NCBI GenBank assembly: GCA_051886195.1
Contig: JBJEXW010000003.1
Coordinates: 23,844 to 87,843 of the forward strand
Source of the DNA: Clostridia bacterium
GTDB lineage: Bacteria; Bacillota; Clostridia; TANB77; CAG-465
Reading direction: 5' to 3'
Length of the DNA stretch: 64,000 nucleotides
Part shown: positions 1 through 64,000 of the stretch, piece by piece
How positions within the stretch are numbered: position 1 is the first letter of the stretch
Layout of the letters: each line of letters starts with the position of its first letter
Notes under the pieces: model-generated
What the model was told of the DNA's origin: nothing
Seen by the model: only the letters and a program-made list of their open reading frames with translations
Database searches by the model: none
Position numbers and translations under genes: made by a program

Positions 1-1
1 A

Positions 2-355
2 ATCTATGAAAAACTAGCAGAGTTAGGTCAAGAAGTAGTATTAAATACTCCTACAACAGAAAGTATATATCCATGTCGCGTTATACAGACTCCTCTAGTA
101 AGTATAAAGAATAAAGAAAATACAAATCCAGTATATAAGAGATTTCAAATTACTATAGAAAACTGGACAGATACACAACGAGGTTGTATGGATATGATAA
201 ATAAAACAGATGAGAAACTGAAAGAATTAAATATCTTAAGAATAAACTCAAATAGTATTATATTATTTGATGAAATAACTAAAAAATATAGAATGATAGG
301 TACATATGAAGTTAATTATAATGCTTTATATGATGCCTTTTTTTGTATAAAAATA
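2..355 (+). CDS. Phage structural (tail/head-tail) protein, C-terminal fragment; the 5' end lies outside the window
   Basis: Open frame from the window edge to a TAA at 353; sits directly upstream of the tail tube gene. Confidence 0.35.
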
Positions 356-371
356 TAAGGAGGAATTTAAA

Positions 372-857
372 ATGGAAGAAGAAGTAACTATACAAGAAGG
401 AAATCCAGATATTGCAATGAAAGCAACTTTGGAATATGCTAAAACATTAATAGGAAATAAAACTAAAATAGCGTGGGTACAAAATATTGGACAGTTAGTT
501 CAATTACCAGATGGAGTTCCATATAGTGCTATAGACAAAGATGAGGAATATATGGCTAAAGGAAAGAAAAAAGCAGAAGCTATAGACGTAGAGATATTAT
601 TTACACATAAAGAACATAATACTTTAAAGAAAATATCTGATAATGATGAAGAAAACTATTTCTTTATAAAATATCCAGAAGTTACTGCAGAAATTAAAGA
701 CAAGCCATTAGTATTTTCATTTAAAGGTAATATTGCATTAGCAGCAAATGCAATTGAAGATGGAGAATTGTTAAAAGATACAATTAGAATATTTAAAAAA
801 AGTAAAGTTGTAGAAACAGATGGATATCCAGTTGAATCTGATTCAACTAAATATTAA
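372..857 (+). CDS. Phage major tail / tail tube protein (putative)
   Basis: 161 aa with an RBS (AGGAGG); first in the gene order tube, chaperones, tape measure. Confidence 0.4.
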   Translation: MEEEVTIQEGNPDIAMKATLEYAKTLIGNKTKIAWVQNIGQLVQLPDGVPYSAIDKDEEYMAKGKKKAEAIDVEILFTHKEHNTLKKISDNDEENYFFIKYPEVTAEIKDKPLVFSFKGNIALAANAIEDGELLKDTIRIFKKSKVVETDGYPVESDSTKY

Positions 858-871
858 TGTGGAGGTAAAAA

Positions 872-1336
872 ATGCAATTAGTAACAAAAAACAAAACTGT
901 AAATTTAGTGATTAGAACAAGAAAACTAGTAGATGTAGCTAATAATTTAAAAGGAGAAAACTTTGAGACAGTCTATTTTAGAGCTTTAAATAAGGTAAAT
1001 CTAGAAGATTTATCTAAAATAATATATTTACTAGCAGAAAATGAAGATAAAACTAATCCATTTAATAGTTCAACAGAAGTATATGATTTTATAGATGATT
1101 ATAAAGCTGAAACAGGAAAAACATATATAGATATATTTAAAGAAATCGCAGAGGTAATCAATGAAGAGGGTTTTTTCAACAGCAAAATGAGCAAGAAGGA
1201 TCTAAAAACAAAGATGGAAAATCCTTTTGGACAAGTCAATTTAGAAGATGTTGTGAAGAGTTCAGCAGAAAAAGCAATAACAAGCGTAGCACAAGAACAA
1301 TTTCAAGGATTTATGGTACAAGGCTTCAAAAATTAG
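872..1336 (+). CDS. Phage tail assembly chaperone-like protein
   Basis: 154 aa acidic protein placed after the tail tube gene and before the tape-measure gene. Confidence 0.3.
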   Translation: MQLVTKNKTVNLVIRTRKLVDVANNLKGENFETVYFRALNKVNLEDLSKIIYLLAENEDKTNPFNSSTEVYDFIDDYKAETGKTYIDIFKEIAEVINEEGFFNSKMSKKDLKTKMENPFGQVNLEDVVKSSAEKAITSVAQEQFQGFMVQGFKN

Positions 1337-1392
1337 ATGATATATTAGATAATTTACAAGAATCTAAGAATATAAAAGAATTTATATATTCT

Positions 1393-1677
1393 ATGGAAGC
1401 ATTAGCATATTATTTTGGAATGAAACCAGAAGAGTATTGGAATGCAAGATATAGAGAAGTAACTTTATATTGTAATGTTAATTTATTTAAAATAACGGAT
1501 AATATCAAGCGAAATATAGAATTATATGAGGCAGTAACAGATAAAATTATTACTGCTAATGCCATGTGTGTAAAGAAACCTAAATTCTTAAAATTAAAAG
1601 AAATGTTTGGAAACTTATTTAAGAAAAAGGAGCAAACAGTAGAAGAACAGATAAAGATGTTAAGAAGAATGAAATAG
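1393..1677 (+). CDS. Phage protein (second tail chaperone-like / XkdN-like)
   Basis: 94 aa; separated from the previous ORF by 56 nt with no overlap. Confidence 0.25.
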   Translation: MEALAYYFGMKPEEYWNARYREVTLYCNVNLFKITDNIKRNIELYEAVTDKIITANAMCVKKPKFLKLKEMFGNLFKKKEQTVEEQIKMLRRMK

Positions 1678-1692
1678 TGGGAGGTAAAACCA

Positions 1693-2076
1693 ATGAAAAA
1701 AGCAAATATTGGAGATATATGGGTAGTCTTAAATCCTAAAATAAAAGCTAATAATGGTAATAATATAAGTGTTGAACTAGAAAAAAGACCGTGTTTAATC
1801 ATTGATGATGGACACGGTTTTATTATTGAAAAAAGTAATGATTATTTAGGAATGAAAATAACTACACAAAAAAGCTCAATTAGAAGAAAAGAAATAAAAA
1901 ATTGGGATGAAGTAGGACTAAAATATAAATCTTATTTAAGGATCGAACCTCCTATTAAAATAGAAAAAGAACAACTAATAAGAAAGCTAGGACAAGTAAA
2001 TAAATATGACTTATATCTGTATCTTAATGAGTTGTCAGATTATTTTAATGTAGACGTTCTAGCTAATTTCAAGTGA
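1693..2076 (+). CDS. PemK/MazF-like toxin-fold protein (orphan)
   Basis: Motifs GDIWVV, EKRPCLII and ITTQKS align with MazF/PemK GD(I/L)W, RPxvV and TTQ; RBS GGGAGG. Confidence 0.45.
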   Translation: MKKANIGDIWVVLNPKIKANNGNNISVELEKRPCLIIDDGHGFIIEKSNDYLGMKITTQKSSIRRKEIKNWDEVGLKYKSYLRIEPPIKIEKEQLIRKLGQVNKYDLYLYLNELSDYFNVDVLANFK

Positions 2077-2174
2077 AATAGCCTTAAATAAAGAGGCAAA
2101 CTGTACTTTGAAAACATAAAAAATAAAACTAGACAGGCAGGAAAAAAATTTTTAACTTTTTTTAGAAAAACTCT

Positions 2175-2202
2175 TGACTTTTGTATGTTGATACAATATA
2201 AT
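2175..2202 (+). promoter_or_regulatory. Sigma-A-type promoter (TTGACT, 16 nt, TATAAT) with TGTAT..ATACA operator repeats
   Basis: Near-consensus -35 and -10 boxes; two TGTATG-N2-GATACA-like repeats overlap the -10 and +1. Confidence 0.5.
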
Positions 2203-2224
2203 GTATGTAGATACAGGAGGAGGG

Positions 2225-2404
2225 ATTAAAATAGAAAAGAAAAGTAGGGCTGAATATTTTAGAAAAAGAAGAGAATTTTTAAGTGGATTTAATGTATTAA
2301 TTCCAAAAGAAAAATATGAAGCTATAAACGAAGAGTTAAAACGTCAAAATAAAACTAAAACCAAATGGCTTTTAGAAAAAATTGATGAAGAAACAAAAAA
2401 ATAG
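2225..2404 (+). CDS. Small ribbon-helix-helix-like regulator (cassette A)
   Basis: The ATG at 2201 lies inside the -10 box. RBS AGGAGG at 2215; the likely start is a non-canonical ATT/ATA in the same frame (uncertain). Motif FNVLIPKEKYEAI..WLLEKI is RHH-like. Confidence 0.35.
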   Translation: MKIEKKSRAEYFRKRREFLSGFNVLIPKEKYEAINEELKRQNKTKTKWLLEKIDEETKK

Positions 2405-2436
2405 AGTATTGTGACACTCGCCAAAGTAAACCACAA

Positions 2437-2530
2437 TACTCAACTCAATAAGAACTTTAGTCCTTATAAATCTATTGTATCACAGTAAGGGCTGAAGTTC
2501 AAGAGAAATTTTGAATGGAGGTCATTTTTT
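2437..2530 (+). ncRNA. Conserved ~90-nt leader element (copy A), candidate regulatory RNA
   Basis: About 95% identical to 8268..8356 while the flanking coding sequence has diverged; ends in the RBS GGAGG for the next ORF. Confidence 0.35.
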
Positions 2531-2794
2531 ATGGAAAGAAAGGTAAATATAGACAAAATAGAAGATGCAAATGTAAAGATAAGTAAGATTGAGAATTTAT
2601 TAGGATATTTAATAGAAAAGGATTATAGTGCTATAAATGCAGTTAACGAAGAACTAAGTGGAACTACATTAGAATATGTATTTAATATTAAATATCATGA
2701 TACACAAAACGTATTAGATATAATACAAGATTATGTGATTTCAATGAAGAAAGATATAGAAGATGCAATTAATTCTTCTATAAAGGAGAACTAA
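2531..2794 (+). CDS. Small hypothetical protein (MERKV family, cassette A)
   Basis: 87 aa; N- and C-termini shared with the 8357..8521 product. Confidence 0.4.
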   Translation: MERKVNIDKIEDANVKISKIENLLGYLIEKDYSAINAVNEELSGTTLEYVFNIKYHDTQNVLDIIQDYVISMKKDIEDAINSSIKEN

Positions 2795-2796
2795 TT

Positions 2797-2964
2797 ATGG
2801 GAATAATAGAAACTATGATCTTAATAATAATGTGTATTTTAAAAATAGCAATAATGAATTTACCTACGTTATTAATAATAATAGGTATACAAGCTGTTAC
2901 ATATTGGATAACAGGAATAAGTATATATAACAATATAATGAAATTTGTTTTAAGGAGGATATAA
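2797..2964 (+). CDS. 55-aa hydrophobic membrane peptide (cassette A)
   Basis: MGIIETMILIIMCIL...; about 80% identical to the peptide at 8524..8691; absent from the ORF track because it is shorter than 60 aa. Confidence 0.45.
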   Translation: MGIIETMILIIMCILKIAIMNLPTLLIIIGIQAVTYWITGISIYNNIMKFVLRRI

Positions 2965-2967
2965 ATT

Positions 2968-3741
2968 ATGAATGAAATAATAAAAATAAATAATGTAAGA
3001 GGATGTCAAACTGCAAATGGAATGGCACAATTAAATTTAGAGGATGTGGCAAGAGGATTGGGATTTACAAACGTAGCCACAAGTGGTCACGAAGTAGTTA
3101 GATGGGCAAGAGTAAGAAAATATTTAAATGATATAGGTTTTAATATAAAAAATGAAAAATTACCAGAATATATACCAGAGAATATATTTTATAAATTGTG
3201 CTTTAAAGCTAAAAATGAAGTGGCAAGAAGATTTCAAGACATGGTAACAGATGAGGTATTACCAAGTATAAGAAAACATGGAGCATATTTAACACCAGAT
3301 AAAGTAGAAGAAGTATTATTAAATCCAGATACAATAATAAATCTTGCAACAGAGTTGAAGAAAGAACGTTTATTAAACGAGCAAAACCAAAAACTAATAG
3401 GAGAATTAAAGCCAAAGGCAGATTATACAGATATGGTATTACAAAGTAAAGGAACAGTTACAATAAACGCAATAGCAAATGACTATGGTATGACAGCAAT
3501 AGCAATGAATAGGTTATTATATAGTTTAGGAGTGCAATATAAACAGGGAGAACAATGGTTATTATATGGTAAATATAGAAATTTTGGATATACACATAAT
3601 AAAACAATTCATTATCATCATAAGAACGGAACTCCTGCAACTAAATTAAATATGGAATGGACACAAAAGGGTAGACTATTTTTATATAGACTATTAAAAG
3701 AGCATGATATATTACCACTAATTGAAGAATTGAGTGCATAA
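2968..3741 (+). CDS. Phage antirepressor-like protein (Bro-N + KilA-C/ANT domains)
   Basis: N-terminus has a Bro-N pattern (..EVARRFQDMVTDEVLPSIRKHGAY); C-terminus is KilAC-like. Confidence 0.6.
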   Translation: MNEIIKINNVRGCQTANGMAQLNLEDVARGLGFTNVATSGHEVVRWARVRKYLNDIGFNIKNEKLPEYIPENIFYKLCFKAKNEVARRFQDMVTDEVLPSIRKHGAYLTPDKVEEVLLNPDTIINLATELKKERLLNEQNQKLIGELKPKADYTDMVLQSKGTVTINAIANDYGMTAIAMNRLLYSLGVQYKQGEQWLLYGKYRNFGYTHNKTIHYHHKNGTPATKLNMEWTQKGRLFLYRLLKEHDILPLIEELSA

Positions 3742-3803
3742 ATTGATATAAGAAAATTAAGGGGAATAGAGAAATCTATTCTCTTTTTATATGGAGGTAA
3801 AAG

Positions 3804-4091
3804 ATGAGTAACAATTATTTAGTAAAAGATATTCAAAGAATAGTAGTTGAAAGGGAAGATACAAAAGAAATATTGGCAGTAATAACAAATGATGATATTG
3901 AACCTGCCAATAATATTCAAGTTAGAATCAAACCTGTATATAAAAGAGAGATAGACAAATTTAATCAAATAGCTAAGCCAATAAGTGAATTTTTAAGGAA
4001 AAATTATAATATGCATGCAACAGCTATAATTACAGATAGTAATGCTAAAATTGTTATAGATGATATAGGAACACCAACTATAAAAGACTAA
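3804..4091 (+). CDS. Hypothetical phage protein
   Basis: 95-aa ORF with an RBS. Confidence 0.35.
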   Translation: MSNNYLVKDIQRIVVEREDTKEILAVITNDDIEPANNIQVRIKPVYKREIDKFNQIAKPISEFLRKNYNMHATAIITDSNAKIVIDDIGTPTIKD

Positions 4092-4108
4092 CTAAAAAGT
4101 TAGTCTTA
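4084..4108. terminator. Bidirectional hairpin terminator
   Basis: agactaact-aaaa-agttagtct lies between convergent genes. Confidence 0.4.
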
Positions 4109-4110
4109 AA

Positions 4111-4314
4111 TTAGTATATACGATGGTAGTTATGTGTTTTATCAATATATGATAGAGCACTACCTAATGATGAAGCATTTATAAAGTTAGAATATTCTGA
4201 ATAACTAACATTATAATATTGATAAATTGCTCCATCTTTGAATTGAACTTCTAATGTATTATTATCCCAACCTACACTAGAAATTCTACTTGAATATACA
4301 GGTGTTCTGTTCAT
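4111..4314 (-). CDS. KTSC domain protein
   Basis: Motif SSRISSVGWDNNTLEVQFKDGAIYQYYNVSYSEYSNF matches the KTSC consensus (S..I.SVGYD...L.V.F..G..Y.Y..VP..Y..F). Confidence 0.55.
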   Translation of the reverse strand: MNRTPVYSSRISSVGWDNNTLEVQFKDGAIYQYYNVSYSEYSNFINASSLGSALSYIDKTHNYHRIY

Positions 4315-4364
4315 TATATCACCTCCCTATAATTGACATTATAATACTAAAAATTGGTAAAAAC

Positions 4365-4455
4365 AACTATGCCCTGAGTAAGGCATTAAACTGCTCTTAT
4401 ATCCCTTAAAATTAAATTTATTCTAAAAGAGTTAAACTTAATAGTTTAGCTCTTT
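4365..4455 (+). repeat. ~90-nt two-hairpin boundary element, copy 1
   Basis: atgccctgagtaaggcat..aaactgctcttatatccctt..aagagttaaact-taat-agtttagctcttt; repeated at 9447..9527. Confidence 0.5.
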
Positions 4456-4471
4456 AATTATTTATTAGGAG

Positions 4472-7400
4472 GTGAAAAAGATGACAATTGAAGAAATAGA
4501 AATAATAGTAACTGCTAAAGTTGAAGAAGCATTACGAGAATTTAATAAGATGAAACCTCAACTAATGAAAGTAATGGAAGAAGTATCAAAAGAGATAAGC
4601 AAAGTAGATTTTAAGCAATTAAATAATACAGTAAAAGAAGGAACAAATGAAGTAAAGAAACAATTAAAATCTACATTTAATCCAGAAACTTTAGATCCTG
4701 GTTTTCTTAAAGCAACAGAAAAATTATATGCAGAAAGCATCAAAAAAACCCAAAAATATGTTAAAGACGTGCAAAATGAAATGTCAAAAGGAGACATGCA
4801 AGAAATAGGAAGACAAGTAGCACAAGCAACAGAGCAAGTTAATCAGGCTTTAAATAGTGAAAGTGTGCAAAAAGTAGTAAAAGACTCAGTAAAAGCTATA
4901 GAACAAATTAAGGATAAATTAGAAGAAGTAAAAGAAACAAACAAAGAGAATGAAATTAAATTAGATGTAAGTAATGAAGAAGCACTAGAGCAGATTACAC
5001 AATTAGAAAAAGAAATTGATTCGTTACAAAAGAAAATTACATCTAGGGAGATGAAATTGAGTGTAACAACGGATGCAATAGATAAAATACGATATGGAAA
5101 GCAAGATGAAATAAGAAAACAAAATCCTAGTTTAAGGGATATGCAAGTATCTAATAGAGCTGATTTTCAATTAAGTTCAGATACAGGATATACATCATTA
5201 GTAAATCAAGCGGATAAATTAAATACGGAAGTAACAAAGTATAATAGCTTACTTGAAAGTGCAAAAAGTAAATTAAGTGGATTAAAACAAAATACATCAC
5301 AAGTAGCGACAGAACAAGAAAAAACAAATACAAAAACAAGTAAATTACAAACAATATTCAATTCAGTAGGGGCTGGAATAAAATCTATGTTATCTGGACT
5401 AGGCAAGATGTTCCAAACAGGTGGTAAGGTAGTAAATATATTTAAAAAGTTTACTCCACATCTAGGCAATGGAATGAAAAGCTTATTAAAATATGCAGCT
5501 ACATTATTTAGCTTAAAGAGTGTATATAATACATTAAATTCAGCAGGTCAAGCTTGGTTATCTAGTCAAGATAGTGGTGCTAAACAATTAAGTGCAAATA
5601 TAGATTATATGAAATATGCACTAGGTAGTGCAGTGGCACCAGTAATACAATATGTAACTAATTTATTTTATCAACTATTAAAAGCTGTTCAAAGTGTAAT
5701 ATATGCCTTATTTAAGGTAAATATATTTGCTAAAGCGGGAGCAAGTGCTTATAATTCTATGGCAAATAATGCTAGTAAAGCAAGTAAAGCTAATAAAAGT
5801 TTAGCAAGTATACATAGTGAAATAAATAATGTATCATCAAGTTCTGGAGATAGTGGCAATAATGCATTAGTTCCAAGTATGGACTTTTCTAGTTTAGATA
5901 CACAACTTACACCATTAAAAAAAAGATTAGCTGATTTCTTTAGACCATTAGTTGAAAGTTGGAATACATATAGTCCACAATTAATATCAAAAGTACAAGA
6001 AACATTTAGTCAAATAGGATCATTATTAGAAAGCATAGGACAGAGCTTTATAAATATATTTGCAAATGGTACAGTATATACTATTTTAGAAAATATATTA
6101 AGTATTATAGGTAATATAGCAGAAGCTTTTGCAAATGCATGGAATTACAATGGTAATGGAGATATAATTGTACAAAATCTAGCAACAGCCTTAAATAATT
6201 TATTAATAGCAATAAATAATGTAGTACAAAGCTCAGGTTTTCAAGAATGGTTAAATAATTGTTCTGATAAATTTAGAGAGATAACAGAAAAAATTGCCGA
6301 AATAGATTGGCAACCATTAATTGATGCTTTAAGTAAAATAGGAGCATCAATAGGTACATTAGCTTTAGATATATTAAGTGGATTAGTAGATGTATTTAAA
6401 TGGTTTATTGAAAATCCAGATATATCAGGAATAATATTATCAATTGCAGCAGCATTATTACTTGTAGGTAGCGCAATAAATGCTTTTTCTGGTATTGCAG
6501 CAGTAATATCTTCTCTATCAAATTTAGCATCAGTAATTGGAACAACAATTTCAACTATTATGTCAGTTATAGGAGGAATATCTCTAATCATAGTTGGAAT
6601 AGTAACAGCTATTTCAAGTTTTGTAAGTATGCTTTCAGAAGGATTTAGCTGGCTTAAAGAGGTTATTATGCTAGTAGGAATTGCAATAGCAGCAGTAGGA
6701 GCAATTATTTTAGGAGCACCTGCACTAGTTGCAGGTGTTATAGCAGCAGTAGTTGCAGTTGTGGCTACATTAGTTGTTGCGGTTAAAGAACATTGGAATG
6801 AGATTAAGGAATTTATATCAAATGGCGTAGAAAAAGTTAAAGAAATATTTAATACAGTAATAGAATGGGTAAAAGAAAATTGGCAAGGATTATTATTACT
6901 AATAGTAAATCCATTTGTTGGAGCTTTTAAACTACTATATGATAATTGTGAAGGATTTAGAAATTTCATAGATAGTTTTGTAGAGAAAATTAAAAATTTC
7001 TTTAAAGATTTATGGAATAATATACAAAACATATTGTCGAATATAGGCAGTTTCTTTTCAAATATATTTAATAGTATAGGAAATGTAGTTTCGAATGTAT
7101 TTAATGGAATGTGGAATACAATAAGAAATGTAATTAATGCTATTTTAGGTGGAATAGAGTCTATGGCAAATGGTATAGTATGGGGAGTAAATAAAGTAAT
7201 AGACGTATTAAATAACCTTAATGTTCATATACCAGACTGGATACCAGTATTTGGCGGAAAAGACATAGGATTTCATATTAATCAAATGAGTACTGTTTCG
7301 TTACCACGACTTGCTAAAGGAAATGTAGCATGGAAGGAAACAGTAGGCATTTTTGGAGAGTATTCGGGAGCACAAAATGATCCTGAAATAACATCTCCAA

Positions 7401-7582
7401 GAAGTATAATGTATGAAACATTTGTAAAAGCTTTAAAAGAAAATAATAGCAATAATGATACTCCAATAAGTTTTAATTTGACGGCAATATTTGGAAATAA
7501 GAGAATAGGTCAAATTGCAATAGAAGATATTAAAGATATTAAGAGAGCAACAGGAGAAGATTTAGAGATTATATTTAGCTAA
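4472..7582 (+). CDS. Phage tail tape-measure protein
   Basis: 1036 aa; N-terminal coiled coil, central multi-TM Gly/Ala-rich segment, size and position typical of a TMP. Confidence 0.8.
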   Translation: MKKMTIEEIEIIVTAKVEEALREFNKMKPQLMKVMEEVSKEISKVDFKQLNNTVKEGTNEVKKQLKSTFNPETLDPGFLKATEKLYAESIKKTQKYVKDVQNEMSKGDMQEIGRQVAQATEQVNQALNSESVQKVVKDSVKAIEQIKDKLEEVKETNKENEIKLDVSNEEALEQITQLEKEIDSLQKKITSREMKLSVTTDAIDKIRYGKQDEIRKQNPSLRDMQVSNRADFQLSSDTGYTSLVNQADKLNTEVTKYNSLLESAKSKLSGLKQNTSQVATEQEKTNTKTSKLQTIFNSVGAGIKSMLSGLGKMFQTGGKVVNIFKKFTPHLGNGMKSLLKYAATLFSLKSVYNTLNSAGQAWLSSQDSGAKQLSANIDYMKYALGSAVAPVIQYVTNLFYQLLKAVQSVIYALFKVNIFAKAGASAYNSMANNASKASKANKSLASIHSEINNVSSSSGDSGNNALVPSMDFSSLDTQLTPLKKRLADFFRPLVESWNTYSPQLISKVQETFSQIGSLLESIGQSFINIFANGTVYTILENILSIIGNIAEAFANAWNYNGNGDIIVQNLATALNNLLIAINNVVQSSGFQEWLNNCSDKFREITEKIAEIDWQPLIDALSKIGASIGTLALDILSGLVDVFKWFIENPDISGIILSIAAALLLVGSAINAFSGIAAVISSLSNLASVIGTTISTIMSVIGGISLIIVGIVTAISSFVSMLSEGFSWLKEVIMLVGIAIAAVGAIILGAPALVAGVIAAVVAVVATLVVAVKEHWNEIKEFISNGVEKVKEIFNTVIEWVKENWQGLLLLIVNPFVGAFKLLYDNCEGFRNFIDSFVEKIKNFFKDLWNNIQNILSNIGSFFSNIFNSIGNVVSNVFNGMWNTIRNVINAILGGIESMANGIVWGVNKVIDVLNNLNVHIPDWIPVFGGKDIGFHINQMSTVSLPRLAKGNVAWKETVGIFGEYSGAQNDPEITSPRSIMYETFVKALKENNSNNDTPISFNLTAIFGNKRIGQIAIEDIKDIKRATGEDLEIIFS

Positions 7583-7652
7583 AAATAACAATATTATTGA
7601 AAAGTTGTAAAAAAACATATATAATATGTTATATATAAAAGGAGATAACAAT

Positions 7653-7892
7653 ATGTTTGGAAATAACAACAATAATACTGAAATAAGTTTAGAGCCTAAA
7701 AATGGTAATAAACATATATTATTGGTATGCCCATCAACTCCAAATGGAACTAAACCAGAAGTTTCATATACATCAAAGGTAAATGAAATACTTGAAGAGA
7801 TACAAAATAAGGGATATGAAGTATTAGATGTAAAATTGGAAATAGGCAGGAGAAATGGATTATCATATGAAGCACTAATAATATATAAATAA
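7653..7892 (+). CDS. Small hypothetical phage protein
   Basis: RBS AAGGAG upstream of MFGNNNN. Confidence 0.35.
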   Translation: MFGNNNNNTEISLEPKNGNKHILLVCPSTPNGTKPEVSYTSKVNEILEEIQNKGYEVLDVKLEIGRRNGLSYEALIIYK

Positions 7893-7896
7893 AAAA

Positions 7897-7925
7897 TAAG
7901 AAGAGTTAACAGAGGTTAGCTCTTT
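7897..7925 (+). terminator. Rho-independent terminator (aagagttaac..gttagctctt + T-run)
   Basis: Hairpin plus TTTTTT; the same hairpin sequence ends both cassettes. Confidence 0.5.
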
Positions 7926-7988
7926 TTTGTACCTTAAAAACATAAAAAACAGACAGAAAAATATTTTTAACTTTTTTATAAAAAACTC

Positions 7989-8031
7989 TTGATATATGTA
8001 TCCACAAATGATAATATATATGTGGATACAG
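7989..8031 (+). promoter_or_regulatory. Promoter (TTGATA, 17 nt, TAATAT) inside the palindromic operator TGTATCCACA-N13-TGTGGATACA
   Basis: 10/11 inverted repeat centred on the -10 box. Confidence 0.5.
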
Positions 8032-8037
8032 AAAGAG

Positions 8038-8223
8038 GTGAGTAAAATAGAAGTAAAAAAAATGGGTAGACCTACTAATGATCCTAAAAAATTAAATACT
8101 AGAATTAGATTATCAGAAAAAGATGTAGAAAAATTAAATTTTTGTTGCAGTAAGACAGGAAAATTAAAATCGGAAATAATAAGAGAAGGAATAGATAAGG
8201 TTTACACCGAATTAAATAAATAA
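8038..8223 (+). CDS. Ribbon-helix-helix regulator (cassette B)
   Basis: GTG start after the RBS GAAAGAGG; motif MGRPTNDPKKLNTRIRLSEKDVEKL is RHH-like. Confidence 0.45.
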   Translation: MSKIEVKKMGRPTNDPKKLNTRIRLSEKDVEKLNFCCSKTGKLKSEIIREGIDKVYTELNK

Positions 8224-8267
8224 AAAGAAGAAACCCGTTACATATCTTGGCGGATACACGAGTTTCT

Positions 8268-8356
8268 TACAAGTAAGAATTTTAGTCCTTACAAATCTAA
8301 TTGTATCACAGTAAGGGCTGAAGTTCAAGAGAAATTTTGAATGGAGGTCATTTTTT
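8268..8356 (+). ncRNA. Conserved leader element (copy B)
   Basis: About 95% identical to 2437..2530. Confidence 0.35.
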
Positions 8357-8521
8357 ATGGAAAGAAAGGTAGATAAAAATTGGAAATTAGAGGAACAAAA
8401 TTATGAATTATTAAGAAAATATGAAGATACACAAACAGTTACAGATATATTATTTGATTATTTACTTTCGATAAGAAAGGAATTAAAAAATGTAATTGAT
8501 ACCTCTGTGAAGGAGGATTAA
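8357..8521 (+). CDS. Small hypothetical protein (MERKV family, cassette B)
   Basis: 54 aa; paralogous to 2531..2794. Confidence 0.4.
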   Translation: MERKVDKNWKLEEQNYELLRKYEDTQTVTDILFDYLLSIRKELKNVIDTSVKED

Positions 8522-8523
8522 TT

Positions 8524-8691
8524 ATGGGAATAATTGAAGTAATGATTTTAATGATAATGTGTATCTTAAGAATGATAATAATAAACTTACCTACATTATT
8601 AATAATGATAGGTATACAAGCTGTTACATATTGGATAACAGGAATAAGTATATATAATAAAATAAAAGATTTTATGATAAGGGGGATGTAA
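8524..8691 (+). CDS. 55-aa hydrophobic membrane peptide (cassette B)
   Basis: MGIIEVMILMIMCILRMIIINLPTLLIMIGIQAVTYWITGISIYN.. Confidence 0.45.
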   Translation: MGIIEVMILMIMCILRMIIINLPTLLIMIGIQAVTYWITGISIYNKIKDFMIRGM

Positions 8692-8693
8692 TT

Positions 8694-9437
8694 ATGAATA
8701 ATAAATTAGAAATAGTAAAAAGTGAGAACTTCAATGGAATAGAATGTGATTTTTATAGTGATAAAAAAGATGTTTTTATGACAATAAATCAATTGGCTAA
8801 TTGTTTAAAATATAAAAATGGAAGAAAAGGAATTGAAAATCTAATTAGTAGAAATGAATATTTAAAAAATAGAGAATTTTCAGTTACCCTCGATATGAGG
8901 GCTACTGATGGTAAGCAATATAATACAAGGGTATTTACAGAAGATGGTATATATGAAGTAACAATGTTGGCAAGAACAGAAAAAGCAAGAGAGTTCAGAG
9001 ATTTTGTAAGGAAGGTCTTAAAATCTTTGAGAAAAGGAGAATCTAAATTAATAAAGACACCAGAACTACAAAGATTACAAATTGAAGCTAAATTAAATAA
9101 TTCAAGAGCTAGAGTGGCAAATGTATTATTAAAATTAGCAGATAAAACAAATATACCAGAATATAAACAAGTAATATTATCAAATGTAAGTGCTATATTA
9201 TCTAGAAATCAATTAATACCATTACCTAGTGCAGAAAAGAAAACATATAGCGCAAATGAAATAGGCGATATATTAGGAATAACAGGGAATATGGTAGGAA
9301 GACTTGCAAACGCAAATAATTTAAAAACAGATAAATATGGAAAGTTATTTTATGATAAATCTAAATATAGTAGCAAACAAGTCGAAACATTTAGATATTA
9401 TGAAAATATAATTCCAGAATTAAGAAAAATATTATAA
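8694..9437 (+). CDS. Phage antirepressor-like protein (Bro-N domain)
   Basis: FNGIECDFYSDKKDVFMTINQLANCL is a Bro-N signature. Confidence 0.6.
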   Translation: MNNKLEIVKSENFNGIECDFYSDKKDVFMTINQLANCLKYKNGRKGIENLISRNEYLKNREFSVTLDMRATDGKQYNTRVFTEDGIYEVTMLARTEKAREFRDFVRKVLKSLRKGESKLIKTPELQRLQIEAKLNNSRARVANVLLKLADKTNIPEYKQVILSNVSAILSRNQLIPLPSAEKKTYSANEIGDILGITGNMVGRLANANNLKTDKYGKLFYDKSKYSSKQVETFRYYENIIPELRKIL

Positions 9438-9446
9438 AAATAAAGG

Positions 9447-9527
9447 GACTATGTCCTGAGTAAGACATTAAACTGCTCTTATATCCCTTTAAAATAAAAT
9501 TTATAAGAAGAGTTAACGAAAGTTAGC
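9447..9527 (+). repeat. Two-hairpin boundary element, copy 2 (includes a terminator)
   Basis: About 90% identical to 4365..4455. Confidence 0.5.
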
Positions 9528-9623
9528 TCTTTTTGTATTATAAATACTAGTTATGTCATTGATGTTGAAAAAATTAAATAATAATATTATTATTTTGGAT
9601 ATATATTATTACTATATACTTAG

Positions 9624-9670
9624 TTGAAAATGTAAAAAAAATATGTTATAATTTGTCAACGAGGTTGACA
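9624..9670 (+). promoter_or_regulatory. Promoter (TTGAAA, 17 nt, TATAAT) followed by the palindrome TGTCAAC-gag-GTTGACA at +1
   Basis: Consensus boxes; a perfect 7-bp inverted repeat overlaps the transcription start and the RBS. Confidence 0.55.
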
Positions 9671-9674
9671 GCTA

Positions 9675-10982
9675 ATGAGTATTAGAAAATTAAAAATAAG
9701 TTCTAGGGCAAAGAAAATCATTCGTATTAAGAACCAAAGTAAAGAAAAGTTAAGAAAGGTTCTTAAGTATAGGAATAAAAAGAATAAAAAAATGTATGTA
9801 AAGTATTTTACTAAATATAAAAAAAGAAAACAAACAGAGTTAAGTAAAATATTTAGATTATTAGATGATAAAAAATTTTATAAAAAGCCAAGTATCCTTG
9901 TAAGTGGAACAGCTATTATACAAATACCTAGAGTTTTTTGTTTTTCTAAAAATGCTTATGAAACTATTGACATAATAAAAGAGGTAGCATATGCATGTAA
10001 GAATAATCTTGATATAATAATAGATCATTCTGAATGCCAGTATTTAGATTTGGGAGCATCTACAGTTATGGATGTTCTTATAATGGAATATAAAGCAAAA
10101 ATAAAGGCATTGCGTATGCATAAAGGTATAAGAGGTAAACTATCTAAAAGTCAAAAAGTAAATGATTTATTAAAGTTTAGCGGGATAGTAAAACATTTAG
10201 GATTAAATAATGAAATGTCGAATGAATTAGAATTGTTTCCATTAAAAAAGAATAAAGCTCCTGGTGTTTTAGGCGCTGATATAATTGAATATTATAAAAG
10301 GTGTTTAGCAACAAAAGGATTTGAATTAACTGAACAAGGAGAATTATATTTCGGAAATATACTAGGGGAAGTATTAACAAATTGTAAGGATCATGGCGGA
10401 GAAAATTCACAATGGTATGCAATGGGACATTATATTACTAAAGAAGGAAATATAAGCTTAATAATTTTTAATTTTGGACAAACAATTTTTGAGGGCTTAA
10501 ATAGTAAGGAAACATCGAAAGAAACCATAAAAGATTTAGATAATATTACTAATAGACATATAAAATTATTCAATTCAAAGTGGGACAAAGAAACGTTATG
10601 GACTTTATATGCATTACAAAGTGGTGTAAGCAGATTAAAATCAAAGGAAGATCCAACCAGAGGTACTGGGACAATAAAAATGATTGATGGATTCCAGACT
10701 CTTGGCAAGAAAATAGCAGAGGATGGCAAGAAATTAAATCCAATAATGAGTATTACATCTGGTAATGTTAATATAGTTTTTGATGGAACATATAATTTAA
10801 AAGAGGAACATGTAGATGGTGGAATTAGAAAAATAATTGCATTTAACAAGGAAAATGATTTGTATAAATTACCAGATCAGAATTATGTAAAAAATATAAA
10901 AAATTACTTTCCAGGAACAATAATAACTATGAATTTTTATATTGATAATAAGTATATAGATTTAATGAAAAAAGGAGAATAA
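9675..10982 (+). CDS. GHKL (HATPase_c_2, SpoIIAB/RsbW-type) kinase-ATPase with a Lys-rich N-terminus and a sensor-like middle region
   Basis: N-box LGEVLTNCKDHGG, G1-like IIFNFGQTI and G2-like TRGTGTIKMI resemble SpoIIAB EAVTNAIIHG / DEGVGI / ERSGMGFTIM. Confidence 0.5.
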   Translation: MSIRKLKISSRAKKIIRIKNQSKEKLRKVLKYRNKKNKKMYVKYFTKYKKRKQTELSKIFRLLDDKKFYKKPSILVSGTAIIQIPRVFCFSKNAYETIDIIKEVAYACKNNLDIIIDHSECQYLDLGASTVMDVLIMEYKAKIKALRMHKGIRGKLSKSQKVNDLLKFSGIVKHLGLNNEMSNELELFPLKKNKAPGVLGADIIEYYKRCLATKGFELTEQGELYFGNILGEVLTNCKDHGGENSQWYAMGHYITKEGNISLIIFNFGQTIFEGLNSKETSKETIKDLDNITNRHIKLFNSKWDKETLWTLYALQSGVSRLKSKEDPTRGTGTIKMIDGFQTLGKKIAEDGKKLNPIMSITSGNVNIVFDGTYNLKEEHVDGGIRKIIAFNKENDLYKLPDQNYVKNIKNYFPGTIITMNFYIDNKYIDLMKKGE

Positions 10983-10984
10983 TA

Positions 10985-11320
10985 ATGAAAGAAATGATAA
11001 TTAGTTTGCAAAAATATAGAGCAAATGGAGAAAAAATACTTACAGGAAGAGACGAAGGAAAAAGAATAAGGGAAACCTTAAAATTAGATAAGATAGATAA
11101 GGAAGATATAACAGTAACTATAGATATACCAGGCGATATTTTATCATTAAATTCATCATATTTTCTAGGATTATTTCAAAAAAGTATAATACTATTAGGT
11201 GAAGAAAAATTTAGAAAAAAGTATATTTTTAAATGTGAAAGAAAATCAATAGTTGACATTAATGTTGAAGATGGAATACAAGAAGCATTAAATAATGCGA
11301 ATGCTTTAGGAGGAAAATAG
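10985..11320 (+). CDS. STAS-like (DUF4325-type) partner protein
   Basis: 111 aa; ILSLNSSYFLGLFQ..FRKKYIFKC..DGIQEAL fits the DUF4325/STAS pattern; translationally coupled to the GHKL gene. Confidence 0.45.
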   Translation: MKEMIISLQKYRANGEKILTGRDEGKRIRETLKLDKIDKEDITVTIDIPGDILSLNSSYFLGLFQKSIILLGEEKFRKKYIFKCERKSIVDINVEDGIQEALNNANALGGK

Positions 11321-11922
11321 TGAAAAAGGGTTATGTGTATATAGCATTATTTGTATTAATAATTGTCATAAATGTACTAGCGTTTACTATATTCAAAGAA
11401 ACAACATTTGAAAATAAAATAGCCTTTGTAAATATAGTATATCTTATTATAGTATATTTTGTTGATAGGATAGTTGAAAGCTTTGATAAAAAAGATGATA
11501 ATAAAAAATATTGGTTTAAAAATTTTATATTAGAAAAATATATATATGATTATTGTGAGTTTTTTGATTCAGGAGCTGATATTTTAAGAGAGGCAAGTGA
11601 TAGAAAAAATAAATATGTTGAAAGTAATATAGGTGCAAAAGATTTAAAAGAAATGTCTGAAAAATTTCAACAAGAATTATTTGACAAATTTTCACTAATA
11701 AAAAGAAAAATTACATCTATAAATGCATTTATACAAATTTATGATAATGATATTTATTTTAAAGTTCAAGAAGTTATTGAAGAGTATCAAAATAAATTTA
11801 CAGAAATGCTTGAAAATCAACTCAACAATGTAAATGACAATATTGAAAAGGATATAATTGAAATATATGAATTTCGAAGAAAATTATTAGAAATTTTTTA
11901 TAAACATTCTATAGATTTATAA
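11320..11922 (+). CDS. 2-TM membrane protein with a cytoplasmic helical domain (candidate effector)
   Basis: GTG start overlaps the upstream stop codon; two N-terminal TM helices. Confidence 0.45.
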   Translation: MKKGYVYIALFVLIIVINVLAFTIFKETTFENKIAFVNIVYLIIVYFVDRIVESFDKKDDNKKYWFKNFILEKYIYDYCEFFDSGADILREASDRKNKYVESNIGAKDLKEMSEKFQQELFDKFSLIKRKITSINAFIQIYDNDIYFKVQEVIEEYQNKFTEMLENQLNNVNDNIEKDIIEIYEFRRKLLEIFYKHSIDL

Positions 11923-11981
11923 AATTATGAAGGACGGAGATATCTGTTCTTTTTTTATGCTCTAAAAAAGGAGATGATAAT

Positions 11982-12374
11982 ATGGTATGGAAAAGTGATG
12001 GAGTTTTGATGAAAAGTCCTTCAACATATAAGGATAGTATAGAAGATACAGATAATGATAGTTATACAAGCGCAGAAGATGGCTCTTTAATAGATAATAC
12101 TATAGCTGTAGGAATGGTAAAGGCAGATTTTAGTTATGATTATCTTACAGAGAAAGAAGCAGAAGACATATTACAAGAAACATATAAAAATCCTATGAAT
12201 ATAACCTTAAAATGTCCATCTGTAAAAGGTGGAATTTTAACAGCTCCTTTTAGATGTTCAAAGAGAAGTTCTGAAATGATAGACACAAAAGAAAATGAAG
12301 ATCCTAATAATAGTCATTGGAAAATATCATTTAGCATTATGCAAAAAGAATTGGTGGATTCACAGAAAGGATAA
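11982..12374 (+). CDS. Phage tail protein (distal tail protein-like)
   Basis: Placed immediately upstream of the Tal-like gene. Confidence 0.3.
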   Translation: MVWKSDGVLMKSPSTYKDSIEDTDNDSYTSAEDGSLIDNTIAVGMVKADFSYDYLTEKEAEDILQETYKNPMNITLKCPSVKGGILTAPFRCSKRSSEMIDTKENEDPNNSHWKISFSIMQKELVDSQKG

Positions 12375-12379
12375 TAAAT

Positions 12380-14917
12380 ATGTACCCAGTAAGTGAAAAA
12401 TGGAAAGAAAGAATATATAGCGATGGTATTAAATCAAAAATAAAATTGTATATAAATGAAGAACTTATACAAGCTAAAATACTTAACTTAAAAATATCTC
12501 ATATTTTATATAATAATGATAGTAGTATATCATTAGGTACAACGACGTCACAATCATTAGAATTAAAGCTATTTAAAAAAGATTTACCAACAAATATTAA
12601 TACTATAAAAATAGAATATGGTATTTTAATAGATGATGAATACGATATGATACCATTAGGTGTTTATAATGTTGATAGTATAGACGATACTAATAATGAA
12701 ACAATTACTATAAAAGCCTCAGATAATATGATTAAATTTGAAGTTAACTATGACGGTAGTAATTTAAATTATCCGGCAACTATAAAAACCGTTTTATTAG
12801 ATATTTGTAACAAAGTAGGAGTAAAACTTGGTACTTCTACTTTTTTAAATGAAAATACAGAAATAGCTGTATGGGACAATACCGTAAGTGCTAGAAAGTA
12901 TTTGAGTTATATTGCAGAAAAAGCAGGATGTATAGCAGTAATAGGAAGAGATGGAAAATTATATTTAAAAAATTTATATGAGAGCAGTGAAATAATTCCA
13001 TTAAGATTATTTAAAAAGTATGAATGGGGAGAAAAGCATACTATAACAGGTGTAAAATTTCAAGATGGAATAAGAGCATATAATTTAGGAAATTCATCAG
13101 GAAATACATTATGGATTAGTTCAGAGAATATGTTTATTACATCATCAGCGGAAATAGAAGATATTTATGAAAAAATAAATGGTTTAGTAGCATATAGTTT
13201 CAATTCTGGCACCACAAGAATTAATCCAGCATTAGATGTAGGAGATAAAGTTGTTATAGATGGAAAAGAAGTAATATATCAATATGAAATGGAGTTAAAA
13301 GGTAGATTTTTAGGAACTGTTAATTCTAAATTATCAGATAAATCTAAAGAAGATACTACAGTAAAGAAAATTAGTAATGATACAAAAATTAGAAGAGTAC
13401 AAAGTGAAATTAATCAAATAGATGGTAAAATTACTCAATTAGTACAAGAAACAGAGGAAAACTCTGAAAAGATTTCCAAAAATGAGCAAGATATAGATAG
13501 TATAAATCAAACAGTGTCAAGTTTTACAAATTTTACTAAGACAATTGAAGGAAAAACAAAAATATTATTAGAAGATGCTTTAGAGACTAATATTTTAAAA
13601 TTGGTATTGTATGCAGAAAATACAGAAAATGGAATATATCCAAGCGAAGATTTATATCCATCTGAAGACTTATATCCTGAAAATGCTGGAAATGAATTTA
13701 CTATATTAGTTGAAAATGAGGATAAGACAGAAACAAAAGAGTTCTATTATAATTCTACATATCCTTTAGAAGAATATGATGGGACACGTGATCAACTTGT
13801 TATAGAATTTGATAAGGAAAAAGGATGCTGTAGTGTAAAAGTTTTAGCATATATTGAAGAAATAGCAGAAAATGTGTTCACAGTACTTGAAACACCAAAA
13901 GAGATAATATTAGAAGATAATTTACAATTTACTTTATTTAAAGGGAACAATTATATATCTGTAAAAGAATATCAAGATTGGAAAATTGAAGCTACATATA
14001 TATTCAATAACGAATTAAATGATTTGTATGCAACACAAGTATATATGAGTTCTGTTATAAAACAATTATCAGATGAGATATTACTTGAGGTTAGCAAAAA
14101 GGTCGGCGACGATGAGCTAATTGCTAAAATAAATCTTACACCAGAAACAATAAAAATTATCGCTTCTAAACTAGCCTTGGAAGGCTATACTACAATAAAT
14201 GGTGGTTTTTCAATAGATGAAGAAGGCAATGCGTCGATTGCAAATGGTGCTGTAATAATAAATAAAGATGGTATACGAATGGCCGATGGAACAAGTATTT
14301 TGGGTGGAAAAGGTTTATTATCTAATTTAACATTTGAAGGCATTGGAATTGTAAAGACTGCATCAGTAGGTTCATATTATCAAGTTGGATTTATGAGAAA
14401 TTCTAATAATGGAACAAATTTTAAATCACGAATAGATATTGATGCATATATTCCAGAAGGATTTGAAATTGAAAAAGCAGTAGTAACTATTTCACATTTT
14501 CCTATGGAAATAAATTATAATGGTACAAATTATGGAAAAGGATTTGCTAGAGGACTTAATATTTTTTATTCAAATACGCAAAGTAGAATGTTACAATTTA
14601 ATATTGGAAGTGAATACCAGGGAATAAATGATACAAGTTTAACTCAAATAGCAAATGGTTTAGAAAAAAATTGGACACCAAATATAGAAGAAAATAAAGT
14701 GGATAATATTGTAACTAAAGACATAAAAAGTAGTTTACAAAAGGGTATAAATAGAATAACAATACAAAGTGCAGATGATATACCATTCTATGATACTAGT
14801 TTAAATGAACAATATTTAGAAAAAGGATCAATAGAATATCTTTTAAAAACTGGTATGGTAAGTGCGTTTCTTGATATTTATGGTTTCATGAAACCAATAA
14901 ACGAGGAGGAAAAATAA
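12380..14917 (+). CDS. Phage tail-associated (Tal / tail endopeptidase-like) structural protein
   Basis: 845 aa; coiled-coil middle; YPSEDL tandem repeat; position after the Dit-like gene. Confidence 0.45.
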   Translation: MYPVSEKWKERIYSDGIKSKIKLYINEELIQAKILNLKISHILYNNDSSISLGTTTSQSLELKLFKKDLPTNINTIKIEYGILIDDEYDMIPLGVYNVDSIDDTNNETITIKASDNMIKFEVNYDGSNLNYPATIKTVLLDICNKVGVKLGTSTFLNENTEIAVWDNTVSARKYLSYIAEKAGCIAVIGRDGKLYLKNLYESSEIIPLRLFKKYEWGEKHTITGVKFQDGIRAYNLGNSSGNTLWISSENMFITSSAEIEDIYEKINGLVAYSFNSGTTRINPALDVGDKVVIDGKEVIYQYEMELKGRFLGTVNSKLSDKSKEDTTVKKISNDTKIRRVQSEINQIDGKITQLVQETEENSEKISKNEQDIDSINQTVSSFTNFTKTIEGKTKILLEDALETNILKLVLYAENTENGIYPSEDLYPSEDLYPENAGNEFTILVENEDKTETKEFYYNSTYPLEEYDGTRDQLVIEFDKEKGCCSVKVLAYIEEIAENVFTVLETPKEIILEDNLQFTLFKGNNYISVKEYQDWKIEATYIFNNELNDLYATQVYMSSVIKQLSDEILLEVSKKVGDDELIAKINLTPETIKIIASKLALEGYTTINGGFSIDEEGNASIANGAVIINKDGIRMADGTSILGGKGLLSNLTFEGIGIVKTASVGSYYQVGFMRNSNNGTNFKSRIDIDAYIPEGFEIEKAVVTISHFPMEINYNGTNYGKGFARGLNIFYSNTQSRMLQFNIGSEYQGINDTSLTQIANGLEKNWTPNIEENKVDNIVTKDIKSSLQKGINRITIQSADDIPFYDTSLNEQYLEKGSIEYLLKTGMVSAFLDIYGFMKPINEEEK

Positions 14918-14919
14918 TA

Positions 14920-15639
14920 ATGAGTATTAGAGAACAAATTTCAAAAATTTTATTTAAAAATAAACCAGATAAAACAACTCCTGTATCAGCTGGTATTTTG
15001 AATCAATTACAATATAATATAGAAAAAGCATTAAAGGTTAAACTAGACTATTGTAACACAATAATAACTAATGCCAATGATGTTACAGATGCTGGAATAT
15101 ATCAGATTAGAAGTGATGCTACCAATTTACCATTTGATCCGACAGCAACTCAACATGATAGTAATGTTTGTTGGCTAATTGTATTCTTAGTAGACAATAT
15201 AGATCCAATAATTCAGATTGCATTAGATAGTAAAACTTTTCATATATGGATTAGAAAATCTAAGCCATATGAAGCAGGATGGAATGATTGGAAGTTGCTA
15301 AATCCAGATAAAATTGTTAGAGAAATTGTTGAAGGTGAAGAAAAATCAATTGGTATATTTATTGATGGCAAAGAAGTATTCGTAAAAAGAATAAATGGTG
15401 GGAAATTACCTAACGCAACTACAAAAATGATAGATGTAGGAATAGAAAATATTACCCCTTATAAAATAGAAGGAATGAGTTATAGTGATATTGGAGATAG
15501 AACTCCAATACCATATGCAAATCCCAAAAGTGCAATATATGCATATTATTTAAAGTCGTCTAGTAGTATATCGGTTGGAACAGTTAGTGATAGGTCTAAT
15601 CAAGATTTTTATATAGATGTTTATTATACACATAATTAA
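14920..15639 (+). CDS. Phage tail / baseplate protein
   Basis: Translationally coupled within the tail operon. Confidence 0.35.
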   Translation: MSIREQISKILFKNKPDKTTPVSAGILNQLQYNIEKALKVKLDYCNTIITNANDVTDAGIYQIRSDATNLPFDPTATQHDSNVCWLIVFLVDNIDPIIQIALDSKTFHIWIRKSKPYEAGWNDWKLLNPDKIVREIVEGEEKSIGIFIDGKEVFVKRINGGKLPNATTKMIDVGIENITPYKIEGMSYSDIGDRTPIPYANPKSAIYAYYLKSSSSISVGTVSDRSNQDFYIDVYYTHN

Positions 15640-15650
15640 AAGGTGATAAA

Positions 15651-16484
15651 ATGAAGATATTAATAGAAGATAAGTTTTTAAAAATCATAGATAAAGAAAA
15701 TTTAAGAACTGGAAATGTAAATAGTTATAAAATGAGTATAGAATATGATTCGTTTTATAATGATAGAGTTTTAATGATATATTTTAAGCAGGATGATATA
15801 AAGAAAATAGTTACTGTTGGACCTGATAATATAATAGATATACCTCACGAAGTACTTGAAAATGTAAGAGATATATACATTGGTTTTTATTCTCCTAGCC
15901 CTGATGGCGATAAACTAAAAGATAGATATTGTAGTAATTTTGACCGATTAACTGTAATTGAAGGAGCATATGATGAAGACGCTACACCTACAGAAGAATT
16001 AACACCAACTATTCTTGAAAAATACCTTCAAGAAATGAAAGATTTCTATAATGAAAGTTTAGAAGATTTTAACAATAATGCAGATGAAAGAATAAAAGAG
16101 TATAATGACAATGCTTTACGACTATTAACTGACTATAACACTAATGCTAAACTAAAAAAAGCAGAAATAGATGAAGTAGCAGAAGAAGTAGTAAATACCA
16201 AAACAGATATAGAAGAAATAGAAAAAAGAGTAAGCGTATCTGAACAAAATGCAAAAACAAGTGAAACTAACGCAAAGACTAGCGAGGAAAATGCACAATT
16301 TTGTGCTAAAAAATTAGAAGAATATCTTGATGAAGTAAAAAATATATCTAACGCTATAACATTTGCTAATTTTGAAGTAGATATCGAAACAGGAGAGTTA
16401 CAAGTTAATACGCCAGAAAAATTTCAAAATGCAGGTTTTTCTGTAAATGAAAATGGCGATTTGGAGGTGGAGATTAGTGGCTAA
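15651..16484 (+). CDS. Tail fibre protein (coiled coil)
   Basis: EYNDNA repeat motif shared with the next gene. Confidence 0.4.
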   Translation: MKILIEDKFLKIIDKENLRTGNVNSYKMSIEYDSFYNDRVLMIYFKQDDIKKIVTVGPDNIIDIPHEVLENVRDIYIGFYSPSPDGDKLKDRYCSNFDRLTVIEGAYDEDATPTEELTPTILEKYLQEMKDFYNESLEDFNNNADERIKEYNDNALRLLTDYNTNAKLKKAEIDEVAEEVVNTKTDIEEIEKRVSVSEQNAKTSETNAKTSEENAQFCAKKLEEYLDEVKNISNAITFANFEVDIETGELQVNTPEKFQNAGFSVNENGDLEVEISG

Positions 16485-18807
16485 AACTAATATAGGAAGA
16501 GTGAGTGTAGTACCTAAAGATGAGTATTCTAGTACAGAGAATTATAAAAGACTTGATGTGGTTAGTAGCGATGGTAGTATGTATATCAGCAAAAAAGACA
16601 ATAACATTAGAAACCCTCTTGCTGATAAAAATTGGTGGTTTAAAGCAGTAGAAAAAGGAGAAGTTGGACCTCAAGGAGAAAAGCCAGTTAATGGAGTGGA
16701 TTATAATACAGATGAAGAAAAAGAAGAGTTTAAAAATGATGTAATTAATAAAGCAACAGAAGAAGTAGAGAAGAATATAGCAAATATTGAAACTGAAGCA
16801 ATTGAAGATTATAATAAAAATGCTGATGAGAAAACAACTGAATACAATACTAATGCAGATAATAAATTGAAGACATATAATGATAACACTACTGAAAAAT
16901 TAAAAGAGTATAATGACAATGCTAGTAGTAAAGTAGAAGAATATAATACAAATGCTAATACAAAGACTACAGAGTTTGATACAAATGCAACAAGCAAAAC
17001 TAATGATTTTAATAGTAATGCTACAACAAAAACAAATGAATTTAATGCAGTAGTAGATGCAGAAAAAGAAGAATTTGCAGGACAAACAGAGGCAATAAAT
17101 CATCATATAGCAGTAGTAAGTGATGAACTTGAAAGAGTAAAAAATGATATTCTTGAAACAGGAGAAGAAAGTGGTTCATACATAACATTAAATGATAGTG
17201 CAATGGCTGAATATCAGGAATTAAGCGTTGATGGGGTATGTGAACAAGAAACTACACAAGGTTATAATATTTTACCATCTAAAATAACTTCTAAAACTAT
17301 TTACGGAGTAGAAATTAGTGTTAATGATGATAAATCATTTGTTTGCAATGGAACTTCTGAGGAAACAATAGTTATAAATCTATTAACTGATATTTCTGAT
17401 ACTTCTGATGTATCTGGAAATTTAGTTCTTCCTGATTCTGATACAGAATTTAATTTTTCAGGATGTACTGGCGGTGGTTCAAAAACATATAAACTTGATA
17501 TTTGGGTTAAATCAAATAAAAGTATTGCTGAAAATATAAATGGGAATTCGCTTATTAAAATTACTGATGAATCAGATAGAGAAATTAATCGAGTAAGACT
17601 TGTAATCTATAAGGGAATTACTTTAGATAACGTAATGTTTAAACCTATGATAAGAATAGCAAGTATAAGTGATAATAACTACGAACCATACACAGGAGGA
17701 CAACCAAGTCCAAATCCAGAATATCCTCAACCTATTTCAGTAATAGAAAATAGTTTAAAGATAACTAGTTGTAATAAGAATTTAGTAAAATTAAGTATGG
17801 GAGAAATATCGCCAAGTGATGGTCAAGACAAAGAATCAACTACAATTTGTAGAACTAACAAATATATCAAGATAGGAAATAATCAATCTATTATAGTAAG
17901 TGGTGCGTTAAATGGAAGTCCGAATTTAAGACTTTATGATATTAACAAGAATTATAAAGGTTATGGAGCTTTTAATTCTAATGGAATATACACTAATACT
18001 AATTTAGAAGTGGCTTATTTTAGAATAAGATATACAATGGGAGAATATACACTGGACCAATTAAATAATTCTCTAATGATAGAGTACGGAACACAAGCGA
18101 CACCATTTGAAGAACATATAGAAAGTGTTATAAATGCTAATATTCCAGAAGGAGAATTTATTGGTAAAATAAATGATACATATAAAGATACTTTAAAACT
18201 AGAATACCATGAAGAAGATATAGAATATCATTTGATGCTGTATAAGATGTTGAAAAAATATACTTTTACAGGTAATGAAAATATTGTTTTAAATACTACA
18301 AGTTCTGATTATATCGAATTTAAAATTAGTAATTTAAATTTAAATCCAAGTAACTTTTTACCAACTGTATCAAATTACTTTTTATATAATCTAAATAATA
18401 GAATAGCAATATCCAATAATGGTATTTACATTAGAGTTCCTGTTGAATGTGAGATAGATACAGTCGATAAATTTAAAACATTTTTATTATCAAATGAAGT
18501 ATATGTATATTATGTCCTTGCTACACCTTATATATTAGACCTAGGAATAGTAGATATGCCATTAACTTATAATGAAATAACAAATTTGTTTACCGATAGC
18601 AATTTAATGCCAACTATAAATGCAAAATATTATAGAAACTTCACAAAAACAATATCAGATTTACAAGTAAATAACAAATCATTACTTGTAGAATTAACTG
18701 ATTTAGAAAGTAAAATAACAACTCTTGAATCTAAAAATACAGATTTAGAAAGCAGGGTATTAGCTCTTGAATCTAAAGATATAACTGTAGAAAGTGGGGT
18801 TGAATAA
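16478..18807 (+). CDS. Tail fibre / receptor-binding protein
   Basis: GTGGCTAA start/stop overlap; repeated (E/D)YNxNA motifs; C-terminal LESK heptads. Confidence 0.5.
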
Positions 18808-18808
18808 T

Positions 18809-19006
18809 ATGATATATGAAAAAGATAATATATACTATTTAAAAACTGGAAATTTTTACGAAATAGCAAATATATCTATTAAATATAATAGAATAAAGAA
18901 AAAGAATGTTCTGGTGATTACAGGTAGTGACTCTTTTATATCAGAACTTGAAGAACCTTTTCAAGAATATACCTTTAAAGAGCTTAAAAAGAAAATTGTA
19001 GGATAA
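18809..19006 (+). CDS. Small phage protein
   Basis: ORF with an ATG at 18809. Confidence 0.3.
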   Translation: MIYEKDNIYYLKTGNFYEIANISIKYNRIKKKNVLVITGSDSFISELEEPFQEYTFKELKKKIVG

Positions 19007-19125
19007 TGACAGAAATAATATAAATGATATAATTGCTCTATGGTCTTTTATAGGAATTAATATATACATATAGGTTATTGAAGATTCAAAAATTAGAAAA
19101 TATAGAAGAATAGGAGGGATTTAGA

Positions 19126-19554
19126 ATGGAGAAGATTTTAACATTAATAGTAACAATGCTATTTAAAGTGATGATTGTTACAATAGTTCTTGATTGCATT
19201 TTAGGAGTTTTAAGAGCTATTAAGGAAAGAAAATTTAATTCATGTATAGGGATTGATGGATTAGTAAGAAAATTTGCTATGCTTGTTACTGCAATAGGTA
19301 CAAAAGTAATTGACAATATAGTTCAGTTTAATTTTATAGGATTTGTTCCACAAACAATACGAGACTTTATTCATTTAGACTATGCAGGGATATCTGATCT
19401 ATTTCTTTTATTATTTATAGCCTTTGAAGCGCTATCTATTTTAAAGAATTTGACTAGATTAAAATTACCATTTTTCAAAGGTGTACAAGCTAAATTAGAA
19501 GAGTTTTTAGAAAAATATACTGACGAAACAATAAAAGTGGATAAAGAGGTGTAG
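19126..19554 (+). CDS. Holin (phage_holin_4_1 / TcdE-like)
   Basis: 142 aa, three TM helices, RBS AGGAGGG, immediately upstream of the endolysin. Confidence 0.65.
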   Translation: MEKILTLIVTMLFKVMIVTIVLDCILGVLRAIKERKFNSCIGIDGLVRKFAMLVTAIGTKVIDNIVQFNFIGFVPQTIRDFIHLDYAGISDLFLLLFIAFEALSILKNLTRLKLPFFKGVQAKLEEFLEKYTDETIKVDKEV

Positions 19555-19663
19555 AGATACACCTCTATTTTTATATAAAGGAGGAAAATCATGGGAGACG
19601 AAGAAATAGTTCTAACAGAAGAACAAGAAAAAGAATTTTCAAATAATAAAGGAGATGATACTG

Positions 19664-20614
19664 ATGAGTAACTCAAGTTTAGTAAATACTACAGTTTGGT
19701 GCGCAGAAGGTAATTATACTCATGGCAGAAGTGGAAGAAATATAGAAATGGTAGCTCTTCATCATATGGCTGGTGTTTTATCAGCTGAACAATGTGGAAG
19801 GATTTTTCAACAATCTGGAAGAGGAGCAAGTGCTCACTATGGAATAGGTTATGATGGGAAAATAGGATTGTATGTTGACGAATACAATACAGCGTGGGCT
19901 AATTCTAATTGGGATAGCAATTGCAAATCTGTAAGTATTGAACTATCTAATAGTATGGCTAGTGGAGATTATCCAGTTTCTGATATAGTTTTAAATAAGG
20001 CAATAGATTTGATTGTTGATATATTTAAAAGAAATAATCTAGGTAAATGTGTAAAAGGTCAGAATCTTACATGGCATTCAATGTATTCTAACACTTATTG
20101 CCCAGGAAATTATGTTAGAAGTAAACTAGATTATATAGTTGATAAGGTTAATGAAAAATTAGGATTAAATTCTAATTCTGGTACAAGCTCTAATGATAAT
20201 CTATATAGAGTACAAGTTGGAGCTTTTAGTAAAAAAGAGAATGCTGAAAAATTAGCTGATGAAATTAAAAATAAAGGTGTTGATACTTGTATTATAACAG
20301 AAAATAGTTTATATAAAGTTCAATGTGGAGCATACAGTAATGTATCTAATGCTAGAAACATGGCACAAAAATTAAACAATATGGGATATAGTACGTATAT
20401 AGAAGGATTAAATGAAAGTACATCTTCGAATCAAGGTGTAGCTTATAGGGTAAATTGTGATTATCCAAACATTAGATCAAGTGCATCTTTAAATTCTAGT
20501 ATAGTAAGAAGACCTAAAAAAGGAGATATCATATATGTTGTTGGAATAGAAAATGGATTTTTAAAGTTATCTGATGGAACATATTTGAAAAAAGGGTTCG
20601 CAGATAAAGTATAA
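19664..20614 (+). CDS. Endolysin: N-acetylmuramoyl-L-alanine amidase (amidase_2/PGRP) + SPOR domain + SH3b
   Basis: HHMAG..YCPGN zinc-amidase motifs; SPOR repeats LYRVQVGAFSKKENAEKLA / LYKVQCGAYSNVSNARNMA; SH3-like C-terminus. Confidence 0.8.
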   Translation: MSNSSLVNTTVWCAEGNYTHGRSGRNIEMVALHHMAGVLSAEQCGRIFQQSGRGASAHYGIGYDGKIGLYVDEYNTAWANSNWDSNCKSVSIELSNSMASGDYPVSDIVLNKAIDLIVDIFKRNNLGKCVKGQNLTWHSMYSNTYCPGNYVRSKLDYIVDKVNEKLGLNSNSGTSSNDNLYRVQVGAFSKKENAEKLADEIKNKGVDTCIITENSLYKVQCGAYSNVSNARNMAQKLNNMGYSTYIEGLNESTSSNQGVAYRVNCDYPNIRSSASLNSSIVRRPKKGDIIYVVGIENGFLKLSDGTYLKKGFADKV

Positions 20615-20664
20615 TATAAATAGTATATAAATATGATATAAATGTGAAAAAAACATAAAAACTA

Positions 20665-20691
20665 TTGATTTTTGAAAAAATATGATATAAT
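20665..20691 (+). promoter_or_regulatory. Promoter (TTGATT, extended -10 TGaTATAAT)
   Basis: Drives only a 10-codon ORF before the terminator at 20781..20805. Confidence 0.4.
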
Positions 20692-20780
20692 ATAATTACA
20701 AATTCAATAGGAGGAGGTCGATATATATGAATATAGAATGGCCAGAAAATGAAAGTTAAATAGTAAAAGTTAGAAAAATA

Positions 20781-20805
20781 AGAGCCAATAAAAAGGCTCT
20801 TATCT
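20781..20805. terminator. Bidirectional terminator hairpin aagagcc-aataaaa-ggctctt
   Basis: Stem-loop with a T-run on both strands. Confidence 0.5.
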
Positions 20806-20806
20806 T

Positions 20807-21811
20807 TTAATTTATAGTTTCTATTCTTGGATTTAAAATTCTATTTGACTTTTTTATATTTTTTGCTTCTGTTTTCTTTGCTTTAGAATATCTATTTAAC
20901 CAATCATTGTATACATGTATTATATTTGTGTATACCTTATCAACAGAATTTGTATTATTACTGCTTATTTCTATGGCTAATAGTCTGATAAAATTTAAGA
21001 ATGTTTGATGCAAAGATTGATATATAAACTCTGAATTGGCAGCTCTACTCGAGATATACATACACAAATATTCTAATTCATTTAATGTATCACATACAAG
21101 TGCAGAAAATTTGTGTGGAAATTGCATATTACAGAGTATATATTTGTTATCTTCCAATTTTGCTCTTTCAAACTCTTTTTTCTTCTTTTTATAGTTGCTT
21201 TTATTAGTTTGCTTTAACTTTTTTATATCATTTAATTCTTTTTTTATATCGCTAACATAATATGAAGAATCTCCTGCTGCTTTTATAACTTTTGTATAAA
21301 TAGCTTGTAATTCTTTCTCTTTTTTTAATGAATCATATTTTTCATATATTTTTTCACCATAAATTCTTCTTATTTCATTTTTGTCAAAGTTTGTACATTC
21401 AAAAATAGAATAAGCTTCATTACAATTGCTTTCTTTTTTCTTTATGACATCTTCTAATTTTGATAAGCTAATTACATTAATAATAATACTGACTTTATTT
21501 ATTATTTCAGTAGCAAACATTTTTGCTATTTCTGCACCTTTTTCTTGCTGAGTTCTTTTTTTGTTGCTAGTATATTCTATATACGTTAGTGCTGTGCCTG
21601 TAATAATACCAATTATTGAAATAATAATTCCCCATTCACTTATAGGTTTATTAAATAGATAGGTTTCTTCATATATTACATATATTTCTTTATTAGATTC
21701 AGATATTATTTTTTCTATTTTTTCATATTTTTTAGGAGCAAATATAAAATATACTAATAGTCCTAAAGATATTATAGTTATTGCTATGTATGCTAGACCT
21801 CTTTTTTTCAT
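20807..21811 (-). CDS. Membrane protein (2 N-terminal TM helices + Lys-rich cytoplasmic domain), possible prophage-end cargo
   Basis: Own promoter on the minus strand (TTGACT, 17 nt, TATAAT). Confidence 0.4.
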   Translation of the reverse strand: MKKRGLAYIAITIISLGLLVYFIFAPKKYEKIEKIISESNKEIYVIYEETYLFNKPISEWGIIISIIGIITGTALTYIEYTSNKKRTQQEKGAEIAKMFATEIINKVSIIINVISLSKLEDVIKKKESNCNEAYSIFECTNFDKNEIRRIYGEKIYEKYDSLKKEKELQAIYTKVIKAAGDSSYYVSDIKKELNDIKKLKQTNKSNYKKKKKEFERAKLEDNKYILCNMQFPHKFSALVCDTLNELEYLCMYISSRAANSEFIYQSLHQTFLNFIRLLAIEISSNNTNSVDKVYTNIIHVYNDWLNRYSKAKKTEAKNIKKSNRILNPRIETIN

Positions 21812-21945
21812 TTATCTCACCTAGCACAATTATACTAATCTTATATTTTGAAGTCAAGAAAAATGTAAAAAAATGTCAATGATAAAATATAAAGTATAAC
21901 ACACTAGACTCTACATTATATTTTACTTAATTTTCATAAATCATA

Positions 21946-22044
21946 TTGACAACTTAACATAAAAATATTATAATGTGTGTGGAATAATTATAAATAAAAT
22001 TTTTGAATAAGTTGAGCGGGGAGTAATCCCCGCACTATTTTTTT
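21946..22044 (+). ncRNA. Candidate small RNA (consensus promoter to intrinsic terminator, ~64-nt transcript)
   Basis: TTGACA, 17 nt, TATAAT at 21946..21974; terminator gagcgggg-agtaa-tccccgc plus T7. Confidence 0.3.
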
Positions 22045-22206
22045 AAGTACTCTTTCGCATTTTCTGTAATCCACGCTGCAAGTGATTTATTTTCTTCTTT
22101 TAATTTTTCTTTTAATTGCATTCCTAATTCTTTATCAATTCTTGCATCAATTCTTGAATATTTTTCTTTAAGCCAGCTCTTCTCATTTTCATAATTTCTT
22201 GCCATT
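22035..22206 (-). CDS. Small RHH/Arc-like DNA-binding protein (putative)
   Basis: 55 aa MARNYENEKSWLKEKYSRID...SLAAWITENAKEYLKK; RBS AAGGAGAG. Confidence 0.3.
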
Positions 22207-22208
22207 AT

Positions 22209-22400
22209 TTACTCTCCTTTTTTACTGTTAAAATTGCTAATCATCCATAGATTAATTAGTATACATACGCTATTTAATAATGAAGTTATACTATTACAAT
22301 TAAAATTTGGATTAAATATGCTATAAGAAGTCAAAAAGATGTTAATAACACTTAATAGTATAACTAATATTGGAAATAATACTAATATTGACTTTTTCAT
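22209..22400 (-). CDS. Small membrane protein
   Basis: 63 aa with two hydrophobic helices. Confidence 0.3.
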   Translation of the reverse strand: MKKSILVLFPILVILLSVINIFLTSYSIFNPNFNCNSITSLLNSVCILINLWMISNFNSKKGE

Positions 22401-22820
22401 AAAATTATGGTAAACTAATGATATATAAGGGAGTGGAGGATTATCTCCTCCTTCTCCTTATAATAGTTTTTTTATTAGTAGGCTTAGCTTTTTTTATAGT
22501 TATTTTTAAAGTGATTATTCCAGTAATCAACGTAACTATATGAATTGCTAAGTCTATTATTTTTATCATTAGTTCCATTTTGCCCCCCTTCCTAACTACA
22601 TCTATATTATATCATACTAACGTTAGTATGTCAACAAAAATAATAAAAAATTTATAAATTTTTTAAAAGATTAATAAACTTAATTAAGTGAATATTGTTA
22701 ATGTCACTTGGACAAATTTTGGACAAATTTTTAGCAAAAATAAGTAATAATTATTAACTATATGCAATAATTAAAAAATAAAAAAAATCAAGCAAATAGC
22801 TTGATATACTTGATTTTAAT

Positions 22821-22896
22821 TGGTGCTCCTGAGACGAATCGAACGTCCGACCAACGACTTAGGAGGTCGCTGCTCTATCCACTGAGCTACAGAAGC
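22821..22896 (-). tRNA. tRNA-Arg (anticodon CCT)
   Basis: Cloverleaf GCTTCTGTAGCTCAGTGGATAGAGCAGCGACCTCCTAAGTCG...CACCA; anticodon loop CTCCTAA. Confidence 0.85.
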
Positions 22897-22979
22897 ATAT
22901 AATTATTATATCATTTTTACATATATTTTCAAGTAGTATAAATAACTTTATTTTTATATTAAAAGATAGTATAATGTAA

Positions 22980-23396
22980 ATGGTGAATAAAGTGAATAAA
23001 TATCTAAAAGAAGCGTATGAAGAAGCTATAAAGGCATATAAAAAGAAAGAAGTACCTGTTGGTGCTATTATTGTAAAAGATGGAAAAATAATAGCAAAAG
23101 CACATAATTTAAGGGAAATAAAGAAAAATTCTTTAGCGCATGCAGAAATTATCTGTATAAATAAGGCGTGTAAGAAATTAAGAAATTGGAGATTGGACAA
23201 TTGTGTAATGTATGTTACATTATATCCATGTGAAATGTGTATGGGTGCAATAAAGCAATCTAGAATTCAAAAAGTATATTATGGAGCAATGGATGACAAA
23301 TTATCTACATATAATAGTGAAATGTGTGAATATGTAGAAAATGATGAATGTAAAGAAATTTTAAAAGAGTTCTTTAAAGAACTAAGAAGAAAATAG
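22980..23396 (+). CDS. tadA: tRNA-specific adenosine deaminase
   Basis: HAE and PCEMC zinc-deaminase motifs. Confidence 0.85.
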   Translation: MVNKVNKYLKEAYEEAIKAYKKKEVPVGAIIVKDGKIIAKAHNLREIKKNSLAHAEIICINKACKKLRNWRLDNCVMYVTLYPCEMCMGAIKQSRIQKVYYGAMDDKLSTYNSEMCEYVENDECKEILKEFFKELRRK

Positions 23397-23438
23397 TTGA
23401 AATTTACATATAATTAGTGTATAATATAAATTGTTAAC

Positions 23439-23515
<77 letters not shown>

Positions 23516-23519
23516 AAAA

Positions 23520-23548
23520 AAGCTGTAGTAAGAATACTACAGCTTTTT
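23520..23548. terminator. Bidirectional terminator agctgtagta-agaa-tactacagct
   Basis: Perfect 10-bp stem flanked by A/T runs. Confidence 0.6.
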
Positions 23549-24883
23549 TTATAGTGTATTAATTTCATAATCTACATATTTTGAACGAATAGTTAAATAA
23601 TTAATAATTTGATCTATACCATAAGAAATACTTGGTATTGATTGCCACTTTTCATGCTCTCTATTCCATGCTTCTTTTGGGATAGAATTTGAAAAGTTTT
23701 CAAATTCATATATAATATTTTTATTTGAAAGCACAGTTTGTCTAAGTACATTATATCTGGTTTTAAATTCTTCAGAAAAGCATGCAAGGATTCTGTTCCA
23801 TAATAAGCTTTGTGCATCAGCATATTCCTCAGGAAATTTATTTGTTTCTTTATATAAAGTTATTCCATCGTATTTTAATCCCCAAGTAGAATCTAAATCA
23901 TACATACTTGGATACCAAACTTCACCGTCATAAGTTACTAGTAACATATTCTTTGTAACATTATCTGTGCAATTTCCTAGATATAAAAAGCATAGATAAT
24001 TTAAGCACGAGTCTAAATTTAAGTATTGATCAAAATTTTGTTTGAATTCTTCATCAGAAGAATCTTTAACAAATCTAATTACCCTATTTAATTTTTCAAA
24101 GGTTTCATTAATTTCTTCTTGCGTTTCATTTGGACCAACTTCAATTGACCAATCTTGTCCATCAATTGGTAAAGATTCATTATAAAAAGTTACAGATGAA
24201 CCAAAATTGTTATTTTCACCACACATTACAATATGATTTGGATTATTTGTATCCATATTAAACATCCAGTCACCTTTGGGAATATTACAAGTATATAATC
24301 CTTGATATATTCCATTGATATATATTTCTATAGGGTAACCATCTATTAAACCATTATTTGGGCAGTCTTCAAATAGACCATATCTAGCTTGCACTTTTCC
24401 CATGAGTCTAGCCGAAACAATATTTCTAGCATGTGTACTGTCTATCCAGTTAGCCTTTAAGCAATATTTATTTTGTTCTCCCCATCCAAAATTTAAATCT
24501 ATATTGTTTTTTTTAGAAAATGTATCATCTGTATAGAATGTTATTGTATAGTTTTTTTTAGTATAATTTAGGCTTGAAGTACCTTGTAGTTTTATAGTAG
24601 CATAAGACTCGAATATTTTTTCGTTATTTATTGTATATTCTATATTTATATATTCAGATTCTTGTTTTGTTTTTAAGTTTAATACATTTCCTAAAAAATT
24701 CATCCTAGGAATATTTGTGGCTTCTTGTTCTTCAATTCTAATCACTTGTTCGTCCTGTTCTTTAACGTTATTTGTAAGTTCATCTTTTTTTGTAATAAAT
24801 AAAAGAGATACTGATACTATAAGAATTAGTGTTGCAGCAATTATAACAGGTATGAAATATTTAAGTGTTTTTTTATTTTTCAT
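23549..24883 (-). CDS. CotH family protein (spore coat kinase-like)
   Basis: N-terminal TM helix; motifs KKNYTI, GWGEQNKYCLKANWIDSTHARN. Confidence 0.5.
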   Translation of the reverse strand: MKNKKTLKYFIPVIIAATLILIVSVSLLFITKKDELTNNVKEQDEQVIRIEEQEATNIPRMNFLGNVLNLKTKQESEYINIEYTINNEKIFESYATIKLQGTSSLNYTKKNYTITFYTDDTFSKKNNIDLNFGWGEQNKYCLKANWIDSTHARNIVSARLMGKVQARYGLFEDCPNNGLIDGYPIEIYINGIYQGLYTCNIPKGDWMFNMDTNNPNHIVMCGENNNFGSSVTFYNESLPIDGQDWSIEVGPNETQEEINETFEKLNRVIRFVKDSSDEEFKQNFDQYLNLDSCLNYLCFLYLGNCTDNVTKNMLLVTYDGEVWYPSMYDLDSTWGLKYDGITLYKETNKFPEEYADAQSLLWNRILACFSEEFKTRYNVLRQTVLSNKNIIYEFENFSNSIPKEAWNREHEKWQSIPSISYGIDQIINYLTIRSKYVDYEINTL

Positions 24884-25134
24884 AAAAATCACTACTTTCT
24901 AAAAGTAATCTATACTTAAATTATATATATAAAATTTTAAATTTTCAATAATAAAGTGATTTTTTATTAACAAAATATTACCTTATGTTACAATATTTAA
25001 TTATAAATTGAAATATAAATTTATTCATTATGAATTTAAATATATTGAATATTTTATTATCATATGATATAAGAAAAATATAGTTTGTATTTAATTAAAA
25101 AATGGTGAGATAATATAAAATAGGAAGTGATTAA

Positions 25135-25590
25135 ATGTATAGAAAAGCAAATAAATCAGATATTGATGATATAATGAAATTACCTAATCTCAACAAGTCT
25201 AAAGAAGAATTAGAGGATTATTTAAATAAAGGATATAAGTACTTATATGTATATGAAAGAGATAATAGTTCAATCATTGGAGCATCTTTTTTTGGAGCAG
25301 ATGGTGTTGAAGATGATGACTATGACTCAGAAGTATATGGCATATATACTAGAAATGTTAAAGATAAAGATACAATAAATGCAGAAATGTTATTTGATAC
25401 TAAAAAAGAACTATTTAATTTGGGATATCGTAATTTAATAATTTGGTGTGATGAAAGAAATGAAAAAAAGAAAAAATATTTACAGTCATCTGGTGGAATA
25501 GAGAGTAGAAAAAGAGAGAATAATGGACGTATAGAAGTGGCATATACATATAATTTGGTTGATTTATCTGAAATGGAAAAAGACATATAA
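25135..25590 (+). CDS. Hypothetical protein
   Basis: ORF only. Confidence 0.3.
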   Translation: MYRKANKSDIDDIMKLPNLNKSKEELEDYLNKGYKYLYVYERDNSSIIGASFFGADGVEDDDYDSEVYGIYTRNVKDKDTINAEMLFDTKKELFNLGYRNLIIWCDERNEKKKKYLQSSGGIESRKRENNGRIEVAYTYNLVDLSEMEKDI

Positions 25591-25742
25591 TTATTTTTTA
25601 ATTATATGTCTTTTTATATGTTTAAAGTTTTATGTATTTCTATAAAATCACCTATAAAGAGTTTAATATATAATTTATCTGAATTTCAATGTTATTTAGA
25701 ATAATAGAAGTAATTTAACAATATACTTTATTGAGGTGGAAA

Positions 25743-26318
25743 ATGTCGATTATCTGGTCAGCAATATTAATAATATGCATAATTTTTTCTTGTGTTACAA
25801 ATAGTCCTAGCTTAGTAATAGATTCAATAACAAATAGTTCTAAAAACGCTATAGAAAATATATGGGTAATAGCTAGTATGGTTATATTTTGGAGTGGAAT
25901 TTTTAATGTGTTGTCTAATACAAATATATTAAGTAAAATATCTAAAAAATTATATAATTTATTTTCTTTTTTATTTAATAAGGAAGAAGTTTCTGAAAAA
26001 GCAAAAGAGTACATAAGCTTAAACATTGCTTCTAATTTGTTAGGTGTAGGAAATGCTGCAACAGTAAATAGTTTAAATGGAATAGAAGAACTACAGAAAA
26101 GTAATAATAGCAAGGTAAAAATAAATAAGTCAATGGCTATTTTTATTGCATTAAATACAGCATCTATGCAAATAATACCGACATCTATGATTTCTCTTAG
26201 AACATTATATAATTCAGTATCTCCAGAAAAGATTATTATTCCTGTAATTATAATTTCTTTTACATCATTAATTGTATCTTTAATATCTGTGAATATATTA
26301 TGGAGATATTATGGTTAG
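25743..26318 (+). CDS. spmA: Spore maturation protein A (nucleoside-recognition membrane protein)
   Basis: Membrane protein paired with a spmB-like gene. Confidence 0.6.
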   Translation: MSIIWSAILIICIIFSCVTNSPSLVIDSITNSSKNAIENIWVIASMVIFWSGIFNVLSNTNILSKISKKLYNLFSFLFNKEEVSEKAKEYISLNIASNLLGVGNAATVNSLNGIEELQKSNNSKVKINKSMAIFIALNTASMQIIPTSMISLRTLYNSVSPEKIIIPVIIISFTSLIVSLISVNILWRYYG

Positions 26319-26796
26319 TTATATTGTACCAATTTTAATATTGCTTGTTATTATCATTGCATGGATTGAAAAGAAAAATGTATATGTATTATTTATAGAT
26401 GGAATAAAAAGTGGTGTAAAAACTGTATATAATATATTTCCATATATATTTGCTATTACAATTATTTCAGGATTAATTAGTGATACAGAAATATTAAAAA
26501 AAATAAAATTATTTAATATATCTGCAGAATTATTGCCATTGATACTTATGAAGCCATTATCTGGTGGAGCCTCAACAGCACTAGTTGTAGATGTATTTAA
26601 TAAGTTTGGACCAGATAGTTTTAATGGGATTTTTGCTTCTTTAATAATGGCTTCAACAGAAACAACTCTATATGTAATATCTATAATGTCAAGTAGAATA
26701 AAAATTAAAGATATGAAATTGCCAATTATATGTGGTTTAATAGGAGATATAACAGCTATAATTTTTGCGATTATAATTACAAAAATAATTATATAA
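26311..26796 (+). CDS. spmB: Spore maturation protein B
   Basis: Translationally overlaps spmA; typical SpmB length. Confidence 0.6.
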   Translation: MVSYIVPILILLVIIIAWIEKKNVYVLFIDGIKSGVKTVYNIFPYIFAITIISGLISDTEILKKIKLFNISAELLPLILMKPLSGGASTALVVDVFNKFGPDSFNGIFASLIMASTETTLYVISIMSSRIKIKDMKLPIICGLIGDITAIIFAIIITKIII

Positions 26797-26935
26797 TTCT
26801 ATTGAATTTTATATTAATATGATATATAATCTAAACATGTTAATTAGAAAGTTTTAAATGTCCTTTAAGAAACAATATTCTAAAGAAAATTTAAAAAAGT
26901 ATAATAACAAATTTCTTAAAGGAGGAAAATAAATC

Positions 26936-27096
26936 ATGGAAGATAAAACAATCGTATGCAAAGATTGCAATAACGAATTTGTTTTTACTGCTGGTGAACA
27001 AGAGTTTTTTGCTCAAAAAGGTTTTTCTGAACCTGTTAGATGTAAAGCTTGTAGAGATGCCAAAAAAGCAAGAAATAATGCAGCAAACAATCAATA
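26936..27096 (+). CDS. Small zinc-ribbon protein (CxxC..CxxC)
   Basis: 53 aa MEDKTIVCKDCNNEF...VRCKACRD; RBS AGGAGG; terminator at 27100..27135. Confidence 0.45.
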
Positions 27097-27222
27097 ATTG
27101 TAATTAATAACTGGAGAAATCCAGTTATTTTTTTAATATTTATCTTAATTTTTGTATATGACTTAAATGTTGCAAATTTCTGCTTTTTTTGATATAATAA
27201 ACCTGTTTAAGGAGGCAGAAAT

Positions 27223-29826
27223 ATGGCACAAGTTACGCCAATGATGCAGTGTTATTTAGATACAAAAGAAAAATATAAAGATTGTATTCTATTTTATAGA
27301 TTAGGTGATTTTTATGAAATGTTTTTTGACGATGCAATAACTGCTAGTAAGGAGCTAGAACTTACTTTAACAGGTAAAGATTGCGGCTTGGAAGAAAGAG
27401 CTCCAATGTGCGGTATACCACATCACGCAAAAGATACATATATAACCAAATTAGTAGAAAAAGGATATAAAGTTGCAATTTGTGAACAGCTTGAAGATCC
27501 AAGATATGCAAAAGGAATTGTTAAAAGAGATGTTGTAAAAATTGTGACTCCAGGTACTATTACAGATCTTACAATGCTTGATGAAAAGAAAAATAATTAT
27601 ATTGCAGGCTTATATATGAATAAAAAAGAAGGAGCTATTGCATTTTGTGATGTTTCTACAGGAGAATTTTTTATCTCAAGTATAAGTGGGGTAGATGTAA
27701 ATACAAAGATTCTAAATGAAATATCTAGAATATCTCCATCAGAGATTATTTTATCTGATGCTACAAAAGAGAATTCTATATTTCTTAAAGAGTTTAATAA
27801 GGTTTTTAACATTTATATTAGTACATATAATAATGATGATAATAATAAATTTTTAGAGAATATAGTTTCAAAACATGAAATTAACTTAAATAAATTAGAA
27901 AGTGAAGCTGCTACATTACTTTTAAATTATATTGAAGAAACTCAAAAAGGCTCAATTGAGCAAATTAATAATATAAATAAATATGAAATAGAAAGATATA
28001 TGCAGCTTGATACTAGCACTCGTAAAAATTTAGAAATACTTGAAGCAAATAGAGAGCATACAAAAAAAGGTAGTTTGCTTTGGGTATTAGATGAAACTGT
28101 AACTGCAATGGGAGGCAGAGCTTTAAGACATTGGCTAGAATCACCTTTACTAGATAAAGCAGAAATTACTAAAAGGCAAGATGCAGTTGGTGTACTTGTA
28201 GAAAATAATATATTTAGAGATGAACTACAAGAAATGTTAAAAACTGTATATGATATAGAAAGATTAATATCTAAAGTTGTAGGTGGAAGTGTTAATGCTA
28301 GAGAATTAACATCTTTAAAAAATTCTTTACAAAAGCTTCCTGAATTAAAAAAATTAATAAAAAAAGTATTAGATAAGACATCGGATATATATTTTACTGA
28401 ATTTTACAATTCTATTGATACTCTTGAAGATGTATATACTTTAATAGATAAAGCTATAATTGAGGATGCTGGCATTACTATTAAAGAAGGCGGAATAATT
28501 AAAGATGGATTTAGCTCACAAGTAGATGATTATAGAAATGCGTCAACTAAGGGACAAGAATGGTTAATGGAACTTGAGGCCAAAGAGAAAGAGCGCACTG
28601 GAATAAAAGGAAAATGGTTAAGAATAGGGTATAATAGAGTTTTTGGATACTATATTGAAGTAACCAATTCATATAAGTCACAAGTGCCAGAAGACAGATA
28701 TATTCGTAAACAAACATTAGCTGGGGCTGAAAGATATGTCACTGAAGAATTAAAAGAGATAGAAGAAAAAATACTTGGAGCAAAGGAAAAACTTATAGAT
28801 TTAGAATACGATTTATTTTGCAAAATAAGAGAAGAAGTTGCAATGCAAGTAATAAGAATACAAAAAACTGCTTCAATTATTTCTATACTTGATGTATTAT
28901 GTTCTTTCGCAACAGTTGCAGTAAATAACAACTATGTTAAACCAAATATTACAGAAGATGGAGTAATAGATATAAAAAATGGAAGACATGCTGTTGTTGA
29001 GAAAGCTTTAAAAAATGAGCAATTTATACCAAATGACTCATATTTAAATAGTACATCCGATAGGTTTTTAATAATAACTGGTCCTAATATGGCAGGTAAA
29101 TCTACATATATGAGACAGGTAGCAATAATTACTTATATGGCACAGCTTGGATCTTTTGTACCAGCTGATAGTGCATCGATTTCTATTGTGGATAGAATTT
29201 TTACTAGAATTGGTGCATCAGATGACTTAGCTATGGGACAATCTACATTTATGGTAGAGATGCAAGAATTGTCTAATATATTGGATAATGCAACAAAAAA
29301 TAGCTTAGTAATACTGGATGAAATAGGAAGAGGTACTTCAACTTATGATGGATTAGCTATAGCTTGGGCAACTGTTGAATATATGGCTGATTTAGAAAAA
29401 GTAGGAGCTAAGACTTTATTTGCAACACACTATCATGAATTAATTGAACTTGAAAAGAAAATTGAAGGTGTTAAAAATTATTCTGTAGATGTTAAAGAAA
29501 AGGGTGATGATGTTATATTCTTAAGAAAAATAACTCCAGGTGGAGCTGATGAATCATATGGAATATATGTTGCAAAGCTTGCTGGAATTAAGAAACCAGT
29601 TATATCTAGAGCTAAAGAAATTCTTAAATACCTTGAAAATGTTGACCTTGCAAAGAAAACAATAGATGAAAAGAAGAAGAAAATAACTACTGAAGAAGTT
29701 CAAGTGGATATGTTTAATTATAAGATGGCGGGAGTAGTAAGTGCATTAGAGAAAATAGATTTAGATGAACTTACACCAAAAGATGCTCTTGAAGTATTAT
29801 ATAAATTGAAAGAAAAATTAGATTAA
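27223..29826 (+). CDS. mutS: DNA mismatch repair protein MutS
   Basis: 867 aa; Walker A GPNMAGKST. Confidence 0.95.
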   Translation: MAQVTPMMQCYLDTKEKYKDCILFYRLGDFYEMFFDDAITASKELELTLTGKDCGLEERAPMCGIPHHAKDTYITKLVEKGYKVAICEQLEDPRYAKGIVKRDVVKIVTPGTITDLTMLDEKKNNYIAGLYMNKKEGAIAFCDVSTGEFFISSISGVDVNTKILNEISRISPSEIILSDATKENSIFLKEFNKVFNIYISTYNNDDNNKFLENIVSKHEINLNKLESEAATLLLNYIEETQKGSIEQINNINKYEIERYMQLDTSTRKNLEILEANREHTKKGSLLWVLDETVTAMGGRALRHWLESPLLDKAEITKRQDAVGVLVENNIFRDELQEMLKTVYDIERLISKVVGGSVNARELTSLKNSLQKLPELKKLIKKVLDKTSDIYFTEFYNSIDTLEDVYTLIDKAIIEDAGITIKEGGIIKDGFSSQVDDYRNASTKGQEWLMELEAKEKERTGIKGKWLRIGYNRVFGYYIEVTNSYKSQVPEDRYIRKQTLAGAERYVTEELKEIEEKILGAKEKLIDLEYDLFCKIREEVAMQVIRIQKTASIISILDVLCSFATVAVNNNYVKPNITEDGVIDIKNGRHAVVEKALKNEQFIPNDSYLNSTSDRFLIITGPNMAGKSTYMRQVAIITYMAQLGSFVPADSASISIVDRIFTRIGASDDLAMGQSTFMVEMQELSNILDNATKNSLVILDEIGRGTSTYDGLAIAWATVEYMADLEKVGAKTLFATHYHELIELEKKIEGVKNYSVDVKEKGDDVIFLRKITPGGADESYGIYVAKLAGIKKPVISRAKEILKYLENVDLAKKTIDEKKKKITTEEVQVDMFNYKMAGVVSALEKIDLDELTPKDALEVLYKLKEKLD

Positions 29827-29911
29827 AGCACATTTTATTATGTGCTTTTTTCTATCTTGTAAAATATATAAAAACATAGTATAATTATGTAGAATTAAAG
29901 GAGATATTTAA

Positions 29912-31852
29912 ATGGGAGATATTGTATTATTAGATGAACAAACAATTAATAAAATTGCAGCTGGAGAAGTTGTAGATAGACCAGCGTCTATCGTTAAAGA
30001 ACTAGTTGAAAATTCAATTGATGCTAAAGCAACTTCAGTCACTGTTGAAATTAGAAAAGGCGGAATAAATTATATAAAAATTATAGATAATGGTACAGGG
30101 TTTAAATCTGATGACATTGAACTTGCATTTGAAAGACATGCAACTAGTAAGATAAGAAAAGAAGAAGATTTACAAAGAATAACCTCAATGGGGTTTAGAG
30201 GTGAGGCCCTTGCCTCTGTTGCAGCAATAGCTAAAATATCGCTTACTACCAAAAATATTAACGAAGACATTGGAACTAAGGTAAGAGTTGAAGCAGGAAA
30301 TATTATTTCAAGACAAGAAGTGCCAGCAGTAACAGGAACAACAATTGAAATATTTGATGTTTTTTATAATGTACCAGCTAGATTTAAATTTTTGAAAAAA
30401 GATTATACTGAAGCTGGATACATTGAGGATGTAATGATAAGAATGGCTCTTTCTTATCCTCAAGTTAGTTTCAGATATATAAATAATGGAAAGACTATTA
30501 TACAAACATCTGGAACAGGAAACTTACATGATACAATATATGATGTATTTGGAAAAGAAATATATGATGCTGTATTACCTATAGACTATGAGACAAATGA
30601 TATGAAAGTATTTGGAATGATTGGAAAGCCTTCAGTTTCACGTTCAACAAGAATGCATCAATTTATATTTTTAAATAATAGATATATAAAAGATAAAACA
30701 GTATCTTCAGCAATAGATAGGGCATGTGAAGAAAAATTTGCTATTAGCAAGCATGCATTTATTGTATGTAATATATATATGAATCCAGCCCAAATTGATG
30801 TTAATGTCCATCCAGCAAAACTTGAAGTTAAGTTTGCAGATGAATCAAGGATTTTTGATGTTGTTTATCATGCAGTTAGAAGTGCAATAGAAAACGATAA
30901 CAAGAATAATAGTCCATTTACAATTGCTAGAGAAGAGATAAATGCTAAAGAAAATGAAAAAATAGAATTAGATAATAATAAGATTGAGCAAATATCTAAA
31001 GATTTAATAAATAATGGAGTTATTCCTAACAAAGAAGAAAAAAAATATAACTTTGAAATAGCAACTAAAAAATTATATCAACAACCTAAAATAGAACCTG
31101 TAGGAATAAATAGTTTAATTGAGTCTTTAAATGAAAAAATTGGCAATATAAATACAGATATAAGTGAATTAAAGCCTTCTGAAGAAAAACAGGAGAACGT
31201 GGAAGAAAAAACAGATGATTTTGAACAGGCAAAATTTGAAGTTGAATCTTATGAAGAAACTAAAATAGAAAAATTAGATAATGTATATAAGTATATTGGT
31301 AATCTTTTTGATACCTATATAATTATTCAAATGAAAGATAAAATGTATTTTGTCGATCAACATGCTGCTCATGAAAGGTATTTGTTTGAACAAATAAAAG
31401 AGGCATATTATGCAAAAGATAGACAAACTCAGATGCTTTTAATTCCACTTTTAGTAGGACTTTCAACTAAAGAGATGAATATTGTAAGAGAAAATATAGA
31501 GATGTTTGAAAACGCAGGATTTATTTTAGAAGAGTTTGGAGAAAATACTTTTAAAATATCTGGAGTGCCAAATGTTGGATATAATATAGATCATAAATCT
31601 ATGTTTAAGGATATGATAACTGAGTTATCAACAACAGAAAAAACAGAAAGACAAGAAAAAGAACATAGATTTTTAGCTACTTTAGCTTGTAAAGCTGCAG
31701 TTAAAGGTGGAATGAAATTAGATGTTGAAGAGCAAAAAAGATTGGTAGATAATATGATAGGTTTAGATAATCCATTTACTTGTCCACATGGTAGACCAAC
31801 AGCAGTCCCTATGACAAGATATGAAATTGAAAGAAAGTTTATGAGAAAATAA
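29912..31852 (+). CDS. mutL: DNA mismatch repair protein MutL
   Basis: GHKL N-terminus (ELVENSIDA); C-terminal dimerization domain. Confidence 0.95.
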   Translation: MGDIVLLDEQTINKIAAGEVVDRPASIVKELVENSIDAKATSVTVEIRKGGINYIKIIDNGTGFKSDDIELAFERHATSKIRKEEDLQRITSMGFRGEALASVAAIAKISLTTKNINEDIGTKVRVEAGNIISRQEVPAVTGTTIEIFDVFYNVPARFKFLKKDYTEAGYIEDVMIRMALSYPQVSFRYINNGKTIIQTSGTGNLHDTIYDVFGKEIYDAVLPIDYETNDMKVFGMIGKPSVSRSTRMHQFIFLNNRYIKDKTVSSAIDRACEEKFAISKHAFIVCNIYMNPAQIDVNVHPAKLEVKFADESRIFDVVYHAVRSAIENDNKNNSPFTIAREEINAKENEKIELDNNKIEQISKDLINNGVIPNKEEKKYNFEIATKKLYQQPKIEPVGINSLIESLNEKIGNINTDISELKPSEEKQENVEEKTDDFEQAKFEVESYEETKIEKLDNVYKYIGNLFDTYIIIQMKDKMYFVDQHAAHERYLFEQIKEAYYAKDRQTQMLLIPLLVGLSTKEMNIVRENIEMFENAGFILEEFGENTFKISGVPNVGYNIDHKSMFKDMITELSTTEKTERQEKEHRFLATLACKAAVKGGMKLDVEEQKRLVDNMIGLDNPFTCPHGRPTAVPMTRYEIERKFMRK

Positions 31853-31864
31853 AGGAGTGTAACA

Positions 31865-32794
31865 TTGGAAAAAGTAATTTGTATAGTTGGACCTACTGCA
31901 TCTGGAAAAACAGGACTTGCAATAGAACTAGCTAAAAGAGTTAATGCAGAAATAATATCAGCAGATTCAATGCAAATATATAGAGGTCTTGATGTTGGAA
32001 CTGCTAAAGTTACAAAAGAAGAAGCACAAGGGATACCACATCATATGATAGATATTTGTGATGTTGAAGAAAAATTCAGCGTTGCAGATTTTAAGCATAT
32101 GTGTTATGATAAAATTGAAGAAATCTTAAAGAAAAATAAGAATGTTATAATTGCAGGTGGTACGGGATTATATATAAATGCAGTTGTATATAATATGAAT
32201 TTTGAAAATGAGGAAACTGATACAGAGTATAGAAAAGAACTAGAAAATATAGCCAAAGAAAAAGGAAATGAATATTTATATTCTATTTTAGAAAGTATTG
32301 ATCCTGAATCTGCAAAGAAAATTCATATGAATAATGTTAAACGTGTTATTAGGGCAATAGAAATGTCTAAAAATGTAAAGCTAAAATCTATTCATATGAA
32401 AGAAGAAAAAGAAAGAATTGAAAAAGAAAAGAGTAAATATGAGTTTTTTGTATTTTGTATTGAGCAAGATAGAGAGTACTTATATAATAGAATAAATCTT
32501 AGAGTAGATTTAATGGTAAAAGATGGAATAGTAGAAGAGGCAAAAAAAGTTTATGATATGAAACTTCCTAAAGATAATACTTGCATGCAAGCAATAGGAT
32601 ATAAAGAATTTTTTCCTTATTTTGAAGGAAAATTGACACTAGATGAGGCAATTGAAAGTTTAAAAAAGGAAACAAGACATTATGCTAAAAGACAAATGAC
32701 ATGGTTTAATAATAAATTGAAGTGTATTAAATTGGATGGAAGTAAGTCAAAAGATGAATTAGTAAATGAAATTCTAAGATATACAAATGGTTAA
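31865..32794 (+). CDS. miaA: tRNA dimethylallyltransferase
   Basis: GPTASGKT P-loop; TTG start. Confidence 0.9.
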   Translation: MEKVICIVGPTASGKTGLAIELAKRVNAEIISADSMQIYRGLDVGTAKVTKEEAQGIPHHMIDICDVEEKFSVADFKHMCYDKIEEILKKNKNVIIAGGTGLYINAVVYNMNFENEETDTEYRKELENIAKEKGNEYLYSILESIDPESAKKIHMNNVKRVIRAIEMSKNVKLKSIHMKEEKERIEKEKSKYEFFVFCIEQDREYLYNRINLRVDLMVKDGIVEEAKKVYDMKLPKDNTCMQAIGYKEFFPYFEGKLTLDEAIESLKKETRHYAKRQMTWFNNKLKCIKLDGSKSKDELVNEILRYTNG

Positions 32795-32807
32795 TTAGGA
32801 GAAGTTT

Positions 32808-34022
32808 ATGAATAAAATGATTGACTTTTTAAAATCAAATATTAGAGTTATTATAGTTTTAACTATTATACTTATATTTATTGTTTTTTATATTTCTAAA
32901 AAAGAATTTAGTAAAAAAACAATTTATACTGTTATTAATGGAAATATTGAAAGCTCTGAGGAAACTAATCTATATTTGTTAAAAAAAGAAACTATTGTTG
33001 ATTATGATAAAAACCAATCAGTGACAGCTATAATAGATCAGGGTAAAAGAGCATCTAGGTATGAAGCCGTTGCTACATATAAAAACGATAGCTATGATGA
33101 CTATCAAAGACAAATTGAAGATATAGATAAACAAATTCAAACTTTAGTCAAGGATTTACCATTAACTTATTCTGCAGATATATCTAATATTGACGATAAA
33201 ATTCTTAAATATTCAAACGAAGTTCAAGGAACAACTTCATACTTGAAAATTCAAGAGTATAAAACAAAATTAGATGAGTTAGCATATAAAAAAATTACAA
33301 TACTTGCAAATTCATCTCCTGATAGTTCTGCAATAAGAGATTTAGTTGCTAAAAGGGAGAATTTAGTTAATTTAAGTAAGACTTCTGATCACAATATTGT
33401 TTCTCCAGTATCAGGAATTGTTACATATAAGATAGACGGATTAGAAGAATTAATTTCTTATGATAAAATTCTAAATTATAGTGCTTCAGAACTTGAAAAA
33501 TTTATTTCTATGTATGATAGTAATACTAATAGTGAATTTGGAATAAAAATAATAGATAACTTTGGAGCGTATTTTTTAGTAAAAACACCAAGTGGAAAAT
33601 ATGATGAATATATAAGAGAAGGAAAAAACTATAAGATTAGAGTTTCTGATTTTGAAAACTTAGTTTTAACTGCAACTTTAATAAAAAATATTAATGATTC
33701 AGGATATAATTATTCATTATTTGAAATTCATAATGAAATAGATAGTTTGGTAGACTATAGAAAGCTATCATGTGAAATTGTATGGAATACCATAGAGGGA
33801 ATGGCAGTTCCACTAAATGCAATATATACTGATGAGATAAGCAATTATCAATATGTTTTAATGGTGTATGGGACAGATTATGTAAAAGTACCAATAAATA
33901 TAGTTTCAAAAAGTGATAGCATAGCATTAGTGGAAAATGTGGATAAAGAAGTATATGAAAAATATAATTTAGATACAACATTTATACTTGAGTTATATGA
34001 TGAATTAGTAATTGAAAAGTAA
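32808..34022 (+). CDS. Membrane-anchored hypothetical protein
   Basis: N-terminal TM helix; the position after miaA where hfq is often found. Confidence 0.35.
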   Translation: MNKMIDFLKSNIRVIIVLTIILIFIVFYISKKEFSKKTIYTVINGNIESSEETNLYLLKKETIVDYDKNQSVTAIIDQGKRASRYEAVATYKNDSYDDYQRQIEDIDKQIQTLVKDLPLTYSADISNIDDKILKYSNEVQGTTSYLKIQEYKTKLDELAYKKITILANSSPDSSAIRDLVAKRENLVNLSKTSDHNIVSPVSGIVTYKIDGLEELISYDKILNYSASELEKFISMYDSNTNSEFGIKIIDNFGAYFLVKTPSGKYDEYIREGKNYKIRVSDFENLVLTATLIKNINDSGYNYSLFEIHNEIDSLVDYRKLSCEIVWNTIEGMAVPLNAIYTDEISNYQYVLMVYGTDYVKVPINIVSKSDSIALVENVDKEVYEKYNLDTTFILELYDELVIEK

Positions 34023-34035
34023 AAAAGAAGTAGTG

Positions 34036-34623
34036 TTAGCTACTTCTTTTTGTGTATCTTTTATTGCTAATTGGGTCTGTATAAACTTTTACAGACTGAT
34101 ACTTTTCAACATTTAATACTTTTTTCTGATCACCTAGTATTAATAATGTTTGATATAATTCATACTTAGTAAACATATCTGTTTCAAGTATTTCATTTAT
34201 ACATTTTTCATAATAAAACTCTCTTGAATTTTGAACTAGTAATGGTTTATCTAATATTTTATTATATGGAAATAAATTATCTGGTAATATAGATGAACAT
34301 ATAATAGCTTCTGGTAGTTCATAATCACCAATATTATAATTTTCAATGTCAACAACAAAATTATCAATTAATTCTGTTCCTTCACAAATTTTATTAAAAA
34401 CTATGGCTGTTAAACCTTTAGTTAATACTCTAATACATTCAAATTCTTCATTTAGATATAATGGTGAATCTTTAGGTGATAGATATGCTTGGATACCTCT
34501 TTTAGTTGAACTATTTAACTCTATCACTCTATTTTCCTGCTCGGATAATTTGATCCCATATTTTAAGCAATCACTAGCAATATTCTTATCTACATATATG
34601 TATAGATCTTGCACAATTATCAC
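34036..34623 (-). CDS. Hypothetical protein
   Basis: ORF only. Confidence 0.35.
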   Translation of the reverse strand: MIIVQDLYIYVDKNIASDCLKYGIKLSEQENRVIELNSSTKRGIQAYLSPKDSPLYLNEEFECIRVLTKGLTAIVFNKICEGTELIDNFVVDIENYNIGDYELPEAIICSSILPDNLFPYNKILDKPLLVQNSREFYYEKCINEILETDMFTKYELYQTLLILGDQKKVLNVEKYQSVKVYTDPISNKRYTKRSS

Positions 34624-34720
34624 TCCTAAGTGTTTATATTATAACACACTATATACTAAAAGTTAAGAAAATTATTAAATGTAAGAAAAAAAGCTACTTT
34701 AAAAGTAGCTTTTTTAATAT

Positions 34721-35176
34721 TTATTTATCTGTTGAACCAAATCCGCCAACTCTTTTTCCTGTTGCTTCATCATTATCTACAGTTAAATATTTTTGGAATA
34801 CAACTTGTCCAATTACATCACCTTTTTTTACTTCTATGTCATGATCTGAACAATTGAAATAAGCAAAATAGAAGTGACCATCGTTGTCAGGATTTCCGTA
34901 ATAATCTGAATCAATTAATCCTACACTATTTGCCATTAAAAAGCCTTTTTTTGGACCACTACTACGATTTAGTAATAAGTAACACTCGTCTTCCATGCAA
35001 TATGCTTTAAGTCCTGTTGGAATAAGTGTTGGTTTAATTCCTGGATAATATTTTGGAATTATAATATCTTCTGCAGCTTCTACATCATATCCTGCAGAGT
35101 GAGCTGTTTTTCTTACAGGTATATGAATATCTTTATCTTCATATCCCTTTGCAACTTCAAATCCTCTCTGTCTCAT
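34721..35176 (-). CDS. dut: dUTP diphosphatase
   Basis: Motifs SAGYD, GLIDSDYYG, RVGGFGSTD. Confidence 0.8.
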   Translation of the reverse strand: MRQRGFEVAKGYEDKDIHIPVRKTAHSAGYDVEAAEDIIIPKYYPGIKPTLIPTGLKAYCMEDECYLLLNRSSGPKKGFLMANSVGLIDSDYYGNPDNDGHFYFAYFNCSDHDIEVKKGDVIGQVVFQKYLTVDNDEATGKRVGGFGSTDK

Positions 35177-35276
35177 TTTTACCCTCCTAAATACAATGTA
35201 GATTATATCATAACATATAATTATTTTAAATATTAATTATTAATTAAATAAAAAAATTAGTCTCCTTTTTATGAGA

Positions 35277-36161
35277 CTAATTTATATTTTCAAGTCTTGC
35301 TATACGTTCTGAAATTGGTGGGTGGGTAGAAAATATATCAGTTTTTTCTCTTTTCTTTTTTAAAGGTTCACTAATATACATATGTGCTGTAGCATTACTT
35401 ACATTTTTCATACTAGAATCATCATTTTGTAATTTCTTAAGTGCAGAAATTAGACCATTTGGATTTCTAGTAAATTCTATTGCTGTAGCATCGGCAAGAT
35501 ATTCTCTTTTTCTTGAAACAGCAAGTTGAATTAATTTAGTAAATATTGGAGATAGAATGATAAATATTAGTCCAACTATTAGTAATATTCCTTCAAGTGG
35601 ACTTTTATCATCAGAATCTCTCCTTCTTCTAAACCCATATCTTAAAACAAAATCAGAAATCATTACAACAAAACCTGCAAATACAGATATAACTGTAGAT
35701 AACAATATATCATAATTTTTTATATGAGATAACTCATGTGCTAATACTCCTTCAAGTTCATATTTATCCATTCTTTCAAGAAGCCCAGTAGTTACGCATA
35801 TAACTGCATTTTCTGGATTTCTTCCTGTAGCAAAAGCATTAGGAGATGGATCATTTACTACATATAGCTTTGGCTTTGGTAAACCAGAAGCAATGCAAAG
35901 ACCATCAAGTAGAGTAGATAACAATTGATCTTGCTCAGGAGTTGCTTTTCTTGCACCATTCATTGCTAGAACCAATTTATCACAATTGTAATAAGATAAA
36001 AAGCTAGATATTGTTGAAAATGCTAGCGCTATTACAATTGAATATGGTCCTAAATCCATTAAATAACAGACAAAGTATATAAAAAGTGTTACTATTATTA
36101 AAAAACCTAAAATAATACCAAATGATTGAATCTTATTATCCCTAACAGATTTTAAAATCAT
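35277..36161 (-). CDS. htpX: Zinc metalloprotease HtpX (M48)
   Basis: HELSH motif; TM helices. Confidence 0.85.
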   Translation of the reverse strand: MILKSVRDNKIQSFGIILGFLIIVTLFIYFVCYLMDLGPYSIVIALAFSTISSFLSYYNCDKLVLAMNGARKATPEQDQLLSTLLDGLCIASGLPKPKLYVVNDPSPNAFATGRNPENAVICVTTGLLERMDKYELEGVLAHELSHIKNYDILLSTVISVFAGFVVMISDFVLRYGFRRRRDSDDKSPLEGILLIVGLIFIILSPIFTKLIQLAVSRKREYLADATAIEFTRNPNGLISALKKLQNDDSSMKNVSNATAHMYISEPLKKKREKTDIFSTHPPISERIARLENIN

Positions 36162-36174
36162 AATATCACCTTAA

Positions 36175-36723
36175 TTAGAATTGAACTTTAACTGGTTCTT
36201 TTTCTGCTTCGTCTATTTTGAAGAATGGCTCTTCTTTGTAACCAAACATTCCTGCAATTATATTTGCTGGGAATTTCATTATAGCAGTATTGTACATTTG
36301 AACTGTATCATTATAAAATTGTCTTGAATATGCAATTTTATCTTCTGTTCCAGTTAGTTCTGTTTGTAATGCCATAAAGTTTTGATTTGCTTTTAAATCA
36401 GGATAAGATTCAGATAGTGCAAATATACTTTTTAAAGTTTGAGTTAATTCATTGTTAGCAGCAGCTTTATCTTCAACTGTTGTTGCAGAAGCATAGCTAT
36501 TTCTTGCAGCTATAACTTTTTCTAAAGTTGCTTGTTCATGAGCTGCATATCCTTTAACTGTTTCAACTAAGTTTGGAATTAAATCAAATCTTCTCTTTAA
36601 TTGTGTATCAATTTGTGCCCATGCATTCTTTACTCTCATTTTTAAGCTTACTAAGTTATTGTACATTCCAATTACAGCAAGAATAATTAAAAGTAGAACA
36701 ACTAGTACTATTATAATCCACAT
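36175..36723 (-). CDS. lemA: LemA family protein
   Basis: N-terminal TM helix; lemA-htpX gene pair. Confidence 0.8.
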   Translation of the reverse strand: MWIIIVLVVLLLIILAVIGMYNNLVSLKMRVKNAWAQIDTQLKRRFDLIPNLVETVKGYAAHEQATLEKVIAARNSYASATTVEDKAAANNELTQTLKSIFALSESYPDLKANQNFMALQTELTGTEDKIAYSRQFYNDTVQMYNTAIMKFPANIIAGMFGYKEEPFFKIDEAEKEPVKVQF

Positions 36724-36962
36724 AAAACATACCTCCCTTTTTTGTGTGATGTTAATATTTTATCATTAAATATTAATATTTGCAATATGATTATTATTAA
36801 TGATATTCATTAATAAATTCTAATTTAAATATATGACAAAGTATTACAAATACTACATTTATAGTGTAATTAGTTATTTATCTAATTAAGTCATTACAGA
36901 TTTGACAAAGAATATAATATATAGTATAATGAAATTGTTAAATATTCTTAGGAGGAATTTTT

Positions 36963-38021
36963 GTGAAAGAAGATAAGGCATTTATAGTTAGAAAGATTCT
37001 TACTGTTGTAAGTTTAATTCTTATATTTGCTACAGCTGGATTATTAGCAATAACAACTCAACTTAAGACAATAACGTTTAATTACTATGGTAATGTAAAA
37101 TCAATTAAAACATTAGCAAGTTCTGTAGATGCATTTTTACTACAAAATAATATATGCTTAAATGATACTGCTATTATAGAGCCTGCTCAAAAATCAAGAT
37201 TAACTAATGGGATGACAATAACAGTATATAGTGATGAAGCTGAATCTTTTGATATTGAAAGTGTAAGAGAATCATATTCTCCAGTAGTTGCTAGTGTTAA
37301 ACAAGAGATTGAATCAATACCATTTGAAGAAGAAACAGTAAATAATGAAGAAAGAGATTCTGGCGAAACTGAAGTAATACAAGAAGGAGTAGAAGGATCA
37401 AAATCTATAAGTTATATAGTAAAATCAACTAATGATAAAGTAATACAAAAAGATGAAATAAGAAGTGAAATACTTGCTGAAGCGCAAAATAGAGTAGTAG
37501 AAGTTGGAACAAAAGTTACAGTGTCTAGAAGTAATGTTGTAACATCAATAATGACAGAAGTGGTTGATGGTGGGTTTGTTCAATATAATATTTCGCTACC
37601 AGTTGAGTATCAACAGTATGCATATAATTTGTGTAAAAGATATGGAATAGATTATGCATTGTTCTTAGCTATGATGTATCAGGAAAGTACATATAATGTA
37701 AATGCTGGTGCTAATAGTGCATATAAAGGACTATGTCAAGTAGGCGTAGGAAACTTACCAATTGTTGGCATTGAAACAGAAGCTCAATTGTTAGATCCAT
37801 ATAATAATATGGCGGCTGGAGCATATATGCTATATAATAATTTAAACACAGCTAGAAATTATGCATCTGATACTAAAACACAATGGGTATTTGCTTTAAA
37901 TTCGTATAATATGGGACTTGGAGGATATTTATCTGTATTTAACTCTGGAACAATAGATAGAGCATACAGCACAAATATCTTACAAATTAGAGATAGATTA
38001 ATTGCAAATGGTGGATTATAG
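36963..38021 (+). CDS. Lytic transglycosylase (SLT) protein with DUF348/G5-like N-terminal domains
   Basis: ES-motif AMMYQESTYN...KGLCQVG. Confidence 0.55.
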   Translation: MKEDKAFIVRKILTVVSLILIFATAGLLAITTQLKTITFNYYGNVKSIKTLASSVDAFLLQNNICLNDTAIIEPAQKSRLTNGMTITVYSDEAESFDIESVRESYSPVVASVKQEIESIPFEEETVNNEERDSGETEVIQEGVEGSKSISYIVKSTNDKVIQKDEIRSEILAEAQNRVVEVGTKVTVSRSNVVTSIMTEVVDGGFVQYNISLPVEYQQYAYNLCKRYGIDYALFLAMMYQESTYNVNAGANSAYKGLCQVGVGNLPIVGIETEAQLLDPYNNMAAGAYMLYNNLNTARNYASDTKTQWVFALNSYNMGLGGYLSVFNSGTIDRAYSTNILQIRDRLIANGGL

Positions 38022-38078
38022 TAAAATAAAAGAATAGCGTTTGCTATTCTTTTATTTTTAGAAGGAGAAAAAAATAGA

Positions 38079-38936
38079 ATGAATACATTAGCTAAAACTA
38101 GAAGTATAATGAACAAATTTAATATAGTTGCTAACAAGAGATATGGACAAAATTTTCTAATAGATGATAATATACTAGAAAAAATTGTCGGCTCTGCAAA
38201 TATTTCAAAACAAGATTTAGTAATTGAGATTGGCCCAGGACTTGGAAATTTAACAGAATATCTTTTAGATAGAGCAAAACATGTCTTGTTAGTTGAAATA
38301 GATACCAAAATGATTACGGTATTAGAAGATAGATTTAAAAATAATAGTAATTATACATTATTAAATAATGATATATTAAAAGTTAATATAGATGAAATTG
38401 TAAAAAAAATTGAAATTGAGAAAAATACTAAATTTGAAAATATTAAAGTTGTAGCAAATTTACCATATTATATTACAACACCAATTATTTTTAAGTTACT
38501 TGAGGATGAAAACTCTATTTCAGATATAACAGTAATGGTTCAAAAGGAAGTTGCTGAAAGAATGGTTGCAGAGCCAAAAAGTAAAGACTTTGGTATTCTT
38601 ACTATTATGGTAGATTATTTTTCAAATGCAAATATAGAACTGATTGTACTAAATTCAAGTTTCATACCAGAGCCGGGAGTTGTGTCAGCCGTAATTAATT
38701 TAAAAAAGACTAGAAAGTATATCGTAAAAAATGAAAAATTGTTTTTTGAATTAATACATAAGGCGTTTGCTCAAAGAAGAAAAAAAATGGTTAATTCTCT
38801 TACTTCAACTAATTTTAATAATATGAGTAAACAAGAAATAGAAGAGCTATTGACAAAATGTAAATTGAGTCTAAATACAAGAGCAGAGGAATTAAACATT
38901 AAGGAATTTATTGATATAGTAAATAATATAGATTAA
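38079..38936 (+). CDS. rsmA: 16S rRNA (adenine1518/1519-N6)-dimethyltransferase
   Basis: GQNFLID; SAM-binding motif EIGPGLG. Confidence 0.9.
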   Translation: MNTLAKTRSIMNKFNIVANKRYGQNFLIDDNILEKIVGSANISKQDLVIEIGPGLGNLTEYLLDRAKHVLLVEIDTKMITVLEDRFKNNSNYTLLNNDILKVNIDEIVKKIEIEKNTKFENIKVVANLPYYITTPIIFKLLEDENSISDITVMVQKEVAERMVAEPKSKDFGILTIMVDYFSNANIELIVLNSSFIPEPGVVSAVINLKKTRKYIVKNEKLFFELIHKAFAQRRKKMVNSLTSTNFNNMSKQEIEELLTKCKLSLNTRAEELNIKEFIDIVNNID

Positions 38937-38952
38937 TATAAGAGAGGGATAT

Positions 38953-39678
38953 ATGATGAATTTAGAAAGCTATAGATATATTGCACATCGAGGCCTATAT
39001 GATAAACTAGACATTCCAGAAAATTCCATGAAGGCTTTTGAAAATGCAATTTTAAAAGGATATGCAATAGAACTAGATGTGAATATGACATTAGATGGAT
39101 ATTTAGTTGTATTTCATGATGAAAGTCTTAAAAGAATGACTGGCATAAAAAATAATATTACCAATTTAAATTTAAATGAAATAAAAAAATTAAAGCTATT
39201 AGGCTCAGATAATACTATACCTACATTTGAAGACGTTTTGATGCTAGTAAATGGAAAAGTACCTTTAATGATAGAAGTAAAGAAAAATGAGAAGTATAAA
39301 GAATTGATGCCCAAACTCATTAATTTGCTACAAAAATATAATGGTGAATATGTTATTGAATCTTTTGATCCAAGGATTATTTATTGGCTTAAGAAAAATT
39401 CACCAGATATTATAAGAGGACAATTAGCATCAAAGAAAATAAGAGAGGTAAAGAATAGATTTTTAAAATTTCTTCTTGGAAAAATGTTTTTTAATTTCAT
39501 TACAAAACCACAATTTGTTTCATATCTGTTTACTGAGGTAGACACAAAGTTTTATAAAAAACAAAAAAGAAAAAATAGAGATGTTGCAGTTTGGACTATA
39601 AAAAACAAAGAAGATTATAACAAAGTAAAAAATAGTTCAGATATGTTTATTTTTGAAAATGAGGAGACAATAAAATAA
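38953..39678 (+). CDS. Glycerophosphodiester phosphodiesterase family protein
   Basis: HRG..ENS..AF; E-D motifs. Confidence 0.65.
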   Translation: MMNLESYRYIAHRGLYDKLDIPENSMKAFENAILKGYAIELDVNMTLDGYLVVFHDESLKRMTGIKNNITNLNLNEIKKLKLLGSDNTIPTFEDVLMLVNGKVPLMIEVKKNEKYKELMPKLINLLQKYNGEYVIESFDPRIIYWLKKNSPDIIRGQLASKKIREVKNRFLKFLLGKMFFNFITKPQFVSYLFTEVDTKFYKKQKRKNRDVAVWTIKNKEDYNKVKNSSDMFIFENEETIK

Positions 39679-39691
39679 AGTCTCCTCATTA

Positions 39692-40273
39692 TTATATTCC
39701 TGCTACATGATGTGTAAGTTTTTTATAGCATTTTCTACATACTGCCTTATACGAGTCATTACCACCAATTAATATATCTGGACCTGTTGTTACAGGAACT
39801 CCACTAATCATACGCATATTTACTGTTGCCTTTCTTCCACAATCACAAATGGTTTTTATTTCTTCAATTTTATCTGCCATTTCCATTAGCGGTTCTGAAC
39901 CTTCAAAAAATCTCATTTTAAAATTTGTTCTAAGTCCATAACAAATAACTGGAATTTCTAAAATATCTACAATATCTGTTAATTGCATTACTTGTTTTCT
40001 ATTTAAAAATTGTGCTTCATCAATTAGTATACAATCTGGCTTTTCATCAAGCTGTTTGATTTGCCTATAAATATTTGTATCACTATCGAATGTTAAAGCA
40101 TCAGATTGAATACCAATTCTTGTTGTTATTTTTCCTACTTCATACCTATCATCAATTCTAGCAGTATAAATTATAACTTTCTGACCTCTTTCTTTATAGT
40201 TATATGCTACTTTTAATAAATCTATAGTTTTTCCACTTCCCATTGCTCCATATCTAAAGTATAATTTTGCCAT
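39692..40273 (-). CDS. tdk: Thymidine kinase
   Basis: GAMGSGKT; C-terminal Zn motif. Confidence 0.9.
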   Translation of the reverse strand: MAKLYFRYGAMGSGKTIDLLKVAYNYKERGQKVIIYTARIDDRYEVGKITTRIGIQSDALTFDSDTNIYRQIKQLDEKPDCILIDEAQFLNRKQVMQLTDIVDILEIPVICYGLRTNFKMRFFEGSEPLMEMADKIEEIKTICDCGRKATVNMRMISGVPVTTGPDILIGGNDSYKAVCRKCYKKLTHHVAGI

Positions 40274-40470
40274 ATTTTCCTCCTAAATTTAAAAAAATTA
40301 TAACATATAGTTTGTACAATGTTAATATAAAAATGACAATAAAAATTATTTTTTTTTATATATTGACATGATAATTTTTTTCATATATAATGGGGTCAGT
40401 TGTAATACATGATGAGCTAAATAATTATTTACTTGGCATCCTGAAAAATTATTATTAAGGAGGGATATAT

Positions 40471-41427
40471 ATGAGAAATTATAGCCAAATAGTAGAGAAA
40501 ATGAAAAAAGATCAGCTCACGTTAAAGCAACTAAGATTATCTATGGAGGATATTAATTATCTAAGAGATATAGGTTACATTATAAAAGAACAATATGATC
40601 CTAGAAAAGGAGAAGATGTTTATTATATTGTAGACTCAGGAGATACTGCTTATATAAAAATTTCTGATTCACCTAAGAAGGGACAAAGTGTAGTGCTAAA
40701 ACTACTTGAAATATCTGATTTGCATGTTGGATGCAGAAATTTTGATAAAAAAGGCTTAGATAAGACACTCCAAGAAGCAAAAAATAGAGGCGTTGAGTTT
40801 GTTCATATTTCAGGAGACTTGATTGATGGCTTTGGTGTATATAAAGGTCAAGAAAATAACCTTAAACATAACAGAGCTATTGAACAAGTAAACGAGCTAA
40901 TGTCAATACTTGAAAAGTATGATTTTTGGTATATTGCTAGTATGGGAAACCATGACCAATCTTTCTGTATGAAAGGTGGAGTAGATCCAATTAAATACTT
41001 GGAAAGTAAAATGGCAAAAAAAGGTAAGAGATTTACCTATTTAAATTCTTATGAAGGAAATATTATTCATGCAGGAATTGTATTTAGACTAATTCATTTA
41101 CAAGGAAGTGCAGCAAGAGCAGCATCATATAAGGTTCAAGTATATCTTTCAAGAGTTTTTGAAAGTAACTTAAATGATGTATGTATTGGTGGAAAAGTAT
41201 ATAACTTAAGAAGTATTCAAGCGGGACATTTTCATACTTTTTATTCACTATCAATGAGTGGTATTAGAATCATAATGCCTGGAAATTTTCAGCGTGATGG
41301 AGACCTTGAAAAGAGAATGGGAATCTCAGGAAAAACTGGAGGCATATTTAGTGAGCTCACAATAGTTGGAGATAAAATTGCAAGGGAAAAAATTGAATTT
41401 TTTAATCCTTGGAAAGAGGAGGGATAG
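40471..41427 (+). CDS. Metallophosphoesterase (calcineurin-like), catalytic motifs intact
   Basis: Motifs DLH, GDLID, GNHD, GHFH. Confidence 0.5.
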   Translation: MRNYSQIVEKMKKDQLTLKQLRLSMEDINYLRDIGYIIKEQYDPRKGEDVYYIVDSGDTAYIKISDSPKKGQSVVLKLLEISDLHVGCRNFDKKGLDKTLQEAKNRGVEFVHISGDLIDGFGVYKGQENNLKHNRAIEQVNELMSILEKYDFWYIASMGNHDQSFCMKGGVDPIKYLESKMAKKGKRFTYLNSYEGNIIHAGIVFRLIHLQGSAARAASYKVQVYLSRVFESNLNDVCIGGKVYNLRSIQAGHFHTFYSLSMSGIRIIMPGNFQRDGDLEKRMGISGKTGGIFSELTIVGDKIAREKIEFFNPWKEEG

Positions 41428-42392
41428 ATATGAATGAAGATTTTTTAACCTCACAAAAAGCAACTAATGCGCTTTCAAAAATGCGTTCTAAAGCTTGTAC
41501 ACTCGAAGAATTGGAACTATCTAAGGAAGAAATCGAGGAACTAATTTCAGCCACAGGTAATATAAATTACAATAGTACAAATGAAACATACTATATAACT
41601 AAATTTAACGAGAATAACTATGAAATAATTTCCTTTTTAAACAAAGAATCAGTAACAGAAAAATGGCTTGAGTTAAGCGATATATACTTAGGAAGTAAAT
41701 TTTGTGACTTTGATACATTAGTATATATGCTAGATTATGCAAAAGAAAAAGGTGTTGTCAATGTTCATATTGCTGGAGATTTATGTGCTGGACATCCTGC
41801 ATATAAAAAACAAGATTTATATCTTACTGCTAAAACTGCTCAAGAGCAAGCGGATATTGCTATTGAACTTTTCTCTAAGTATCCAGAGTTTAAATATTAT
41901 TGCATTAATGGAGAAAGGGACTTATCTTTTGAAAAAGGCGATTCTATTAATCCAATAATCTTAGTTCAAAGAGGATTAAGTGAAAGAGGAATAGAATTTC
42001 ATCATATTAATGAGGTTGTAGCAAATTTAGTAATACAAGGAGTAGTAAAAAAAATTCAGCATGGAACCGGACGACTTGCTTATACTAAGTCATATAAAAT
42101 AGAAAAGGAAATGTGGCAACAGTTTGAAAATATGAGTGATAATGTGTTAATAAAGAATAGAAATTATAATATATGTTTTGTTCAGTTTGGACATTATCAT
42201 GTAAATAGCTATCAAGTATTGGGAGGAATACATATTACTTCAACAGCAGGAATGGTTTTTGATGATAAAGGAGTATTAAACGAAAATACATCTTATCCAT
42301 CAGCAAAGATTTCTACAGCGGTTATAAAAAATGGTAAGGTGAAAAAATTTGAAACAGAAACCGTTATGAATCCCAAAAATGTTATAGTGTAA
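41409..42392 (+). CDS. Metallophosphoesterase paralog with degenerate metal ligands
   Basis: Corresponding motifs are DIY, GDLCAG, GERD, GHYH. Confidence 0.45.
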   Translation: MERGGIDMNEDFLTSQKATNALSKMRSKACTLEELELSKEEIEELISATGNINYNSTNETYYITKFNENNYEIISFLNKESVTEKWLELSDIYLGSKFCDFDTLVYMLDYAKEKGVVNVHIAGDLCAGHPAYKKQDLYLTAKTAQEQADIAIELFSKYPEFKYYCINGERDLSFEKGDSINPIILVQRGLSERGIEFHHINEVVANLVIQGVVKKIQHGTGRLAYTKSYKIEKEMWQQFENMSDNVLIKNRNYNICFVQFGHYHVNSYQVLGGIHITSTAGMVFDDKGVLNENTSYPSAKISTAVIKNGKVKKFETETVMNPKNVIV

Positions 42393-42483
42393 AAGTACTT
42401 CAATTTGAAGTGCTTTTTTATTATATTAGAGATAATTTCTATTATAAAAAATTTAATCAAGATTTAGTATAAATATTGAAATG

Positions 42484-42603
42484 TTGGAAAATCATGTGAA
42501 ATATGGTATAATTATATTAGCATATAAGATGGGCGATATTTTTTCTTATATGTTGTGTTATAAACATGGGAGATATATTAAGTCATATCTCCTTATTTTT
42601 TTA
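42484..42603 (+). ncRNA. Candidate small RNA / leader (promoter TTGGAA, 17 nt, TGgTATAAT to an intrinsic terminator)
   Basis: ~85-nt transcript ending gggagatat-attaagtc-atatctcc plus T-run; contains a 33-codon ORF with no RBS. Confidence 0.25.
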
Positions 42604-42648
42604 TATTCCATAATATTGACAAAGAAATAATAATTATTTATTATTAAA

Positions 42649-43131
42649 ATGGGAGGGAGTAATATGAAAAAATATATAATTATTGCTTTATGTATAGTTA
42701 TTATTTTGATTGGATGCATAGTAGCAGTAAATATTTATAATGTTGAAAAAATTAAAATATTAAGTGATGATAATAAGCAAGTTGAAGCTTTAAAATATAT
42801 TTATGAAGATTTTGTAGATGGATTTAATTTAAATAATAAAAATTTATATCTAGATGATAGTTGTTTAAAAAATTTTATAACAGGAAATGAATTTGACGAA
42901 AGTAATAAATCTATACTAAAGTCTATTGAAATTGAAAATGAAGAATTTGAATTTTTATATAAAATTACTACAAAGTATAATAATGAAACTTCAACTTTGA
43001 CACTTCTATTAGAAAGAGAAGATGGAGGAGAAACTAGTAGACAAAATTACAAGATATATGTTAAAAATAATAGTATAAAGTATGAAAAGGATAAATTAGG
43101 AAGTACAACTTTTATTGATTTTGCACAATAA
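42649..43131 (+). CDS. Lipoprotein / membrane-anchored hypothetical protein
   Basis: Signal-anchor sequence with an LIGC lipobox. Confidence 0.4.
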   Translation: MGGSNMKKYIIIALCIVIILIGCIVAVNIYNVEKIKILSDDNKQVEALKYIYEDFVDGFNLNNKNLYLDDSCLKNFITGNEFDESNKSILKSIEIENEEFEFLYKITTKYNNETSTLTLLLEREDGGETSRQNYKIYVKNNSIKYEKDKLGSTTFIDFAQ

Positions 43132-43284
43132 CTTTATAATTTATATATAAAGAGATATGTTAGTTCATATCTCTTTAATTTATATACATTGTATATAAAT
43201 CTTTTTTTCATTCAAATAATTAAATATAAAAAAATATCAAGCTTCTGAATATACAGAAAACTTGATATTTTACCATTGTTTAGA

Positions 43285-43360
43285 TGGAGCTGAAACTCAG
43301 ATTCGAACTGAGGACCTACGGTTTACAAGACCGTTGCTCTACCAACTGAGCTATTCCAGC
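43285..43360 (-). tRNA. tRNA-Thr (anticodon TGT)
   Basis: GCTGGAATAGCTCAGTTGGTAGAGCAACGGTCTTGTAAACCG... Confidence 0.85.
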
Positions 43361-43375
43361 AAATATACTTTTTAA

Positions 43376-43451
43376 TGGTGACCCGTAGGAGAGTCGAACT
43401 CCTCACTCCGCCGTGAAAGGGCGATGTCTTAACCGATTGACCAACGGGCCC
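43376..43451 (-). tRNA. tRNA-Glu (anticodon TTC)
   Basis: GGGCCCGTTGGTCAATCGGTTAAGACATCGCCCTTTCACGGCG... Confidence 0.85.
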
Positions 43452-43457
43452 CATTTG

Positions 43458-43533
43458 TGGTGAGCCATCGCAGATTCGAACTGCGGACAACTTGATTAAA
43501 AGTCAAGTGCTCTGCCAACTGAGCTAATGGCCC
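43458..43533 (-). tRNA. tRNA-Lys (anticodon TTT)
   Basis: GGGCCATTAGCTCAGTTGGCAGAGCACTTGACTTTTAATCAAG... Confidence 0.85.
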
Positions 43534-43973
43534 ATCAAAGTATATTACAATCAGTTTCACAACTGACTGCGCATATATAATACTACAAATTTGAGACCTT
43601 GTCAATAGATTTTTTATAAAAAAAGTAAAAAAGTGTAAATTTTTATAAAAAAATAACATATTTCAACAAACTAACATTTGGCAAATAGTCTAGTTTTATA
43701 ATATGAGGTAAAAACTATTGAAACCACATTAATGCCATGCTAGTATATTTGTGTGATTCAAATATTTTTTTCTTAATATTATTTTTTCTTATTTTTTTAT
43801 TCTTATACGTTTCTTCATATATTATTATATTCTAAATGTATTAGTTTGTGATTTTGATTTTTTTATTTGGAAGAGGAAAATAATCAATTTTAAAGGATAC
43901 ATTTGCAACTTTGGTTTAAACTAGAAAAAATTATAATATTTGAATCACAATTATATTTTGAAAGGGTGATTCT

Positions 43974-44297
43974 ATGAAATTAAAATTATTTTTGTGTATT
44001 GTGTGTATAATACTTGTTTCAATTTGGATTACAAGTGTATATGCCGCAACTACTACGCCTAGTTTAGTTACTAAAATTAATTCAGCTTTTACAAAAATTC
44101 AATCATATCTTAAAAAAATATCAACTCCAATTGCTGGAGTATGCATTACAAGTGGAATACTAATTAGAAAATTAAGTTTTGGCGATGAAAAAAAGATGGT
44201 GATTGGAAAAAGAATAATAACAAATAGTATTGTAGGTTATGCGTCTATTCAGCTTTTGGATCTTATAATTAAGTTTATAGAAACTATAGTAAAATAA
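43974..44297 (+). CDS. Secreted/membrane protein, VirB2/TrbC-like topology (putative)
   Basis: Signal peptide followed by two hydrophobic helices. Confidence 0.25.
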   Translation: MKLKLFLCIVCIILVSIWITSVYAATTTPSLVTKINSAFTKIQSYLKKISTPIAGVCITSGILIRKLSFGDEKKMVIGKRIITNSIVGYASIQLLDLIIKFIETIVK

Positions 44298-45106
44298 TGA
44301 ATGATATAATAAGTAATTTTAATACAATTATTAATAAATTATATTTTTCTATTAAAAATGAAGGATATCAAATGCTAGATAAAATTTCAAATATTGATAC
44401 AAGTATTTTTGAAAAAGAACCACTAAAAACTTTATATTCAAAAGATAATATAGATAATTTAATGTTAATAATAAGTTGTTTTATTATAGCAATTATAATA
44501 TACTATGCTATTAAATGTTTGATAAATTTATATAGTGATACTAGTATTGAAAATATATATTTTTTTATAATAAAAATAATAGTAATATCTATATTGAGTT
44601 TAAATAGCTTTACTATTTGTAAGCAAATTATAAATATAAATTACTTATTTAGTGATACTATTAGTTGCTTTTTAGAAGAAATATCAGGTAAAAAATTAGA
44701 TTATAAATTTCTAGATGAAAACATTTCAAATCTTGAAGAATTTTTTAAATCAGTTGACAAAGTAAGTATAAATGGAATAAAAGATTCTATTATATGTACT
44801 TATATTATATCTTTGATTATATTTTTTTCAATAAGATACGTTACTATACTATTATGTATTATTTTTTCTCCTGTTGCGTTTTTTAGCTTGATTTTATCTA
44901 GTAAAAAATTTTTATTTTATACTTGGGAAAAAATCTTTTTAGTTAATCTAATTATACAATTTGTTAATAAGATTATAATATTTATTCCAGTTGTAAGTAA
45001 AAGTGAAAAAGAAATTTATTCTTCAATTTTAATCGGAAGTGCTTTTATTATGTTTAAATTGAATAAATTAGTAGGTGACATTAAATTTTATGGACAGAAT
45101 AAATAA
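44297..45106 (+). CDS. Polytopic membrane protein
   Basis: About 6 TM helices; very AT-rich. Confidence 0.3.
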   Translation: MNDIISNFNTIINKLYFSIKNEGYQMLDKISNIDTSIFEKEPLKTLYSKDNIDNLMLIISCFIIAIIIYYAIKCLINLYSDTSIENIYFFIIKIIVISILSLNSFTICKQIININYLFSDTISCFLEEISGKKLDYKFLDENISNLEEFFKSVDKVSINGIKDSIICTYIISLIIFFSIRYVTILLCIIFSPVAFFSLILSSKKFLFYTWEKIFLVNLIIQFVNKIIIFIPVVSKSEKEIYSSILIGSAFIMFKLNKLVGDIKFYGQNK

Positions 45107-45419
45107 ACAAAGAGTTTTTAATTTTTATAATAGAACAAATAAATGGCTAGGAATAATAGACTATAAAACATTATCTTTTTGTATAATATATTTATTAATT
45201 ATTATTAAATTTGTATCTAAGTTTAATATTTCTTTATTTATTAAATTATATATATGTTTAATATGTATATTGCCTTTATTTATATTTATCATTTTAAATG
45301 TCCAAGAAGAAAGTATAATAGATAAGCTTATAATTATTATACTATTTTTTATTACTAGAAGAAAATTTGTAAATATGAAATTTTTTTCAAAGGAAAAGAC
45401 TATATATAAAAAAATGTAG
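45075..45419 (+). CDS. PrgI/VirB3-like small membrane protein (putative)
   Basis: 2 TM helices plus the C-terminus FFITRRKF, as in the PrgI/TcpE family. Confidence 0.25.
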   Translation: MTLNFMDRINKQRVFNFYNRTNKWLGIIDYKTLSFCIIYLLIIIKFVSKFNISLFIKLYICLICILPLFIFIILNVQEESIIDKLIIIILFFITRRKFVNMKFFSKEKTIYKKM

Positions 45420-45488
45420 AAAAATAGCATATTGAAAAATAAAGGTAAAAGTGATATAATGAACCCCAGTTGAGTAGGAGATTTATTT

Positions 45489-46460
45489 ATGAAGTTTATA
45501 CAGAAAAACAAACTGGAACTAGGAGATACTTTGGTGCCAGATTTATTTATTTTAAATAACATGAAATCATTAAGTGGAAATGATTTAAAAGTGTATATGT
45601 ATATTTTATACTTATTTAAAAAAGGGGCAGATGTTGATTCAGATATAATAACTAAAGATTTAGAATTAACACCTGATGAGTTTAAAACAAGCATTGAAGT
45701 ATTACAAGCGGAAGAATTACTACAAAAAACTACTAGAGGACTACTAGTTGTAGATTTAAAAGAAGCTGAAATAAATAAATCTTATATACCTAAATTTGAA
45801 AATAAACCTAAAAAGTATGAAAATGTAATAGATGAAAAAAGAAAAGCAGCTGTGGAAGCTATTTGTGAGAGCTTTTTTGGCGGAATAATGTCATATAATT
45901 GGAGTATAGATATAGGAAATTTATTTAACATGTATTCTTTTTCAGAAGAAGTAATGATTGCTCTTTTTCAATATTGTAAAGAGAGAAATGCTTTAAACAG
46001 AAAATACGTTTTTGCTGTTGCAGAAACATGGCATAATGGTGGAGTTAAAACTTTTGAAGAGTTAGAAAGCTTTTTGGATAATTATGATAAATTTAGTAAA
46101 ATTAAACAAAAAATTTCTAAGGCTCTTAACTTAGGAAGAAGTTTGTCTAAATATGAAGAAGTTTATGTAAAAAAATGGATAGAAGAATACGATTATGATT
46201 TTACAATAATAGAAGAGGGATTAAAAAGAAGTACTTCAACAACTAATCCATCAATAAAATATATAGATGCAATAATATCTAGCTGGTACAAAAAAGGATT
46301 TAGAACTGTTGATGAAATACTTGAAAGTGAAAATCCAAAACCTGTTGTAGAAAAAAAAGTTGAGGTAAAAAGAATCTCTTCTGAACCTAAGAAAAAAAGT
46401 TATCAAAGTTATTCTCAAAGAGAATATGATAGTTCAGATGATTTTTATGATGAAATATAG
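45489..46460 (+). CDS. DnaD-domain replication initiation/membrane attachment protein
   Basis: N-terminal wHTH; DnaD-like C-terminal domain (YVFAVAETWHNGGVKTFEEL). Confidence 0.65.
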   Translation: MKFIQKNKLELGDTLVPDLFILNNMKSLSGNDLKVYMYILYLFKKGADVDSDIITKDLELTPDEFKTSIEVLQAEELLQKTTRGLLVVDLKEAEINKSYIPKFENKPKKYENVIDEKRKAAVEAICESFFGGIMSYNWSIDIGNLFNMYSFSEEVMIALFQYCKERNALNRKYVFAVAETWHNGGVKTFEELESFLDNYDKFSKIKQKISKALNLGRSLSKYEEVYVKKWIEEYDYDFTIIEEGLKRSTSTTNPSIKYIDAIISSWYKKGFRTVDEILESENPKPVVEKKVEVKRISSEPKKKSYQSYSQREYDSSDDFYDEI

Positions 46461-46469
46461 TAGAAAGGA

Positions 46470-47483
46470 GTGAGTCATATGCAAAGTAGTGTTTATAGAA
46501 AAGTTGAAGGAGATTTTAGCATAAAGAGGCAACATGCTCAAAGCGATGCACGACATTTTAAAAAGAATGTATATGACGAAAATCCAAAGCTAGCAGAGAT
46601 AGAAGACAAAATAAATAAACTCTCTTTAAAGTCAATAAAATCAAGAATATTTTCAGATGATTTAAGTAGACAGATTGAACAAGATAAACTTACATTGCAA
46701 TTAGATAGATTAGATAGAGAATATATAGAACAATTAACAAGAATTGGTCTTACTAAAAAAGACTTTGAACCAAAGTATGAATGCACTAAATGTAATGACA
46801 CTGGATATGTTGGAAATAAGATGTGTAGTTGTTTTAATCAAGCATTAATCAATGAATCTTTTAAACAATCTAATATATGTAAGTTAAAAGATGAAAATTT
46901 TGAAACTTTTGACTTTGGGTATTATTCTTCTAATAATGATAAAGAAAAATATGGTATAGAAAAGTCTCCTTTAGAAAATATTGATGCTATAAGAAAATTA
47001 GCATATAATTTTTCTCATAATTTAGATGAACCTAGCCAAAAAAATCTATTATTTACTGGAAGTACAGGACTTGGAAAAACATTTCTTGCAAATTGCGTTG
47101 CCGCAGAGACAATAAAACAAGGAAAATCAGTTATTTATCAAACTGCTCCGATATTATTAGATAAAATGGTAGATTTTAAGTTTAAGCTAAACAAAACAGA
47201 AGCTGAAAGAGAAGAATATGATAAAATTTTTACTGTTGACTTATTAATATTAGATGATTTGGGAACAGAAGCTATGAATAATGCAAAATTTAGTGAATTA
47301 TTTAATATTTTAAACACAAGATTATTAAAAGATAAAAAAATACTTATTTCAACTAATTTAACACCACAAGATATAAAGAGAGAATATGAAGAAAGAATAT
47401 TTTCAAGATTTGTTGGTGATTTTATAATTTGTAGATTTGTTGGAGAAGATATAAGATTATTAAAAAAGAAATTGGCAAAATAG
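46470..47483 (+). CDS. DnaI/DnaC-like helicase loader (IstB-type AAA+)
   Basis: Zn-finger CTKCNDTG..CSC; Walker A GSTGLGKT; Walker B LLILDDLG. Confidence 0.7.
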   Translation: MSHMQSSVYRKVEGDFSIKRQHAQSDARHFKKNVYDENPKLAEIEDKINKLSLKSIKSRIFSDDLSRQIEQDKLTLQLDRLDREYIEQLTRIGLTKKDFEPKYECTKCNDTGYVGNKMCSCFNQALINESFKQSNICKLKDENFETFDFGYYSSNNDKEKYGIEKSPLENIDAIRKLAYNFSHNLDEPSQKNLLFTGSTGLGKTFLANCVAAETIKQGKSVIYQTAPILLDKMVDFKFKLNKTEAEREEYDKIFTVDLLILDDLGTEAMNNAKFSELFNILNTRLLKDKKILISTNLTPQDIKREYEERIFSRFVGDFIICRFVGEDIRLLKKKLAK

Positions 47484-47585
47484 AAATGTTTTGTCATTTT
47501 TTTTGCTTATTTGACAAAAATGATATAATGAAAGCGCAGATTTTTATAAAATGCTTAAATAATAATTTGTGGGAAGTGATGAATA

Positions 47586-48374
47586 ATGAATAATTTCAGT
47601 TTTTATGTATTAGGAAATTTTTCTCCTAATATTAATACTTTCGGAAAACGAAAGAGTACATGCTATTTGTTAAAAGGATTTAGTAAGTATATTTTTCTAG
47701 ACTTTGGCGCTGGAGTTTTTTCTAAGTTTTTAAATATGGTTAAAGACAATAAGATATCTTTAGATAATATTTGTATAATAATATCACACAATCATGTGGA
47801 TCATAATTTATCATTGCTATCTTTGGGTGTATATTTGTTAAAATACAACAAGAAAAATAATAAAAAAATAAAAGTGGATGTCGTTTTACCTAAAAGAAGT
47901 ATAGTTTTTAATATAATAAGTAAATTTAAAGATGTATATGATATTCATATATTAGATGAAAATACTATAATACATATAGATAATGCAATCTTTTCTTTTT
48001 GTGAAACTATACATAAAGGAAAATCTTATGCAACTAAAATACAAGTAGGAAATAGAGCTTTTGTTTATACATCAGATATAGCAAGATATTCAAGTAAACT
48101 TAGAAAATTTGTTGATGGAAGTGATTCAGTATTAATTGATGCTGGATATCCTAGAAAGAGACTTAAGTTGTTTAGAAATTATCATGGAATTACAAAAGAA
48201 ATATTAAATGAAACAGCAAAGTTAGAGGTTAGAAAAATATATGCTACTCATATTAGATTTTTTTCTAATGTAAAAGATTACTATAGTAGTTTTCCAAAAA
48301 ACATAGATACAGAACTTGTAGCAATTGATAAGGACTATAGAATGTTTAAATCTAAAAAAAAGAATACATTTTAG
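47586..48374 (+). CDS. MBL-fold metallo-hydrolase
   Basis: HNHVDH motif. Confidence 0.55.
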   Translation: MNNFSFYVLGNFSPNINTFGKRKSTCYLLKGFSKYIFLDFGAGVFSKFLNMVKDNKISLDNICIIISHNHVDHNLSLLSLGVYLLKYNKKNNKKIKVDVVLPKRSIVFNIISKFKDVYDIHILDENTIIHIDNAIFSFCETIHKGKSYATKIQVGNRAFVYTSDIARYSSKLRKFVDGSDSVLIDAGYPRKRLKLFRNYHGITKEILNETAKLEVRKIYATHIRFFSNVKDYYSSFPKNIDTELVAIDKDYRMFKSKKKNTF

Positions 48375-48402
48375 GTATAACCAAAAATGTATTCTTTTTT
48401 CT

Positions 48403-49332
48403 TTAATAATTAAATTCTTCACGTTTTCTTTCAATTTTTAATAGTTGCTCATAAAGTTTTTCTTCTCTTTCAGATATGTCCTCAGGTAAGTCTATATGTA
48501 CTTTTAGATTAAGATCTCCTCTTGAACCATCTTCAGAAATGTATCCTTTGTTTGGTACGGTAACAACTTCACCATCTCTTAAACGTTTAGGAAGTGATAC
48601 AAATAATTTTTCATCCATTACTTGCAATTTATATTTTCCACCAAGAGCAGCAACAGCAGGAGTTATATTTATTTCTTTAATAAAGTCAGAACCAGAAATT
48701 TTTAATTCATCGTCTTCAAGTAATTTTACGTGAATTATTAAATCTCCATTTTTTCCTCCATTTTTCCCAGGATTGCCAAGAGCTGCTAACCTAATTTTAT
48801 CTCCATTTTTTATACCGACAGGTACTTTTACTGAAAATGTTTTCATGCCTGTTTTGTATGCTTTAATTGCAATTTTCTTCTCTGCACCAAAAAAACCTTC
48901 TTCAAGAGTTACGTCCAAGTGTGTCACTATATCTGTTCCTTTTATTGGCTTTTGTTTTCTATCTAGAGAGTCTATATCATCACTTGAGTTTTGAGACGTA
49001 TTGTCTTTTCTAAATCCAAGTATTTGATTTAATATGTCATTAAATACATTAGCTCCAGATTTAAATTCATATTTAACGTCTTGAAGCCCAGACTCAATAT
49101 TAGCAAAACCGTAACCATATTTCGCCACTTGTCTATCATATTTTCTTCTTTTTTCTGCGTCCATCAAAACTGCGTATGCTTCATTAATATCTTTAAACTT
49201 TTCTTCTGCTCCAGGTGCTTTATTTTTATCTGGATGATATTCTTTAGCAAGTCTTCTAAAATTTAATTTTATATCTTGATCAGAACTTTTTCTGTTTACT
49301 TCTAATATTGCATAATAGTTTTTGTATTTCAT
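48403..49332 (-). CDS. DnaJ-domain protein (CbpA-like; J domain + DnaJ C-terminal domains, no Zn finger)
   Basis: YYAILEV..HPDKN. Confidence 0.7.
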   Translation of the reverse strand: MKYKNYYAILEVNRKSSDQDIKLNFRRLAKEYHPDKNKAPGAEEKFKDINEAYAVLMDAEKRRKYDRQVAKYGYGFANIESGLQDVKYEFKSGANVFNDILNQILGFRKDNTSQNSSDDIDSLDRKQKPIKGTDIVTHLDVTLEEGFFGAEKKIAIKAYKTGMKTFSVKVPVGIKNGDKIRLAALGNPGKNGGKNGDLIIHVKLLEDDELKISGSDFIKEINITPAVAALGGKYKLQVMDEKLFVSLPKRLRDGEVVTVPNKGYISEDGSRGDLNLKVHIDLPEDISEREEKLYEQLLKIERKREEFNY

Positions 49333-49472
49333 ATAGTACCCCTTTAAAAACTAATAGTTTATCGATTTTTATTATATCATATTTAATGCAAAATTCAAGG
49401 ATATTAACTTGCTTTTTTATTTTTTTTTTAGTATAATATGGGAGTAAAAACACAGATGGAGGTATGAATATA

Positions 49473-51950
49473 ATGGACATTAATGATGAAAACTTTTTAT
49501 CGGCGCAAAAAATTGTACCTGTAAAAATAGAAGAGGAAATGAAAAAATCATACATAGATTATGCCATGAGCGTTATTGTTTCCCGTGCCTTACCAGATGT
49601 TAGAGATGGTTTAAAACCTGTTCATAGAAGAATCTTATACACAATGTATGAAGATAGTTTATGGCCAGAAAAACCATATAGAAAATGTGCTAATATTGTA
49701 GGTAGTGCTATGGGTAGATATCATCCACATGGTGATGCTGCTATATATGATGCTTTGGTTCGTCTATCTCAAAACTTTTCACTTAGGTATCCCCTAGTAG
49801 ATGGTCATGGTAACTTTGGATCTATGGATAATGATCCACCAGCTGCAATGAGATACACAGAAGCAAAACTTGAAAAGATTGCATTAGAAATGCTTGGAGA
49901 TTTAGATAAAGAAACAGTAGATTTTATACCAAACTATGATGATAGATTAAAAGAACCTACTGTATTACCAGCTAAATTACCATATTTGCTAATTAATGGA
50001 GCTTATGGTATTGCTGTTGGTATGGCTTCTAATATTCCACCACATAATTTATCTGAAGTTGTTGATGGAACAATAGCTCAAATTGAAAATCCAGATATTA
50101 CTAACGAAGAATTAATGCAATATATTAAAGGACCGGATTTTCCTACCGCTGGAATAATAGTTGGAAAAGAAGGTATAAAAGAAGCATACACAACTGGTAG
50201 AGGAAAAGTTTGCTTAAGAGCAAAAGCTGAGATTGAAGAAGACAATAGAGGAAGATTTAAAATAATTGTTACTGAAATACCATATCAAGTAAATAAAGCT
50301 GCATTAGTTGAAAATATTGCAAAATTAGTACAAGCTAAGACAATTGAGGGGATTTCAGATTTAAGAGATGAGACTGATAGAGAATCAGGAATGAATTGTT
50401 CGGTTCGTATTGTAATTGAGTTAAAAAGAGATGCAAATCCAAATGTAGTTTTAAATCAATTATATAAACATACTCAGTTACAAAACACTCAAAGTATGTT
50501 AATGCTTGCCATTGTAAATGGTGTACCAAGAGTTTTAACTTTAAGAGAAATTCTTGATGAATACATTAAGCATAGAGAACAAGTAGTAATTAGAAGAACT
50601 AAATTTGATTTAGCAAAAGCTGAAGCAAGAATTCACATTCTTGAAGGATTAAGAATCGCTATAGATAATATTGATGAAGTTATTCATGTAATAAGAAATT
50701 CTTATGATAATGCACTAGAAAACTTAATGCAAAGATTTGGACTTACTGAAATACAGGCACAAGCTATTTTGGATATGAAGCTTTCTAGACTTCAAGGACT
50801 ACAAAGAGATAAAATTGAAGAAGAATATAATGAGCTTTTAGCACTTGCTAAGCATTTGAGAGAAATTCTTGCATCTGAAGAGCTAGTTAAAGATATAATT
50901 AAGCAAGAATTAATTGAATTAAAAGAGAAGTTTGGAGACGAAAGAAAGACTGCAATTACACATGGAGCAGGAGATATAGACATAGAATCTTTAATAAAAG
51001 AGGAAAATAATGTTGTTACTCTTACTCATTTTGGATATATAAAGAGAGTAGCTGCGGACACTTATAGAAGTCAAAAACGTGGAGGAAAAGGCCTTACTGC
51101 TATGAATACTCGTGAGGAAGATTTTGTTGAACACATTTTTGTTACTTCAACTCACAATAGTTTAATGTTCTTTACTAATACAGGTAAAGTATTTAGACTT
51201 AAAACTTATGAGTTACCTGAAGCTAGCAGAACAGCAAAAGGAACTGCTATTGTTAATCTATTACAGCTTTCTCAAGGCGAAAAAGTTACAGCAGTTATGC
51301 CTGTTGCAGACTTTAATGATGAATCATTATATGTATTAATGGCAACAAGTAATGGATTAATTAAAAAGACTAAGTTATCTGAATATTCAAATATTAGAAA
51401 AACTGGTATTCAAGCAATTACTTTAAAAGAAGATGATGAACTAATAGATGTAAGATTAACTGATGGAAATAATGATATTATCATGGTTACAAGAGAGGGA
51501 TTATCTATTAGATTTAAGGAAGAAGAAGTTAGAGCTGTTGGAAGAACATCTATGGGTGTTAAGGGAATAGCTTTAGGAAAAGAAGATAAAGTTGTTGGAA
51601 TGGAACCAATTAAAGAAGATAATGGATATGTTCTTGCTATAACAGAAAATGGCTTTGGAAAGAGAACAGAGCTTGAAGAATATAGATGTCAAGGAAGAGC
51701 TGGAAAAGGAGTTCTTACATATAAAATAACTTCTAAAACAGGAAATATTGTTGGAGTTAAATTAGTTAACGACCACGATGAGGTAATGTTAATTACAGAT
51801 ACAGGAATAATAATTAGACTTAATGTTGATGATATTAGTATTCTTGGAAGAAATACACAAGGTGTAACATTAATGAGAACATCAGATGGTGGAAAAGTTA
51901 TAAATATTGCTAAAGTTCCAAAAGAAGATGAGGAAGAAGAGCAAGAGTAG
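49473..51950 (+). CDS. gyrA: DNA gyrase subunit A
   Basis: Active-site region AAMRYTE; GyrA-box QKRGGKG; acidic C-terminal tail. Confidence 0.85.
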   Translation: MDINDENFLSAQKIVPVKIEEEMKKSYIDYAMSVIVSRALPDVRDGLKPVHRRILYTMYEDSLWPEKPYRKCANIVGSAMGRYHPHGDAAIYDALVRLSQNFSLRYPLVDGHGNFGSMDNDPPAAMRYTEAKLEKIALEMLGDLDKETVDFIPNYDDRLKEPTVLPAKLPYLLINGAYGIAVGMASNIPPHNLSEVVDGTIAQIENPDITNEELMQYIKGPDFPTAGIIVGKEGIKEAYTTGRGKVCLRAKAEIEEDNRGRFKIIVTEIPYQVNKAALVENIAKLVQAKTIEGISDLRDETDRESGMNCSVRIVIELKRDANPNVVLNQLYKHTQLQNTQSMLMLAIVNGVPRVLTLREILDEYIKHREQVVIRRTKFDLAKAEARIHILEGLRIAIDNIDEVIHVIRNSYDNALENLMQRFGLTEIQAQAILDMKLSRLQGLQRDKIEEEYNELLALAKHLREILASEELVKDIIKQELIELKEKFGDERKTAITHGAGDIDIESLIKEENNVVTLTHFGYIKRVAADTYRSQKRGGKGLTAMNTREEDFVEHIFVTSTHNSLMFFTNTGKVFRLKTYELPEASRTAKGTAIVNLLQLSQGEKVTAVMPVADFNDESLYVLMATSNGLIKKTKLSEYSNIRKTGIQAITLKEDDELIDVRLTDGNNDIIMVTREGLSIRFKEEEVRAVGRTSMGVKGIALGKEDKVVGMEPIKEDNGYVLAITENGFGKRTELEEYRCQGRAGKGVLTYKITSKTGNIVGVKLVNDHDEVMLITDTGIIIRLNVDDISILGRNTQGVTLMRTSDGGKVINIAKVPKEDEEEEQE

Positions 51951-52139
51951 TAAACTAAAAAAGAGTATAAGGTGATACTTATACTCTTTTTTCTTGTTTT
52001 TTTACTTTATTGTGGTATAATTTATTATGTAACTTTAATGTTGTATTTATTTGCTTAATAGAAATAAAACTTTAGCTAAAATAGTATGAAAATACAATTA
52101 TTTATGTTATAATATAAAAATGGAAAAGGAGGAATCTAT

Positions 52140-53324
52140 ATGTTTGAACTAAATTCTAAAAACATAAAAAAGATTCTAGTCATAATAACGTATACAATAC
52201 TTTTATGTTTTGCTTGCATAAAGTTCGATATAGTACTTAAAGCTTTGAGCTATATTTTGAACTTATTAAAACCATTTATTTTTGGCTTTTGTATAGCGTT
52301 TATCTTAAATATACCTTTAAGTAAAATAGAAGGTATGTTAACAAGAAAAAATAAAAAAGGAAAAATAAAGAAGAATAGTGATAAAAGAGAAAAGATGGTA
52401 GAATCTGAAAACAAAAAAACAAATGGAAAGCTTAGATTGTTATCTATAGTACTTTCACTTTTAATATTTATTGGAATTATTTTTCTTACATTATTTTTAG
52501 TAATACCAGAATTTATTAATACAATAAGTATATTTAAAGATAGTATACCAACTGCCTTTAATACTTGTAAAGAATGGCTTGAAAACGTTATGAGTAATAA
52601 CCCACAAGTGATTGAAAAGATTAATGAATTTAAACCAGATTGGCAACAATTAGATGAAAATGTTACTACTTGGATAAAGAGTACAGCAACTGGAATAATT
52701 GGTGTATCTATAGACTTTGTTATATCTTTTTTCTCTGGAGTTATTAATTTCTTTATGGGTGTAATATTTGCTGTATATATGTTAATGCAAAAAGAGAAAT
52801 TAGTTTATCAATTTAAGAAATTATTCAGAGCATACATTCCAGAAGAAAAGTGCAATAGTCTATTTCATATTGGTCAGATAACTAATGATACATTTAAAAA
52901 GTTCTTTGGAGGTCAATTTATTGAAGCAATACTTTTAGGAATTCTTTGTTTTATTGGAATGACTATATTTAGAATGCCATATGCATTAACTATTTCTGTA
53001 CTTGTTGGAGTAACAGCATTAATACCAGTATTTGGAGCATTTTTTGGAACTGCAATTGGTGCAATATTAATATTAGCAGTAGATCCAATGCAAGCTGTTT
53101 GGTTTGTTGTATATATAATTGTTTTACAACAAATTGATGGAAACTTTATTTATCCAAAAGTAGTAGGCGATTCTGTAGGATTACCAGGAATTTGGGTTAT
53201 GCTTGCAGTACTTGTTGGTGGAAATAGTATGGGAATAATTGGAATGCTTATTGGAGTACCTATAGCTTCAGTTATATATAAACTAGTAAAAGAGTACGTT
53301 AATAGCAAAAAAATTAAAGAATAA
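52140..53324 (+). CDS. AI-2E family transporter (putative)
   Basis: 8-TM protein of about 390 aa. Confidence 0.45.
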   Translation: MFELNSKNIKKILVIITYTILLCFACIKFDIVLKALSYILNLLKPFIFGFCIAFILNIPLSKIEGMLTRKNKKGKIKKNSDKREKMVESENKKTNGKLRLLSIVLSLLIFIGIIFLTLFLVIPEFINTISIFKDSIPTAFNTCKEWLENVMSNNPQVIEKINEFKPDWQQLDENVTTWIKSTATGIIGVSIDFVISFFSGVINFFMGVIFAVYMLMQKEKLVYQFKKLFRAYIPEEKCNSLFHIGQITNDTFKKFFGGQFIEAILLGILCFIGMTIFRMPYALTISVLVGVTALIPVFGAFFGTAIGAILILAVDPMQAVWFVVYIIVLQQIDGNFIYPKVVGDSVGLPGIWVMLAVLVGGNSMGIIGMLIGVPIASVIYKLVKEYVNSKKIKE

Positions 53325-53381
53325 AGGTAAATTAAAGCCTTTGTTCTTTATTTTTACCAAAAAATGTGGTATAATAATATT

Positions 53382-53710
53382 GTTTTAGTATCTCAGATGA
53401 TTGCTTGTTTATGCAAGAGGAAAGTCCGGACACTATAGAGCAGGGTGCTAGATAACGTCTAGTGGGAGTGATCCTAAGGAAAGTGCAACAGAAAATAACC
53501 GCTATATATAGTAAGGGTGAAAACGTGAGGTAAGAGCTCACGAATAATTATGGAGACATAATTATGGTGTAAACCCCACCTAGTGCAACACCAGAACTAA
53601 ACATTAAGGTTGCTCGCCAAGTTTTAAGTTGGTGGCTTGAAATGTGTAGCAATATACATTCTAGATAAATGATCATCTAATACAGAATCCGGCTTACGAG
53701 ATGCTAAAAC
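53382..53710 (+). ncRNA. rnpB: RNase P RNA, type B
   Basis: GAGGAAAGTCCGGAC; GGGTGAAAACGTGAGGTAAGAGCTCACG; ACAGAATCCGGCTTA; P1 stem GTTTTAGTATCTC/GAGATGCTAAAAC; promoter TGgTATAAT at 53367; terminator at 53716..53745. Confidence 0.85.
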
Positions 53711-53883
53711 ATATTAAAAAAGCTCTTTTTTGAGCTTTTTTTTATTCTTTATTTGACATAGTAAAACAAAAATGATAATATATTACACAACATAATATAT
53801 TTAACTTTATTTTTATTAAAAAGGAGGGGTATTTATGAGTAAAGATAATTATGAATTAAAATGTTGCATTTGCAAAAAGCCTA

Positions 53884-55128
53884 TTGCTCGGGAATACTAA
53901 AGTTTTAATACTTAAAAATGGACTTATTTGTCCAGAATGTCAACAGGAGCTAAATACGTATTATTTAAATTCAATAATGAATATATCAGATTTAATTTAT
54001 GAGCTTTCAGAAGATTATTCAGATAATTTTACAGAAGAATATTTTAACCAATTTCCTAGTAACGAAAATATGATTAAGAATGAGATTTCGACTCGCTCTA
54101 ATAAGCCATTACAAACAAAAAATGTAAAGAAAATAGATTCGTATAAAATATATAATAGAATAACTAAAAAAATAATTGGACAAGATGAACAAATTAAGAC
54201 TATTATTTCTGTATTAATTAGAAACAATATGACGACTAATCCGTATTTTAAAAGTAATATTTTTCTAATAGGTGGCACAGGAAATGGTAAATCTGAAACG
54301 ATTAAACAAATAGCAAAAGAGTTGGGTATACCATACGTTTTAGAAGACGCAACAGTTTATACTCAAGAAGGATATGTAGGAGATAGTGTTAAAAATGCAG
54401 TAACCAAATTAATTGATGAAGCTAATGGAGATATACGAAAAGCTGAACATGGGATAGTTATTTTTGATGAAATAGACAAAAAAACAGATAATGGTGATAA
54501 AAGTGGAGTCTCTACTACAAGTGTCCAAGATAGTTTGTTAAAAATGCTTGAAGGAACAAAAGTACAGACTATTAGAGGAGAAATTAACACGGAACTAATA
54601 ACATTTGTACTAATCGGAGCTTGTGAAAATGTTTATGAAGAACGAAGAAAAAGACTTAGTGGAAAAGGAAAAATTGGATTTAATAAAGAGTCTAAAGAAA
54701 ATGATGAATTGAAAAATCCTAATTTTATTCCTCAAGATTTAATTAATTCTGGTTTTAAAAGTGAATTTGTAGGTAGGGAAGACTTGATAATAGAATTTAA
54801 TCCTATGAATGAAGATATGGCTGCTGAAATAATAAATAAATCTTCAATTTCAATTTTTAATATTTATATTCAAGAATTGAAAAAAATAAATGTTGAAGTT
54901 GTTATGAACAGAAAAGAAATTGTATCAGAGATTGCTAAAAGAGCTATTAACTTAAAAACAGGTGCAAGAGGAATAAGACAAATCGTTGTTGATATGTTTA
55001 GTAAGATCTATTCAGAGATTACTGTTAGCGAGATTCAAGTATTAGATGGCTATGAATGTCATATAACAAAAGAAACTGTTTACGATAACTCAAAATTTGA
55101 TTTATGTAAAAAGAAACGACAAAATTAA
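53884..55128 (+). CDS. ClpX-like AAA+ ATPase paralog (N-terminal zinc-finger region apparently frameshifted)
   Basis: Walker A GGTGNGKSE; IVIFDEIDK; IGF-like loop KIGFN; the first half of the zinc finger (MSKDNYELKCCICKKPIAREY*) sits in another frame at 53835..53900. Confidence 0.6.
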   Translation: MLGNTKVLILKNGLICPECQQELNTYYLNSIMNISDLIYELSEDYSDNFTEEYFNQFPSNENMIKNEISTRSNKPLQTKNVKKIDSYKIYNRITKKIIGQDEQIKTIISVLIRNNMTTNPYFKSNIFLIGGTGNGKSETIKQIAKELGIPYVLEDATVYTQEGYVGDSVKNAVTKLIDEANGDIRKAEHGIVIFDEIDKKTDNGDKSGVSTTSVQDSLLKMLEGTKVQTIRGEINTELITFVLIGACENVYEERRKRLSGKGKIGFNKESKENDELKNPNFIPQDLINSGFKSEFVGREDLIIEFNPMNEDMAAEIINKSSISIFNIYIQELKKINVEVVMNRKEIVSEIAKRAINLKTGARGIRQIVVDMFSKIYSEITVSEIQVLDGYECHITKETVYDNSKFDLCKKKRQN

Positions 55129-55229
55129 TTGCTATCTATATATAAATAAATGTCAATTATATTGACATTTATTTTTTTTTATAATAAAATCATAAGTAGT
55201 ATAAATTTTAAAGGATAGGAGGTCTTTTT

Positions 55230-55928
55230 ATGGAATTTAAAGCATTAGAAGGAAAAAACGTAGAAATAAAAGTAGGAGACAACACATACTTAAGACACGC
55301 AATTGAAACACATTATGTTCAACTTGGTGAAAGTTATGTAGATTTAATTAAAAAATATGTTGTACCTATATATGAAGAAGGTGACATAGTTTCCATTAGT
55401 GAAAAGGTAATAAGTCTTTGTCAAAGAAGAATTGTATATAAAAAGGATGTAAAAGTTTCAGGACTTGCAAAATTCTTATCTAAATTTGCAATGAGAAGTG
55501 ATGCGGGTGTTGGAGTAGATAATCCATATAAAATGCAATTTGCAATTAACCTTTGTGGACCTATAAAAGTTTTATGGGCTGCAATTGCAGGTGGAGTATG
55601 TAAATTATTTGGTAAAAAAGGAGTTTTCTATGAAATTGTTGGTCAAGAAGTTAGTGGACTTGACGGATTTTATGGTAATGTCTTTTCAGATTATGCAGAG
55701 TTTGGTATTAGAATACCTGAAAATTCAACAGGAGTATGTAATGAAATATTTGAAGCAACAGGTGTAAAATGCATGATTGTTGATGCAAATGACTTCAATG
55801 TTGAAATTTTAGGAAAGTCAGATGCTATTGAAGAAGACGATGCAGAATTAAAAGGAATGATTAAGGACAATCCATGTGGTCAAGCTAAAACTTTAACACC
55901 AATGGTTTTAATAAGAAAACAAAAATAA
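55230..55928 (+). CDS. F420-0:gamma-glutamyl ligase (CofE)-like family protein
   Basis: EEGDIVSISEKVISLCQRRIV pattern. Confidence 0.35.
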   Translation: MEFKALEGKNVEIKVGDNTYLRHAIETHYVQLGESYVDLIKKYVVPIYEEGDIVSISEKVISLCQRRIVYKKDVKVSGLAKFLSKFAMRSDAGVGVDNPYKMQFAINLCGPIKVLWAAIAGGVCKLFGKKGVFYEIVGQEVSGLDGFYGNVFSDYAEFGIRIPENSTGVCNEIFEATGVKCMIVDANDFNVEILGKSDAIEEDDAELKGMIKDNPCGQAKTLTPMVLIRKQK

Positions 55929-55948
55929 TTTGGAAGAGAGGTTGAAAT

Positions 55949-56521
55949 ATGGATAGTTTATTGCAGATGAATAAATTTGAGGTTGTAGATTTGCCTGGAA
56001 TGAACACGCTAGCTTTTTTAGTTGAAAAAGATTATGATGCATATAATCAAGGATATGCTTTTCTTTCTCTTGAAAAACTAAGAAGTGTTGAGGTACGTGA
56101 AGATGGACAAATTAAGAAGATCTTTAATGTACTTATTGAAAATCCTGAAGATGAAGATGATATTGTACTTTTAACTTTAACAGACAATAAAGCTTTTTTA
56201 AGTACTGGTATATTAGATAATTCAGGATTTAGGACAGAAAATAAAAACATTCCACTAAGCTACGGCTCAATATATAATTCAGAAGGAATAGAATATAGAG
56301 ATGTCGCTTATACACCAGATATGAAAAGAAACTTTTCAATAATAGATTCACAAACTGGCGAAGAAGTAAAGCCATCTTTATACAGAGATGAAAATGGTAA
56401 TATTAGAGGTAGATGTAAAATCATGCCTGGTAGACCATACATTGTTTTGGAAGTTACAATTAGTGAAGAAGACATGGCAAAACATTTATTAGCTGAGCAA
56501 TCAGAAGAAAGTATAGTATAA
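55949..56521 (+). CDS. Hypothetical protein
   Basis: ORF only. Confidence 0.35.
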   Translation: MDSLLQMNKFEVVDLPGMNTLAFLVEKDYDAYNQGYAFLSLEKLRSVEVREDGQIKKIFNVLIENPEDEDDIVLLTLTDNKAFLSTGILDNSGFRTENKNIPLSYGSIYNSEGIEYRDVAYTPDMKRNFSIIDSQTGEEVKPSLYRDENGNIRGRCKIMPGRPYIVLEVTISEEDMAKHLLAEQSEESIV

Positions 56522-56533
56522 GGAGGAATTAAA

Positions 56534-56716
56534 ATGTCACATATTAAAGGAATTGAAACTAAAGCCTTAATTGCAGAATTAGATAAAGAAAGAGTTGTAA
56601 TAAAAGGAGGAGTAAAAATAAAAAATGGTCAATCAAAAAAATTGACACATGATGAAATTGATAGAGTTAATAATCAAAAAGAGCAATCAAGAGAAGACAA
56701 ACAAATAGGAGAGTAG
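56534..56716 (+). CDS. Small hypothetical protein
   Basis: ORF with an RBS. Confidence 0.3.
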   Translation: MSHIKGIETKALIAELDKERVVIKGGVKIKNGQSKKLTHDEIDRVNNQKEQSREDKQIGE

Positions 56717-56741
56717 TTATAAAATAAGCGAGGTATAGATA

Positions 56742-58877
56742 ATGAAAGGTTTTTTTGATGAATTTAAGCAAAAAGCACCAATACTTATTGTTATTGCACT
56801 AGTTTTAGCAGTTGTTTTTGGTGGCGCGCTTACTAAGTCTATAACAGATGCAAAAGTAGCTGGAAGTGATTCTTTACTTTTTGAAGTGTTGACTACATTG
56901 TTTGGAAATATCACTAATATGTCTTTCTTTTCAGGAATAGTTGCAGATATTGGATTATTCTTACAAATTACATTATGGATTTTTGTTGTAGTATTTGGAA
57001 TTTACATATATGCATATTCTAAGAATTCAAATAAAAGTGAATATGAAGGAAAAGAAAATGGCTCAAGCCAATGGAGTAATGGTTCAGAAGATTATAAACA
57101 TGATTCAAATGGAAAAGAAATATTAAATAAAAAAGAAGGATTCATTTTAAGTACTAAGCATTATTTAGGAACAGATTTAAAAAAAGTTGGTATAAATAAA
57201 AATATACTAGTTGTCGGTGGTTCTGGTGCTGGTAAAACAGCATGTTACATTAAACCAAATATAATGCAATGTTTGGGTTCTTATATAGTTACTGACCCTA
57301 AAGGCGAATTATATAAAGAAACATCTAAATTTTTGAAAAATGAAGGTTATGATGTAAAAACATTTAATCTAGTTAATCCAACATATAGTGATTTTTATAA
57401 TCCAATTTCTAATATTTGCTCAGACCAAGATGTTGATACTTTAGCACATATACTTGTAACTGGAGCAAATAAAGAAGGTGGCGGTGGAGATGATCCATTC
57501 TGGGATAATACTGCTAAAATGTTAATAAGTGCAACAATTTATTATGTTTTATCTGTATTACCACTTGAACAACAAAATATAGGAAGCTGTTTAAATATTA
57601 TCCGTCAGGGTGGTGCAGATTCTAGCATATTTGAAAAGTTGTTTATTGATGACTTAAAACCAGAGCATCCAGGAAGAATTCAGTACGAGTCATTTAAGAC
57701 TGCAGCAGATAAAACAATGCAAAGTATCGTTATTTCATCTATTTCTAAAATGCGTGTATTTGATATGCCAGCAATTCAAAGAATTACTTCTTCAAATAGT
57801 ATAGATTTTAGAAACGTTGCAAAAAAGAAAACAGTTATTTATGTAATAACATCAGCAGCAGAGAGTACATATGATTTCGTTTCAACAATGTTCTTTAGCC
57901 AGATGTTCTCAATATTATATAAACAAGCAGATGATTATGGATCAAGACTTCCAAATCAGGTATATTTCTTGTTAGATGAATTTGCAAATATTGGTCAAAT
58001 ACCAGATTTCCAAAAGAAATTAAGTACAACAAGAAGTTTAGGTATAAGTATTTCAATAATTGTTCAGTCTTTAGATCAATTAGAATCTTTATATAAAGAT
58101 TCCTATGAAAATATTCTGGGTAACTGTGATACACAATTATTACTTGGTACAAACTCACAAAAGACAGCAGAATATTTTTCAAAGAGTCTTGGACAGACAA
58201 CTATTAAAATTGAACAGAAGTCTATAAGTAAAGATAAAGATGAAGCTAAAAAACAAGGCGTATCTATCAGTACACAAAGACAAGCAAGAGATTTAATGAC
58301 AGTAGACGAAATTAGAAGACTAGACAATAATAAAGAAATAATAATGGTAAGAGGATTAAAGCCAATAATGGCAAATAAAGCATGGTATTATAAGTATCAT
58401 CCAAAACGTGAAATTATTGAGTCAATGAAAATTGGAAGCATTAAAGAAATGCCTATTCCTGAACCAGTACCATATTCATATTTTGATGTACAACAATATC
58501 TAGCAGATAGAAAAAGAAGAGCTCAAGAAATTCTTAAATCTAGACAAAAAGAAGTTGAAGTTGATACTTCTTCTTTGAGTTCAAATACATCTAGTAGTCA
58601 AGCTACTAGTGCAACAAATTCAACACCAAAGAATTATTCAACTTACACAGCGGAGAAAAATAGAGATGCTGAAATTGATACTAGACCACTTGCAGATGGA
58701 ATGGATAGTTCTTCATATAATGATTTATATGAAAATAGTGATTATAACCCTATTTCTAATGTAAAAACAAGTAGTAAAAAAGCTCAAAATGACGAATTTG
58801 ATTTACAAAATGAACTTGAATCTAAGTTTGATAAATTATTTGGTAGTAGCTCAAATAAAAATAATGATGATTATTAA
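56742..58877 (+). CDS. Type IV secretion coupling protein (VirD4/TraG/TraD family)
   Basis: 2 N-terminal TM helices; Walker A VVGGSGAGKT; Walker B VYFLLDEFANIG. Confidence 0.65.
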   Translation: MKGFFDEFKQKAPILIVIALVLAVVFGGALTKSITDAKVAGSDSLLFEVLTTLFGNITNMSFFSGIVADIGLFLQITLWIFVVVFGIYIYAYSKNSNKSEYEGKENGSSQWSNGSEDYKHDSNGKEILNKKEGFILSTKHYLGTDLKKVGINKNILVVGGSGAGKTACYIKPNIMQCLGSYIVTDPKGELYKETSKFLKNEGYDVKTFNLVNPTYSDFYNPISNICSDQDVDTLAHILVTGANKEGGGGDDPFWDNTAKMLISATIYYVLSVLPLEQQNIGSCLNIIRQGGADSSIFEKLFIDDLKPEHPGRIQYESFKTAADKTMQSIVISSISKMRVFDMPAIQRITSSNSIDFRNVAKKKTVIYVITSAAESTYDFVSTMFFSQMFSILYKQADDYGSRLPNQVYFLLDEFANIGQIPDFQKKLSTTRSLGISISIIVQSLDQLESLYKDSYENILGNCDTQLLLGTNSQKTAEYFSKSLGQTTIKIEQKSISKDKDEAKKQGVSISTQRQARDLMTVDEIRRLDNNKEIIMVRGLKPIMANKAWYYKYHPKREIIESMKIGSIKEMPIPEPVPYSYFDVQQYLADRKRRAQEILKSRQKEVEVDTSSLSSNTSSSQATSATNSTPKNYSTYTAEKNRDAEIDTRPLADGMDSSSYNDLYENSDYNPISNVKTSSKKAQNDEFDLQNELESKFDKLFGSSSNKNNDDY

Positions 58878-58980
58878 AAAAATTGGACTTTTGGAATATT
58901 CCTTAAGTCCTTTTTTCATTATTTTTTTCTTGTAAAATATAACTATATATAGTATAATTGAGTTGTAAGTGGAGGAATAT

Positions 58981-59673
58981 ATGGATAAAGTAAAGGGTAT
59001 ATCAATAATAATTATTGCTGTTGTATCTGTAATAGTAACTGTTTTAGTTGCAAATATACTTCTTGATACAACTGGAAAAGTAAATCAAGGAAATTTTAGA
59101 ATTAGTGATGTTATAATAGAATCTAGTGCTACATTGAAAGAAGTTCAAGATAAAAATGTAAAAATAGAAAAATTATCTGGTTTAGTTTTTGATGTTTCAC
59201 AAACAAATACTGTTTCAATATTAATTGAATCTAATGTTAATGCAAGTAAAATTAGTATTGAAAATCTTGTTGTAACAGACCCGGCTTTAAAAGGAAATAT
59301 AAATATATGTCAGAAAGATTATGAAAAATATGACATTACACCTGAGTTAAATTCCATACCTATATATTTAGAACAAGAAGAGGGAAAATATATAATTACA
59401 TTGCTTATAGATAATGATAATGTTATAACAGATAAAAGTGTAAGTGATGAATTTCAAGAAATAAAATATGATGCAACAATATTTAATCTATTTGGTATTG
59501 ATGTTTCACAATTGCAGTTTAATGTCTCATTTGATCTTGTTATTACTGATGAATCTGGCCAAACTGTAAAAACAACAATGTACTTAAAAATGCCTACAGA
59601 TGAAACTTTAACAGAAGGAATGTCTATATTAAGGCAAGATGCTACTAAGTTTTTATTTACTGTAGAAGATTAA
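58981..59673 (+). CDS. Membrane-anchored hypothetical protein
   Basis: N-terminal TM helix. Confidence 0.35.
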   Translation: MDKVKGISIIIIAVVSVIVTVLVANILLDTTGKVNQGNFRISDVIIESSATLKEVQDKNVKIEKLSGLVFDVSQTNTVSILIESNVNASKISIENLVVTDPALKGNINICQKDYEKYDITPELNSIPIYLEQEEGKYIITLLIDNDNVITDKSVSDEFQEIKYDATIFNLFGIDVSQLQFNVSFDLVITDESGQTVKTTMYLKMPTDETLTEGMSILRQDATKFLFTVED

Positions 59674-59731
59674 TAAATATTTATATATAAAACTATTGAA
59701 AATAAAAAGATTATATTGTATAATATTTCTA

Positions 59732-59812
59732 TGCCAAGCGATAGAGTACTGTGAACCTTGTCAGATCCGGAAGGAAGCAGCAATAAGCAATATACTCTAT
59801 GTGCTTGGTTTT
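59732..59812 (+). ncRNA. ffs: Signal recognition particle RNA (small, 4.5S-like)
   Basis: Conserved domain IV GTCAGATCCGGAAGGAAGCAGC; closing helix GCCAAGC/GCTTGG; promoter TGTATAAT at 59717; position upstream of dnaX as in Bacillus. Confidence 0.7.
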
Positions 59813-59830
59813 TTTATTAGGAGGTTTAAA

Positions 59831-61360
59831 GTGGGATATATAGCATTATATAGAAAATATAGACCAAATACATTTGAAAATATAATTGGTCAAGAAAATG
59901 TAACAAAAATACTTAGAAATCAGATAAAAAACGGAAAAATATCTCATGCATACTTATTTAGTGGTACTAGAGGTACTGGAAAAACTAGTGCTGCAAAGGT
60001 ATTTGCTAGGGCGATTAACTGTCTTAATCCTAAAGATGGAGAACCTTGTAATGAATGTGAAGTTTGCAAAGGAATATTAAATGGAACTATAACTGATGTT
60101 ATAGAAATGGATGCAGCTTCAAATAACAGTGTAGAAAATATTCGTCAAATTAGGCAAGAAGTTGTGTATGCAACTGTAGATGTAAAATATAGAGTATATA
60201 TAATAGATGAAGTTCATATGCTAACAACTAGTGCATTTAATGCATTATTAAAAACATTAGAAGAGCCTCCAGAAAATGTAGTATTTATATTAGCTACAAC
60301 TGAGCAACATAAAATACCAGTTACAATATTATCTAGATGCCTTAAATTTGATTTTAACAGGCTTACAGAAGATGATTTATATAATAGAATTAAATATGTA
60401 TTAGAATGTGAAAATGTAAAATATGAAGATGAAGCATGTAGATACATTGCAACATTAGCCGATGGTGCAGCAAGAGATGCTCTAAGTATATTAGATAGAT
60501 GTATTTCTGAAACAGAAGATGTGTTAAAATATGAAGACGTCCAAAATATAGTTGGCGCAATAGATAAAAAAATAATTGATCAAGTAGTTGAAAACATTTT
60601 AAATTATGATTCATTAAATGCTATTTCAGCAATTGATGAAGTTATTAAAAAAGGAAAAGACTTGCGACAATTTACATTTGAACTTACTAGTGAATTTTTA
60701 AATAGACTAGTAAAGTCCAACGAAAATATACAAAGATATGTTAGTATTATAGACAGATTATCTAGTTTGGACAATGATTTAAAATCTACAACTAGAAAAG
60801 AAATAGTATTAAAATCATGTATAGTTCAATTATGTAATATACAGGAAACGGTAAAGCAAGAAGGAAATAATAGTATAGATCAAGCTTATTTAAAAAAGAT
60901 TGAAAACTTAGAAAACGAGATAAAAAACTTGAAAGAATATATTAATAGTAATAAAATATCTGTTCCAGAGGAAAGTAAAGCTTCTGAACCTGTTAAAGTA
61001 AATATTTCTTCTAAAAAAGTTACTCAAACAACATCTGAAGAAGAAAAATTAACAGAGTTTCCAAATACAGAAGAAGTGAAAAAAGCTGTAATAGAGAAAG
61101 GAAAAATTAAACTATACTCAGCTCTAGCAAGTGCAAAAATTTATGTTGATGAAGCAGTGAGAATAATTACTACAAATTCTTTTGGATATAAATTATTAAC
61201 GCTAGATGAAAATGCTGAAATTATGGCTCAAATATTATATGAAAAATATAATATAAATAAGAATATAATATTAGAGTTAAAAACTGAATCTGGAGAATCA
61301 ATATCTAAAATTGAGAAGATTTTAAAAGATAATAATATAGAATATACAAACCTAGATTAA
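59831..61360 (+). CDS. dnaX: DNA polymerase III subunits gamma/tau
   Basis: GTG start after GGAGG; YRKYRP; GTRGTGKTS. Confidence 0.9.
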   Translation: MGYIALYRKYRPNTFENIIGQENVTKILRNQIKNGKISHAYLFSGTRGTGKTSAAKVFARAINCLNPKDGEPCNECEVCKGILNGTITDVIEMDAASNNSVENIRQIRQEVVYATVDVKYRVYIIDEVHMLTTSAFNALLKTLEEPPENVVFILATTEQHKIPVTILSRCLKFDFNRLTEDDLYNRIKYVLECENVKYEDEACRYIATLADGAARDALSILDRCISETEDVLKYEDVQNIVGAIDKKIIDQVVENILNYDSLNAISAIDEVIKKGKDLRQFTFELTSEFLNRLVKSNENIQRYVSIIDRLSSLDNDLKSTTRKEIVLKSCIVQLCNIQETVKQEGNNSIDQAYLKKIENLENEIKNLKEYINSNKISVPEESKASEPVKVNISSKKVTQTTSEEEKLTEFPNTEEVKKAVIEKGKIKLYSALASAKIYVDEAVRIITTNSFGYKLLTLDENAEIMAQILYEKYNINKNIILELKTESGESISKIEKILKDNNIEYTNLD

Positions 61361-61417
61361 ACTTGAAAATTAGAATGAAGTATATTATAATAGTTTCTAT
61401 GAAAGGATGGATATAAA

Positions 61418-61753
61418 ATGGGAAACAAATATGGTGGATTTCCAGGCGGAGGCATGGGAAATATGCAAAATTTATTAAAACAAGCACAAAAAATGCAAGC
61501 AGATATGCAGAAAAAACAAGAAGCTGTTGCTTCAAAAGAAATAGAGACATCTGCTGGTGGTGGTGCAGTAATAGTTAAAGCTACAGGAGATAAGGTAATA
61601 AAAGAAATTATAATAAAAAAAGATGTTGTTGATCCAGATGATGTTGAAATGTTACAAGATTTAGTATTAACAGCAGTAAATGAAGCATTAAAAAAAGCTG
61701 ATTCAATGATGGAACAAGAAATGGGCTCTTTTAATATACCAGGATTGTTTTAG
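61418..61753 (+). CDS. ybaB: Nucleoid-associated protein YbaB/EbfC
   Basis: dnaX-ybaB-recR gene order; 111 aa. Confidence 0.9.
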
Positions 61754-61761
61754 GTGATAAT

Positions 61762-62355
61762 ATGTATTCAGATACAGTTAACAAATTAATTAACCAGTTT
61801 GAGAGGCTTCCTGGAATTGGACATAAGAGTGCAGTAAGACTTGCTTTTTATGTTTTAGAATCGCCCAAAGAAGTAGCTGAGGAAATGTCTAAAACTTTAA
61901 TTGAAGCAAAAGAAAATGTGAAATTTTGTTCTGTATGTTTTAATTTAACTGAGAAAGATCCTTGTGATATCTGTTCAGATAAAAAAAGAGATGATTCAAT
62001 AATATGTGTCGTTGAAAATGTAAAAGATGTTGTTGCAATGGAAAAGACTCATGAATACAGAGGACTATATCATGTATTACATGGCTCCATTTCTCCTATG
62101 AATAATATATCAGCTGGAGATATAAAAATAAAGGAATTACTTCAAAGATTAAGTGATGATAAAATAAAGGAAGTAATACTTGCTACAAATCCAACTGTTG
62201 AGGGAGAGGCAACAGCTATGTATATATCTAGATTAATTAAACCACTTGGAATTACGGTAACAAGAATTGCACATGGTATACCTGTTGGAGGAGATCTTGA
62301 ATATACTGATGAGATTACACTAATTAAAGCGCTAGAAGGAAGAAGAGAAATGTAA
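61762..62355 (+). CDS. recR: Recombination protein RecR
   Basis: C4 zinc finger CSVC..CDIC; Toprim domain. Confidence 0.9.
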
Positions 62356-62395
62356 AAATAGGTGCTTGCACCTATTTTTCTATGAGGAGAGACTT

Positions 62396-63211
62396 ATGAA
62401 AGTTGGATTTTTTGATTCAGGGTTAGGAGGACTAACTGTTTTAAAAGAAGCAATTCAAAATGAAGGATTGAGTGAAGATATATATTATTTAGGAGATACA
62501 AAAAATACTCCATATGGTGTCAAAGATAAGGACTTTGTTATTAATATAATAAATGAGAACATAGATTATTTAGTAAGTATTGGCTGTAACCCAATAGTAA
62601 TAGCATGCAATACAGCTACAAGTCTTTGTGTAAATTCTTTAAGAGAAAAATACAAAGATATTGTATTTATTGGAACAGAACCAGCTGTCAAAGTAGCTGC
62701 TGATTCTAAGAAAAATAAAAAAATACTTGTACTAGCAACTAGTATTACAGTTAAACAGGAAAAATTACATAATTTAATAAATAAATTAAATATAGAAGAT
62801 GAAGTAGAACTTGTGCCTGCAGATAGACTTGTAACTTTTGCTGAAAATATAAATTGTAATAATATGAAAGAAGATATTAATGAGTATATAAATTCTATAC
62901 TCGAAGTATATAATTTAAATGAATTTAGTCATATTGTTTTAGGATGTACACATTTTCCTTTATTTAGAGATAATTTTGAATGTGTAATAAAAGAAATTAA
63001 TCCATTATTAGATATAAAAGTAATTGATGGAGCAAAAGGAATATCTAATAATTTAATTAAACATATAAATAAAATTAAAAATAGAAATGATTATATTGCA
63101 GATAAAAAAAATATTACAATTATTACAACTAGTGAGAGTAAAGATTTTATTCAAAGAGCAAAACAAATTTTAAATAATGAAAATATAGAATTTAAATATA
63201 AATTACAATAA
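62396..63211 (+). CDS. murI: Glutamate racemase
   Basis: FDSGLGGLTV; IACNTAT. Confidence 0.8.
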   Translation: MKVGFFDSGLGGLTVLKEAIQNEGLSEDIYYLGDTKNTPYGVKDKDFVINIINENIDYLVSIGCNPIVIACNTATSLCVNSLREKYKDIVFIGTEPAVKVAADSKKNKKILVLATSITVKQEKLHNLINKLNIEDEVELVPADRLVTFAENINCNNMKEDINEYINSILEVYNLNEFSHIVLGCTHFPLFRDNFECVIKEINPLLDIKVIDGAKGISNNLIKHINKIKNRNDYIADKKNITIITTSESKDFIQRAKQILNNENIEFKYKLQ

Positions 63212-63303
63212 AATTACAGAAAAATTTCAATAAATAGTAGCAATATTTTTTTTTACGTGATATAATTAATTCAGTTTTATAAGAGTTGATGAGGTGTATA
63301 TAT

Positions 63304-64000
63304 ATGAATGATAAAAAAATCTTAATAGTTGATGATGAGAAAGCAATAGTAGATATCTTAAAATTTAACTTAGAAAAAGAAGGTTTTACTACTACTGTAG
63401 CTTACGATGGAGAAGAAGCTATTAAAATAGCATTATCTGTAAATCCAGATTTAATATTACTTGATTTAATGTTACCTAAAATTGATGGATTTAATGTATG
63501 TAAAAAATTAAGAAAAAGCTTAGTTTGCCCAATAATAATGCTAACTGCAAAAGAAGAAGTTGTGGACAAGATTATAGGACTTGAACTAGGTGCAGACGAT
63601 TATATGACAAAACCATTCAGCATTAGGGAAGTAATTGCTAGAGTTAAAGCAAATTTAAGAAAACACACTTTACCTGAAGTTGAAGAAGATAAAAACTCTT
63701 CAAAAAATAAAATTAAAGTTAAGGATATGATTATTGATCCTGAAAGATATATAGCAATTGTTGGTGGTAAAACAATTGATTTAACAATAAAAGAATTTGA
63801 ACTATTAAAATTATTGGCTACAAATCCAAATCAAGTATTTACTAGAGAGCAAATCTTAAGAGGGGTTTGGGGATATGATTTTTATGGTGATGCTAGAACT
63901 GTTGATGTTACTGTAAGAAGATTAAGAGAGAAAATAGAGAAAAATTCAGCAGAGCCTCAATATGTTCAAACAAAAAGAGGAATGGGATATTACGTTTCAT
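63304..64000 (+). CDS. OmpR-family response regulator (WalR/YycF-like), truncated at the 3' window edge
   Basis: ILIVDDEK..D-LILLDLMLP..IIMLTAK receiver motifs; winged helix begins. Confidence 0.8.
   Translation, partial: MNDKKILIVDDEKAIVDILKFNLEKEGFTTTVAYDGEEAIKIALSVNPDLILLDLMLPKIDGFNVCKKLRKSLVCPIIMLTAKEEVVDKIIGLELGADDYMTKPFSIREVIARVKANLRKHTLPEVEEDKNSSKNKIKVKDMIIDPERYIAIVGGKTIDLTIKEFELLKLLATNPNQVFTREQILRGVWGYDFYGDARTVDVTVRRLREKIEKNSAEPQYVQTKRGMGYYVS

Follow-up and report, generated by a model that had tools for sequence, protein, structure and literature searches.

Two cassettes, A (about 2102–4455) and B (about 7928–9534), flank the tape-measure gene in the window, the whole 64-kb stretch of DNA analyzed here, and each is probably an autonomous "ant moron" of the tail operon under dual negative control, by autorepression through a ribbon-helix-helix (RHH) protein and by an antisense RNA. 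The control circuit would be of a known kind, represented by phage P22 immI and plasmid pMV158, while the predicted antisense RNA family is undescribed. In the first layer, a near-consensus sigma-A promoter would drive the small RHH repressor; in the second, signals that are conserved throughout the 16 leaders predict a minus-strand RNA of ~75 nt. If the cassettes behave like P22 immI, the payload would be made in a brief burst when a naive cell is entered and then shut off, and a lysogen would be silent and immune to further cassettes of the same type that enter it.

Mosaic cassettes around the tape-measure gene

Cassettes A and B have in common the order promoter, RHH gene, spacer of ~130 nt, small helical ORF, 55-aa membrane peptide, Bro-N gene and conserved 3' end block. 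The gene between them (4472–7582, plus strand), which lies outside both cassettes, encodes the tape-measure protein (phrog_1535, E 8e-81), and both the ORFs and the bracketing order described in an earlier note were confirmed. An alignment of A against B, proposed in the same note, was run with blastn and gave four collinear blocks of 73–96% identity: 1) the promoter block (2102–2236 in A and 7928–8052 in B, 73.5%), which includes the shared sequence already noticed upstream of the near-consensus promoter; 2) the 3' part of the spacer (2449–2549 and 8274–8375, 96%, part of which could be explained by recent recombination rather than selection); 3) the 3' half of the small ORF together with the peptide gene (2651–2988 and 8383–8714, 78%); and 4) the 3' end block (4366–4435 and 9448–9516, 89%). 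The similarity between the cassettes is therefore far above chance and extends beyond the promoter. However, the term paralogous, previously applied to the cassettes as a whole, has to be limited to this scaffold, since RHH-A and RHH-B share no detectable sequence similarity and there is hardly any relationship between the two Bro-N proteins (BLASTP E 0.2). Rather than copies of one duplicated module, as had been proposed, the cassettes are mosaics, in which neither the regulators nor the cargo are homologous. Because they differ in RHH protein, operator, antisense terminator hairpin and cargo, it is likely that they are separately controlled and were gained by mosaic recombination, not by duplication.

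The 5' boundary of cassette A is formed by the A/T-rich, UP-element-like part of the first block upstream of the promoter (2102–2173, plus strand), and the same block is also present in the relatives L001, L002, L010, L012 and L006. The cargo gene of A is followed by a terminator-like hairpin read from the sequence, GGAATAGAGAAATCTATTCTCTTTT (3762–3790, plus strand), and L001, L002 and L010 have it too, ahead of their 3' end block. The 95-aa ORF (3804–4091, plus strand) and the KTSC-domain gene (4111–4314, minus strand) that lie between this terminator and the end block in A are missing from the same three relatives, and are secondary insertions in cassette A. The end block of A, CCTGAGTAAGGCATTAAACTGCTCTTATATCCC, and its terminator (4426–4455) occupy 4366–4455 (plus strand), directly upstream of the ribosome-binding site of the tape-measure gene; the corresponding block of B spans 9448–9534 (plus strand), with a terminator at 9509–9534.

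In cassette A, the promoter TTGACT-17-TATAAT (2174–2202, plus strand) has its -10 box flanked by two direct 14-mers, TGTATGTTGATACA (2182–2195) and TGTATGTAGATACA (2202–2215), on the plus strand. In cassette B, the 5' block, the promoter TTGATA-17-TGaTAATAT (7989–8017) and the operator together span 7928–8030 (plus strand), the operator being a 13-nt inverted repeat (7997–8009 and 8018–8030). The operators thus differ as described earlier, and the autonomy previously ascribed to the cassettes is borne out by each having its own near-consensus promoter, operator repeats flanking the -10 box, and terminator. Since these cassette-specific repeats flank the -10 box, the operon would repress itself; autorepression is evident at the level of sequence and fold, and the RHH proteins presumably bind these operators. 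The RHH-A gene (2201/2231–2404, plus strand) probably starts at AUA 2231, as the ATG annotated as its start, at 2201, falls within the -10 box, and the RHH-B gene (8047/8062–8223, plus strand) starts at either ATA 8047 or ATG 8062. RHH-B matches phrog_876 (transcriptional repressor, E 1.2e-13) and, weakly, RHH_1 and the aCcr1 RHH family. Further RHH-operator combinations are found in relatives.

A predicted antisense RNA gene in the spacer

The spacers between the RHH gene and the first small ORF (2405–2530 in A and 8224–8356 in B) had been called a "leader". They are probably not passive, since a strong extended -10 promoter and an intrinsic terminator on the minus strand predict a convergent gene there for a cis-antisense RNA of ~75 nt. 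In A (2394–2502, minus strand), the promoter TTGAAC-17-TGaTACAAT (2502–2474) would start transcription near 2467, and the predicted RNA consists of a 5' hairpin, a terminator hairpin (2441–2404, loop UUUGGCG) and a U-tract (2403–2394). In B (8216–8328, minus strand), an identical promoter (8328–8300) with a predicted start near 8293 is followed by a terminator hairpin (8268–8228, loop CCGCCAAG) and then a U-tract. The U-tract overlaps the Lys codons ending the RHH gene. Over the 5' two-thirds of the spacer, the predicted RNA is complementary to the mRNA throughout; it starts ~50 nt upstream of the ribosome-binding site, with which it does not overlap. Calculated antisense-target duplexes have energies of -122 and -128 kcal/mol for the cognate pairs versus -30 and -42 kcal/mol for the non-cognate ones.

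It could be argued that the spacer serves only the sense mRNA, as a structured leader at its 5' end or as a processing site, that the minus-strand signals are fortuitous and that the identity between A and B marks a recent recombination junction. Loose promoter-like matches are indeed about as frequent as expected by chance in such AT-rich DNA (17 found versus 19.7 expected for a genome of 26% GC), no Rfam family, C4 included, matched the region at E up to 5, and the sense strand has a well-supported hairpin (hairpin 2, see below) with G-U pairs that only a plus-strand RNA could form. We nevertheless consider this explanation improbable, since all 16 leaders, among them types unrelated in sequence to A and B as well as that of phage CDMH1, have a minus-strand promoter in a corresponding position (read by eye from the sequences in L024, L020 and L026). 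All but L020 and CDMH1 among the 16 have the extended -10 element, and the strict promoter pattern is present 5 times in 64 kb, compared with 0.2 expected. A minus-strand terminator signal was likewise detected in each of the 16 leaders examined, again with CDMH1 among them. Ten distinct terminator hairpins are 100% paired despite having 2–5 pair types per position, which was matched by none of 2000 shuffles, and in 10/10 the U-tract is on the minus strand only (6–7 U in the first 8 nt past the stem, versus 0–3 on the plus strand). The loop motif UUGGCG or its complement is kept in 6 of these 10 hairpins while the stems diverge, and L001 has three changes that disrupt the sense stem but, in the predicted antisense RNA, lie in the loop of the 5' hairpin.

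The cultured Clostridioides difficile myophage CDMH1 (NC_024144) carries at gp19–gp20 a gene of the RHH-A family and a Bro-N gene, separated by a 117-nt spacer with minus-strand promoter and terminator. The cassette is located between an XkdN-like tail chaperone gene and the tape-measure gene, i.e. at the site of cassette A. This cassette differs in having neither the MERKV ORF described below nor the 55-aa peptide. The two genes are annotated merely as encoding a hypothetical protein and a Bro-N protein, with no RNA annotated at this locus in the record. The statement that such an arrangement is not a standard tail-module layout was not upheld, as the "ant moron" of P22 is a classic late-operon case (PMC2629481) and the CDMH1 cassette occupies the same site.

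Proposed sense-strand refolding and the payload

Hairpin 2 of the sense strand (2452–2500 in A, plus strand, with arms at 2452–2467 and 2485–2500) shows 97.7% pairing in a comparison of 8 leaders, in which 2 pairs are compensatory. Its 5' arm is the target of the predicted antisense RNA, and its 3' arm covers the -35 box and spacer of the antisense promoter. In the proposed mode of action, the antisense RNA would pair with the operon mRNA and remove the upstream partner from hairpin 2, and the freed segment, an RNA copy of the antisense promoter -35 region, could then form a new structure with the region around the Shine-Dalgarno sequence of the first small ORF. Alternatively, the duplex may be cut by RNase III. 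Either route would lower expression of the tightly packed helical protein, 55-aa membrane peptide and Bro-N/KilAC protein. In predicted folds of L007, the unpaired probability of the Shine-Dalgarno sequence drops from 0.92 to 0.00 with the antisense target blocked; in L006, a second fold, which leaves the Shine-Dalgarno sequence free, has nearly the same energy (ddG 0.1 kcal/mol); and in the A/B-type leaders the predicted change in accessibility is small and inconsistent.

The first small ORF of A (2531–2794, plus strand) encodes an 87-aa protein beginning with MERKV, predicted to be a two-helix hairpin, with no match in Pfam, PHROG or NCBIfam; its 54-aa counterpart in B (8357–8521, plus strand) is an internally shortened version. 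The hydrophobic 55-aa peptide that follows (2797–2964 in A; 8524–8691 in B, 75% identical; both plus strand) is the most conserved cassette protein, and was found in 13 representative proteins among 1.84 billion. The dual-control model gives it no role of its own. A type I toxin-antitoxin-like system, serving prophage maintenance or abortive infection, would give it a role as membrane toxin whose translation is coupled to that of the small ORF before it, in the manner of hok and mok, with the antisense RNA as antitoxin and Bro-N as a passenger. Its conservation, hydrophobicity, length of less than 60 aa and start 2 nt past the stop of the upstream ORF agree with such a role, as do a predicted cis-antisense RNA with a kissing-type loop targeting the leader of the first ORF and a cargo that is variable (Bro-N, AntA, pRha or HNH) or absent after the peptide. 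We consider a toxin function quite unlikely, however, since in L024, L026, L029 and CDMH1 the RHH and antisense front end lacks the peptide and directly precedes Bro-N or other small ORFs, type I systems are not known to lie downstream of an RHH autorepressor within a multigene operon, and PADLOC gave no match for the peptide.

The cargo of A (2968–3741, plus strand) is an antirepressor-type protein with Bro-N and KilAC (ANT) domains (Pfam ANT, E 4.7e-31; Bro-N, E 3e-7) and matches phrog_130 (anti-repressor Ant, E 2.5e-63). That of B (8694–9437, plus strand) is a Bro-N protein (Pfam, E 1.1e-11; phrog_1726, anti-repressor, E 2.3e-39) whose C-terminal domain differs from that of A, and in relatives AntA plus ANT or pRha is found behind the same front end. 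From these annotations, antirepressor activity is the presumed function. There is a lesser chance that the same regulation serves another payload, with the Bro-N/KilAC protein and the peptide serving the lysogen in superinfection exclusion, defence against phages or counter-defence. The B cargo has weak PADLOC matches to PDC-S05, a candidate defence family (E 5.7e-6), the peptide is membrane-embedded, and the cassettes lie in hot spots next to other morons, namely a MazF-like gene, SocA/Panacea and SHOCT genes, and a module of three genes, one of them for a STAS-like DUF4325 protein. However, the PADLOC matches span only the generic Bro-N domain, the best family matches of both cargo proteins are those annotated as anti-repressor, and the presumed burst-then-shut-off profile would fit an entry function better than a constitutive defence.

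Likeness to known control circuits

The mnt/arc/sar/ant region of P22 is a moron in the late operon, and shares with the cassettes its position as an independently expressed module among virion genes and its high variability among related phages (PMC2629481). In both, an RHH repressor (Arc in P22) that represses its own promoter is encoded upstream of, and cotranscribed with, the antirepressor gene, and a small antisense RNA, predicted in the cassettes, is convergent from the spacer between the two. The cassettes differ in their Gram-positive host, with no sequence or Rfam relation to P22, in their Bro-N/KilAC cargo, with the P22_AR (P22 Ant) Pfam family not among the matches, and in the 2–3 small ORFs between the RHH gene and the cargo. 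They also have no divergent Mnt-like second repressor, so that the way in which they would be kept off in a lysogen has to be assumed. The predicted cassette RNA ends short of the ribosome-binding site, whereas sar reportedly covers that of ant. In the immI region of P1 and P7 (c4 RNA-icd-ant), an RNA represses icd, a small ORF that lies upstream; its product is itself bioactive, and translation of the antirepressor is coupled to that of icd. The c4 RNA is encoded on the strand of the operon itself, is released by processing of its transcript, and acts on the ribosome-binding site in trans. This region differs from the cassettes in having no RHH gene.

The same wiring is found in plasmids of the pMV158 family, in which the CopG-type RHH autorepressor is first in the operon and RNAII, a countertranscript encoded between copG and repB, inhibits translation of the next gene and not of the RHH gene (PMC4485353). 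Like the predicted cassette RNA, RNAII is short and intergenic, has an intrinsic terminator and is complementary to the mRNA just upstream of the translation signals of the next gene. The payload of pMV158 is a plasmid replication initiator, in contrast to the phage accessory genes here, and RNAII is a single hairpin of 48 nt without a U-turn loop motif, whereas the cassette RNA is predicted to have ~75 nt, two hairpins and a UUGGCG-type loop, with its target ~50 nt from the Shine-Dalgarno sequence. The Inc RNA of ColIb-P9/IncI plasmids and CopA of R1 control a rep gene behind a translationally coupled leader ORF, and this control involves mRNA refolding. Both differ from the cassettes in belonging to enterobacterial plasmid replication systems with no RHH partner in the operon, and share no sequence homology with them beyond a loop motif. 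This motif is the UUGGCG hexanucleotide, which the papers citing Asano 1998 (PMC10724649, PMC3753616) place in the loop of the recognition hairpin of ColIb-P9 Inc and which is in common with the predicted antisense terminator loops of the cassettes.

Two mosaic cassettes on a common scaffold

Cassette A (~2102-4455) and cassette B (~7928-9534) flank the tape-measure gene (4472-7582; phrog_1535, E 8e-81). ORF positions bear out the gene order that the earlier note claimed for both: promoter, RHH gene, spacer (its 'leader'), small ORF, 55-aa peptide and Bro-N gene. A 3' end block follows. Alignment of A against B by blastn, one of the checks proposed in that note, gave four collinear blocks: the promoter block (2102-2236 vs 7928-8052, 73.5% identity), the 3' part of the spacer (2449-2549 vs 8274-8375, 96%), the 3' half of the small ORF together with the peptide (2651-2988 vs 8383-8714, 78%) and the 3' end block (4366-4435 vs 9448-9516, 89%). 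The likeness thus extends beyond the promoter block. No similarity was detectable between the RHH-A and RHH-B proteins, and the two Bro-N proteins could be aligned only at an E value of 0.2. The cassettes are therefore mosaics on a common scaffold and not duplicates; tandem or segmental duplication was rejected as their origin because the RHH genes are dissimilar and the Bro-N genes barely related, and to describe the pair as one paralogous module in two copies overstates the case.

RHH-B matched the repressor PHROG phrog_876 (E 1.2e-13) and, below threshold, RHH_1 and the aCcr1 RHH family. RHH-A had no Pfam match; its family comprises 56 clusters, most of them of 55–59 aa, and has the invariant motif SRAEYF..RR. 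The AF2 model of RHH-A (pLDDT 80) has a basic helix at the N terminus, then an extended segment and two helices, and suggests an RHH fold. In each cassette the RHH gene precedes an antirepressor-type gene, and the operators are as originally noted, with repeats flanking the -10 box: two direct 14-mers in A and a 13-nt inverted repeat in B. A LexA/Cheo box was absent from the upstream block on sequence inspection. The view of the cassettes as autonomous, autoregulated accessory loci stands as an interpretation in which the RHH proteins would bind these repeats and repress their own genes, but it missed the antisense RNA described below. The annotated ATG of the RHH-A gene (2201) falls within the -10 box (2197-2202), and no ATG, GTG or TTG was found 3' of 2201 in this reading frame. 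In alignment, the Met start of most RHH-A family members falls exactly on an ATA at 2231 that follows GGAGG by 7 nt; this ATA is retained in the related loci L001, L002 and L010 and also in cassette B at 8047 (start regions 2197-2236 and 8033-8064). This rare AUA codon is the likely RHH start.

The cargo of cassette A contains Pfam domains ANT (107.8 bits) and Bro-N (31.4 bits), and that of cassette B contains Bro-N (45.6 bits) with a different C-terminal domain, all scores being above gathering score. PHROG matches confirm both cargo types. These proteins are of the Bro-N/KilAC antirepressor type and may bind and inactivate a phage repressor. The 87-aa small-ORF product of cassette A (MERKV) has relatives in 3 clusters only, and AF2 predicted two helices with low confidence (pLDDT 65). 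PADLOC gave no defence assignment beyond weak Bro-N domain matches. In cassette A the terminator and the 3' end block are held apart by a secondary insertion (3804-4314). It contains a 95-aa ORF and, on the minus strand, a KTSC-domain gene (Pfam E 2.9e-14), with a bidirectional terminator (4084-4107) between the two.

Predicted antisense RNAs in the spacers

The spacers, which had been taken for leaders, carry a predicted antisense RNA gene. On the minus strand, cassette A has an extended -10 promoter, TTGAAC-17-TGaTACAAT (2502-2474), which recurs unchanged in cassette B (8328-8300) within the 96%-identical block; this strict pattern occurs 5 times in the 64 kb, counting both strands, against 0.2 expected. 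Also on the minus strand are terminator hairpins (hairpin 1; 2404-2441 in A and 8228-8268 in B) abutting the RHH stop codons. The two hairpins differ in sequence. Behind each of them the minus strand alone has a U-tract, which is the complement of the Lys codons closing the RHH gene. The plus strand lacks a U-tract, and on that ground termination or attenuation by hairpin 1 on this strand was rejected. Promoter and terminator together predict RNAs of 73–77 nt (asRNA-A and asRNA-B), each composed of a short 5' hairpin and the terminator hairpin, whose expression we infer from these signals. A search of Rfam with both strands of 2000-9700 gave no match at gathering thresholds or at E up to 5 (C4, CopA and riboswitches included), and no description of such a module in Clostridial phages was found in the literature.

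Relatives were collected by three routes: the 55-aa peptide (14 clusters), an exact spacer 21-mer, and the RHH-A family. A minus-strand promoter and a minus-strand terminator were present at the same relative places in all 16 leaders examined. Among these are leader types dissimilar in sequence to both A and B (L006, L007, L015 and L016), one leader from a phage of 41% GC (L026), one from a chromosomal locus (L020) and that of the cultured C. difficile phage CDMH1. The antisense -35 box is TTGAnn in 16 of 16, and the -10 is extended in all except L020 and CDMH1; the promoters of L020, L026 and a further leader, L024, were read by eye from the sequences. Covariation in the terminators was counted by script on hand-registered stems; a MAFFT alignment of the antisense RNAs misregistered the hairpins. 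Ten distinct terminator hairpins were 100% paired over 9–11 bp with 2–5 pair types per position, a result reached by none of 2000 shuffles, and the next 8 nt hold 6–7 U on the minus strand vs 0–3 on the plus strand.

UUGGCG or its complement occurs in the loops of 6 of these 10 hairpins, the others having related motifs such as UUUGGUCGG or GUUUACCAG. UUGGCG acts as a U-turn recognition loop. The title of Asano 1998, a paper cited in PMC10724649 and PMC3753616, gives this motif for the loop of the Inc antisense RNA of ColIb-P9. The loops of asRNA-A (UUUGGCG) and asRNA-B (CGCCAAG) are complementary and could form a 7-bp duplex of -10.6 kcal/mol (2414-2431 and 8239-8257). Since the motif is on opposite strands in A and B, loop-to-loop contact is possible between asRNA-A and asRNA-B or between the mRNAs of the two cassettes, and the antisense RNAs could also titrate each other and so couple the cassettes.

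When the two cassettes were compared by blastn with 50,697 phage records, the spacer had no match, only the KilAC coding part and, for cassette B, one 80-nt stretch of the RHH gene being matched. The exact 21-mer had no match in IMG/VR and one, L001, in the GTDB representative genomes; scans of IMG/VR and JGI metagenomes with back-translated peptide sequence found nothing. In CDMH1 (NC_024144, record positions 12152-13399) the cassette lies between the genes for an XkdN-like chaperone and the tape-measure protein. It comprises gp19, which is annotated as hypothetical and belongs to the RHH-A family, gp20 (Bro-N) and, between these two, a spacer of 117 nt with the same minus-strand promoter and terminator. 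This cultured C. difficile myophage is a ready experimental model. In L020 (3501-3990; ENA ERZ17912802 contig, also GCA_948528025.1), a gene of the RHH-A family and a 67-aa helical ORF are separated by a spacer whose minus strand carries a promoter-like site and a terminator. The surroundings of L020, of higher GC and between an NTase toxin-antitoxin pair and spoIVA, are apparently chromosomal, suggesting that the front end of RHH gene and antisense RNA is not restricted to phages.

On the sense strand, the mRNA is predicted to form a 16-bp hairpin (hairpin 2, arms 2452-2467 and 2485-2500), in which the first arm is the complement of the antisense RNA 5' end and the second is the RNA copy of the spacer and -35 box of the antisense promoter. 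Its G-U pairs are possible in plus-strand RNA only, and over eight leaders the stem is 97.7% paired, with two compensatory pairs. A terminator function on the plus strand was rejected for hairpin 2, as the U-run begins 8 nt past the stem. In L001 three substitutions break this stem, and all three fall exactly within the loop of the antisense RNA's 5' hairpin, which argues that the antisense RNA itself is under selection.

Pairing of the antisense RNA may refold the leader around the Shine-Dalgarno sequence of the first ORF. When antisense binding was modelled by barring intramolecular pairing of the covered region, the Shine-Dalgarno of L007 went from open to closed (unpaired probability 0.92 to 0.00). 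The Shine-Dalgarno-free and sequestered folds of L006 are nearly isoenergetic (ddG 0.1 kcal/mol), and the free forms of L015 and L016 lie 3–5 kcal/mol above the minimum; in these four leaders, the stretch of mRNA that switches partners corresponds to the antisense -35 region. In A/B-type leaders the modelled effect was small and inconsistent, so simple occlusion of the Shine-Dalgarno was rejected for them, and translational refolding is just one option for the window, where duplex cleavage or transcriptional interference may act instead. Cognate antisense-leader duplexes were computed at -122 and -128 kcal/mol and non-cognate ones at -30 and -42 kcal/mol, the latter because a 20-nt 5' stretch is common to both.

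Assortment of parts and related circuits

Comparison of the related loci indicates that regulator, operator, antisense RNA and payload assort independently. In L029 and L030 (3169-3300) an A-type RHH gene comes with a new operator, made up of GTATCGAGATA repeats, and the terminator hairpin does not differ from the one in cassette B; this is direct evidence that RHH type and antisense RNA type recombine independently; a B-type RHH gene is joined to an A-like hairpin in L012. Compensatory changes were seen in the sense hairpin 2 of L029 and L030. Operators differ in every cassette type, all of them flanking the -10 box. The first ORF may be MERKV-type, MFENII-type or other, and the payload Bro-N+ANT, AntA+ANT, pRha, an HNH endonuclease or none. 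In type I toxin-antitoxin systems, the mRNA of a small hydrophobic toxin is under the control of a cis- or trans-antisense RNA. The hydrophobic 55-aa peptide accompanies the predicted antisense RNA in both cassettes and could conceivably be such a toxin, but the front end is also found without it. Relatives of the cassettes are located before the tape-measure gene or after it among morons (independently expressed accessory insertions), before terminase, portal or head genes, or near an integrase. A/B-type cassettes keep their ends, TTTTGTACCTTRAAAACATAAAAAAC on the 5' side and GTCCTGAGTAMGACATTAAACTGCTCNTTATATCCC on the 3' side, and in L001, L002-L005 and L010 the 3' end lies immediately 5' of the ribosome-binding site of the late gene that follows. 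This 3' end block (within 4366-4435 and 9448-9516 of the window; L001 1614-1637, minus strand; L002 6270-6293; L010 6257-6280) marks the downstream cassette edge; its possible roles are those of processing site, recombination junction and re-entry element.

The cassettes resemble the P22 immunity I region (immI, mnt-arc-sar-ant) in several respects. P22 has an Arc-like RHH gene cotranscribed 5' of the antirepressor with an operator overlapping the promoter, corresponding to the putative RHH genes and repeats at the -10 box here, and a convergent small antisense RNA from the repressor-antirepressor spacer, predicted here in 16 of 16 leaders. In P22, arc, sar and ant form a late-operon moron that differs widely between related phages (PMC2629481), as do the cassettes around the tape-measure gene; the earlier statement that the layout is not standard was accordingly too strong. 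In contrast, the P22 antisense RNA overlaps the ribosome-binding site, whereas that of cassette A would start at ~2467, 51 nt 5' of the Shine-Dalgarno at 2518, the gap being occupied by the antisense promoter itself. P22 also has a divergent Mnt that silences the lysogen, whereas neither a minus-strand ORF nor a divergent promoter was found 5' of either cassette promoter, and the cargo is not homologous to P22 Ant, Pfam giving Bro-N and ANT (KilAC) only. In plasmid pMV158, the RHH protein CopG acts jointly with RNAII, a countertranscript that arises between copG and repB and is complementary to the mRNA just 5' of the repB translation signals (PMC4485353). The cassettes share with it, in architecture only, an RHH first gene and a predicted countertranscript that is encoded in the intergenic region, ends at an intrinsic terminator and is complementary to mRNA 5' of the translation signals of the next gene; the gene regulated in pMV158 is a rolling-circle replication initiator, whereas here small ORFs and Bro-N/ANT genes in a prophage tail region follow. 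Membership in either family fails on defining features, and the cassettes vary a known circuit type and reveal no new kind of biology.

We regard it as possible, with a probability somewhat short of even, that the spacers encode a family of phage cis-antisense RNAs hitherto undescribed and not represented in Rfam. These RNAs would have a CopA/Inc-like UUGGCG kissing loop (complementary between A and B) and, together with interchangeable RHH-operator pairs, would form a plug-and-play 'pulse generator' that Clostridial phages put in front of different payloads (Bro-N, AntA, pRha, small membrane peptides), both within virion operons and outside them. Should the antisense RNA prove real, the logic of RHH autorepressor plus countertranscript known from P22 immI and pMV158 would reach temperate phages of Clostridia, including CDMH1, where this control is unannotated, and it would account for the 'leader' being more conserved than the flanking genes. 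It would also locate the silencing, in lysogens, of antirepressor-type genes, which can trigger prophage cross-induction. Regulator, RNA and payload would then be shown to assort independently, which would make the RHH-operator and antisense-target pairs a natural and orthogonal toolkit for low-GC Gram-positives.

Other insertions and the prophage end

The window, from a Clostridia MAG (GC ~26%; locus tags ACI4ON_00450 to _00500), begins with roughly 22 kb that make up the tail and lysis end of a prophage, including the genes for the major tail protein (372-857) and tail chaperone (872-1336). Between the tail-chaperone region and cassette A is a MazF/PemK-like moron (1693-2076; phrog_1936, E 1.8e-7; Pfam match sub-threshold) with no obvious antitoxin gene adjoining. 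Directly 3' of the tape-measure gene, an 88-aa ORF (7626-7892; phrog_17572) has its own promoter, TTGAAA-17-TATAAT (7597-7625), and terminator (7902-7927), and is another single-gene moron. A three-gene moron (9675-11922) with its own strong extended -10 promoter (9624-9652) separates cassette B from the remaining tail genes; its products had no match in PADLOC and are proteins of 435 aa (phrog_3364), 111 aa (STAS-like, DUF4325) and 200 aa, the last with a hydrophobic segment at its N terminus. A strong minus-strand promoter-like site (22606-22634) near a tRNA gene (22824-22896) probably marks the prophage end. Beyond the prophage are chromosomal genes for tRNAs, RNase P RNA and SRP RNA, the latter two (53385-53711 and 59730-59815) indicating that the rest of the window is chromosome.

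Follow-up and report, generated by a model that had tools for sequence, protein, structure and literature searches.

The window analysed here, a stretch of 64,000 nucleotides from a contig of a Clostridia MAG, begins with a prophage-like region of ~22.8 kb that reaches up to a tRNA gene (22824-22896). PHROG matches identify genes for a major tail protein (372-857), a tail chaperone (872-1336), and a tape measure protein (4472-7582) in this region, and two homologous cassettes, each a moron within this late operon, are situated one on each side of the tape-measure gene. In each cassette, a promoter overlapped by operator-like repeats is followed, in this order, by a small repressor-like gene, a leader that does not code for protein, an open reading frame designated ORF-X, a gene for a 55-aa protein with two TM segments, and a gene for an antirepressor-like protein. 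In cassette A, the plus-strand operon that follows the leader (2531-3741) is composed of ORF-X (87 aa, 2531-2794, starting with the ATG at 2531), the 55-aa two-TM protein gene (2797-2964), and the gene of the antirepressor-like protein Ant (2968-3741), in which Bro-N and KilAC domains are found (PF03374, ANT/KilAC, at 4.7e-31). The corresponding plus-strand operon of cassette B (8357-9437) comprises a shorter ORF-X (54 aa, 8357-8521, starting with the ATG at 8357), the 55-aa TM protein gene (8524-8691), and a gene for a Bro-N antirepressor-like protein (8694-9437; Bro-N at 1e-11), and the Ant proteins also match the anti-repressor families of PHROGs. The genes for the 55-aa membrane proteins of the two cassettes are 85% identical at the nucleotide level.

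The promoter of cassette A (2174-2215, plus strand) consists of a -35 element TTGACT (2174-2179) and a -10 element TATAAT (2197-2202) and is overlapped by direct repeats of GTATGTnGATACA (2183-2195 and 2203-2215), the presumed operator of the repressor-like protein encoded just downstream (2231-2404, plus strand). This protein of ~57 aa, whose translation probably starts from ATA at 2231 or ATT at 2225, has PHROG 3896, a family without assigned function, as its sole match, and its identity as an RHH protein is putative. In cassette B, the plus-strand promoter (7989-8042; -35 TTGATA at 7989-7994 and -10 TAATAT at 8012-8017) carries an inverted repeat, GTATCCACA / TGTGGATAC, as the presumed operator, and the following gene (8047-8223, plus strand), starting probably from ATA at 8047 or from ATG at 8062, encodes an RHH-like repressor. 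Proteins of this class B match PHROG 876, annotated as 'transcriptional repressor,' at 1e-13; their matches to Pfam RHH_1 and RHH_3 fall below the threshold, and the best PDB match is ORF56 with an E value of 0.07. From these similarities an RHH fold is probable for the class B repressor. Single-sequence AlphaFold models of both repressors were too weak to bear on the question of the RHH fold. Each cassette type possesses its own operator-like repeats at the same place, overlapping the promoter.

The leaders that connect these repressor genes with ORF-X are nearly identical in the two cassettes, as an earlier note on this DNA had pointed out. Positions 2474-2549 and 8300-8375 share 99% identity over 76 nt, and the whole block (2449-2549 versus 8275-8375) is ~96% identical in a pairwise alignment, the differences being three substitutions (C/T at 2455, T/C at 2467, and A/G at 2546) and one 1-nt indel after 2473. 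With 0.00 chance matches expected for a 27-nt probe taken from the block, the repeat is clearly beyond chance. Its borders require revision: the first ~12 nt of the repeat as originally delimited (2437-2448 and 8268-8274) are not conserved, and the conservation does not end at the start codon but reaches 19 nt into ORF-X, through ATGGAAAGAAAGGTA. The view that the flanking genes have diverged holds for the RHH genes, which are essentially unalignable (24% aa identity), but not for the surroundings as a whole, since identity reaches 76% over 83 nt in the upstream promoter/UP region and 78% over 290 nt in the 3' third of ORF-X together with the next gene. Because the adjoining promoter region and the downstream genes are also homologous, the leader is the best-conserved segment of two homologous cassettes rather than an island amid unrelated DNA. 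Its unusual degree of conservation would be explained by the overlap of a -35 element, a -10 element, two helices, an SD sequence, a U-run, and the start region within ~80 nt, as described below.

The earlier note had proposed, among other roles, that the leader might contain an internal promoter. A strong promoter sequence does exist there, but it faces the opposite direction: the minus strand of 2474-2502 reads TTGAAC-17-TGaTACAAT, with the -35 element at 2502-2497 and the -10 element at 2479-2474, and an identical minus-strand promoter is found at 8300-8328 in cassette B. No conserved plus-strand promoter was found in the leader across the leader versions. The pattern TTGAAM-17-TGnTAYAAT occurs four times in the window against an expectation of 0.03, and two of the four matches are the leader copies. 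RNAs starting from these promoters are predicted to be ~71-73 nt in length for cassette A (2395-2467, minus strand; folding energy -22.7 kcal/mol) and ~72 nt for cassette B (8222-8293, minus strand). The former, sRNA-A, would have a hairpin at its 5' end (2448-2467) and then a terminator hairpin (2404-2441) that has ...ACUUUGGCGAG... in its loop and is followed by UAUUUUUUU; sRNA-B would likewise consist of a 5' hairpin and a terminator hairpin (8228-8268) with ...CCGCCAAG... in the loop, followed by CUUUUU. These terminator hairpins are the two distinct hairpins already noticed 3' of the RHH stop codons, which were present as described but had not been recognized as terminators of antisense RNAs. 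On the minus strand the stem is followed by U5-9 in all versions; on the plus strand, the sequence beyond the hairpin is not U-rich in any of the leader versions examined. In gene A, which ends with ...KK-TAG, the A-run of the antisense terminator is supplied by the Lys codons; whatever their sequences, the repressor genes all end in Lys codons and a stop codon followed by the hairpin, and the Lys-Lys codons of the plus strand correspond to the U-run of the terminator read on the minus strand.

In every version, the loop of the terminator hairpin contains UUGG or CUGG, either in the sense or in the antisense orientation. A YUNR U-turn motif has been described for the recognition loops of antisense RNAs (PMC4485353), and judging from their sequences the UUGG/CUGG loops conform to this type of motif. 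Several of the hairpin loops read UUGGCG/CGCCAA, which corresponds to the loop motif of ColIb-P9 attributed to Asano et al. (1998) as cited in PMC4374534. Mutual titration of the two sRNAs through these UUGGCG/CGCCAA loops was considered and rejected because the loop-loop energy was reached by 16% of shuffles. Pairing of sRNA-A with leader B is predicted to involve 20 contiguous base pairs (-25.6 kcal/mol), compared with -34.0 kcal/mol for the cognate pair of sRNA-B and leader B. Control of both cassettes by either sRNA is plausible from these models, because the two leaders share the segment designated region I below.

On the plus strand, the leader can adopt two alternative folds. In leader A, region I (2452-2467), which lies within the segment covered by the sRNA, can pair with region III (2485-2500) to form a 16-bp antiterminator helix (2452-2500) that includes three G-U pairs and encloses the antisense -10 box in its loop. 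The three G-U pairs would be A-C mismatches on the other strand. Alternatively, an attenuator hairpin, GGCU-GAA-GUUCAAGA/UUUUGAAU-GGA-GGUC (2490-2523), can be formed between region III and region IV, with the SD sequence GGAGG (2517-2521) in its 3' arm and a U6 tract (2525-2530) between the hairpin and the ATG at 2531. The I:III and III:IV pairings are mutually exclusive because both use nucleotides 2490-2500. Leader B (8277-8356, plus strand) has the same arrangement, with region I at 8277-8292, region III at 8311-8326, the attenuator hairpin at 8316-8349, and U6 at 8351-8356 directly before the ATG at 8357. The proposal that the element is an antitermination site came close, in that either an antiterminator or a terminator can form on the plus strand; the trigger predicted here, however, is not a protein factor but an antisense RNA.

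Relatives of the cassette were sought through several of its parts. The 55-aa protein has eight other clusters among 5.8 billion proteins, which led to the metagenome contigs L001-L010; ORF-X has only two other protein clusters. A scan of genome contigs with a 21-mer from the ORF-X start returned one true relative, L013 from a Clostridiaceae MAG, and three chance matches, and the same 21-mer gave none in viral contigs. No match was obtained in an exact scan of viral contigs with the leader core, no confirmed relatives of the membrane protein were found in the viral or genome contigs scanned, and neither the cassette nor the leader had a blastn match among 50,697 phage records and 72,556 plasmids. 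Contigs L015-L017 are too short to include the leader. The cassette lies before the tape-measure gene in L007-L010 and upstream of terminase or portal genes in L002 and L004, and it adjoins parB in L001. Because the same cassette is found in such different phage contexts, it is a mobile moron.

The leaders of these cassettes fall into three types: type I in the two window cassettes, L003, L007-L010, and L013; type II in L001 and L002; and type III in L004-L006. The 100-nt core is 84-96% identical within type I and only ~60-69% identical between types. Among the type I cassettes, the identity is 79-93% for the membrane-protein gene, 46-83% for ORF-X, and 58-94% for the repressor region. ORF-X of cassette A is 89% identical to that of L002 despite their different leader types, and the RHH types reassort freely with the leader types. 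The segments of the cassette reassort, with leader types that do not follow the neighboring genes. Nevertheless, the five unrelated leader sequences found in 10 related metagenome cassettes keep all the elements described above. The antisense promoter pattern occurs exactly once, at the same place, in all eight leader versions of the membrane-protein-linked cassettes, with hexamers TTGAA(A/C) and TA(T/C)AAT at a spacing of exactly 17 nt, whereas the sequence between the hexamers shows no relationship from one of the three leader types to another; L007 has two indels in this spacer that compensate for each other, such that the 17-nt spacing and the TG are retained. The predicted RNAs are 65-104 nt in length in all versions and 71-104 nt in the membrane-protein-linked cassettes, where all of them combine a 5' hairpin with a long terminator hairpin.

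One further relative, L019, was among 41 loci fetched through Ant homology alone. It contains two tandem units of repressor gene and leader, whose leader sequences are unrelated to the others while the architecture is the same: each unit has an antisense promoter, a terminated RNA of 65 or 71 nt, an I:III helix, and an SD hairpin with U6-7 before the ATG. The antisense hexamers are spaced by 17-18 nt, and unit 2 lacks the TG. The other Ant loci from IMG/VR (~40) showed neither the composite signature nor a ctRNA match, and therefore the module is not a general feature of ant genes. A scan of 717 kb with the composite signature found 14 sites, all of them expected leaders, and gave two matches in 20 shuffled windows.

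Folding of the nascent leader gives the I:III helix in all three leader types as well as in both units of L019, and when the part covered by the sRNA is blocked in constrained folds, the SD-containing hairpin forms in all versions. In all seven leader versions apart from that of phage CDMH1, which is described below, the SD hairpin ends 0-3 nt before a run of U5-7 adjoining the ATG. The z-scores of the folds range from -2.3 to -4.0. The terminator hairpin of type I is weak and is interrupted by a 3x3 internal loop; in L007, where it is the only helix predicted for the segment, the energy is -10.9 kcal/mol, and the remaining type I segments reach -13.4 to -13.7 kcal/mol with the contribution of another small hairpin. 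Types II and III follow the same fold logic with other sequences, and their terminator hairpins reach -19 to -20 kcal/mol. The terminator of L002 is stable enough to form in the unconstrained fold too, and a switch in that leader would therefore have to be kinetic. Across five type I leaders, 96% of cells in the I:III helix are paired, although three I:III pairs are lost in L013, and all the variation within type I is in loops, consists of G-C/G-U switches, or lies outside the hexamers and the SD sequence. The covariation analysis that had been suggested as a check was not significant within type I: among the five sequences, no pair in I:III and one pair in the terminator are changed on both sides, and shuffle controls are uninformative with this number of sequences.

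Comparison with Rfam hints at a known class of RNA. The ctRNA_pT181 family (RF00242) aligns in full length to the minus strand at 2389-2480 (26.7 bits) and aligns to the minus strand at 8214-8306 (26.2 bits) and at 765-846 of L019 (30.4 bits), and among the families below threshold in E-value mode it ranks first on the strand and at the coordinates predicted. No element of the cassettes reaches the Rfam gathering score, which for ctRNA_pT181 is 56 bits, and all the scores obtained here (26-44 bits) are below it. The 26-bit matches of the window copies, which were not listed at E<=10 in a search of the whole window and are not significant at that scale, are by themselves only suggestive. The Rfam sar family gave no match at E<=10 in the cassettes. 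A stronger case was provided by the Clostridioides difficile phage CDMH1, in which the homologue of the class A repressor, gp19, is encoded in the interval from the XkdN-like tail chaperone gene to the tape-measure gene, and a Bro-N gene comes after it. In the gp19-gp20 spacer, the minus strand matches ctRNA_pT181 with 43.9 bits and an E value of 1.5e-5, and its loop CAAUCUUUGGUCGGGGAG can be compared with CAAACUUUGGUcaGGGaG in the consensus of the family; the loop ACUUUGG(C/U) is common to the pT181 consensus and the predicted RNAs. The CDMH1 leader has the antisense promoter, the terminator, and the SD hairpin, but no U-run, which argues for translational control in that phage. Both L019 and CDMH1 carry the RNA module and lack the membrane-protein gene.

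Taken together, the signals, the alternative folds, and their conservation make it fairly probable, in our judgment, that the block is a countertranscript-driven attenuator that keeps the prophage antirepressor genes off. We infer the production of the RNA, the termination caused by it, and its biological role as follows. Rightward transcripts from the autoregulated repressor promoter would cross the small RHH-like gene and enter the leader, within which a constitutive sigma-A promoter on the opposite strand would produce an antisense RNA of ~70 nt that ends at the hairpin and U-run overlapping the stop codon of the repressor gene. When the antisense RNA is absent, nascent region I would pair with region III, the SD sequence would remain free, and transcription would proceed into the genes for ORF-X, the membrane protein, and the antirepressor. 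When the antisense RNA is bound to region I, through pairing that probably begins at the U-turn-type loops (UUGG/CUGG), region III would instead pair with the SD-containing region IV, and the III:IV hairpin, together with U6 before the ATG, should both terminate transcription and hide the SD sequence. The operon would then be silent in a lysogen and in cells that already hold a phage of the same RNA type, and would burst on only upon entry into a naive cell, because the RNA and the repressor are both absent on entry. That essential tail genes lie downstream of the cassettes in the late (tail) operon counts against an attenuator; with an efficient terminator before the tape-measure gene, late transcripts would have to bypass it.

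The same antisense RNA might instead act only on translation or on mRNA stability, either by letting the SD hairpin form when it occupies region I or by making a duplex for RNase III, in which case the U-run would simply be an AT-rich spacer between the SD sequence and the ATG. Every version of the hairpin has the SD sequence in its 3' arm, the CDMH1 leader has this hairpin without the U-run, the type I hairpin is weak for a terminator, and RNAII of plasmid pMV158, which is encoded in the same gene layout, acts on translation (PMC4485353). However, U5-7 directly follows the hairpin in all seven non-CDMH1 leader versions despite their differing sequences, while the other SD-ATG spacers read in the window are A-rich, and we regard an effect confined to translation or stability as rather unlikely, though a serious alternative at least for CDMH1. 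It is improbable that the leader works solely as a plus-strand RNA element, such as a processing site for RNase III or another enzyme or a protein-binding hairpin at 2452-2500, with a fortuitous promoter on the minus strand. The 16-bp stem, made specific to the plus strand by its G-U pairs, and the fold z-scores of -2.3 to -4.0 are compatible with such an element, which, however, does not account for the -35 element, the 17-nt spacing, the TG, and the -10 element kept across three types with unrelated spacers, for the hexamers at 17-18 nt in both units of L019, for the minus-strand terminator at 65-104 nt in all versions, or for the ctRNA_pT181 match in CDMH1.

A DNA operator formed by the inverted repeat 2452-2467 / 2485-2500, through which a phage or host protein would control the antisense promoter or block rightward transcription, would fit the facts that the arms bracket the antisense promoter, the 3' arm overlapping the -35 element and the 5' arm covering +1 to +16, and that each leader type has its own repeat. 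Three of the 16 positions pair only as G-U and are thus mismatches in DNA, 17-18 nt separate the arms, the other types have the repeat at a different place with respect to the promoter, no candidate binding protein is tied to the leader type, and the RHH types reassort freely, all of which makes an operator quite improbable. A type I toxin-antitoxin system, with the 55-aa hydrophobic protein as the toxin and the antisense RNA as the antitoxin, was suggested by the conserved two-TM protein that follows ORF-X in most cassettes and by the predicted small antisense RNA itself, and seems just as improbable. It was rejected on geometry: some 330 nt separate the sRNA (2395-2467) from the start of the membrane-protein gene (2797) downstream, and the sRNA overlaps neither the ends of the membrane-protein mRNA nor its RBS, and, moreover, L019 and CDMH1 carry the RNA module without that gene. 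Least probable is that the block has no function in itself, being either a mosaic junction or a segment whose similarity results from recent recombination or gene conversion between the cassettes. Mosaicism of the cassettes is clear, as exemplified by the resemblance between cassette A and L002 in ORF-X combined with leaders of different types, and the earlier note had held recombination as the alternative to a functional RNA or DNA element. That alternative is not needed, because the two window leaders are no more similar to each other (95%) than the leader of cassette A is to that of L003 (96%), with L013 close behind (93%), and the same leader recurs with 84-96% identity in the cassettes of four other samples, where the neighboring genes are less conserved. 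In addition, cassettes with unrelated leader sequences still keep the same set of signals. The preference of the earlier note for a functional element over mere recombination thus agrees with the present results.

Countertranscript-driven attenuation is a mechanism established for pT181 (PMC3753616), and the module described here resembles the copy-control systems of the Gram-positive plasmids pT181, pIP501, and pAMbeta1 in several respects. The antisense promoter, identified here in silico, is inside the target leader; the predicted antisense RNA is composed of two stem-loops and an intrinsic terminator; the pre-emptor and the terminator of the sense leader exclude each other, with the terminator situated just before the start codon; and recognition would be between loops, the predicted loop ACUUUGG(C/U) resembling the pT181 consensus. 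In contrast to the pT181 type, which controls a plasmid rep gene, the target here is a phage antirepressor operon, and the module is coupled to an upstream repressor gene that would be cotranscribed with it. In addition, the plasmids have stronger terminators than the type I leaders, and the Rfam scores are 26-44 bits against the gathering score of 56 bits. The coupling to a repressor is reminiscent of pMV158, in which an autoregulated promoter precedes the RHH gene copG, itself followed by the intergenic region that encodes the antisense rnaII and then by the target repB (PMC4485353). The gene order matches exactly and this layout is found in all the cassettes, with the reservation that the RHH identity is only probable here, and in both systems the antisense RNA, here a predicted one, ends in a rho-independent terminator and is complementary to the mRNA upstream of the initiation signals of the target. 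RNAII of pMV158 is, however, a 48-nt RNA with one hairpin that acts on translation and lacks U-turn loops, whereas the RNAs predicted here are 65-104 nt in length, with two or three hairpins and YUNR-type loops, and the sense leader has a terminator-like hairpin and a U-run.

Among phages, immI of P1/P7 and immI of P22 (mnt, arc, sar, ant) offer the closest parallels. In P1/P7, c4 antisense RNA controls an operon in which the small ORF icd precedes ant, as ORF-X does here. The c4 RNA is processed from the same transcript and blocks the RBS of icd with Rho-dependent polarity; unlike the RNA predicted here, it is not countertranscribed. In P22, sar overlaps the ribosome-binding site of ant and blocks translation, whereas the RNA predicted here stops ~50 nt short of the SD sequence and should act through refolding. 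The P22 ant moron is controlled within the late operon by two repressors and the sar antisense RNA (PMC2629481), the latter of which inhibits antirepressor synthesis (PMC5415839). The cassettes studied here share with it the organization of a self-contained late-operon moron, in which an antirepressor is encoded and a small antisense RNA, predicted in the present case, arises from the intergenic region corresponding to that between arc and ant; the cotranscribed small RHH repressor Arc of P22 may have its counterpart in the putative repressors encoded upstream of the leaders. They differ from it in that the ORF-X and membrane-protein genes precede ant, which is the third gene, that no second repressor like mnt was seen in them and no Rfam sar match was obtained, and that the host is Gram-positive. 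By analogy with P22, the RNA and the repressor would silence ant in the lysogen and also, acting in trans, in any infecting phage that carries the same type.

Antirepressors decide the induction of resident prophages and the success of superinfecting phages, and, to our knowledge, little has been described of how they are silenced in the phages of Gram-positive hosts. All parts of the system proposed here, and its logic, have precedents in plasmids and P22, and no link between ctRNA-type attenuators and phage antirepressors was found in the literature searched. It is possible, and we put it forward tentatively, that Clostridia phages recruited plasmid-type ctRNA attenuators, possibly true relatives of that of pT181, as the RNA half of a two-key immunity system of antirepressor morons, in which at least five leader/sRNA types and the repressor/operator types reassort freely and each combination would represent an immunity specificity, much as ctRNAs define the incompatibility groups of plasmids. 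The gp19-gp20 intergenic region of CDMH1 provides a culturable test system for these ideas, and the composite signature, whose scan was specific, can be used to find such switches in metagenomes. If the proposal is true, a plasmid copy-control device composed of a repressor and a countertranscript attenuator would have been reused as a phage immunity switch, the RNA and protein specificity modules of which would be exchangeable.

The repressor cassettes A and B, on either side of the tape-measure gene, lie among several other genes and signals of the prophage-like region. Upstream of cassette A, a MazF-like growth-inhibitor gene (1693-2076; PHROG 1936) follows a 94-aa ORF (1393-1677), and the pair (1393-2076), which follows the tail chaperone and precedes the cassette, resembles an inserted toxin-antitoxin moron. 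Between cassette A and the tape-measure gene, the other strand encodes a protein with a KTSC domain (4111-4314, -). Apart from the antisense promoters of the two leader copies, the extended -10 promoter pattern TTGAAM-N14-TGnTAYAAT is matched in the window only at 9624-9652 (+) and 45432-45460 (+); the former lies directly 5' of the ORF at 9675-10982 and may restart tail-gene transcription downstream of cassette B. The host RNA genes (22824-22896, 23439-23512, 43288-43533, 53385-53711 and 59730-59815) comprise tRNAs, RNase P RNA and SRP RNA, one of the tRNAs being located at the likely prophage end.

Both cassettes end 3' in a second non-coding repeat of 54 nt (4366-4419 versus 9448-9501; 91% identity), which contains a small hairpin (ATGCCCTGAGTAAGGCAT) and was not found among the 17 related loci compared. 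Terminator-like hairpins occur in addition at 4426-4455, 7896-7927 and 9503-9534. At the opposite end, a conserved block (2141-2180 and 7956-7995), ...ATATTTTTAACTTTTTTATAAAAAACTCTTGA..., precedes the repressor promoters, and it also occurs in the metagenomic contigs L002, L003, L007 and L019 and in the C. difficile phage CDMH1 (L059), which retains AAAAACTCTTGA. The block is common to cassettes with differing operators and repressors and may be a shared UP element plus -35 module.

CDMH1 also carries an unannotated ctRNA_pT181-like RNA (43.9 bits, E 1.5e-5) between gp19, the repressor homologue, and the Bro-N gene gp20 (L059 2671-2755, -; about 12385-12469 of the NC_024144 record). The phage bearing this match is a cultured one, and its repressor homologue is also carried by phiCDKH02. 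In L019, positions 392-912 hold a tandem pair of repressor-plus-attenuator units. The first attenuator precedes an ORF of 21 codons, within which lie the second repressor's promoter and operator, an arrangement that suggests a cascade.

The small repressor genes themselves seem to use non-canonical start codons, with candidates at 2225-2233 and 8047-8049 and at the homologous places in L003, L007, L013 and CDMH1. No in-frame ATG, GTG or TTG exists 3' of the SD in the repressor genes of cassette A, L007, L013 or CDMH1. The ATA of the conserved ...TAAAATAGAA... aligns exactly with the ATG of the related contig L004 (TAAAATGGAA), ATT in CDMH1 stands at the same SD distance as that ATA, and the first unit of L019 has TTG. 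In present annotations of such repressors, as in that of gp19, the start falls within the promoter. A non-canonical start may keep translation of the repressor low.

Follow-up and report, generated by a model that had tools for sequence, protein, structure and literature searches.

Hydrophobic 55-residue peptides encoded upstream of antirepressor-type genes in two Clostridia phage cassettes: a candidate immediate-early membrane protein family

Introduction

Antirepressor cassettes, which are common in the poorly studied phages of gut Firmicutes, determine whether a resident prophage remains silent. The immI region of phage P22, which comprises mnt, arc, ant and the sar RNA, lies among late genes and is read from a strong promoter with operators into a small repressor gene and then into ant, while a short antisense RNA arises from within the unit. 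We know of no membrane peptide encoded between arc and ant in P22. Short membrane-anchored peptides that belong to early phage expression or to damage responses, such as SPO1 gp56, SidA/DidA, SosA and YneA, bind membrane components of the division apparatus. The immI region of phage P1 consists of the c4 antisense RNA, icd and ant (ant1/ant2), where Icd acts as an inhibitor of cell division and ant expression depends on it (PMC8201110; P1 record annotation). Phage HK97 encodes gp15, a small exclusion protein of the inner membrane, in a moron that separates the tail chaperone genes from the tape-measure gene (PMC3594210).

Our analysis concerned a stretch of 64,000 nucleotides from a Clostridia bacterium (hereafter the window), in which two otherwise shuffled antirepressor cassettes lie on either side of a phage tape-measure gene (4472-7582). 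Both cassettes encode a small hydrophobic peptide directly upstream of the antirepressor-type gene. This peptide belongs to a family without a database name that forms the constant core of the shuffled cassette and also occurs in some early operons.

Results

Two copies of the peptide gene and their coupling to antirepressor-type genes

The two peptide genes are encoded on the forward strand, copy A at 2797..2964 (NCBI ACI4ON_00460, a hypothetical protein; an exact match to P0001) and copy B at 8524..8691 (NCBI ACI4ON_00500), and each product is a hydrophobic protein of 55 residues. A first-pass annotation of this DNA had reported the pair as about 80% identical, and its coordinates and translations proved right; BLASTP gave 41/53 identities (77%, E = 1e-27) between the proteins, and the ORFs showed 84.5% nucleotide identity. 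This includes a 50-nt stretch that is identical in both copies and near-identical in several other loci. Shine-Dalgarno sequences precede both copies (AAGGAG, 2783-2788, for copy A; AAGGAGG, 8510-8516, for copy B), and one was found 7-10 nt 5' of the peptide start in every family copy. When all 723 six-frame ORFs of the window were compared with the family profile, only copy A (79 bits) and copy B (87 bits) were matched, the next-best ORF scoring 9.7 bits.

Neighbouring genes lie within 2-3 nt of the peptide ORF on either side, which points to a tightly packed operon. Upstream of copy A, an 87-residue ORF termed 'MERKV' (2531..2794, forward strand) ends 2 nt before the peptide ATG; it had no Pfam or PHROG match and homologues were present in 7 of 17 loci. 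A shortened homologue of 54 residues (8357..8521, forward strand) lies 5' of copy B and is 47% identical to the first over 34 residues. Downstream, the ATG of antirepressor-type gene A (2968..3741, forward strand) follows 3 nt past the copy A stop codon, and its product combines Bro-N and ANT/KilAC domains (Pfam ANT 4.7e-31, Bro-N 3e-7; phrog_130, anti-repressor Ant, 2.5e-63). The ATG of antirepressor-type gene B (8694..9437, forward strand) follows 2 nt past the copy B stop codon, and here Bro-N is joined to a different C-terminal domain (Pfam Bro-N 1.1e-11; phrog_1726, anti-repressor, 2.3e-39). Antirepressor B clustered with the pRha proteins of loci L013 and L022 and gave weak matches to PDC-S05, a defence-candidate family of PADLOC (E = 5.7e-6). 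No similarity between the two antirepressors, or between the first genes of the two cassettes, was detected by BLASTP. The earlier statement that the peptides are the best-conserved proteins of the cassettes was therefore borne out, as was the placement of the Bro-N gene's ribosome-binding site within the 3' end of the peptide ORF. This site reads AGGAGG in cassette A (2953..2958, forward strand, 9 nt before ATG 2968), where it is translated as Arg53-Arg54, and AGGGGG in cassette B (8680..8685, forward strand, 8 nt before ATG 8694), where it is translated as Arg53-Gly54.

This overlap of signals bears on the basic C-terminus noted in the first-pass annotation. The tail is indeed basic, but its R-R/G-I/M codons are those of the downstream Shine-Dalgarno sequence and the ...RGI-type tail is absent from family members without a coupled downstream gene, so the charge is at least partly a by-product. 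An arbitrium-like signalling peptide, considered for the ...RGI tail, was rejected for the same origin of the tail and for the lack of both a signal-peptide N-region and a receptor gene. RNA folding indicated that the antirepressor ribosome-binding site is strong and unstructured, and translational coupling from peptide to antirepressor may therefore be unnecessary.

Cassette organization and a predicted antisense RNA

Cassette A follows chaperone-like ORFs (872-1677) and precedes the tape-measure gene. In order, the cassettes carry a promoter with operator-like palindromes, a first gene, a conserved RNA hairpin together with a predicted antisense RNA, and then a small acidic ORF followed by the peptide and antirepressor genes. 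In cassette A, a sigma-70-like promoter on the forward strand (2174..2202; TTGACT-17-TATAAT, 11/12) is accompanied by two 14-bp near-palindromes, TGTATGTTGATACA (2182-2195) and TGTATGTAGATACA (2202-2215), that belong to repeat D3. The promoter-like site of cassette B (7989..8017, forward strand; TTGATA-17-TAATAT with TG) is surrounded by a perfect 10-bp inverted repeat, TGTATCCACA (7997-8006) and TGTGGATACA (8021-8030), also of repeat D3.

The first gene of cassette A is listed as a 67-residue ORF (2201..2404, forward strand; phrog_3896, unknown), but the listed ATG falls within the -10/operator region, and translation probably begins downstream of the promoter. In cassette B, the first gene (7996..8223, forward strand) probably starts at ATG 8062 and encodes a small repressor-like protein (phrog_876, transcriptional repressor, 1.8e-17), whose resemblance to ribbon-helix-helix proteins is weak, with both RHH_1 (E = 0.0095) and RHH_3 (E = 0.019) below the Pfam cut-off. 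A repressor-like first gene was found in cassette B only. Cassette A alone carries extra genes at 3804..4314, namely a 95-residue ORF (3804-4091, forward strand) and a KTSC-domain ORF (4111-4314, reverse strand). ORFs of 95-97 residues 3' of the antirepressor were also found in L002, L012, L013 and L022, although the 95-residue ORF of cassette A (winA) falls outside that cluster.

Between the first gene and the peptide, a 76-nt element (D2; 2474..2549 and 8300..8375, forward strand) is 99% identical between the cassettes, with a fold z-score of -4.3. It contains the loop and 3' arm of a 16-bp hairpin that begins at about 2452. It also includes a promoter-like site on the minus strand and, for the MERKV ORF, the ribosome-binding site and first codons. 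The minus-strand site would drive an antisense small RNA of about 70 nt in cassette A (2395..2467, reverse strand), with the promoter TTGAAC-17-TGnTACAAT at 2502..2474 and a hairpin with a U7 terminator at 2441..2395 (MFE -23.1, z = -5.2). The corresponding RNA predicted in cassette B (8218..8293, reverse strand; promoter 8328..8300) has a terminator stem of different sequence and the same shape, and four compensatory pairs were counted in the terminator stem of the predicted RNA, a covariation signal drawn from five sequences only. No Rfam family was matched within the cassettes at the gathering threshold. The likely presence of such a small-RNA control element is a further feature of the cassettes to which we draw attention.

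Both cassettes end in repeat D4 (4366..4419 and 9448..9501, forward strand; 91% identical), with a terminator-like hairpin at 4426-4455 after the first copy. The terminator-like repeat D12 lies after the second D4 copy (9503-9534) and again just before cassette B (7896-7927). Taken together, the promoter matches, palindromes and terminator-like ends, and the fact that related phages carry the insertion at differing sites, show that each cassette has the sequence organization of a self-contained moron with its own putative promoter, the peptide being the third gene.

A rare family of phage peptides under protein-level constraint

Database comparison showed that the peptides represent a rare, previously unnamed family of predicted membrane peptides of 50-65 residues from Clostridia phages. 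A single-sequence search recovered 10 clusters, and 11 representative clusters were present in a representative set of 1.84 billion proteins clustered at 50% identity. The homologue search proposed in the first-pass annotation was most productive with a profile, which extended the family to about 54 clusters, all of 50-65 residues, all metagenomic and all in phage contexts. Among the GTDB species representatives a single locus (L012) was found, and IMG/VR scans returned no close relative and one distant relative (L023). A tblastn search with three family members against 50,697 GenBank phage records gave no homologue, the one chance match (E = 7) being to a lactococcal holin.

Sequence searches of Pfam, PHROG, NCBIfam, PADLOC and PDB assigned the peptide to no family. 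A Pfam scan of both copies and all 54 members gave sub-threshold matches only (DUF6341, PsbN and similar); for DUF6341, the copies scored 16.7 and 16.1 bits against a gathering threshold of 26.4, and 7 of the 54 members reached E < 0.05. Foldseek found no match among viral models at E <= 0.001, as is expected where the predicted structure is a bare helix.

Several features of the alignment indicate that the peptides are real genes. Peptide length is kept without frameshifts across the 54 clusters, and family conservation extends at the protein level down to about 30% identity. Conserved residues are encoded by synonymous codons (Ser42 by AGT/TCA, Gly40 by GGA/GGT/GGG, Thr39 by ACA/ACT, Ala33 by GCT/GCA), and the core changes seen in L001 and L011 replace amino acids conservatively and are not accompanied by compensating RNA pairs. 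Values of dN/dS were 0.45-0.9 over the whole ORF and 0.1-0.4 in the core only, as calculated from short sequences and a small sample; the evidence for selection is accordingly modest. RNA structure was rejected as the cause of the near-identical 3' half of the ORF, as a CTGTTA/TAACAG stem is lost in L001 and L011 and this half folds no better than shuffled sequence (z about 0).

Membrane character and a conserved polar/aromatic motif

Residues 1-44 of the peptide are hydrophobic (GRAVY 1.4-1.5). The AlphaFold2 model (pLDDT 83, and above 90 for the first 30 residues) contains a helix at residues 3-39 and a short helix at 43-54, that is, one long and one short helix and no clear two-helix hairpin; the two short transmembrane helices proposed initially were thus not confirmed. 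Distant members carry R/K at positions 37 and 40, which, like a conserved K/R16, would lie inside the would-be second transmembrane helix. Conservation is concentrated in a polar/aromatic motif (Q/H32, Y36, W/R/Q37, T39, G40, S42, Y44, N45). As this is not conservation of hydrophobicity alone, a specific binding partner fits better than generic membrane damage, and the peptide does not resemble a generic pore-forming toxin.

Sec or lipoprotein signal features (a basic N-region, a lipobox [LVI][ASTVI][GAS]C, an AxA site) were absent, the N-terminus reading MGIIE with no basic residue. A lipoprotein anchored at the conserved Cys13 was rejected because this residue is preceded by I-I-M or L-I-M and not by G/A/S, so that there is no lipobox.

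Genomic context across loci

The peptide is the sole gene common to all 17 distinct loci. In close relatives it is always located 2-4 nt upstream of an antirepressor-type gene with a Bro-N, AntA or pRha N-terminal domain. Distant relatives lack an adjacent antirepressor and are found in early operons, 1-5 genes downstream of cro and divergent from a CI-like or LexA-like repressor. The antirepressor differs among loci in its N-terminal domain (Bro-N, AntA or pRha) and in its C-terminal part (ANT present or absent), against a constant peptide motif. Relatedness among the peptides is independent of antirepressor type, the closest relative of the Bro-N-associated peptide winA being the AntA-associated L011, and the variable peptide tail likewise does not co-vary with it.

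In related phages the same cassette was also found before the terminase genes and elsewhere; its position in the tail region is therefore probably just a permissive insertion site. Other insertions neighbouring the cassettes resemble accessory or defence cargo. The phage encodes a holin at 19126-19554 (TIGR01593, E = 1.2e-19) directly before an amidase endolysin (19655-20614), while the peptide genes lie 10-16 kb from these lysis genes and adjoin the antirepressors. The peptide is not the phage's lysis holin.

Discussion

Our preferred, though tentative, interpretation (probability of about 0.3) is that the peptide may be an immediate-early small membrane protein of an antirepressor moron resembling the immI regions of P22 and P1, and that it acts on a membrane target of the host. 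The peptide would be made in an immediate-early burst from the cassette promoter or, in distant relatives, from the early operon on the cro side. It would enter the cytoplasmic membrane through its hydrophobic helix of about 40 residues, and the conserved motif (Q/H32 through N45), placed at the membrane interface, might then bind a membrane protein of the host. Most likely, this would temporarily halt some envelope process of the host, cell division being the first choice by analogy with P1 Icd and with small membrane-anchored division inhibitors from other sources, and the close gene spacing would tie peptide output to that of the antirepressor. The preference for cell division over superinfection exclusion reflects our judgement on the strength of precedent.

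Superinfection exclusion is the less probable, albeit credible, alternative that a membrane peptide expressed from a prophage moron or early in infection blocks siphophage DNA injection in the manner of HK97 gp15, T4 Imm or Ltp-type proteins. Cassette A occupies the site of the HK97 gp15 moron, both cassettes carry promoter-like and terminator-like elements of their own, the product is a small predicted membrane protein, and the neighbouring insertions have the appearance of accessory or defence cargo. However, the tail site loses weight if it is merely permissive, as the copies of the cassette before terminase genes and elsewhere suggest, no similarity to the YebO/gp15, Imm, Sie or Ltp families was found, and distant members lie on the cro (lytic) side, where a prophage would silence them. 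It is likewise unlikely, if still plausible, that the peptide is a membrane-damaging toxin or abortive-infection effector that forms pores or depolarizes the membrane, either alone or with the Bro-N/ANT protein as sensor in the manner of RexA/RexB. The very small size, extreme hydrophobicity and positively charged tail of the peptide would suit this role, as would a partner of about 250 residues of DNA-binding type and the weak PDC-S05 match of the cassette B Bro-N protein. A precedent is also available in phi11 Gp07, a Bro/KilA-C protein that is growth-inhibitory on over-expression (PMC5944126). Against these points, no toxin or holin model was matched, no antisense gene overlaps the peptide ORF, inner promoter-like matches occur at chance level, and what is conserved is a specific polar motif and not bulk hydrophobicity. 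Distant members without an antirepressor neighbour, peptide relatedness that does not follow antirepressor type, and the separate holin and endolysin of the phage further argue against a toxin. The likeness to small membrane toxins, holin-like proteins and exclusion peptides proposed in the first-pass annotation consequently holds in part: these are conserved small membrane peptides linked to antirepressor-like genes, for which an exclusion-type role is possible, but the toxin and holin families gave no match.

The invariance of the 2-4 nt gap in close relatives, the antirepressor Shine-Dalgarno sequence inside the last peptide codons and the translational dependence known from P1 icd-ant would all be explained if the peptide were an accessory of the antirepressor, either tethering or gating it at the membrane or merely delivering ribosomes to ant by being translated. 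We regard this as doubtful, since antirepressor domains vary while the peptide motif is constant, the peptide tail does not co-vary with antirepressor type, family members exist without an adjacent antirepressor, no RNA structure hides the antirepressor ribosome-binding site, and conservation at the protein level reaches down to about 30% identity. A related and equally speculative reading joins the peptide and the Bro-N/AntA/pRha protein in a new two-part module of Clostridia phages, held in check by the shared antisense RNA, in which a membrane event (incoming phage DNA, envelope stress) would be coupled through the peptide to abortive infection or to the action of the antirepressor. Such a module, whether a Rex-like sensor-effector pair or a membrane-gated anti-immunity switch, would to our knowledge be the first of its kind described for antirepressor cassettes. 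It is very improbable that the peptide is non-functional, a chance hydrophobic ORF kept by nucleotide-level constraint or recent duplication, even though AT-rich DNA readily gives Ile/Leu/Met-rich ORFs, the copies share a 50-nt identical stretch that is near-identical in several loci, and whole-ORF dN/dS is weak. The maintenance of length without frameshifts in 54 clusters, the use of synonymous codons for invariant residues (AGT and TCA for serine included), the Shine-Dalgarno sequence at every copy, the absence of any other window ORF resembling the profile and a conserved stretch that shows neither RNA structure nor covariation all argue against it.

Were the peptide to block division or phage entry, the designs of P1 icd-ant and HK97 gp15 would be extended to Clostridia, and the short conserved motif would offer a means of finding the host target. 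Should the peptide have no detectable effect, it would be one more hypothetical small phage protein. In practical terms, the family provides better annotation and a compact, easily testable gene.

Comparison with known systems places the peptide apart from several small membrane proteins that it resembles. Type I toxins and small holins (Fst, Hok, TxpA, BsrG, clostridial type I toxins; class II/III holins) are similar in size, hydrophobicity and positive C-terminus. Unlike type I toxins, the peptide is encoded inside an operon rather than in a transcription unit of its own, and it has neither a model match (the Fst, Hok/Gef, Ldr, TisB, Ibs and BsrG/TxpA-type families gave none in Pfam, PADLOC or NCBIfam) nor an overlapping antisense antitoxin. 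Minus-strand promoter-like sites inside the ORF are weak (9/12), promoter-like matches there number 16 against 17.4 expected from shuffled sequence, and the one antisense unit that is well formed is located upstream, at a distance of about 330 nt from the peptide. Unlike holins, it is not next to the endolysin, matches no holin model in Pfam, NCBIfam or PHROGs and is not predicted to have two or three clear transmembrane helices. The likeness to SPO1 gp56, SidA/DidA, SosA and YneA is a functional analogy only, in which no sequence relationship is expected. With HK97 gp15 the peptide shares the moron position (that of cassette A), the small membrane product and the promoter- and terminator-like ends, but it has no sequence similarity to gp15/YebO as judged from Pfam and PHROG matches, and gp15 is a single-gene, prophage-expressed moron whereas the peptide is part of a four-gene antirepressor operon with relatives in early lytic operons.

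In organization, the cassettes are most readily compared with the two immI regions. Their promoter with palindromes, their antirepressor domains and their setting among structural genes would suit a unit of the P22 immI type; the first gene is repressor-like in cassette B only, its ribbon-helix-helix nature being weakly supported, and the small RNA is a prediction. The parallel between the peptide and P1 Icd is one of gene position only, as Icd (73 residues) is hydrophilic and unlike the peptide in sequence, by inspection and by Pfam/PHROG scans that show no Icd-type family. Furthermore, icd overlaps ant1 while the peptide and antirepressor genes do not overlap, and the RNA predicted here is antisense, some 330 nt upstream of the peptide and separated from it by an extra small ORF. 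Nevertheless, P1 immI and the cassettes share a small ORF directly 5' of the antirepressor gene, tied translationally to ant in P1 and set here at a 2-3 nt gap with the antirepressor Shine-Dalgarno sequence within the peptide ORF, together with a small-RNA control element upstream in the unit (in the cassettes, a conserved hairpin and predicted RNA) and a location among structural genes.

Architecture of the two antirepressor cassettes

ORF translation placed the two 55-aa hydrophobic peptides on the plus strand at 2797–2964 (copy A; NCBI ACI4ON_00460) and 8524–8691 (copy B; ACI4ON_00500) and matched exactly the sequences in the first-pass annotation; both had already been called by the NCBI pipeline as hypothetical proteins of the Clostridia MAG. 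The copies had 41 of 53 aligned residues identical (77%, E = 1e-27), close to the earlier estimate of about 80%, and were 84.5% identical at the nucleotide level. Each occupies the third ORF position in a compact prophage antirepressor unit, and these units, cassettes A and B, flank the tape-measure gene (4472–7582).

Both cassettes begin with a sigma-70-like promoter (2174–2202 in A, TTGACT-17-TATAAT, 11/12; 7989–8017 in B) whose -10 box is bracketed by operator-like repeats, comprising two 14-bp near-palindromes, TGTATGTTGATACA and TGTATGTAGATACA, in A (2182–2215) and a perfect 10-bp inverted repeat, TGTATCCACA / TGTGGATACA, in B (7997–8030). The first gene is a small ORF, assigned to phrog_3896 (unknown) in A (2201–2404) and to phrog_876 ('transcriptional repressor', E = 1.8e-17) in B (7996–8223), the B protein matching RHH_1 and RHH_3 at sub-threshold level only. 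As the listed ATGs (2201 and 7996) fall inside the promoters, the true starts are probably downstream, for example at the ATG at 8062 in B. The cassettes further contain a 76-nt element (2474–2549 in A, 8300–8375 in B; 99% identical), a small acidic ORF directly upstream of the peptide (the MERKV ORF; 87 aa in A, 54 aa in B) and an antirepressor-type gene, which combines Bro-N with ANT/KilAC in A (2968–3741) and with another C-terminal domain in B (8694–9437). Both close with a shared end repeat (4366–4419 and 9448–9501) and terminator-like hairpins. A KTSC-domain ORF (4111–4314, minus strand, E = 2.9e-14), located in A after the antirepressor operon and ahead of the end repeat, has no counterpart in B.

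Comparison of 2141–4455 with 7956–9534 showed that the common parts are the promoter frame, the RNA element, the MERKV ORF ends, the peptide and the end repeat. BLASTP detected no similarity between the two first genes or between the two antirepressors, and the MERKV products shared 47% identity over 34 aa, which bears out the earlier view that the peptides are the best-conserved proteins of the cassettes. The repressor-like gene and the antirepressor have been exchanged around a constant middle, and the same modular pattern can be read from the relatives' loci L001–L013 and L022. The downstream exchange point falls where the conserved 3' end of the peptide, the Shine-Dalgarno site and the start codon lie.

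A predicted antisense small RNA

Each cassette encodes a predicted antisense small RNA of ~70 nt on the minus strand (2395–2505 and 8218–8330). Its putative promoter (TTGAAC-17-TGnTACAAT, with a -16 TRTG motif) lies inside the 76-nt element, and the RNA would form two hairpins and a hairpin-plus-U7 terminator (MFE -23.1 kcal/mol, z = -5.2). The terminator stem sequence varied by cassette and locus with pairing kept (4 compensatory pairs, n = 5 sequences). The plus strand, too, can fold into a hairpin of 16 bp, situated shortly before the MERKV RBS (z = -4.3). No match to the predicted RNA was found in Rfam. It recalls sar of P22, c4 of P1 and the N15 RNA, small RNAs that control ant genes, and as the element is nearly the same in A and B, a single RNA might act on both cassettes.

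The peptide as a protein and its topology

A family profile searched against the 723 six-frame ORFs of this AT-rich window recovered only the two peptides (79 and 87 bits; next best ORF 9.7 bits), so the match is not merely one of Ile/Leu/Met-rich composition. Every readable family copy had a Shine-Dalgarno site 7–10 nt before the ATG. Invariant residues were encoded by synonymous codons across lineages (Ser42 AGT/TCA, Gly40 GGA/GGT/GGG, Thr39 ACA/ACT, Ala33 GCT/GCA, and both available codons for Tyr44 and for Asn45), and in L001 and L011 the near-identical core was altered (V to I, I to L, T to S, V to F) in ways that did not preserve a small CTGTTA/TAACAG stem. Folding of the 3' half was no better than that of shuffled sequence (z about 0). 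Pairwise dN/dS was weak over the whole ORF (0.45–0.9), with values of 0.1–0.4 for codons 30–45. Taken together, these results indicate a protein under selection rather than an RNA element or a chance ORF.

Residues 1–44 are hydrophobic (GRAVY 1.4–1.5), and AlphaFold2, using a 54-sequence alignment, modelled a helix at 3–39, a break at G40–S42 and a short helix at 43–54 (mean pLDDT 83; above 90 over the first 30 residues). The two short TM helices initially described were not confirmed by this model; moreover, positions 37 and 40 are R or K in many distant members, and in the L023 member the hydrophobic part is one run of 26 residues lacking a charge or proline at its centre, so that either a hairpin or a single-pass arrangement could fit the family. 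Conserved residues comprise C13, K/R16, P23, Q/H32, Y36, W/R/Q37, T39, G40, S42, Y44 and N45, and the conserved motif spans the boundary at which the hydrophobic stretch ends, the predicted point of contact between a membrane protein and the cytoplasmic face. The last codons, R-(R/G)-(I/M/V) (AGGAGG, AGGGGG or AAAGGGG), double as the Shine-Dalgarno site for the gene that follows, as had been observed for its RBS. The basic C-terminus is real but in part a by-product of that site, and the C-terminus differs in those relatives that lack a closely spaced downstream gene.

Distribution and genomic context

A single-sequence search of 5.8 billion proteins yielded 10 clusters, all of 55–56 aa, a profile search of a 1.84-billion-protein representative set (clustered at 50% identity) yielded 11 representative clusters, and a second profile search yielded 54 clusters of 50–65 aa; none of these clusters had a name or Pfam domain. 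No members were found in GenBank phages, IMG/VR held one distant member and GTDB species representatives one locus. The family is rare. Homologues elsewhere, a search for which had been proposed initially, all occurred in phage or prophage contexts.

Close relatives (at least 55% identity) always lay 2–4 nt upstream of an antirepressor-type gene with a variable N-terminal domain: Bro-N in cassettes A and B, L002–L005 and L012, AntA in L001, L006–L009 and L011, and Phage_pRha in L013 and L022. Cassettes were located before the tape-measure gene (L002–L005) or after it (L012 and cassette B), before terminase genes (L001, L006) or beside a SocA_Panacea gene (L010). Distant relatives lay in an early operon, 1–5 genes downstream of a cro-like gene divergent from a CI-like or LexA-like repressor (L014–L021, L023, L024, L027), and of these only L027 had a Bro-N/ANT gene in the vicinity, two genes downstream. 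When neighbours were compared all against all, the peptide was the sole gene common to 17/17 distinct loci, with an antirepressor within 1 kb downstream in 10. Copy A is nearest to L011 (84%), yet is followed by Bro-N where L011 is followed by AntA, and the variable tail KIKDLM(I/L)RGI occurred with all three antirepressor types; peptide relatedness is independent of antirepressor type.

Accessory genes and surroundings

Between tail-chaperone-like ORFs and cassette A, a 127-aa ORF (1693–2076) resembled PemK/MazF toxins below threshold (E = 6.8e-4; 20.3 bits, cut-off 23.1), with no obvious antitoxin gene beside it. Between cassette B and the distal-tail genes lies a three-gene insertion (9675–11922) encoding proteins of 435 aa (no family), 111 aa (weak STAS-like DUF4325 match, E = 0.006) and 200 aa (N-terminal hydrophobic segment), preceded by strong promoter-like sites at 9565–9593 and 9624–9652. 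It may be a defence-type moron; no PADLOC model matched it. In the related phages of L012 (463–3268) and L010 (3132–5287), the hot spot that follows the tape-measure gene held other cargo ahead of the cassette, namely genes for a SHOCT-domain protein and a membrane protein, and an antitoxin-type SocA_Panacea gene paired with a second ORF; phages of this group thus seem to use the region as an island for accessory genes in general. A lysis cassette (19126–20614) closes the phage late region, and a tRNA (22824–22896) lies near the probable prophage end. The remaining sequence belongs to the host chromosome and includes three further tRNAs as well as the RNase P and SRP RNAs (intervals noted for this part: 43288–43533, 53385–53711 and 59730–59815).

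Possible function of the peptide

Searches of Pfam, PHROGs, NCBIfam, PADLOC and PDB returned no recognised toxin, holin or defence family, and Pfam DUF6341 scored 16–17 bits, below its cut-off of 26.4. The lysis holin is a separate TIGR01593 protein (19126–19554, E = 1.2e-19) directly before an amidase/SPOR endolysin (19655–20614). A type I toxin organisation was rejected, as the gene sits inside an operon with no credible antisense transcription across the ORF; a lipoprotein (no lipobox, no basic N-region) and a secreted signalling peptide (no basic N-region, no receptor gene) were likewise set aside. The toxin- or holin-like character first suggested is borne out only in part.

The peptide is a conserved small membrane protein whose conserved part is a specific interfacial motif. 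It is encoded in units predicted to become active at the switch from lysogeny to lysis or as soon as phage DNA has entered, and it is independent of any particular antirepressor. Our tentative reading (probability about 0.3) is that it would bind to a membrane protein of the host and so disturb an envelope process for a short time; a cell-division block is put first because of the icd precedent and because small membrane division inhibitors are known. The P1 immI (secondary-immunity) operon runs c4 RNA, icd, ant, and Icd, the 73-aa product of the gene immediately preceding ant, blocks cell division reversibly and is needed for ant expression (PMC8201110; P1 record); unlike the peptide, Icd is hydrophilic, and the two are unrelated in sequence. 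Superinfection exclusion, ranked second, is somewhat less likely. Cassette A occupies exactly the position of HK97 gp15, the original moron, whose gene is flanked by those for the tail chaperone and the tape measure and whose product, a small inner-membrane protein, keeps out superinfecting phages (PMC3594210). Ranked third and as likely as exclusion is an effector of membrane damage or abortive infection, and a role purely in serving the antirepressor, ranked fourth, is improbable. A pure translational-coupling device is also unlikely, because the antirepressor has its own strong Shine-Dalgarno site in unstructured RNA.

In summary, the peptides form a family of small phage membrane proteins that is novel in sequence and sits within an immI-like antirepressor cassette. 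They provide a well-defined small gene amenable to testing and a neat case of module exchange, and none of the evidence forces a new mechanism. The cassette layout resembles that of the P22 and P1 secondary-immunity regions, P1 icd-ant and P22 arc-ant being the nearest known parallels in this respect and HK97 gp15 the nearest in location; in sequence the peptide is related to none of them.
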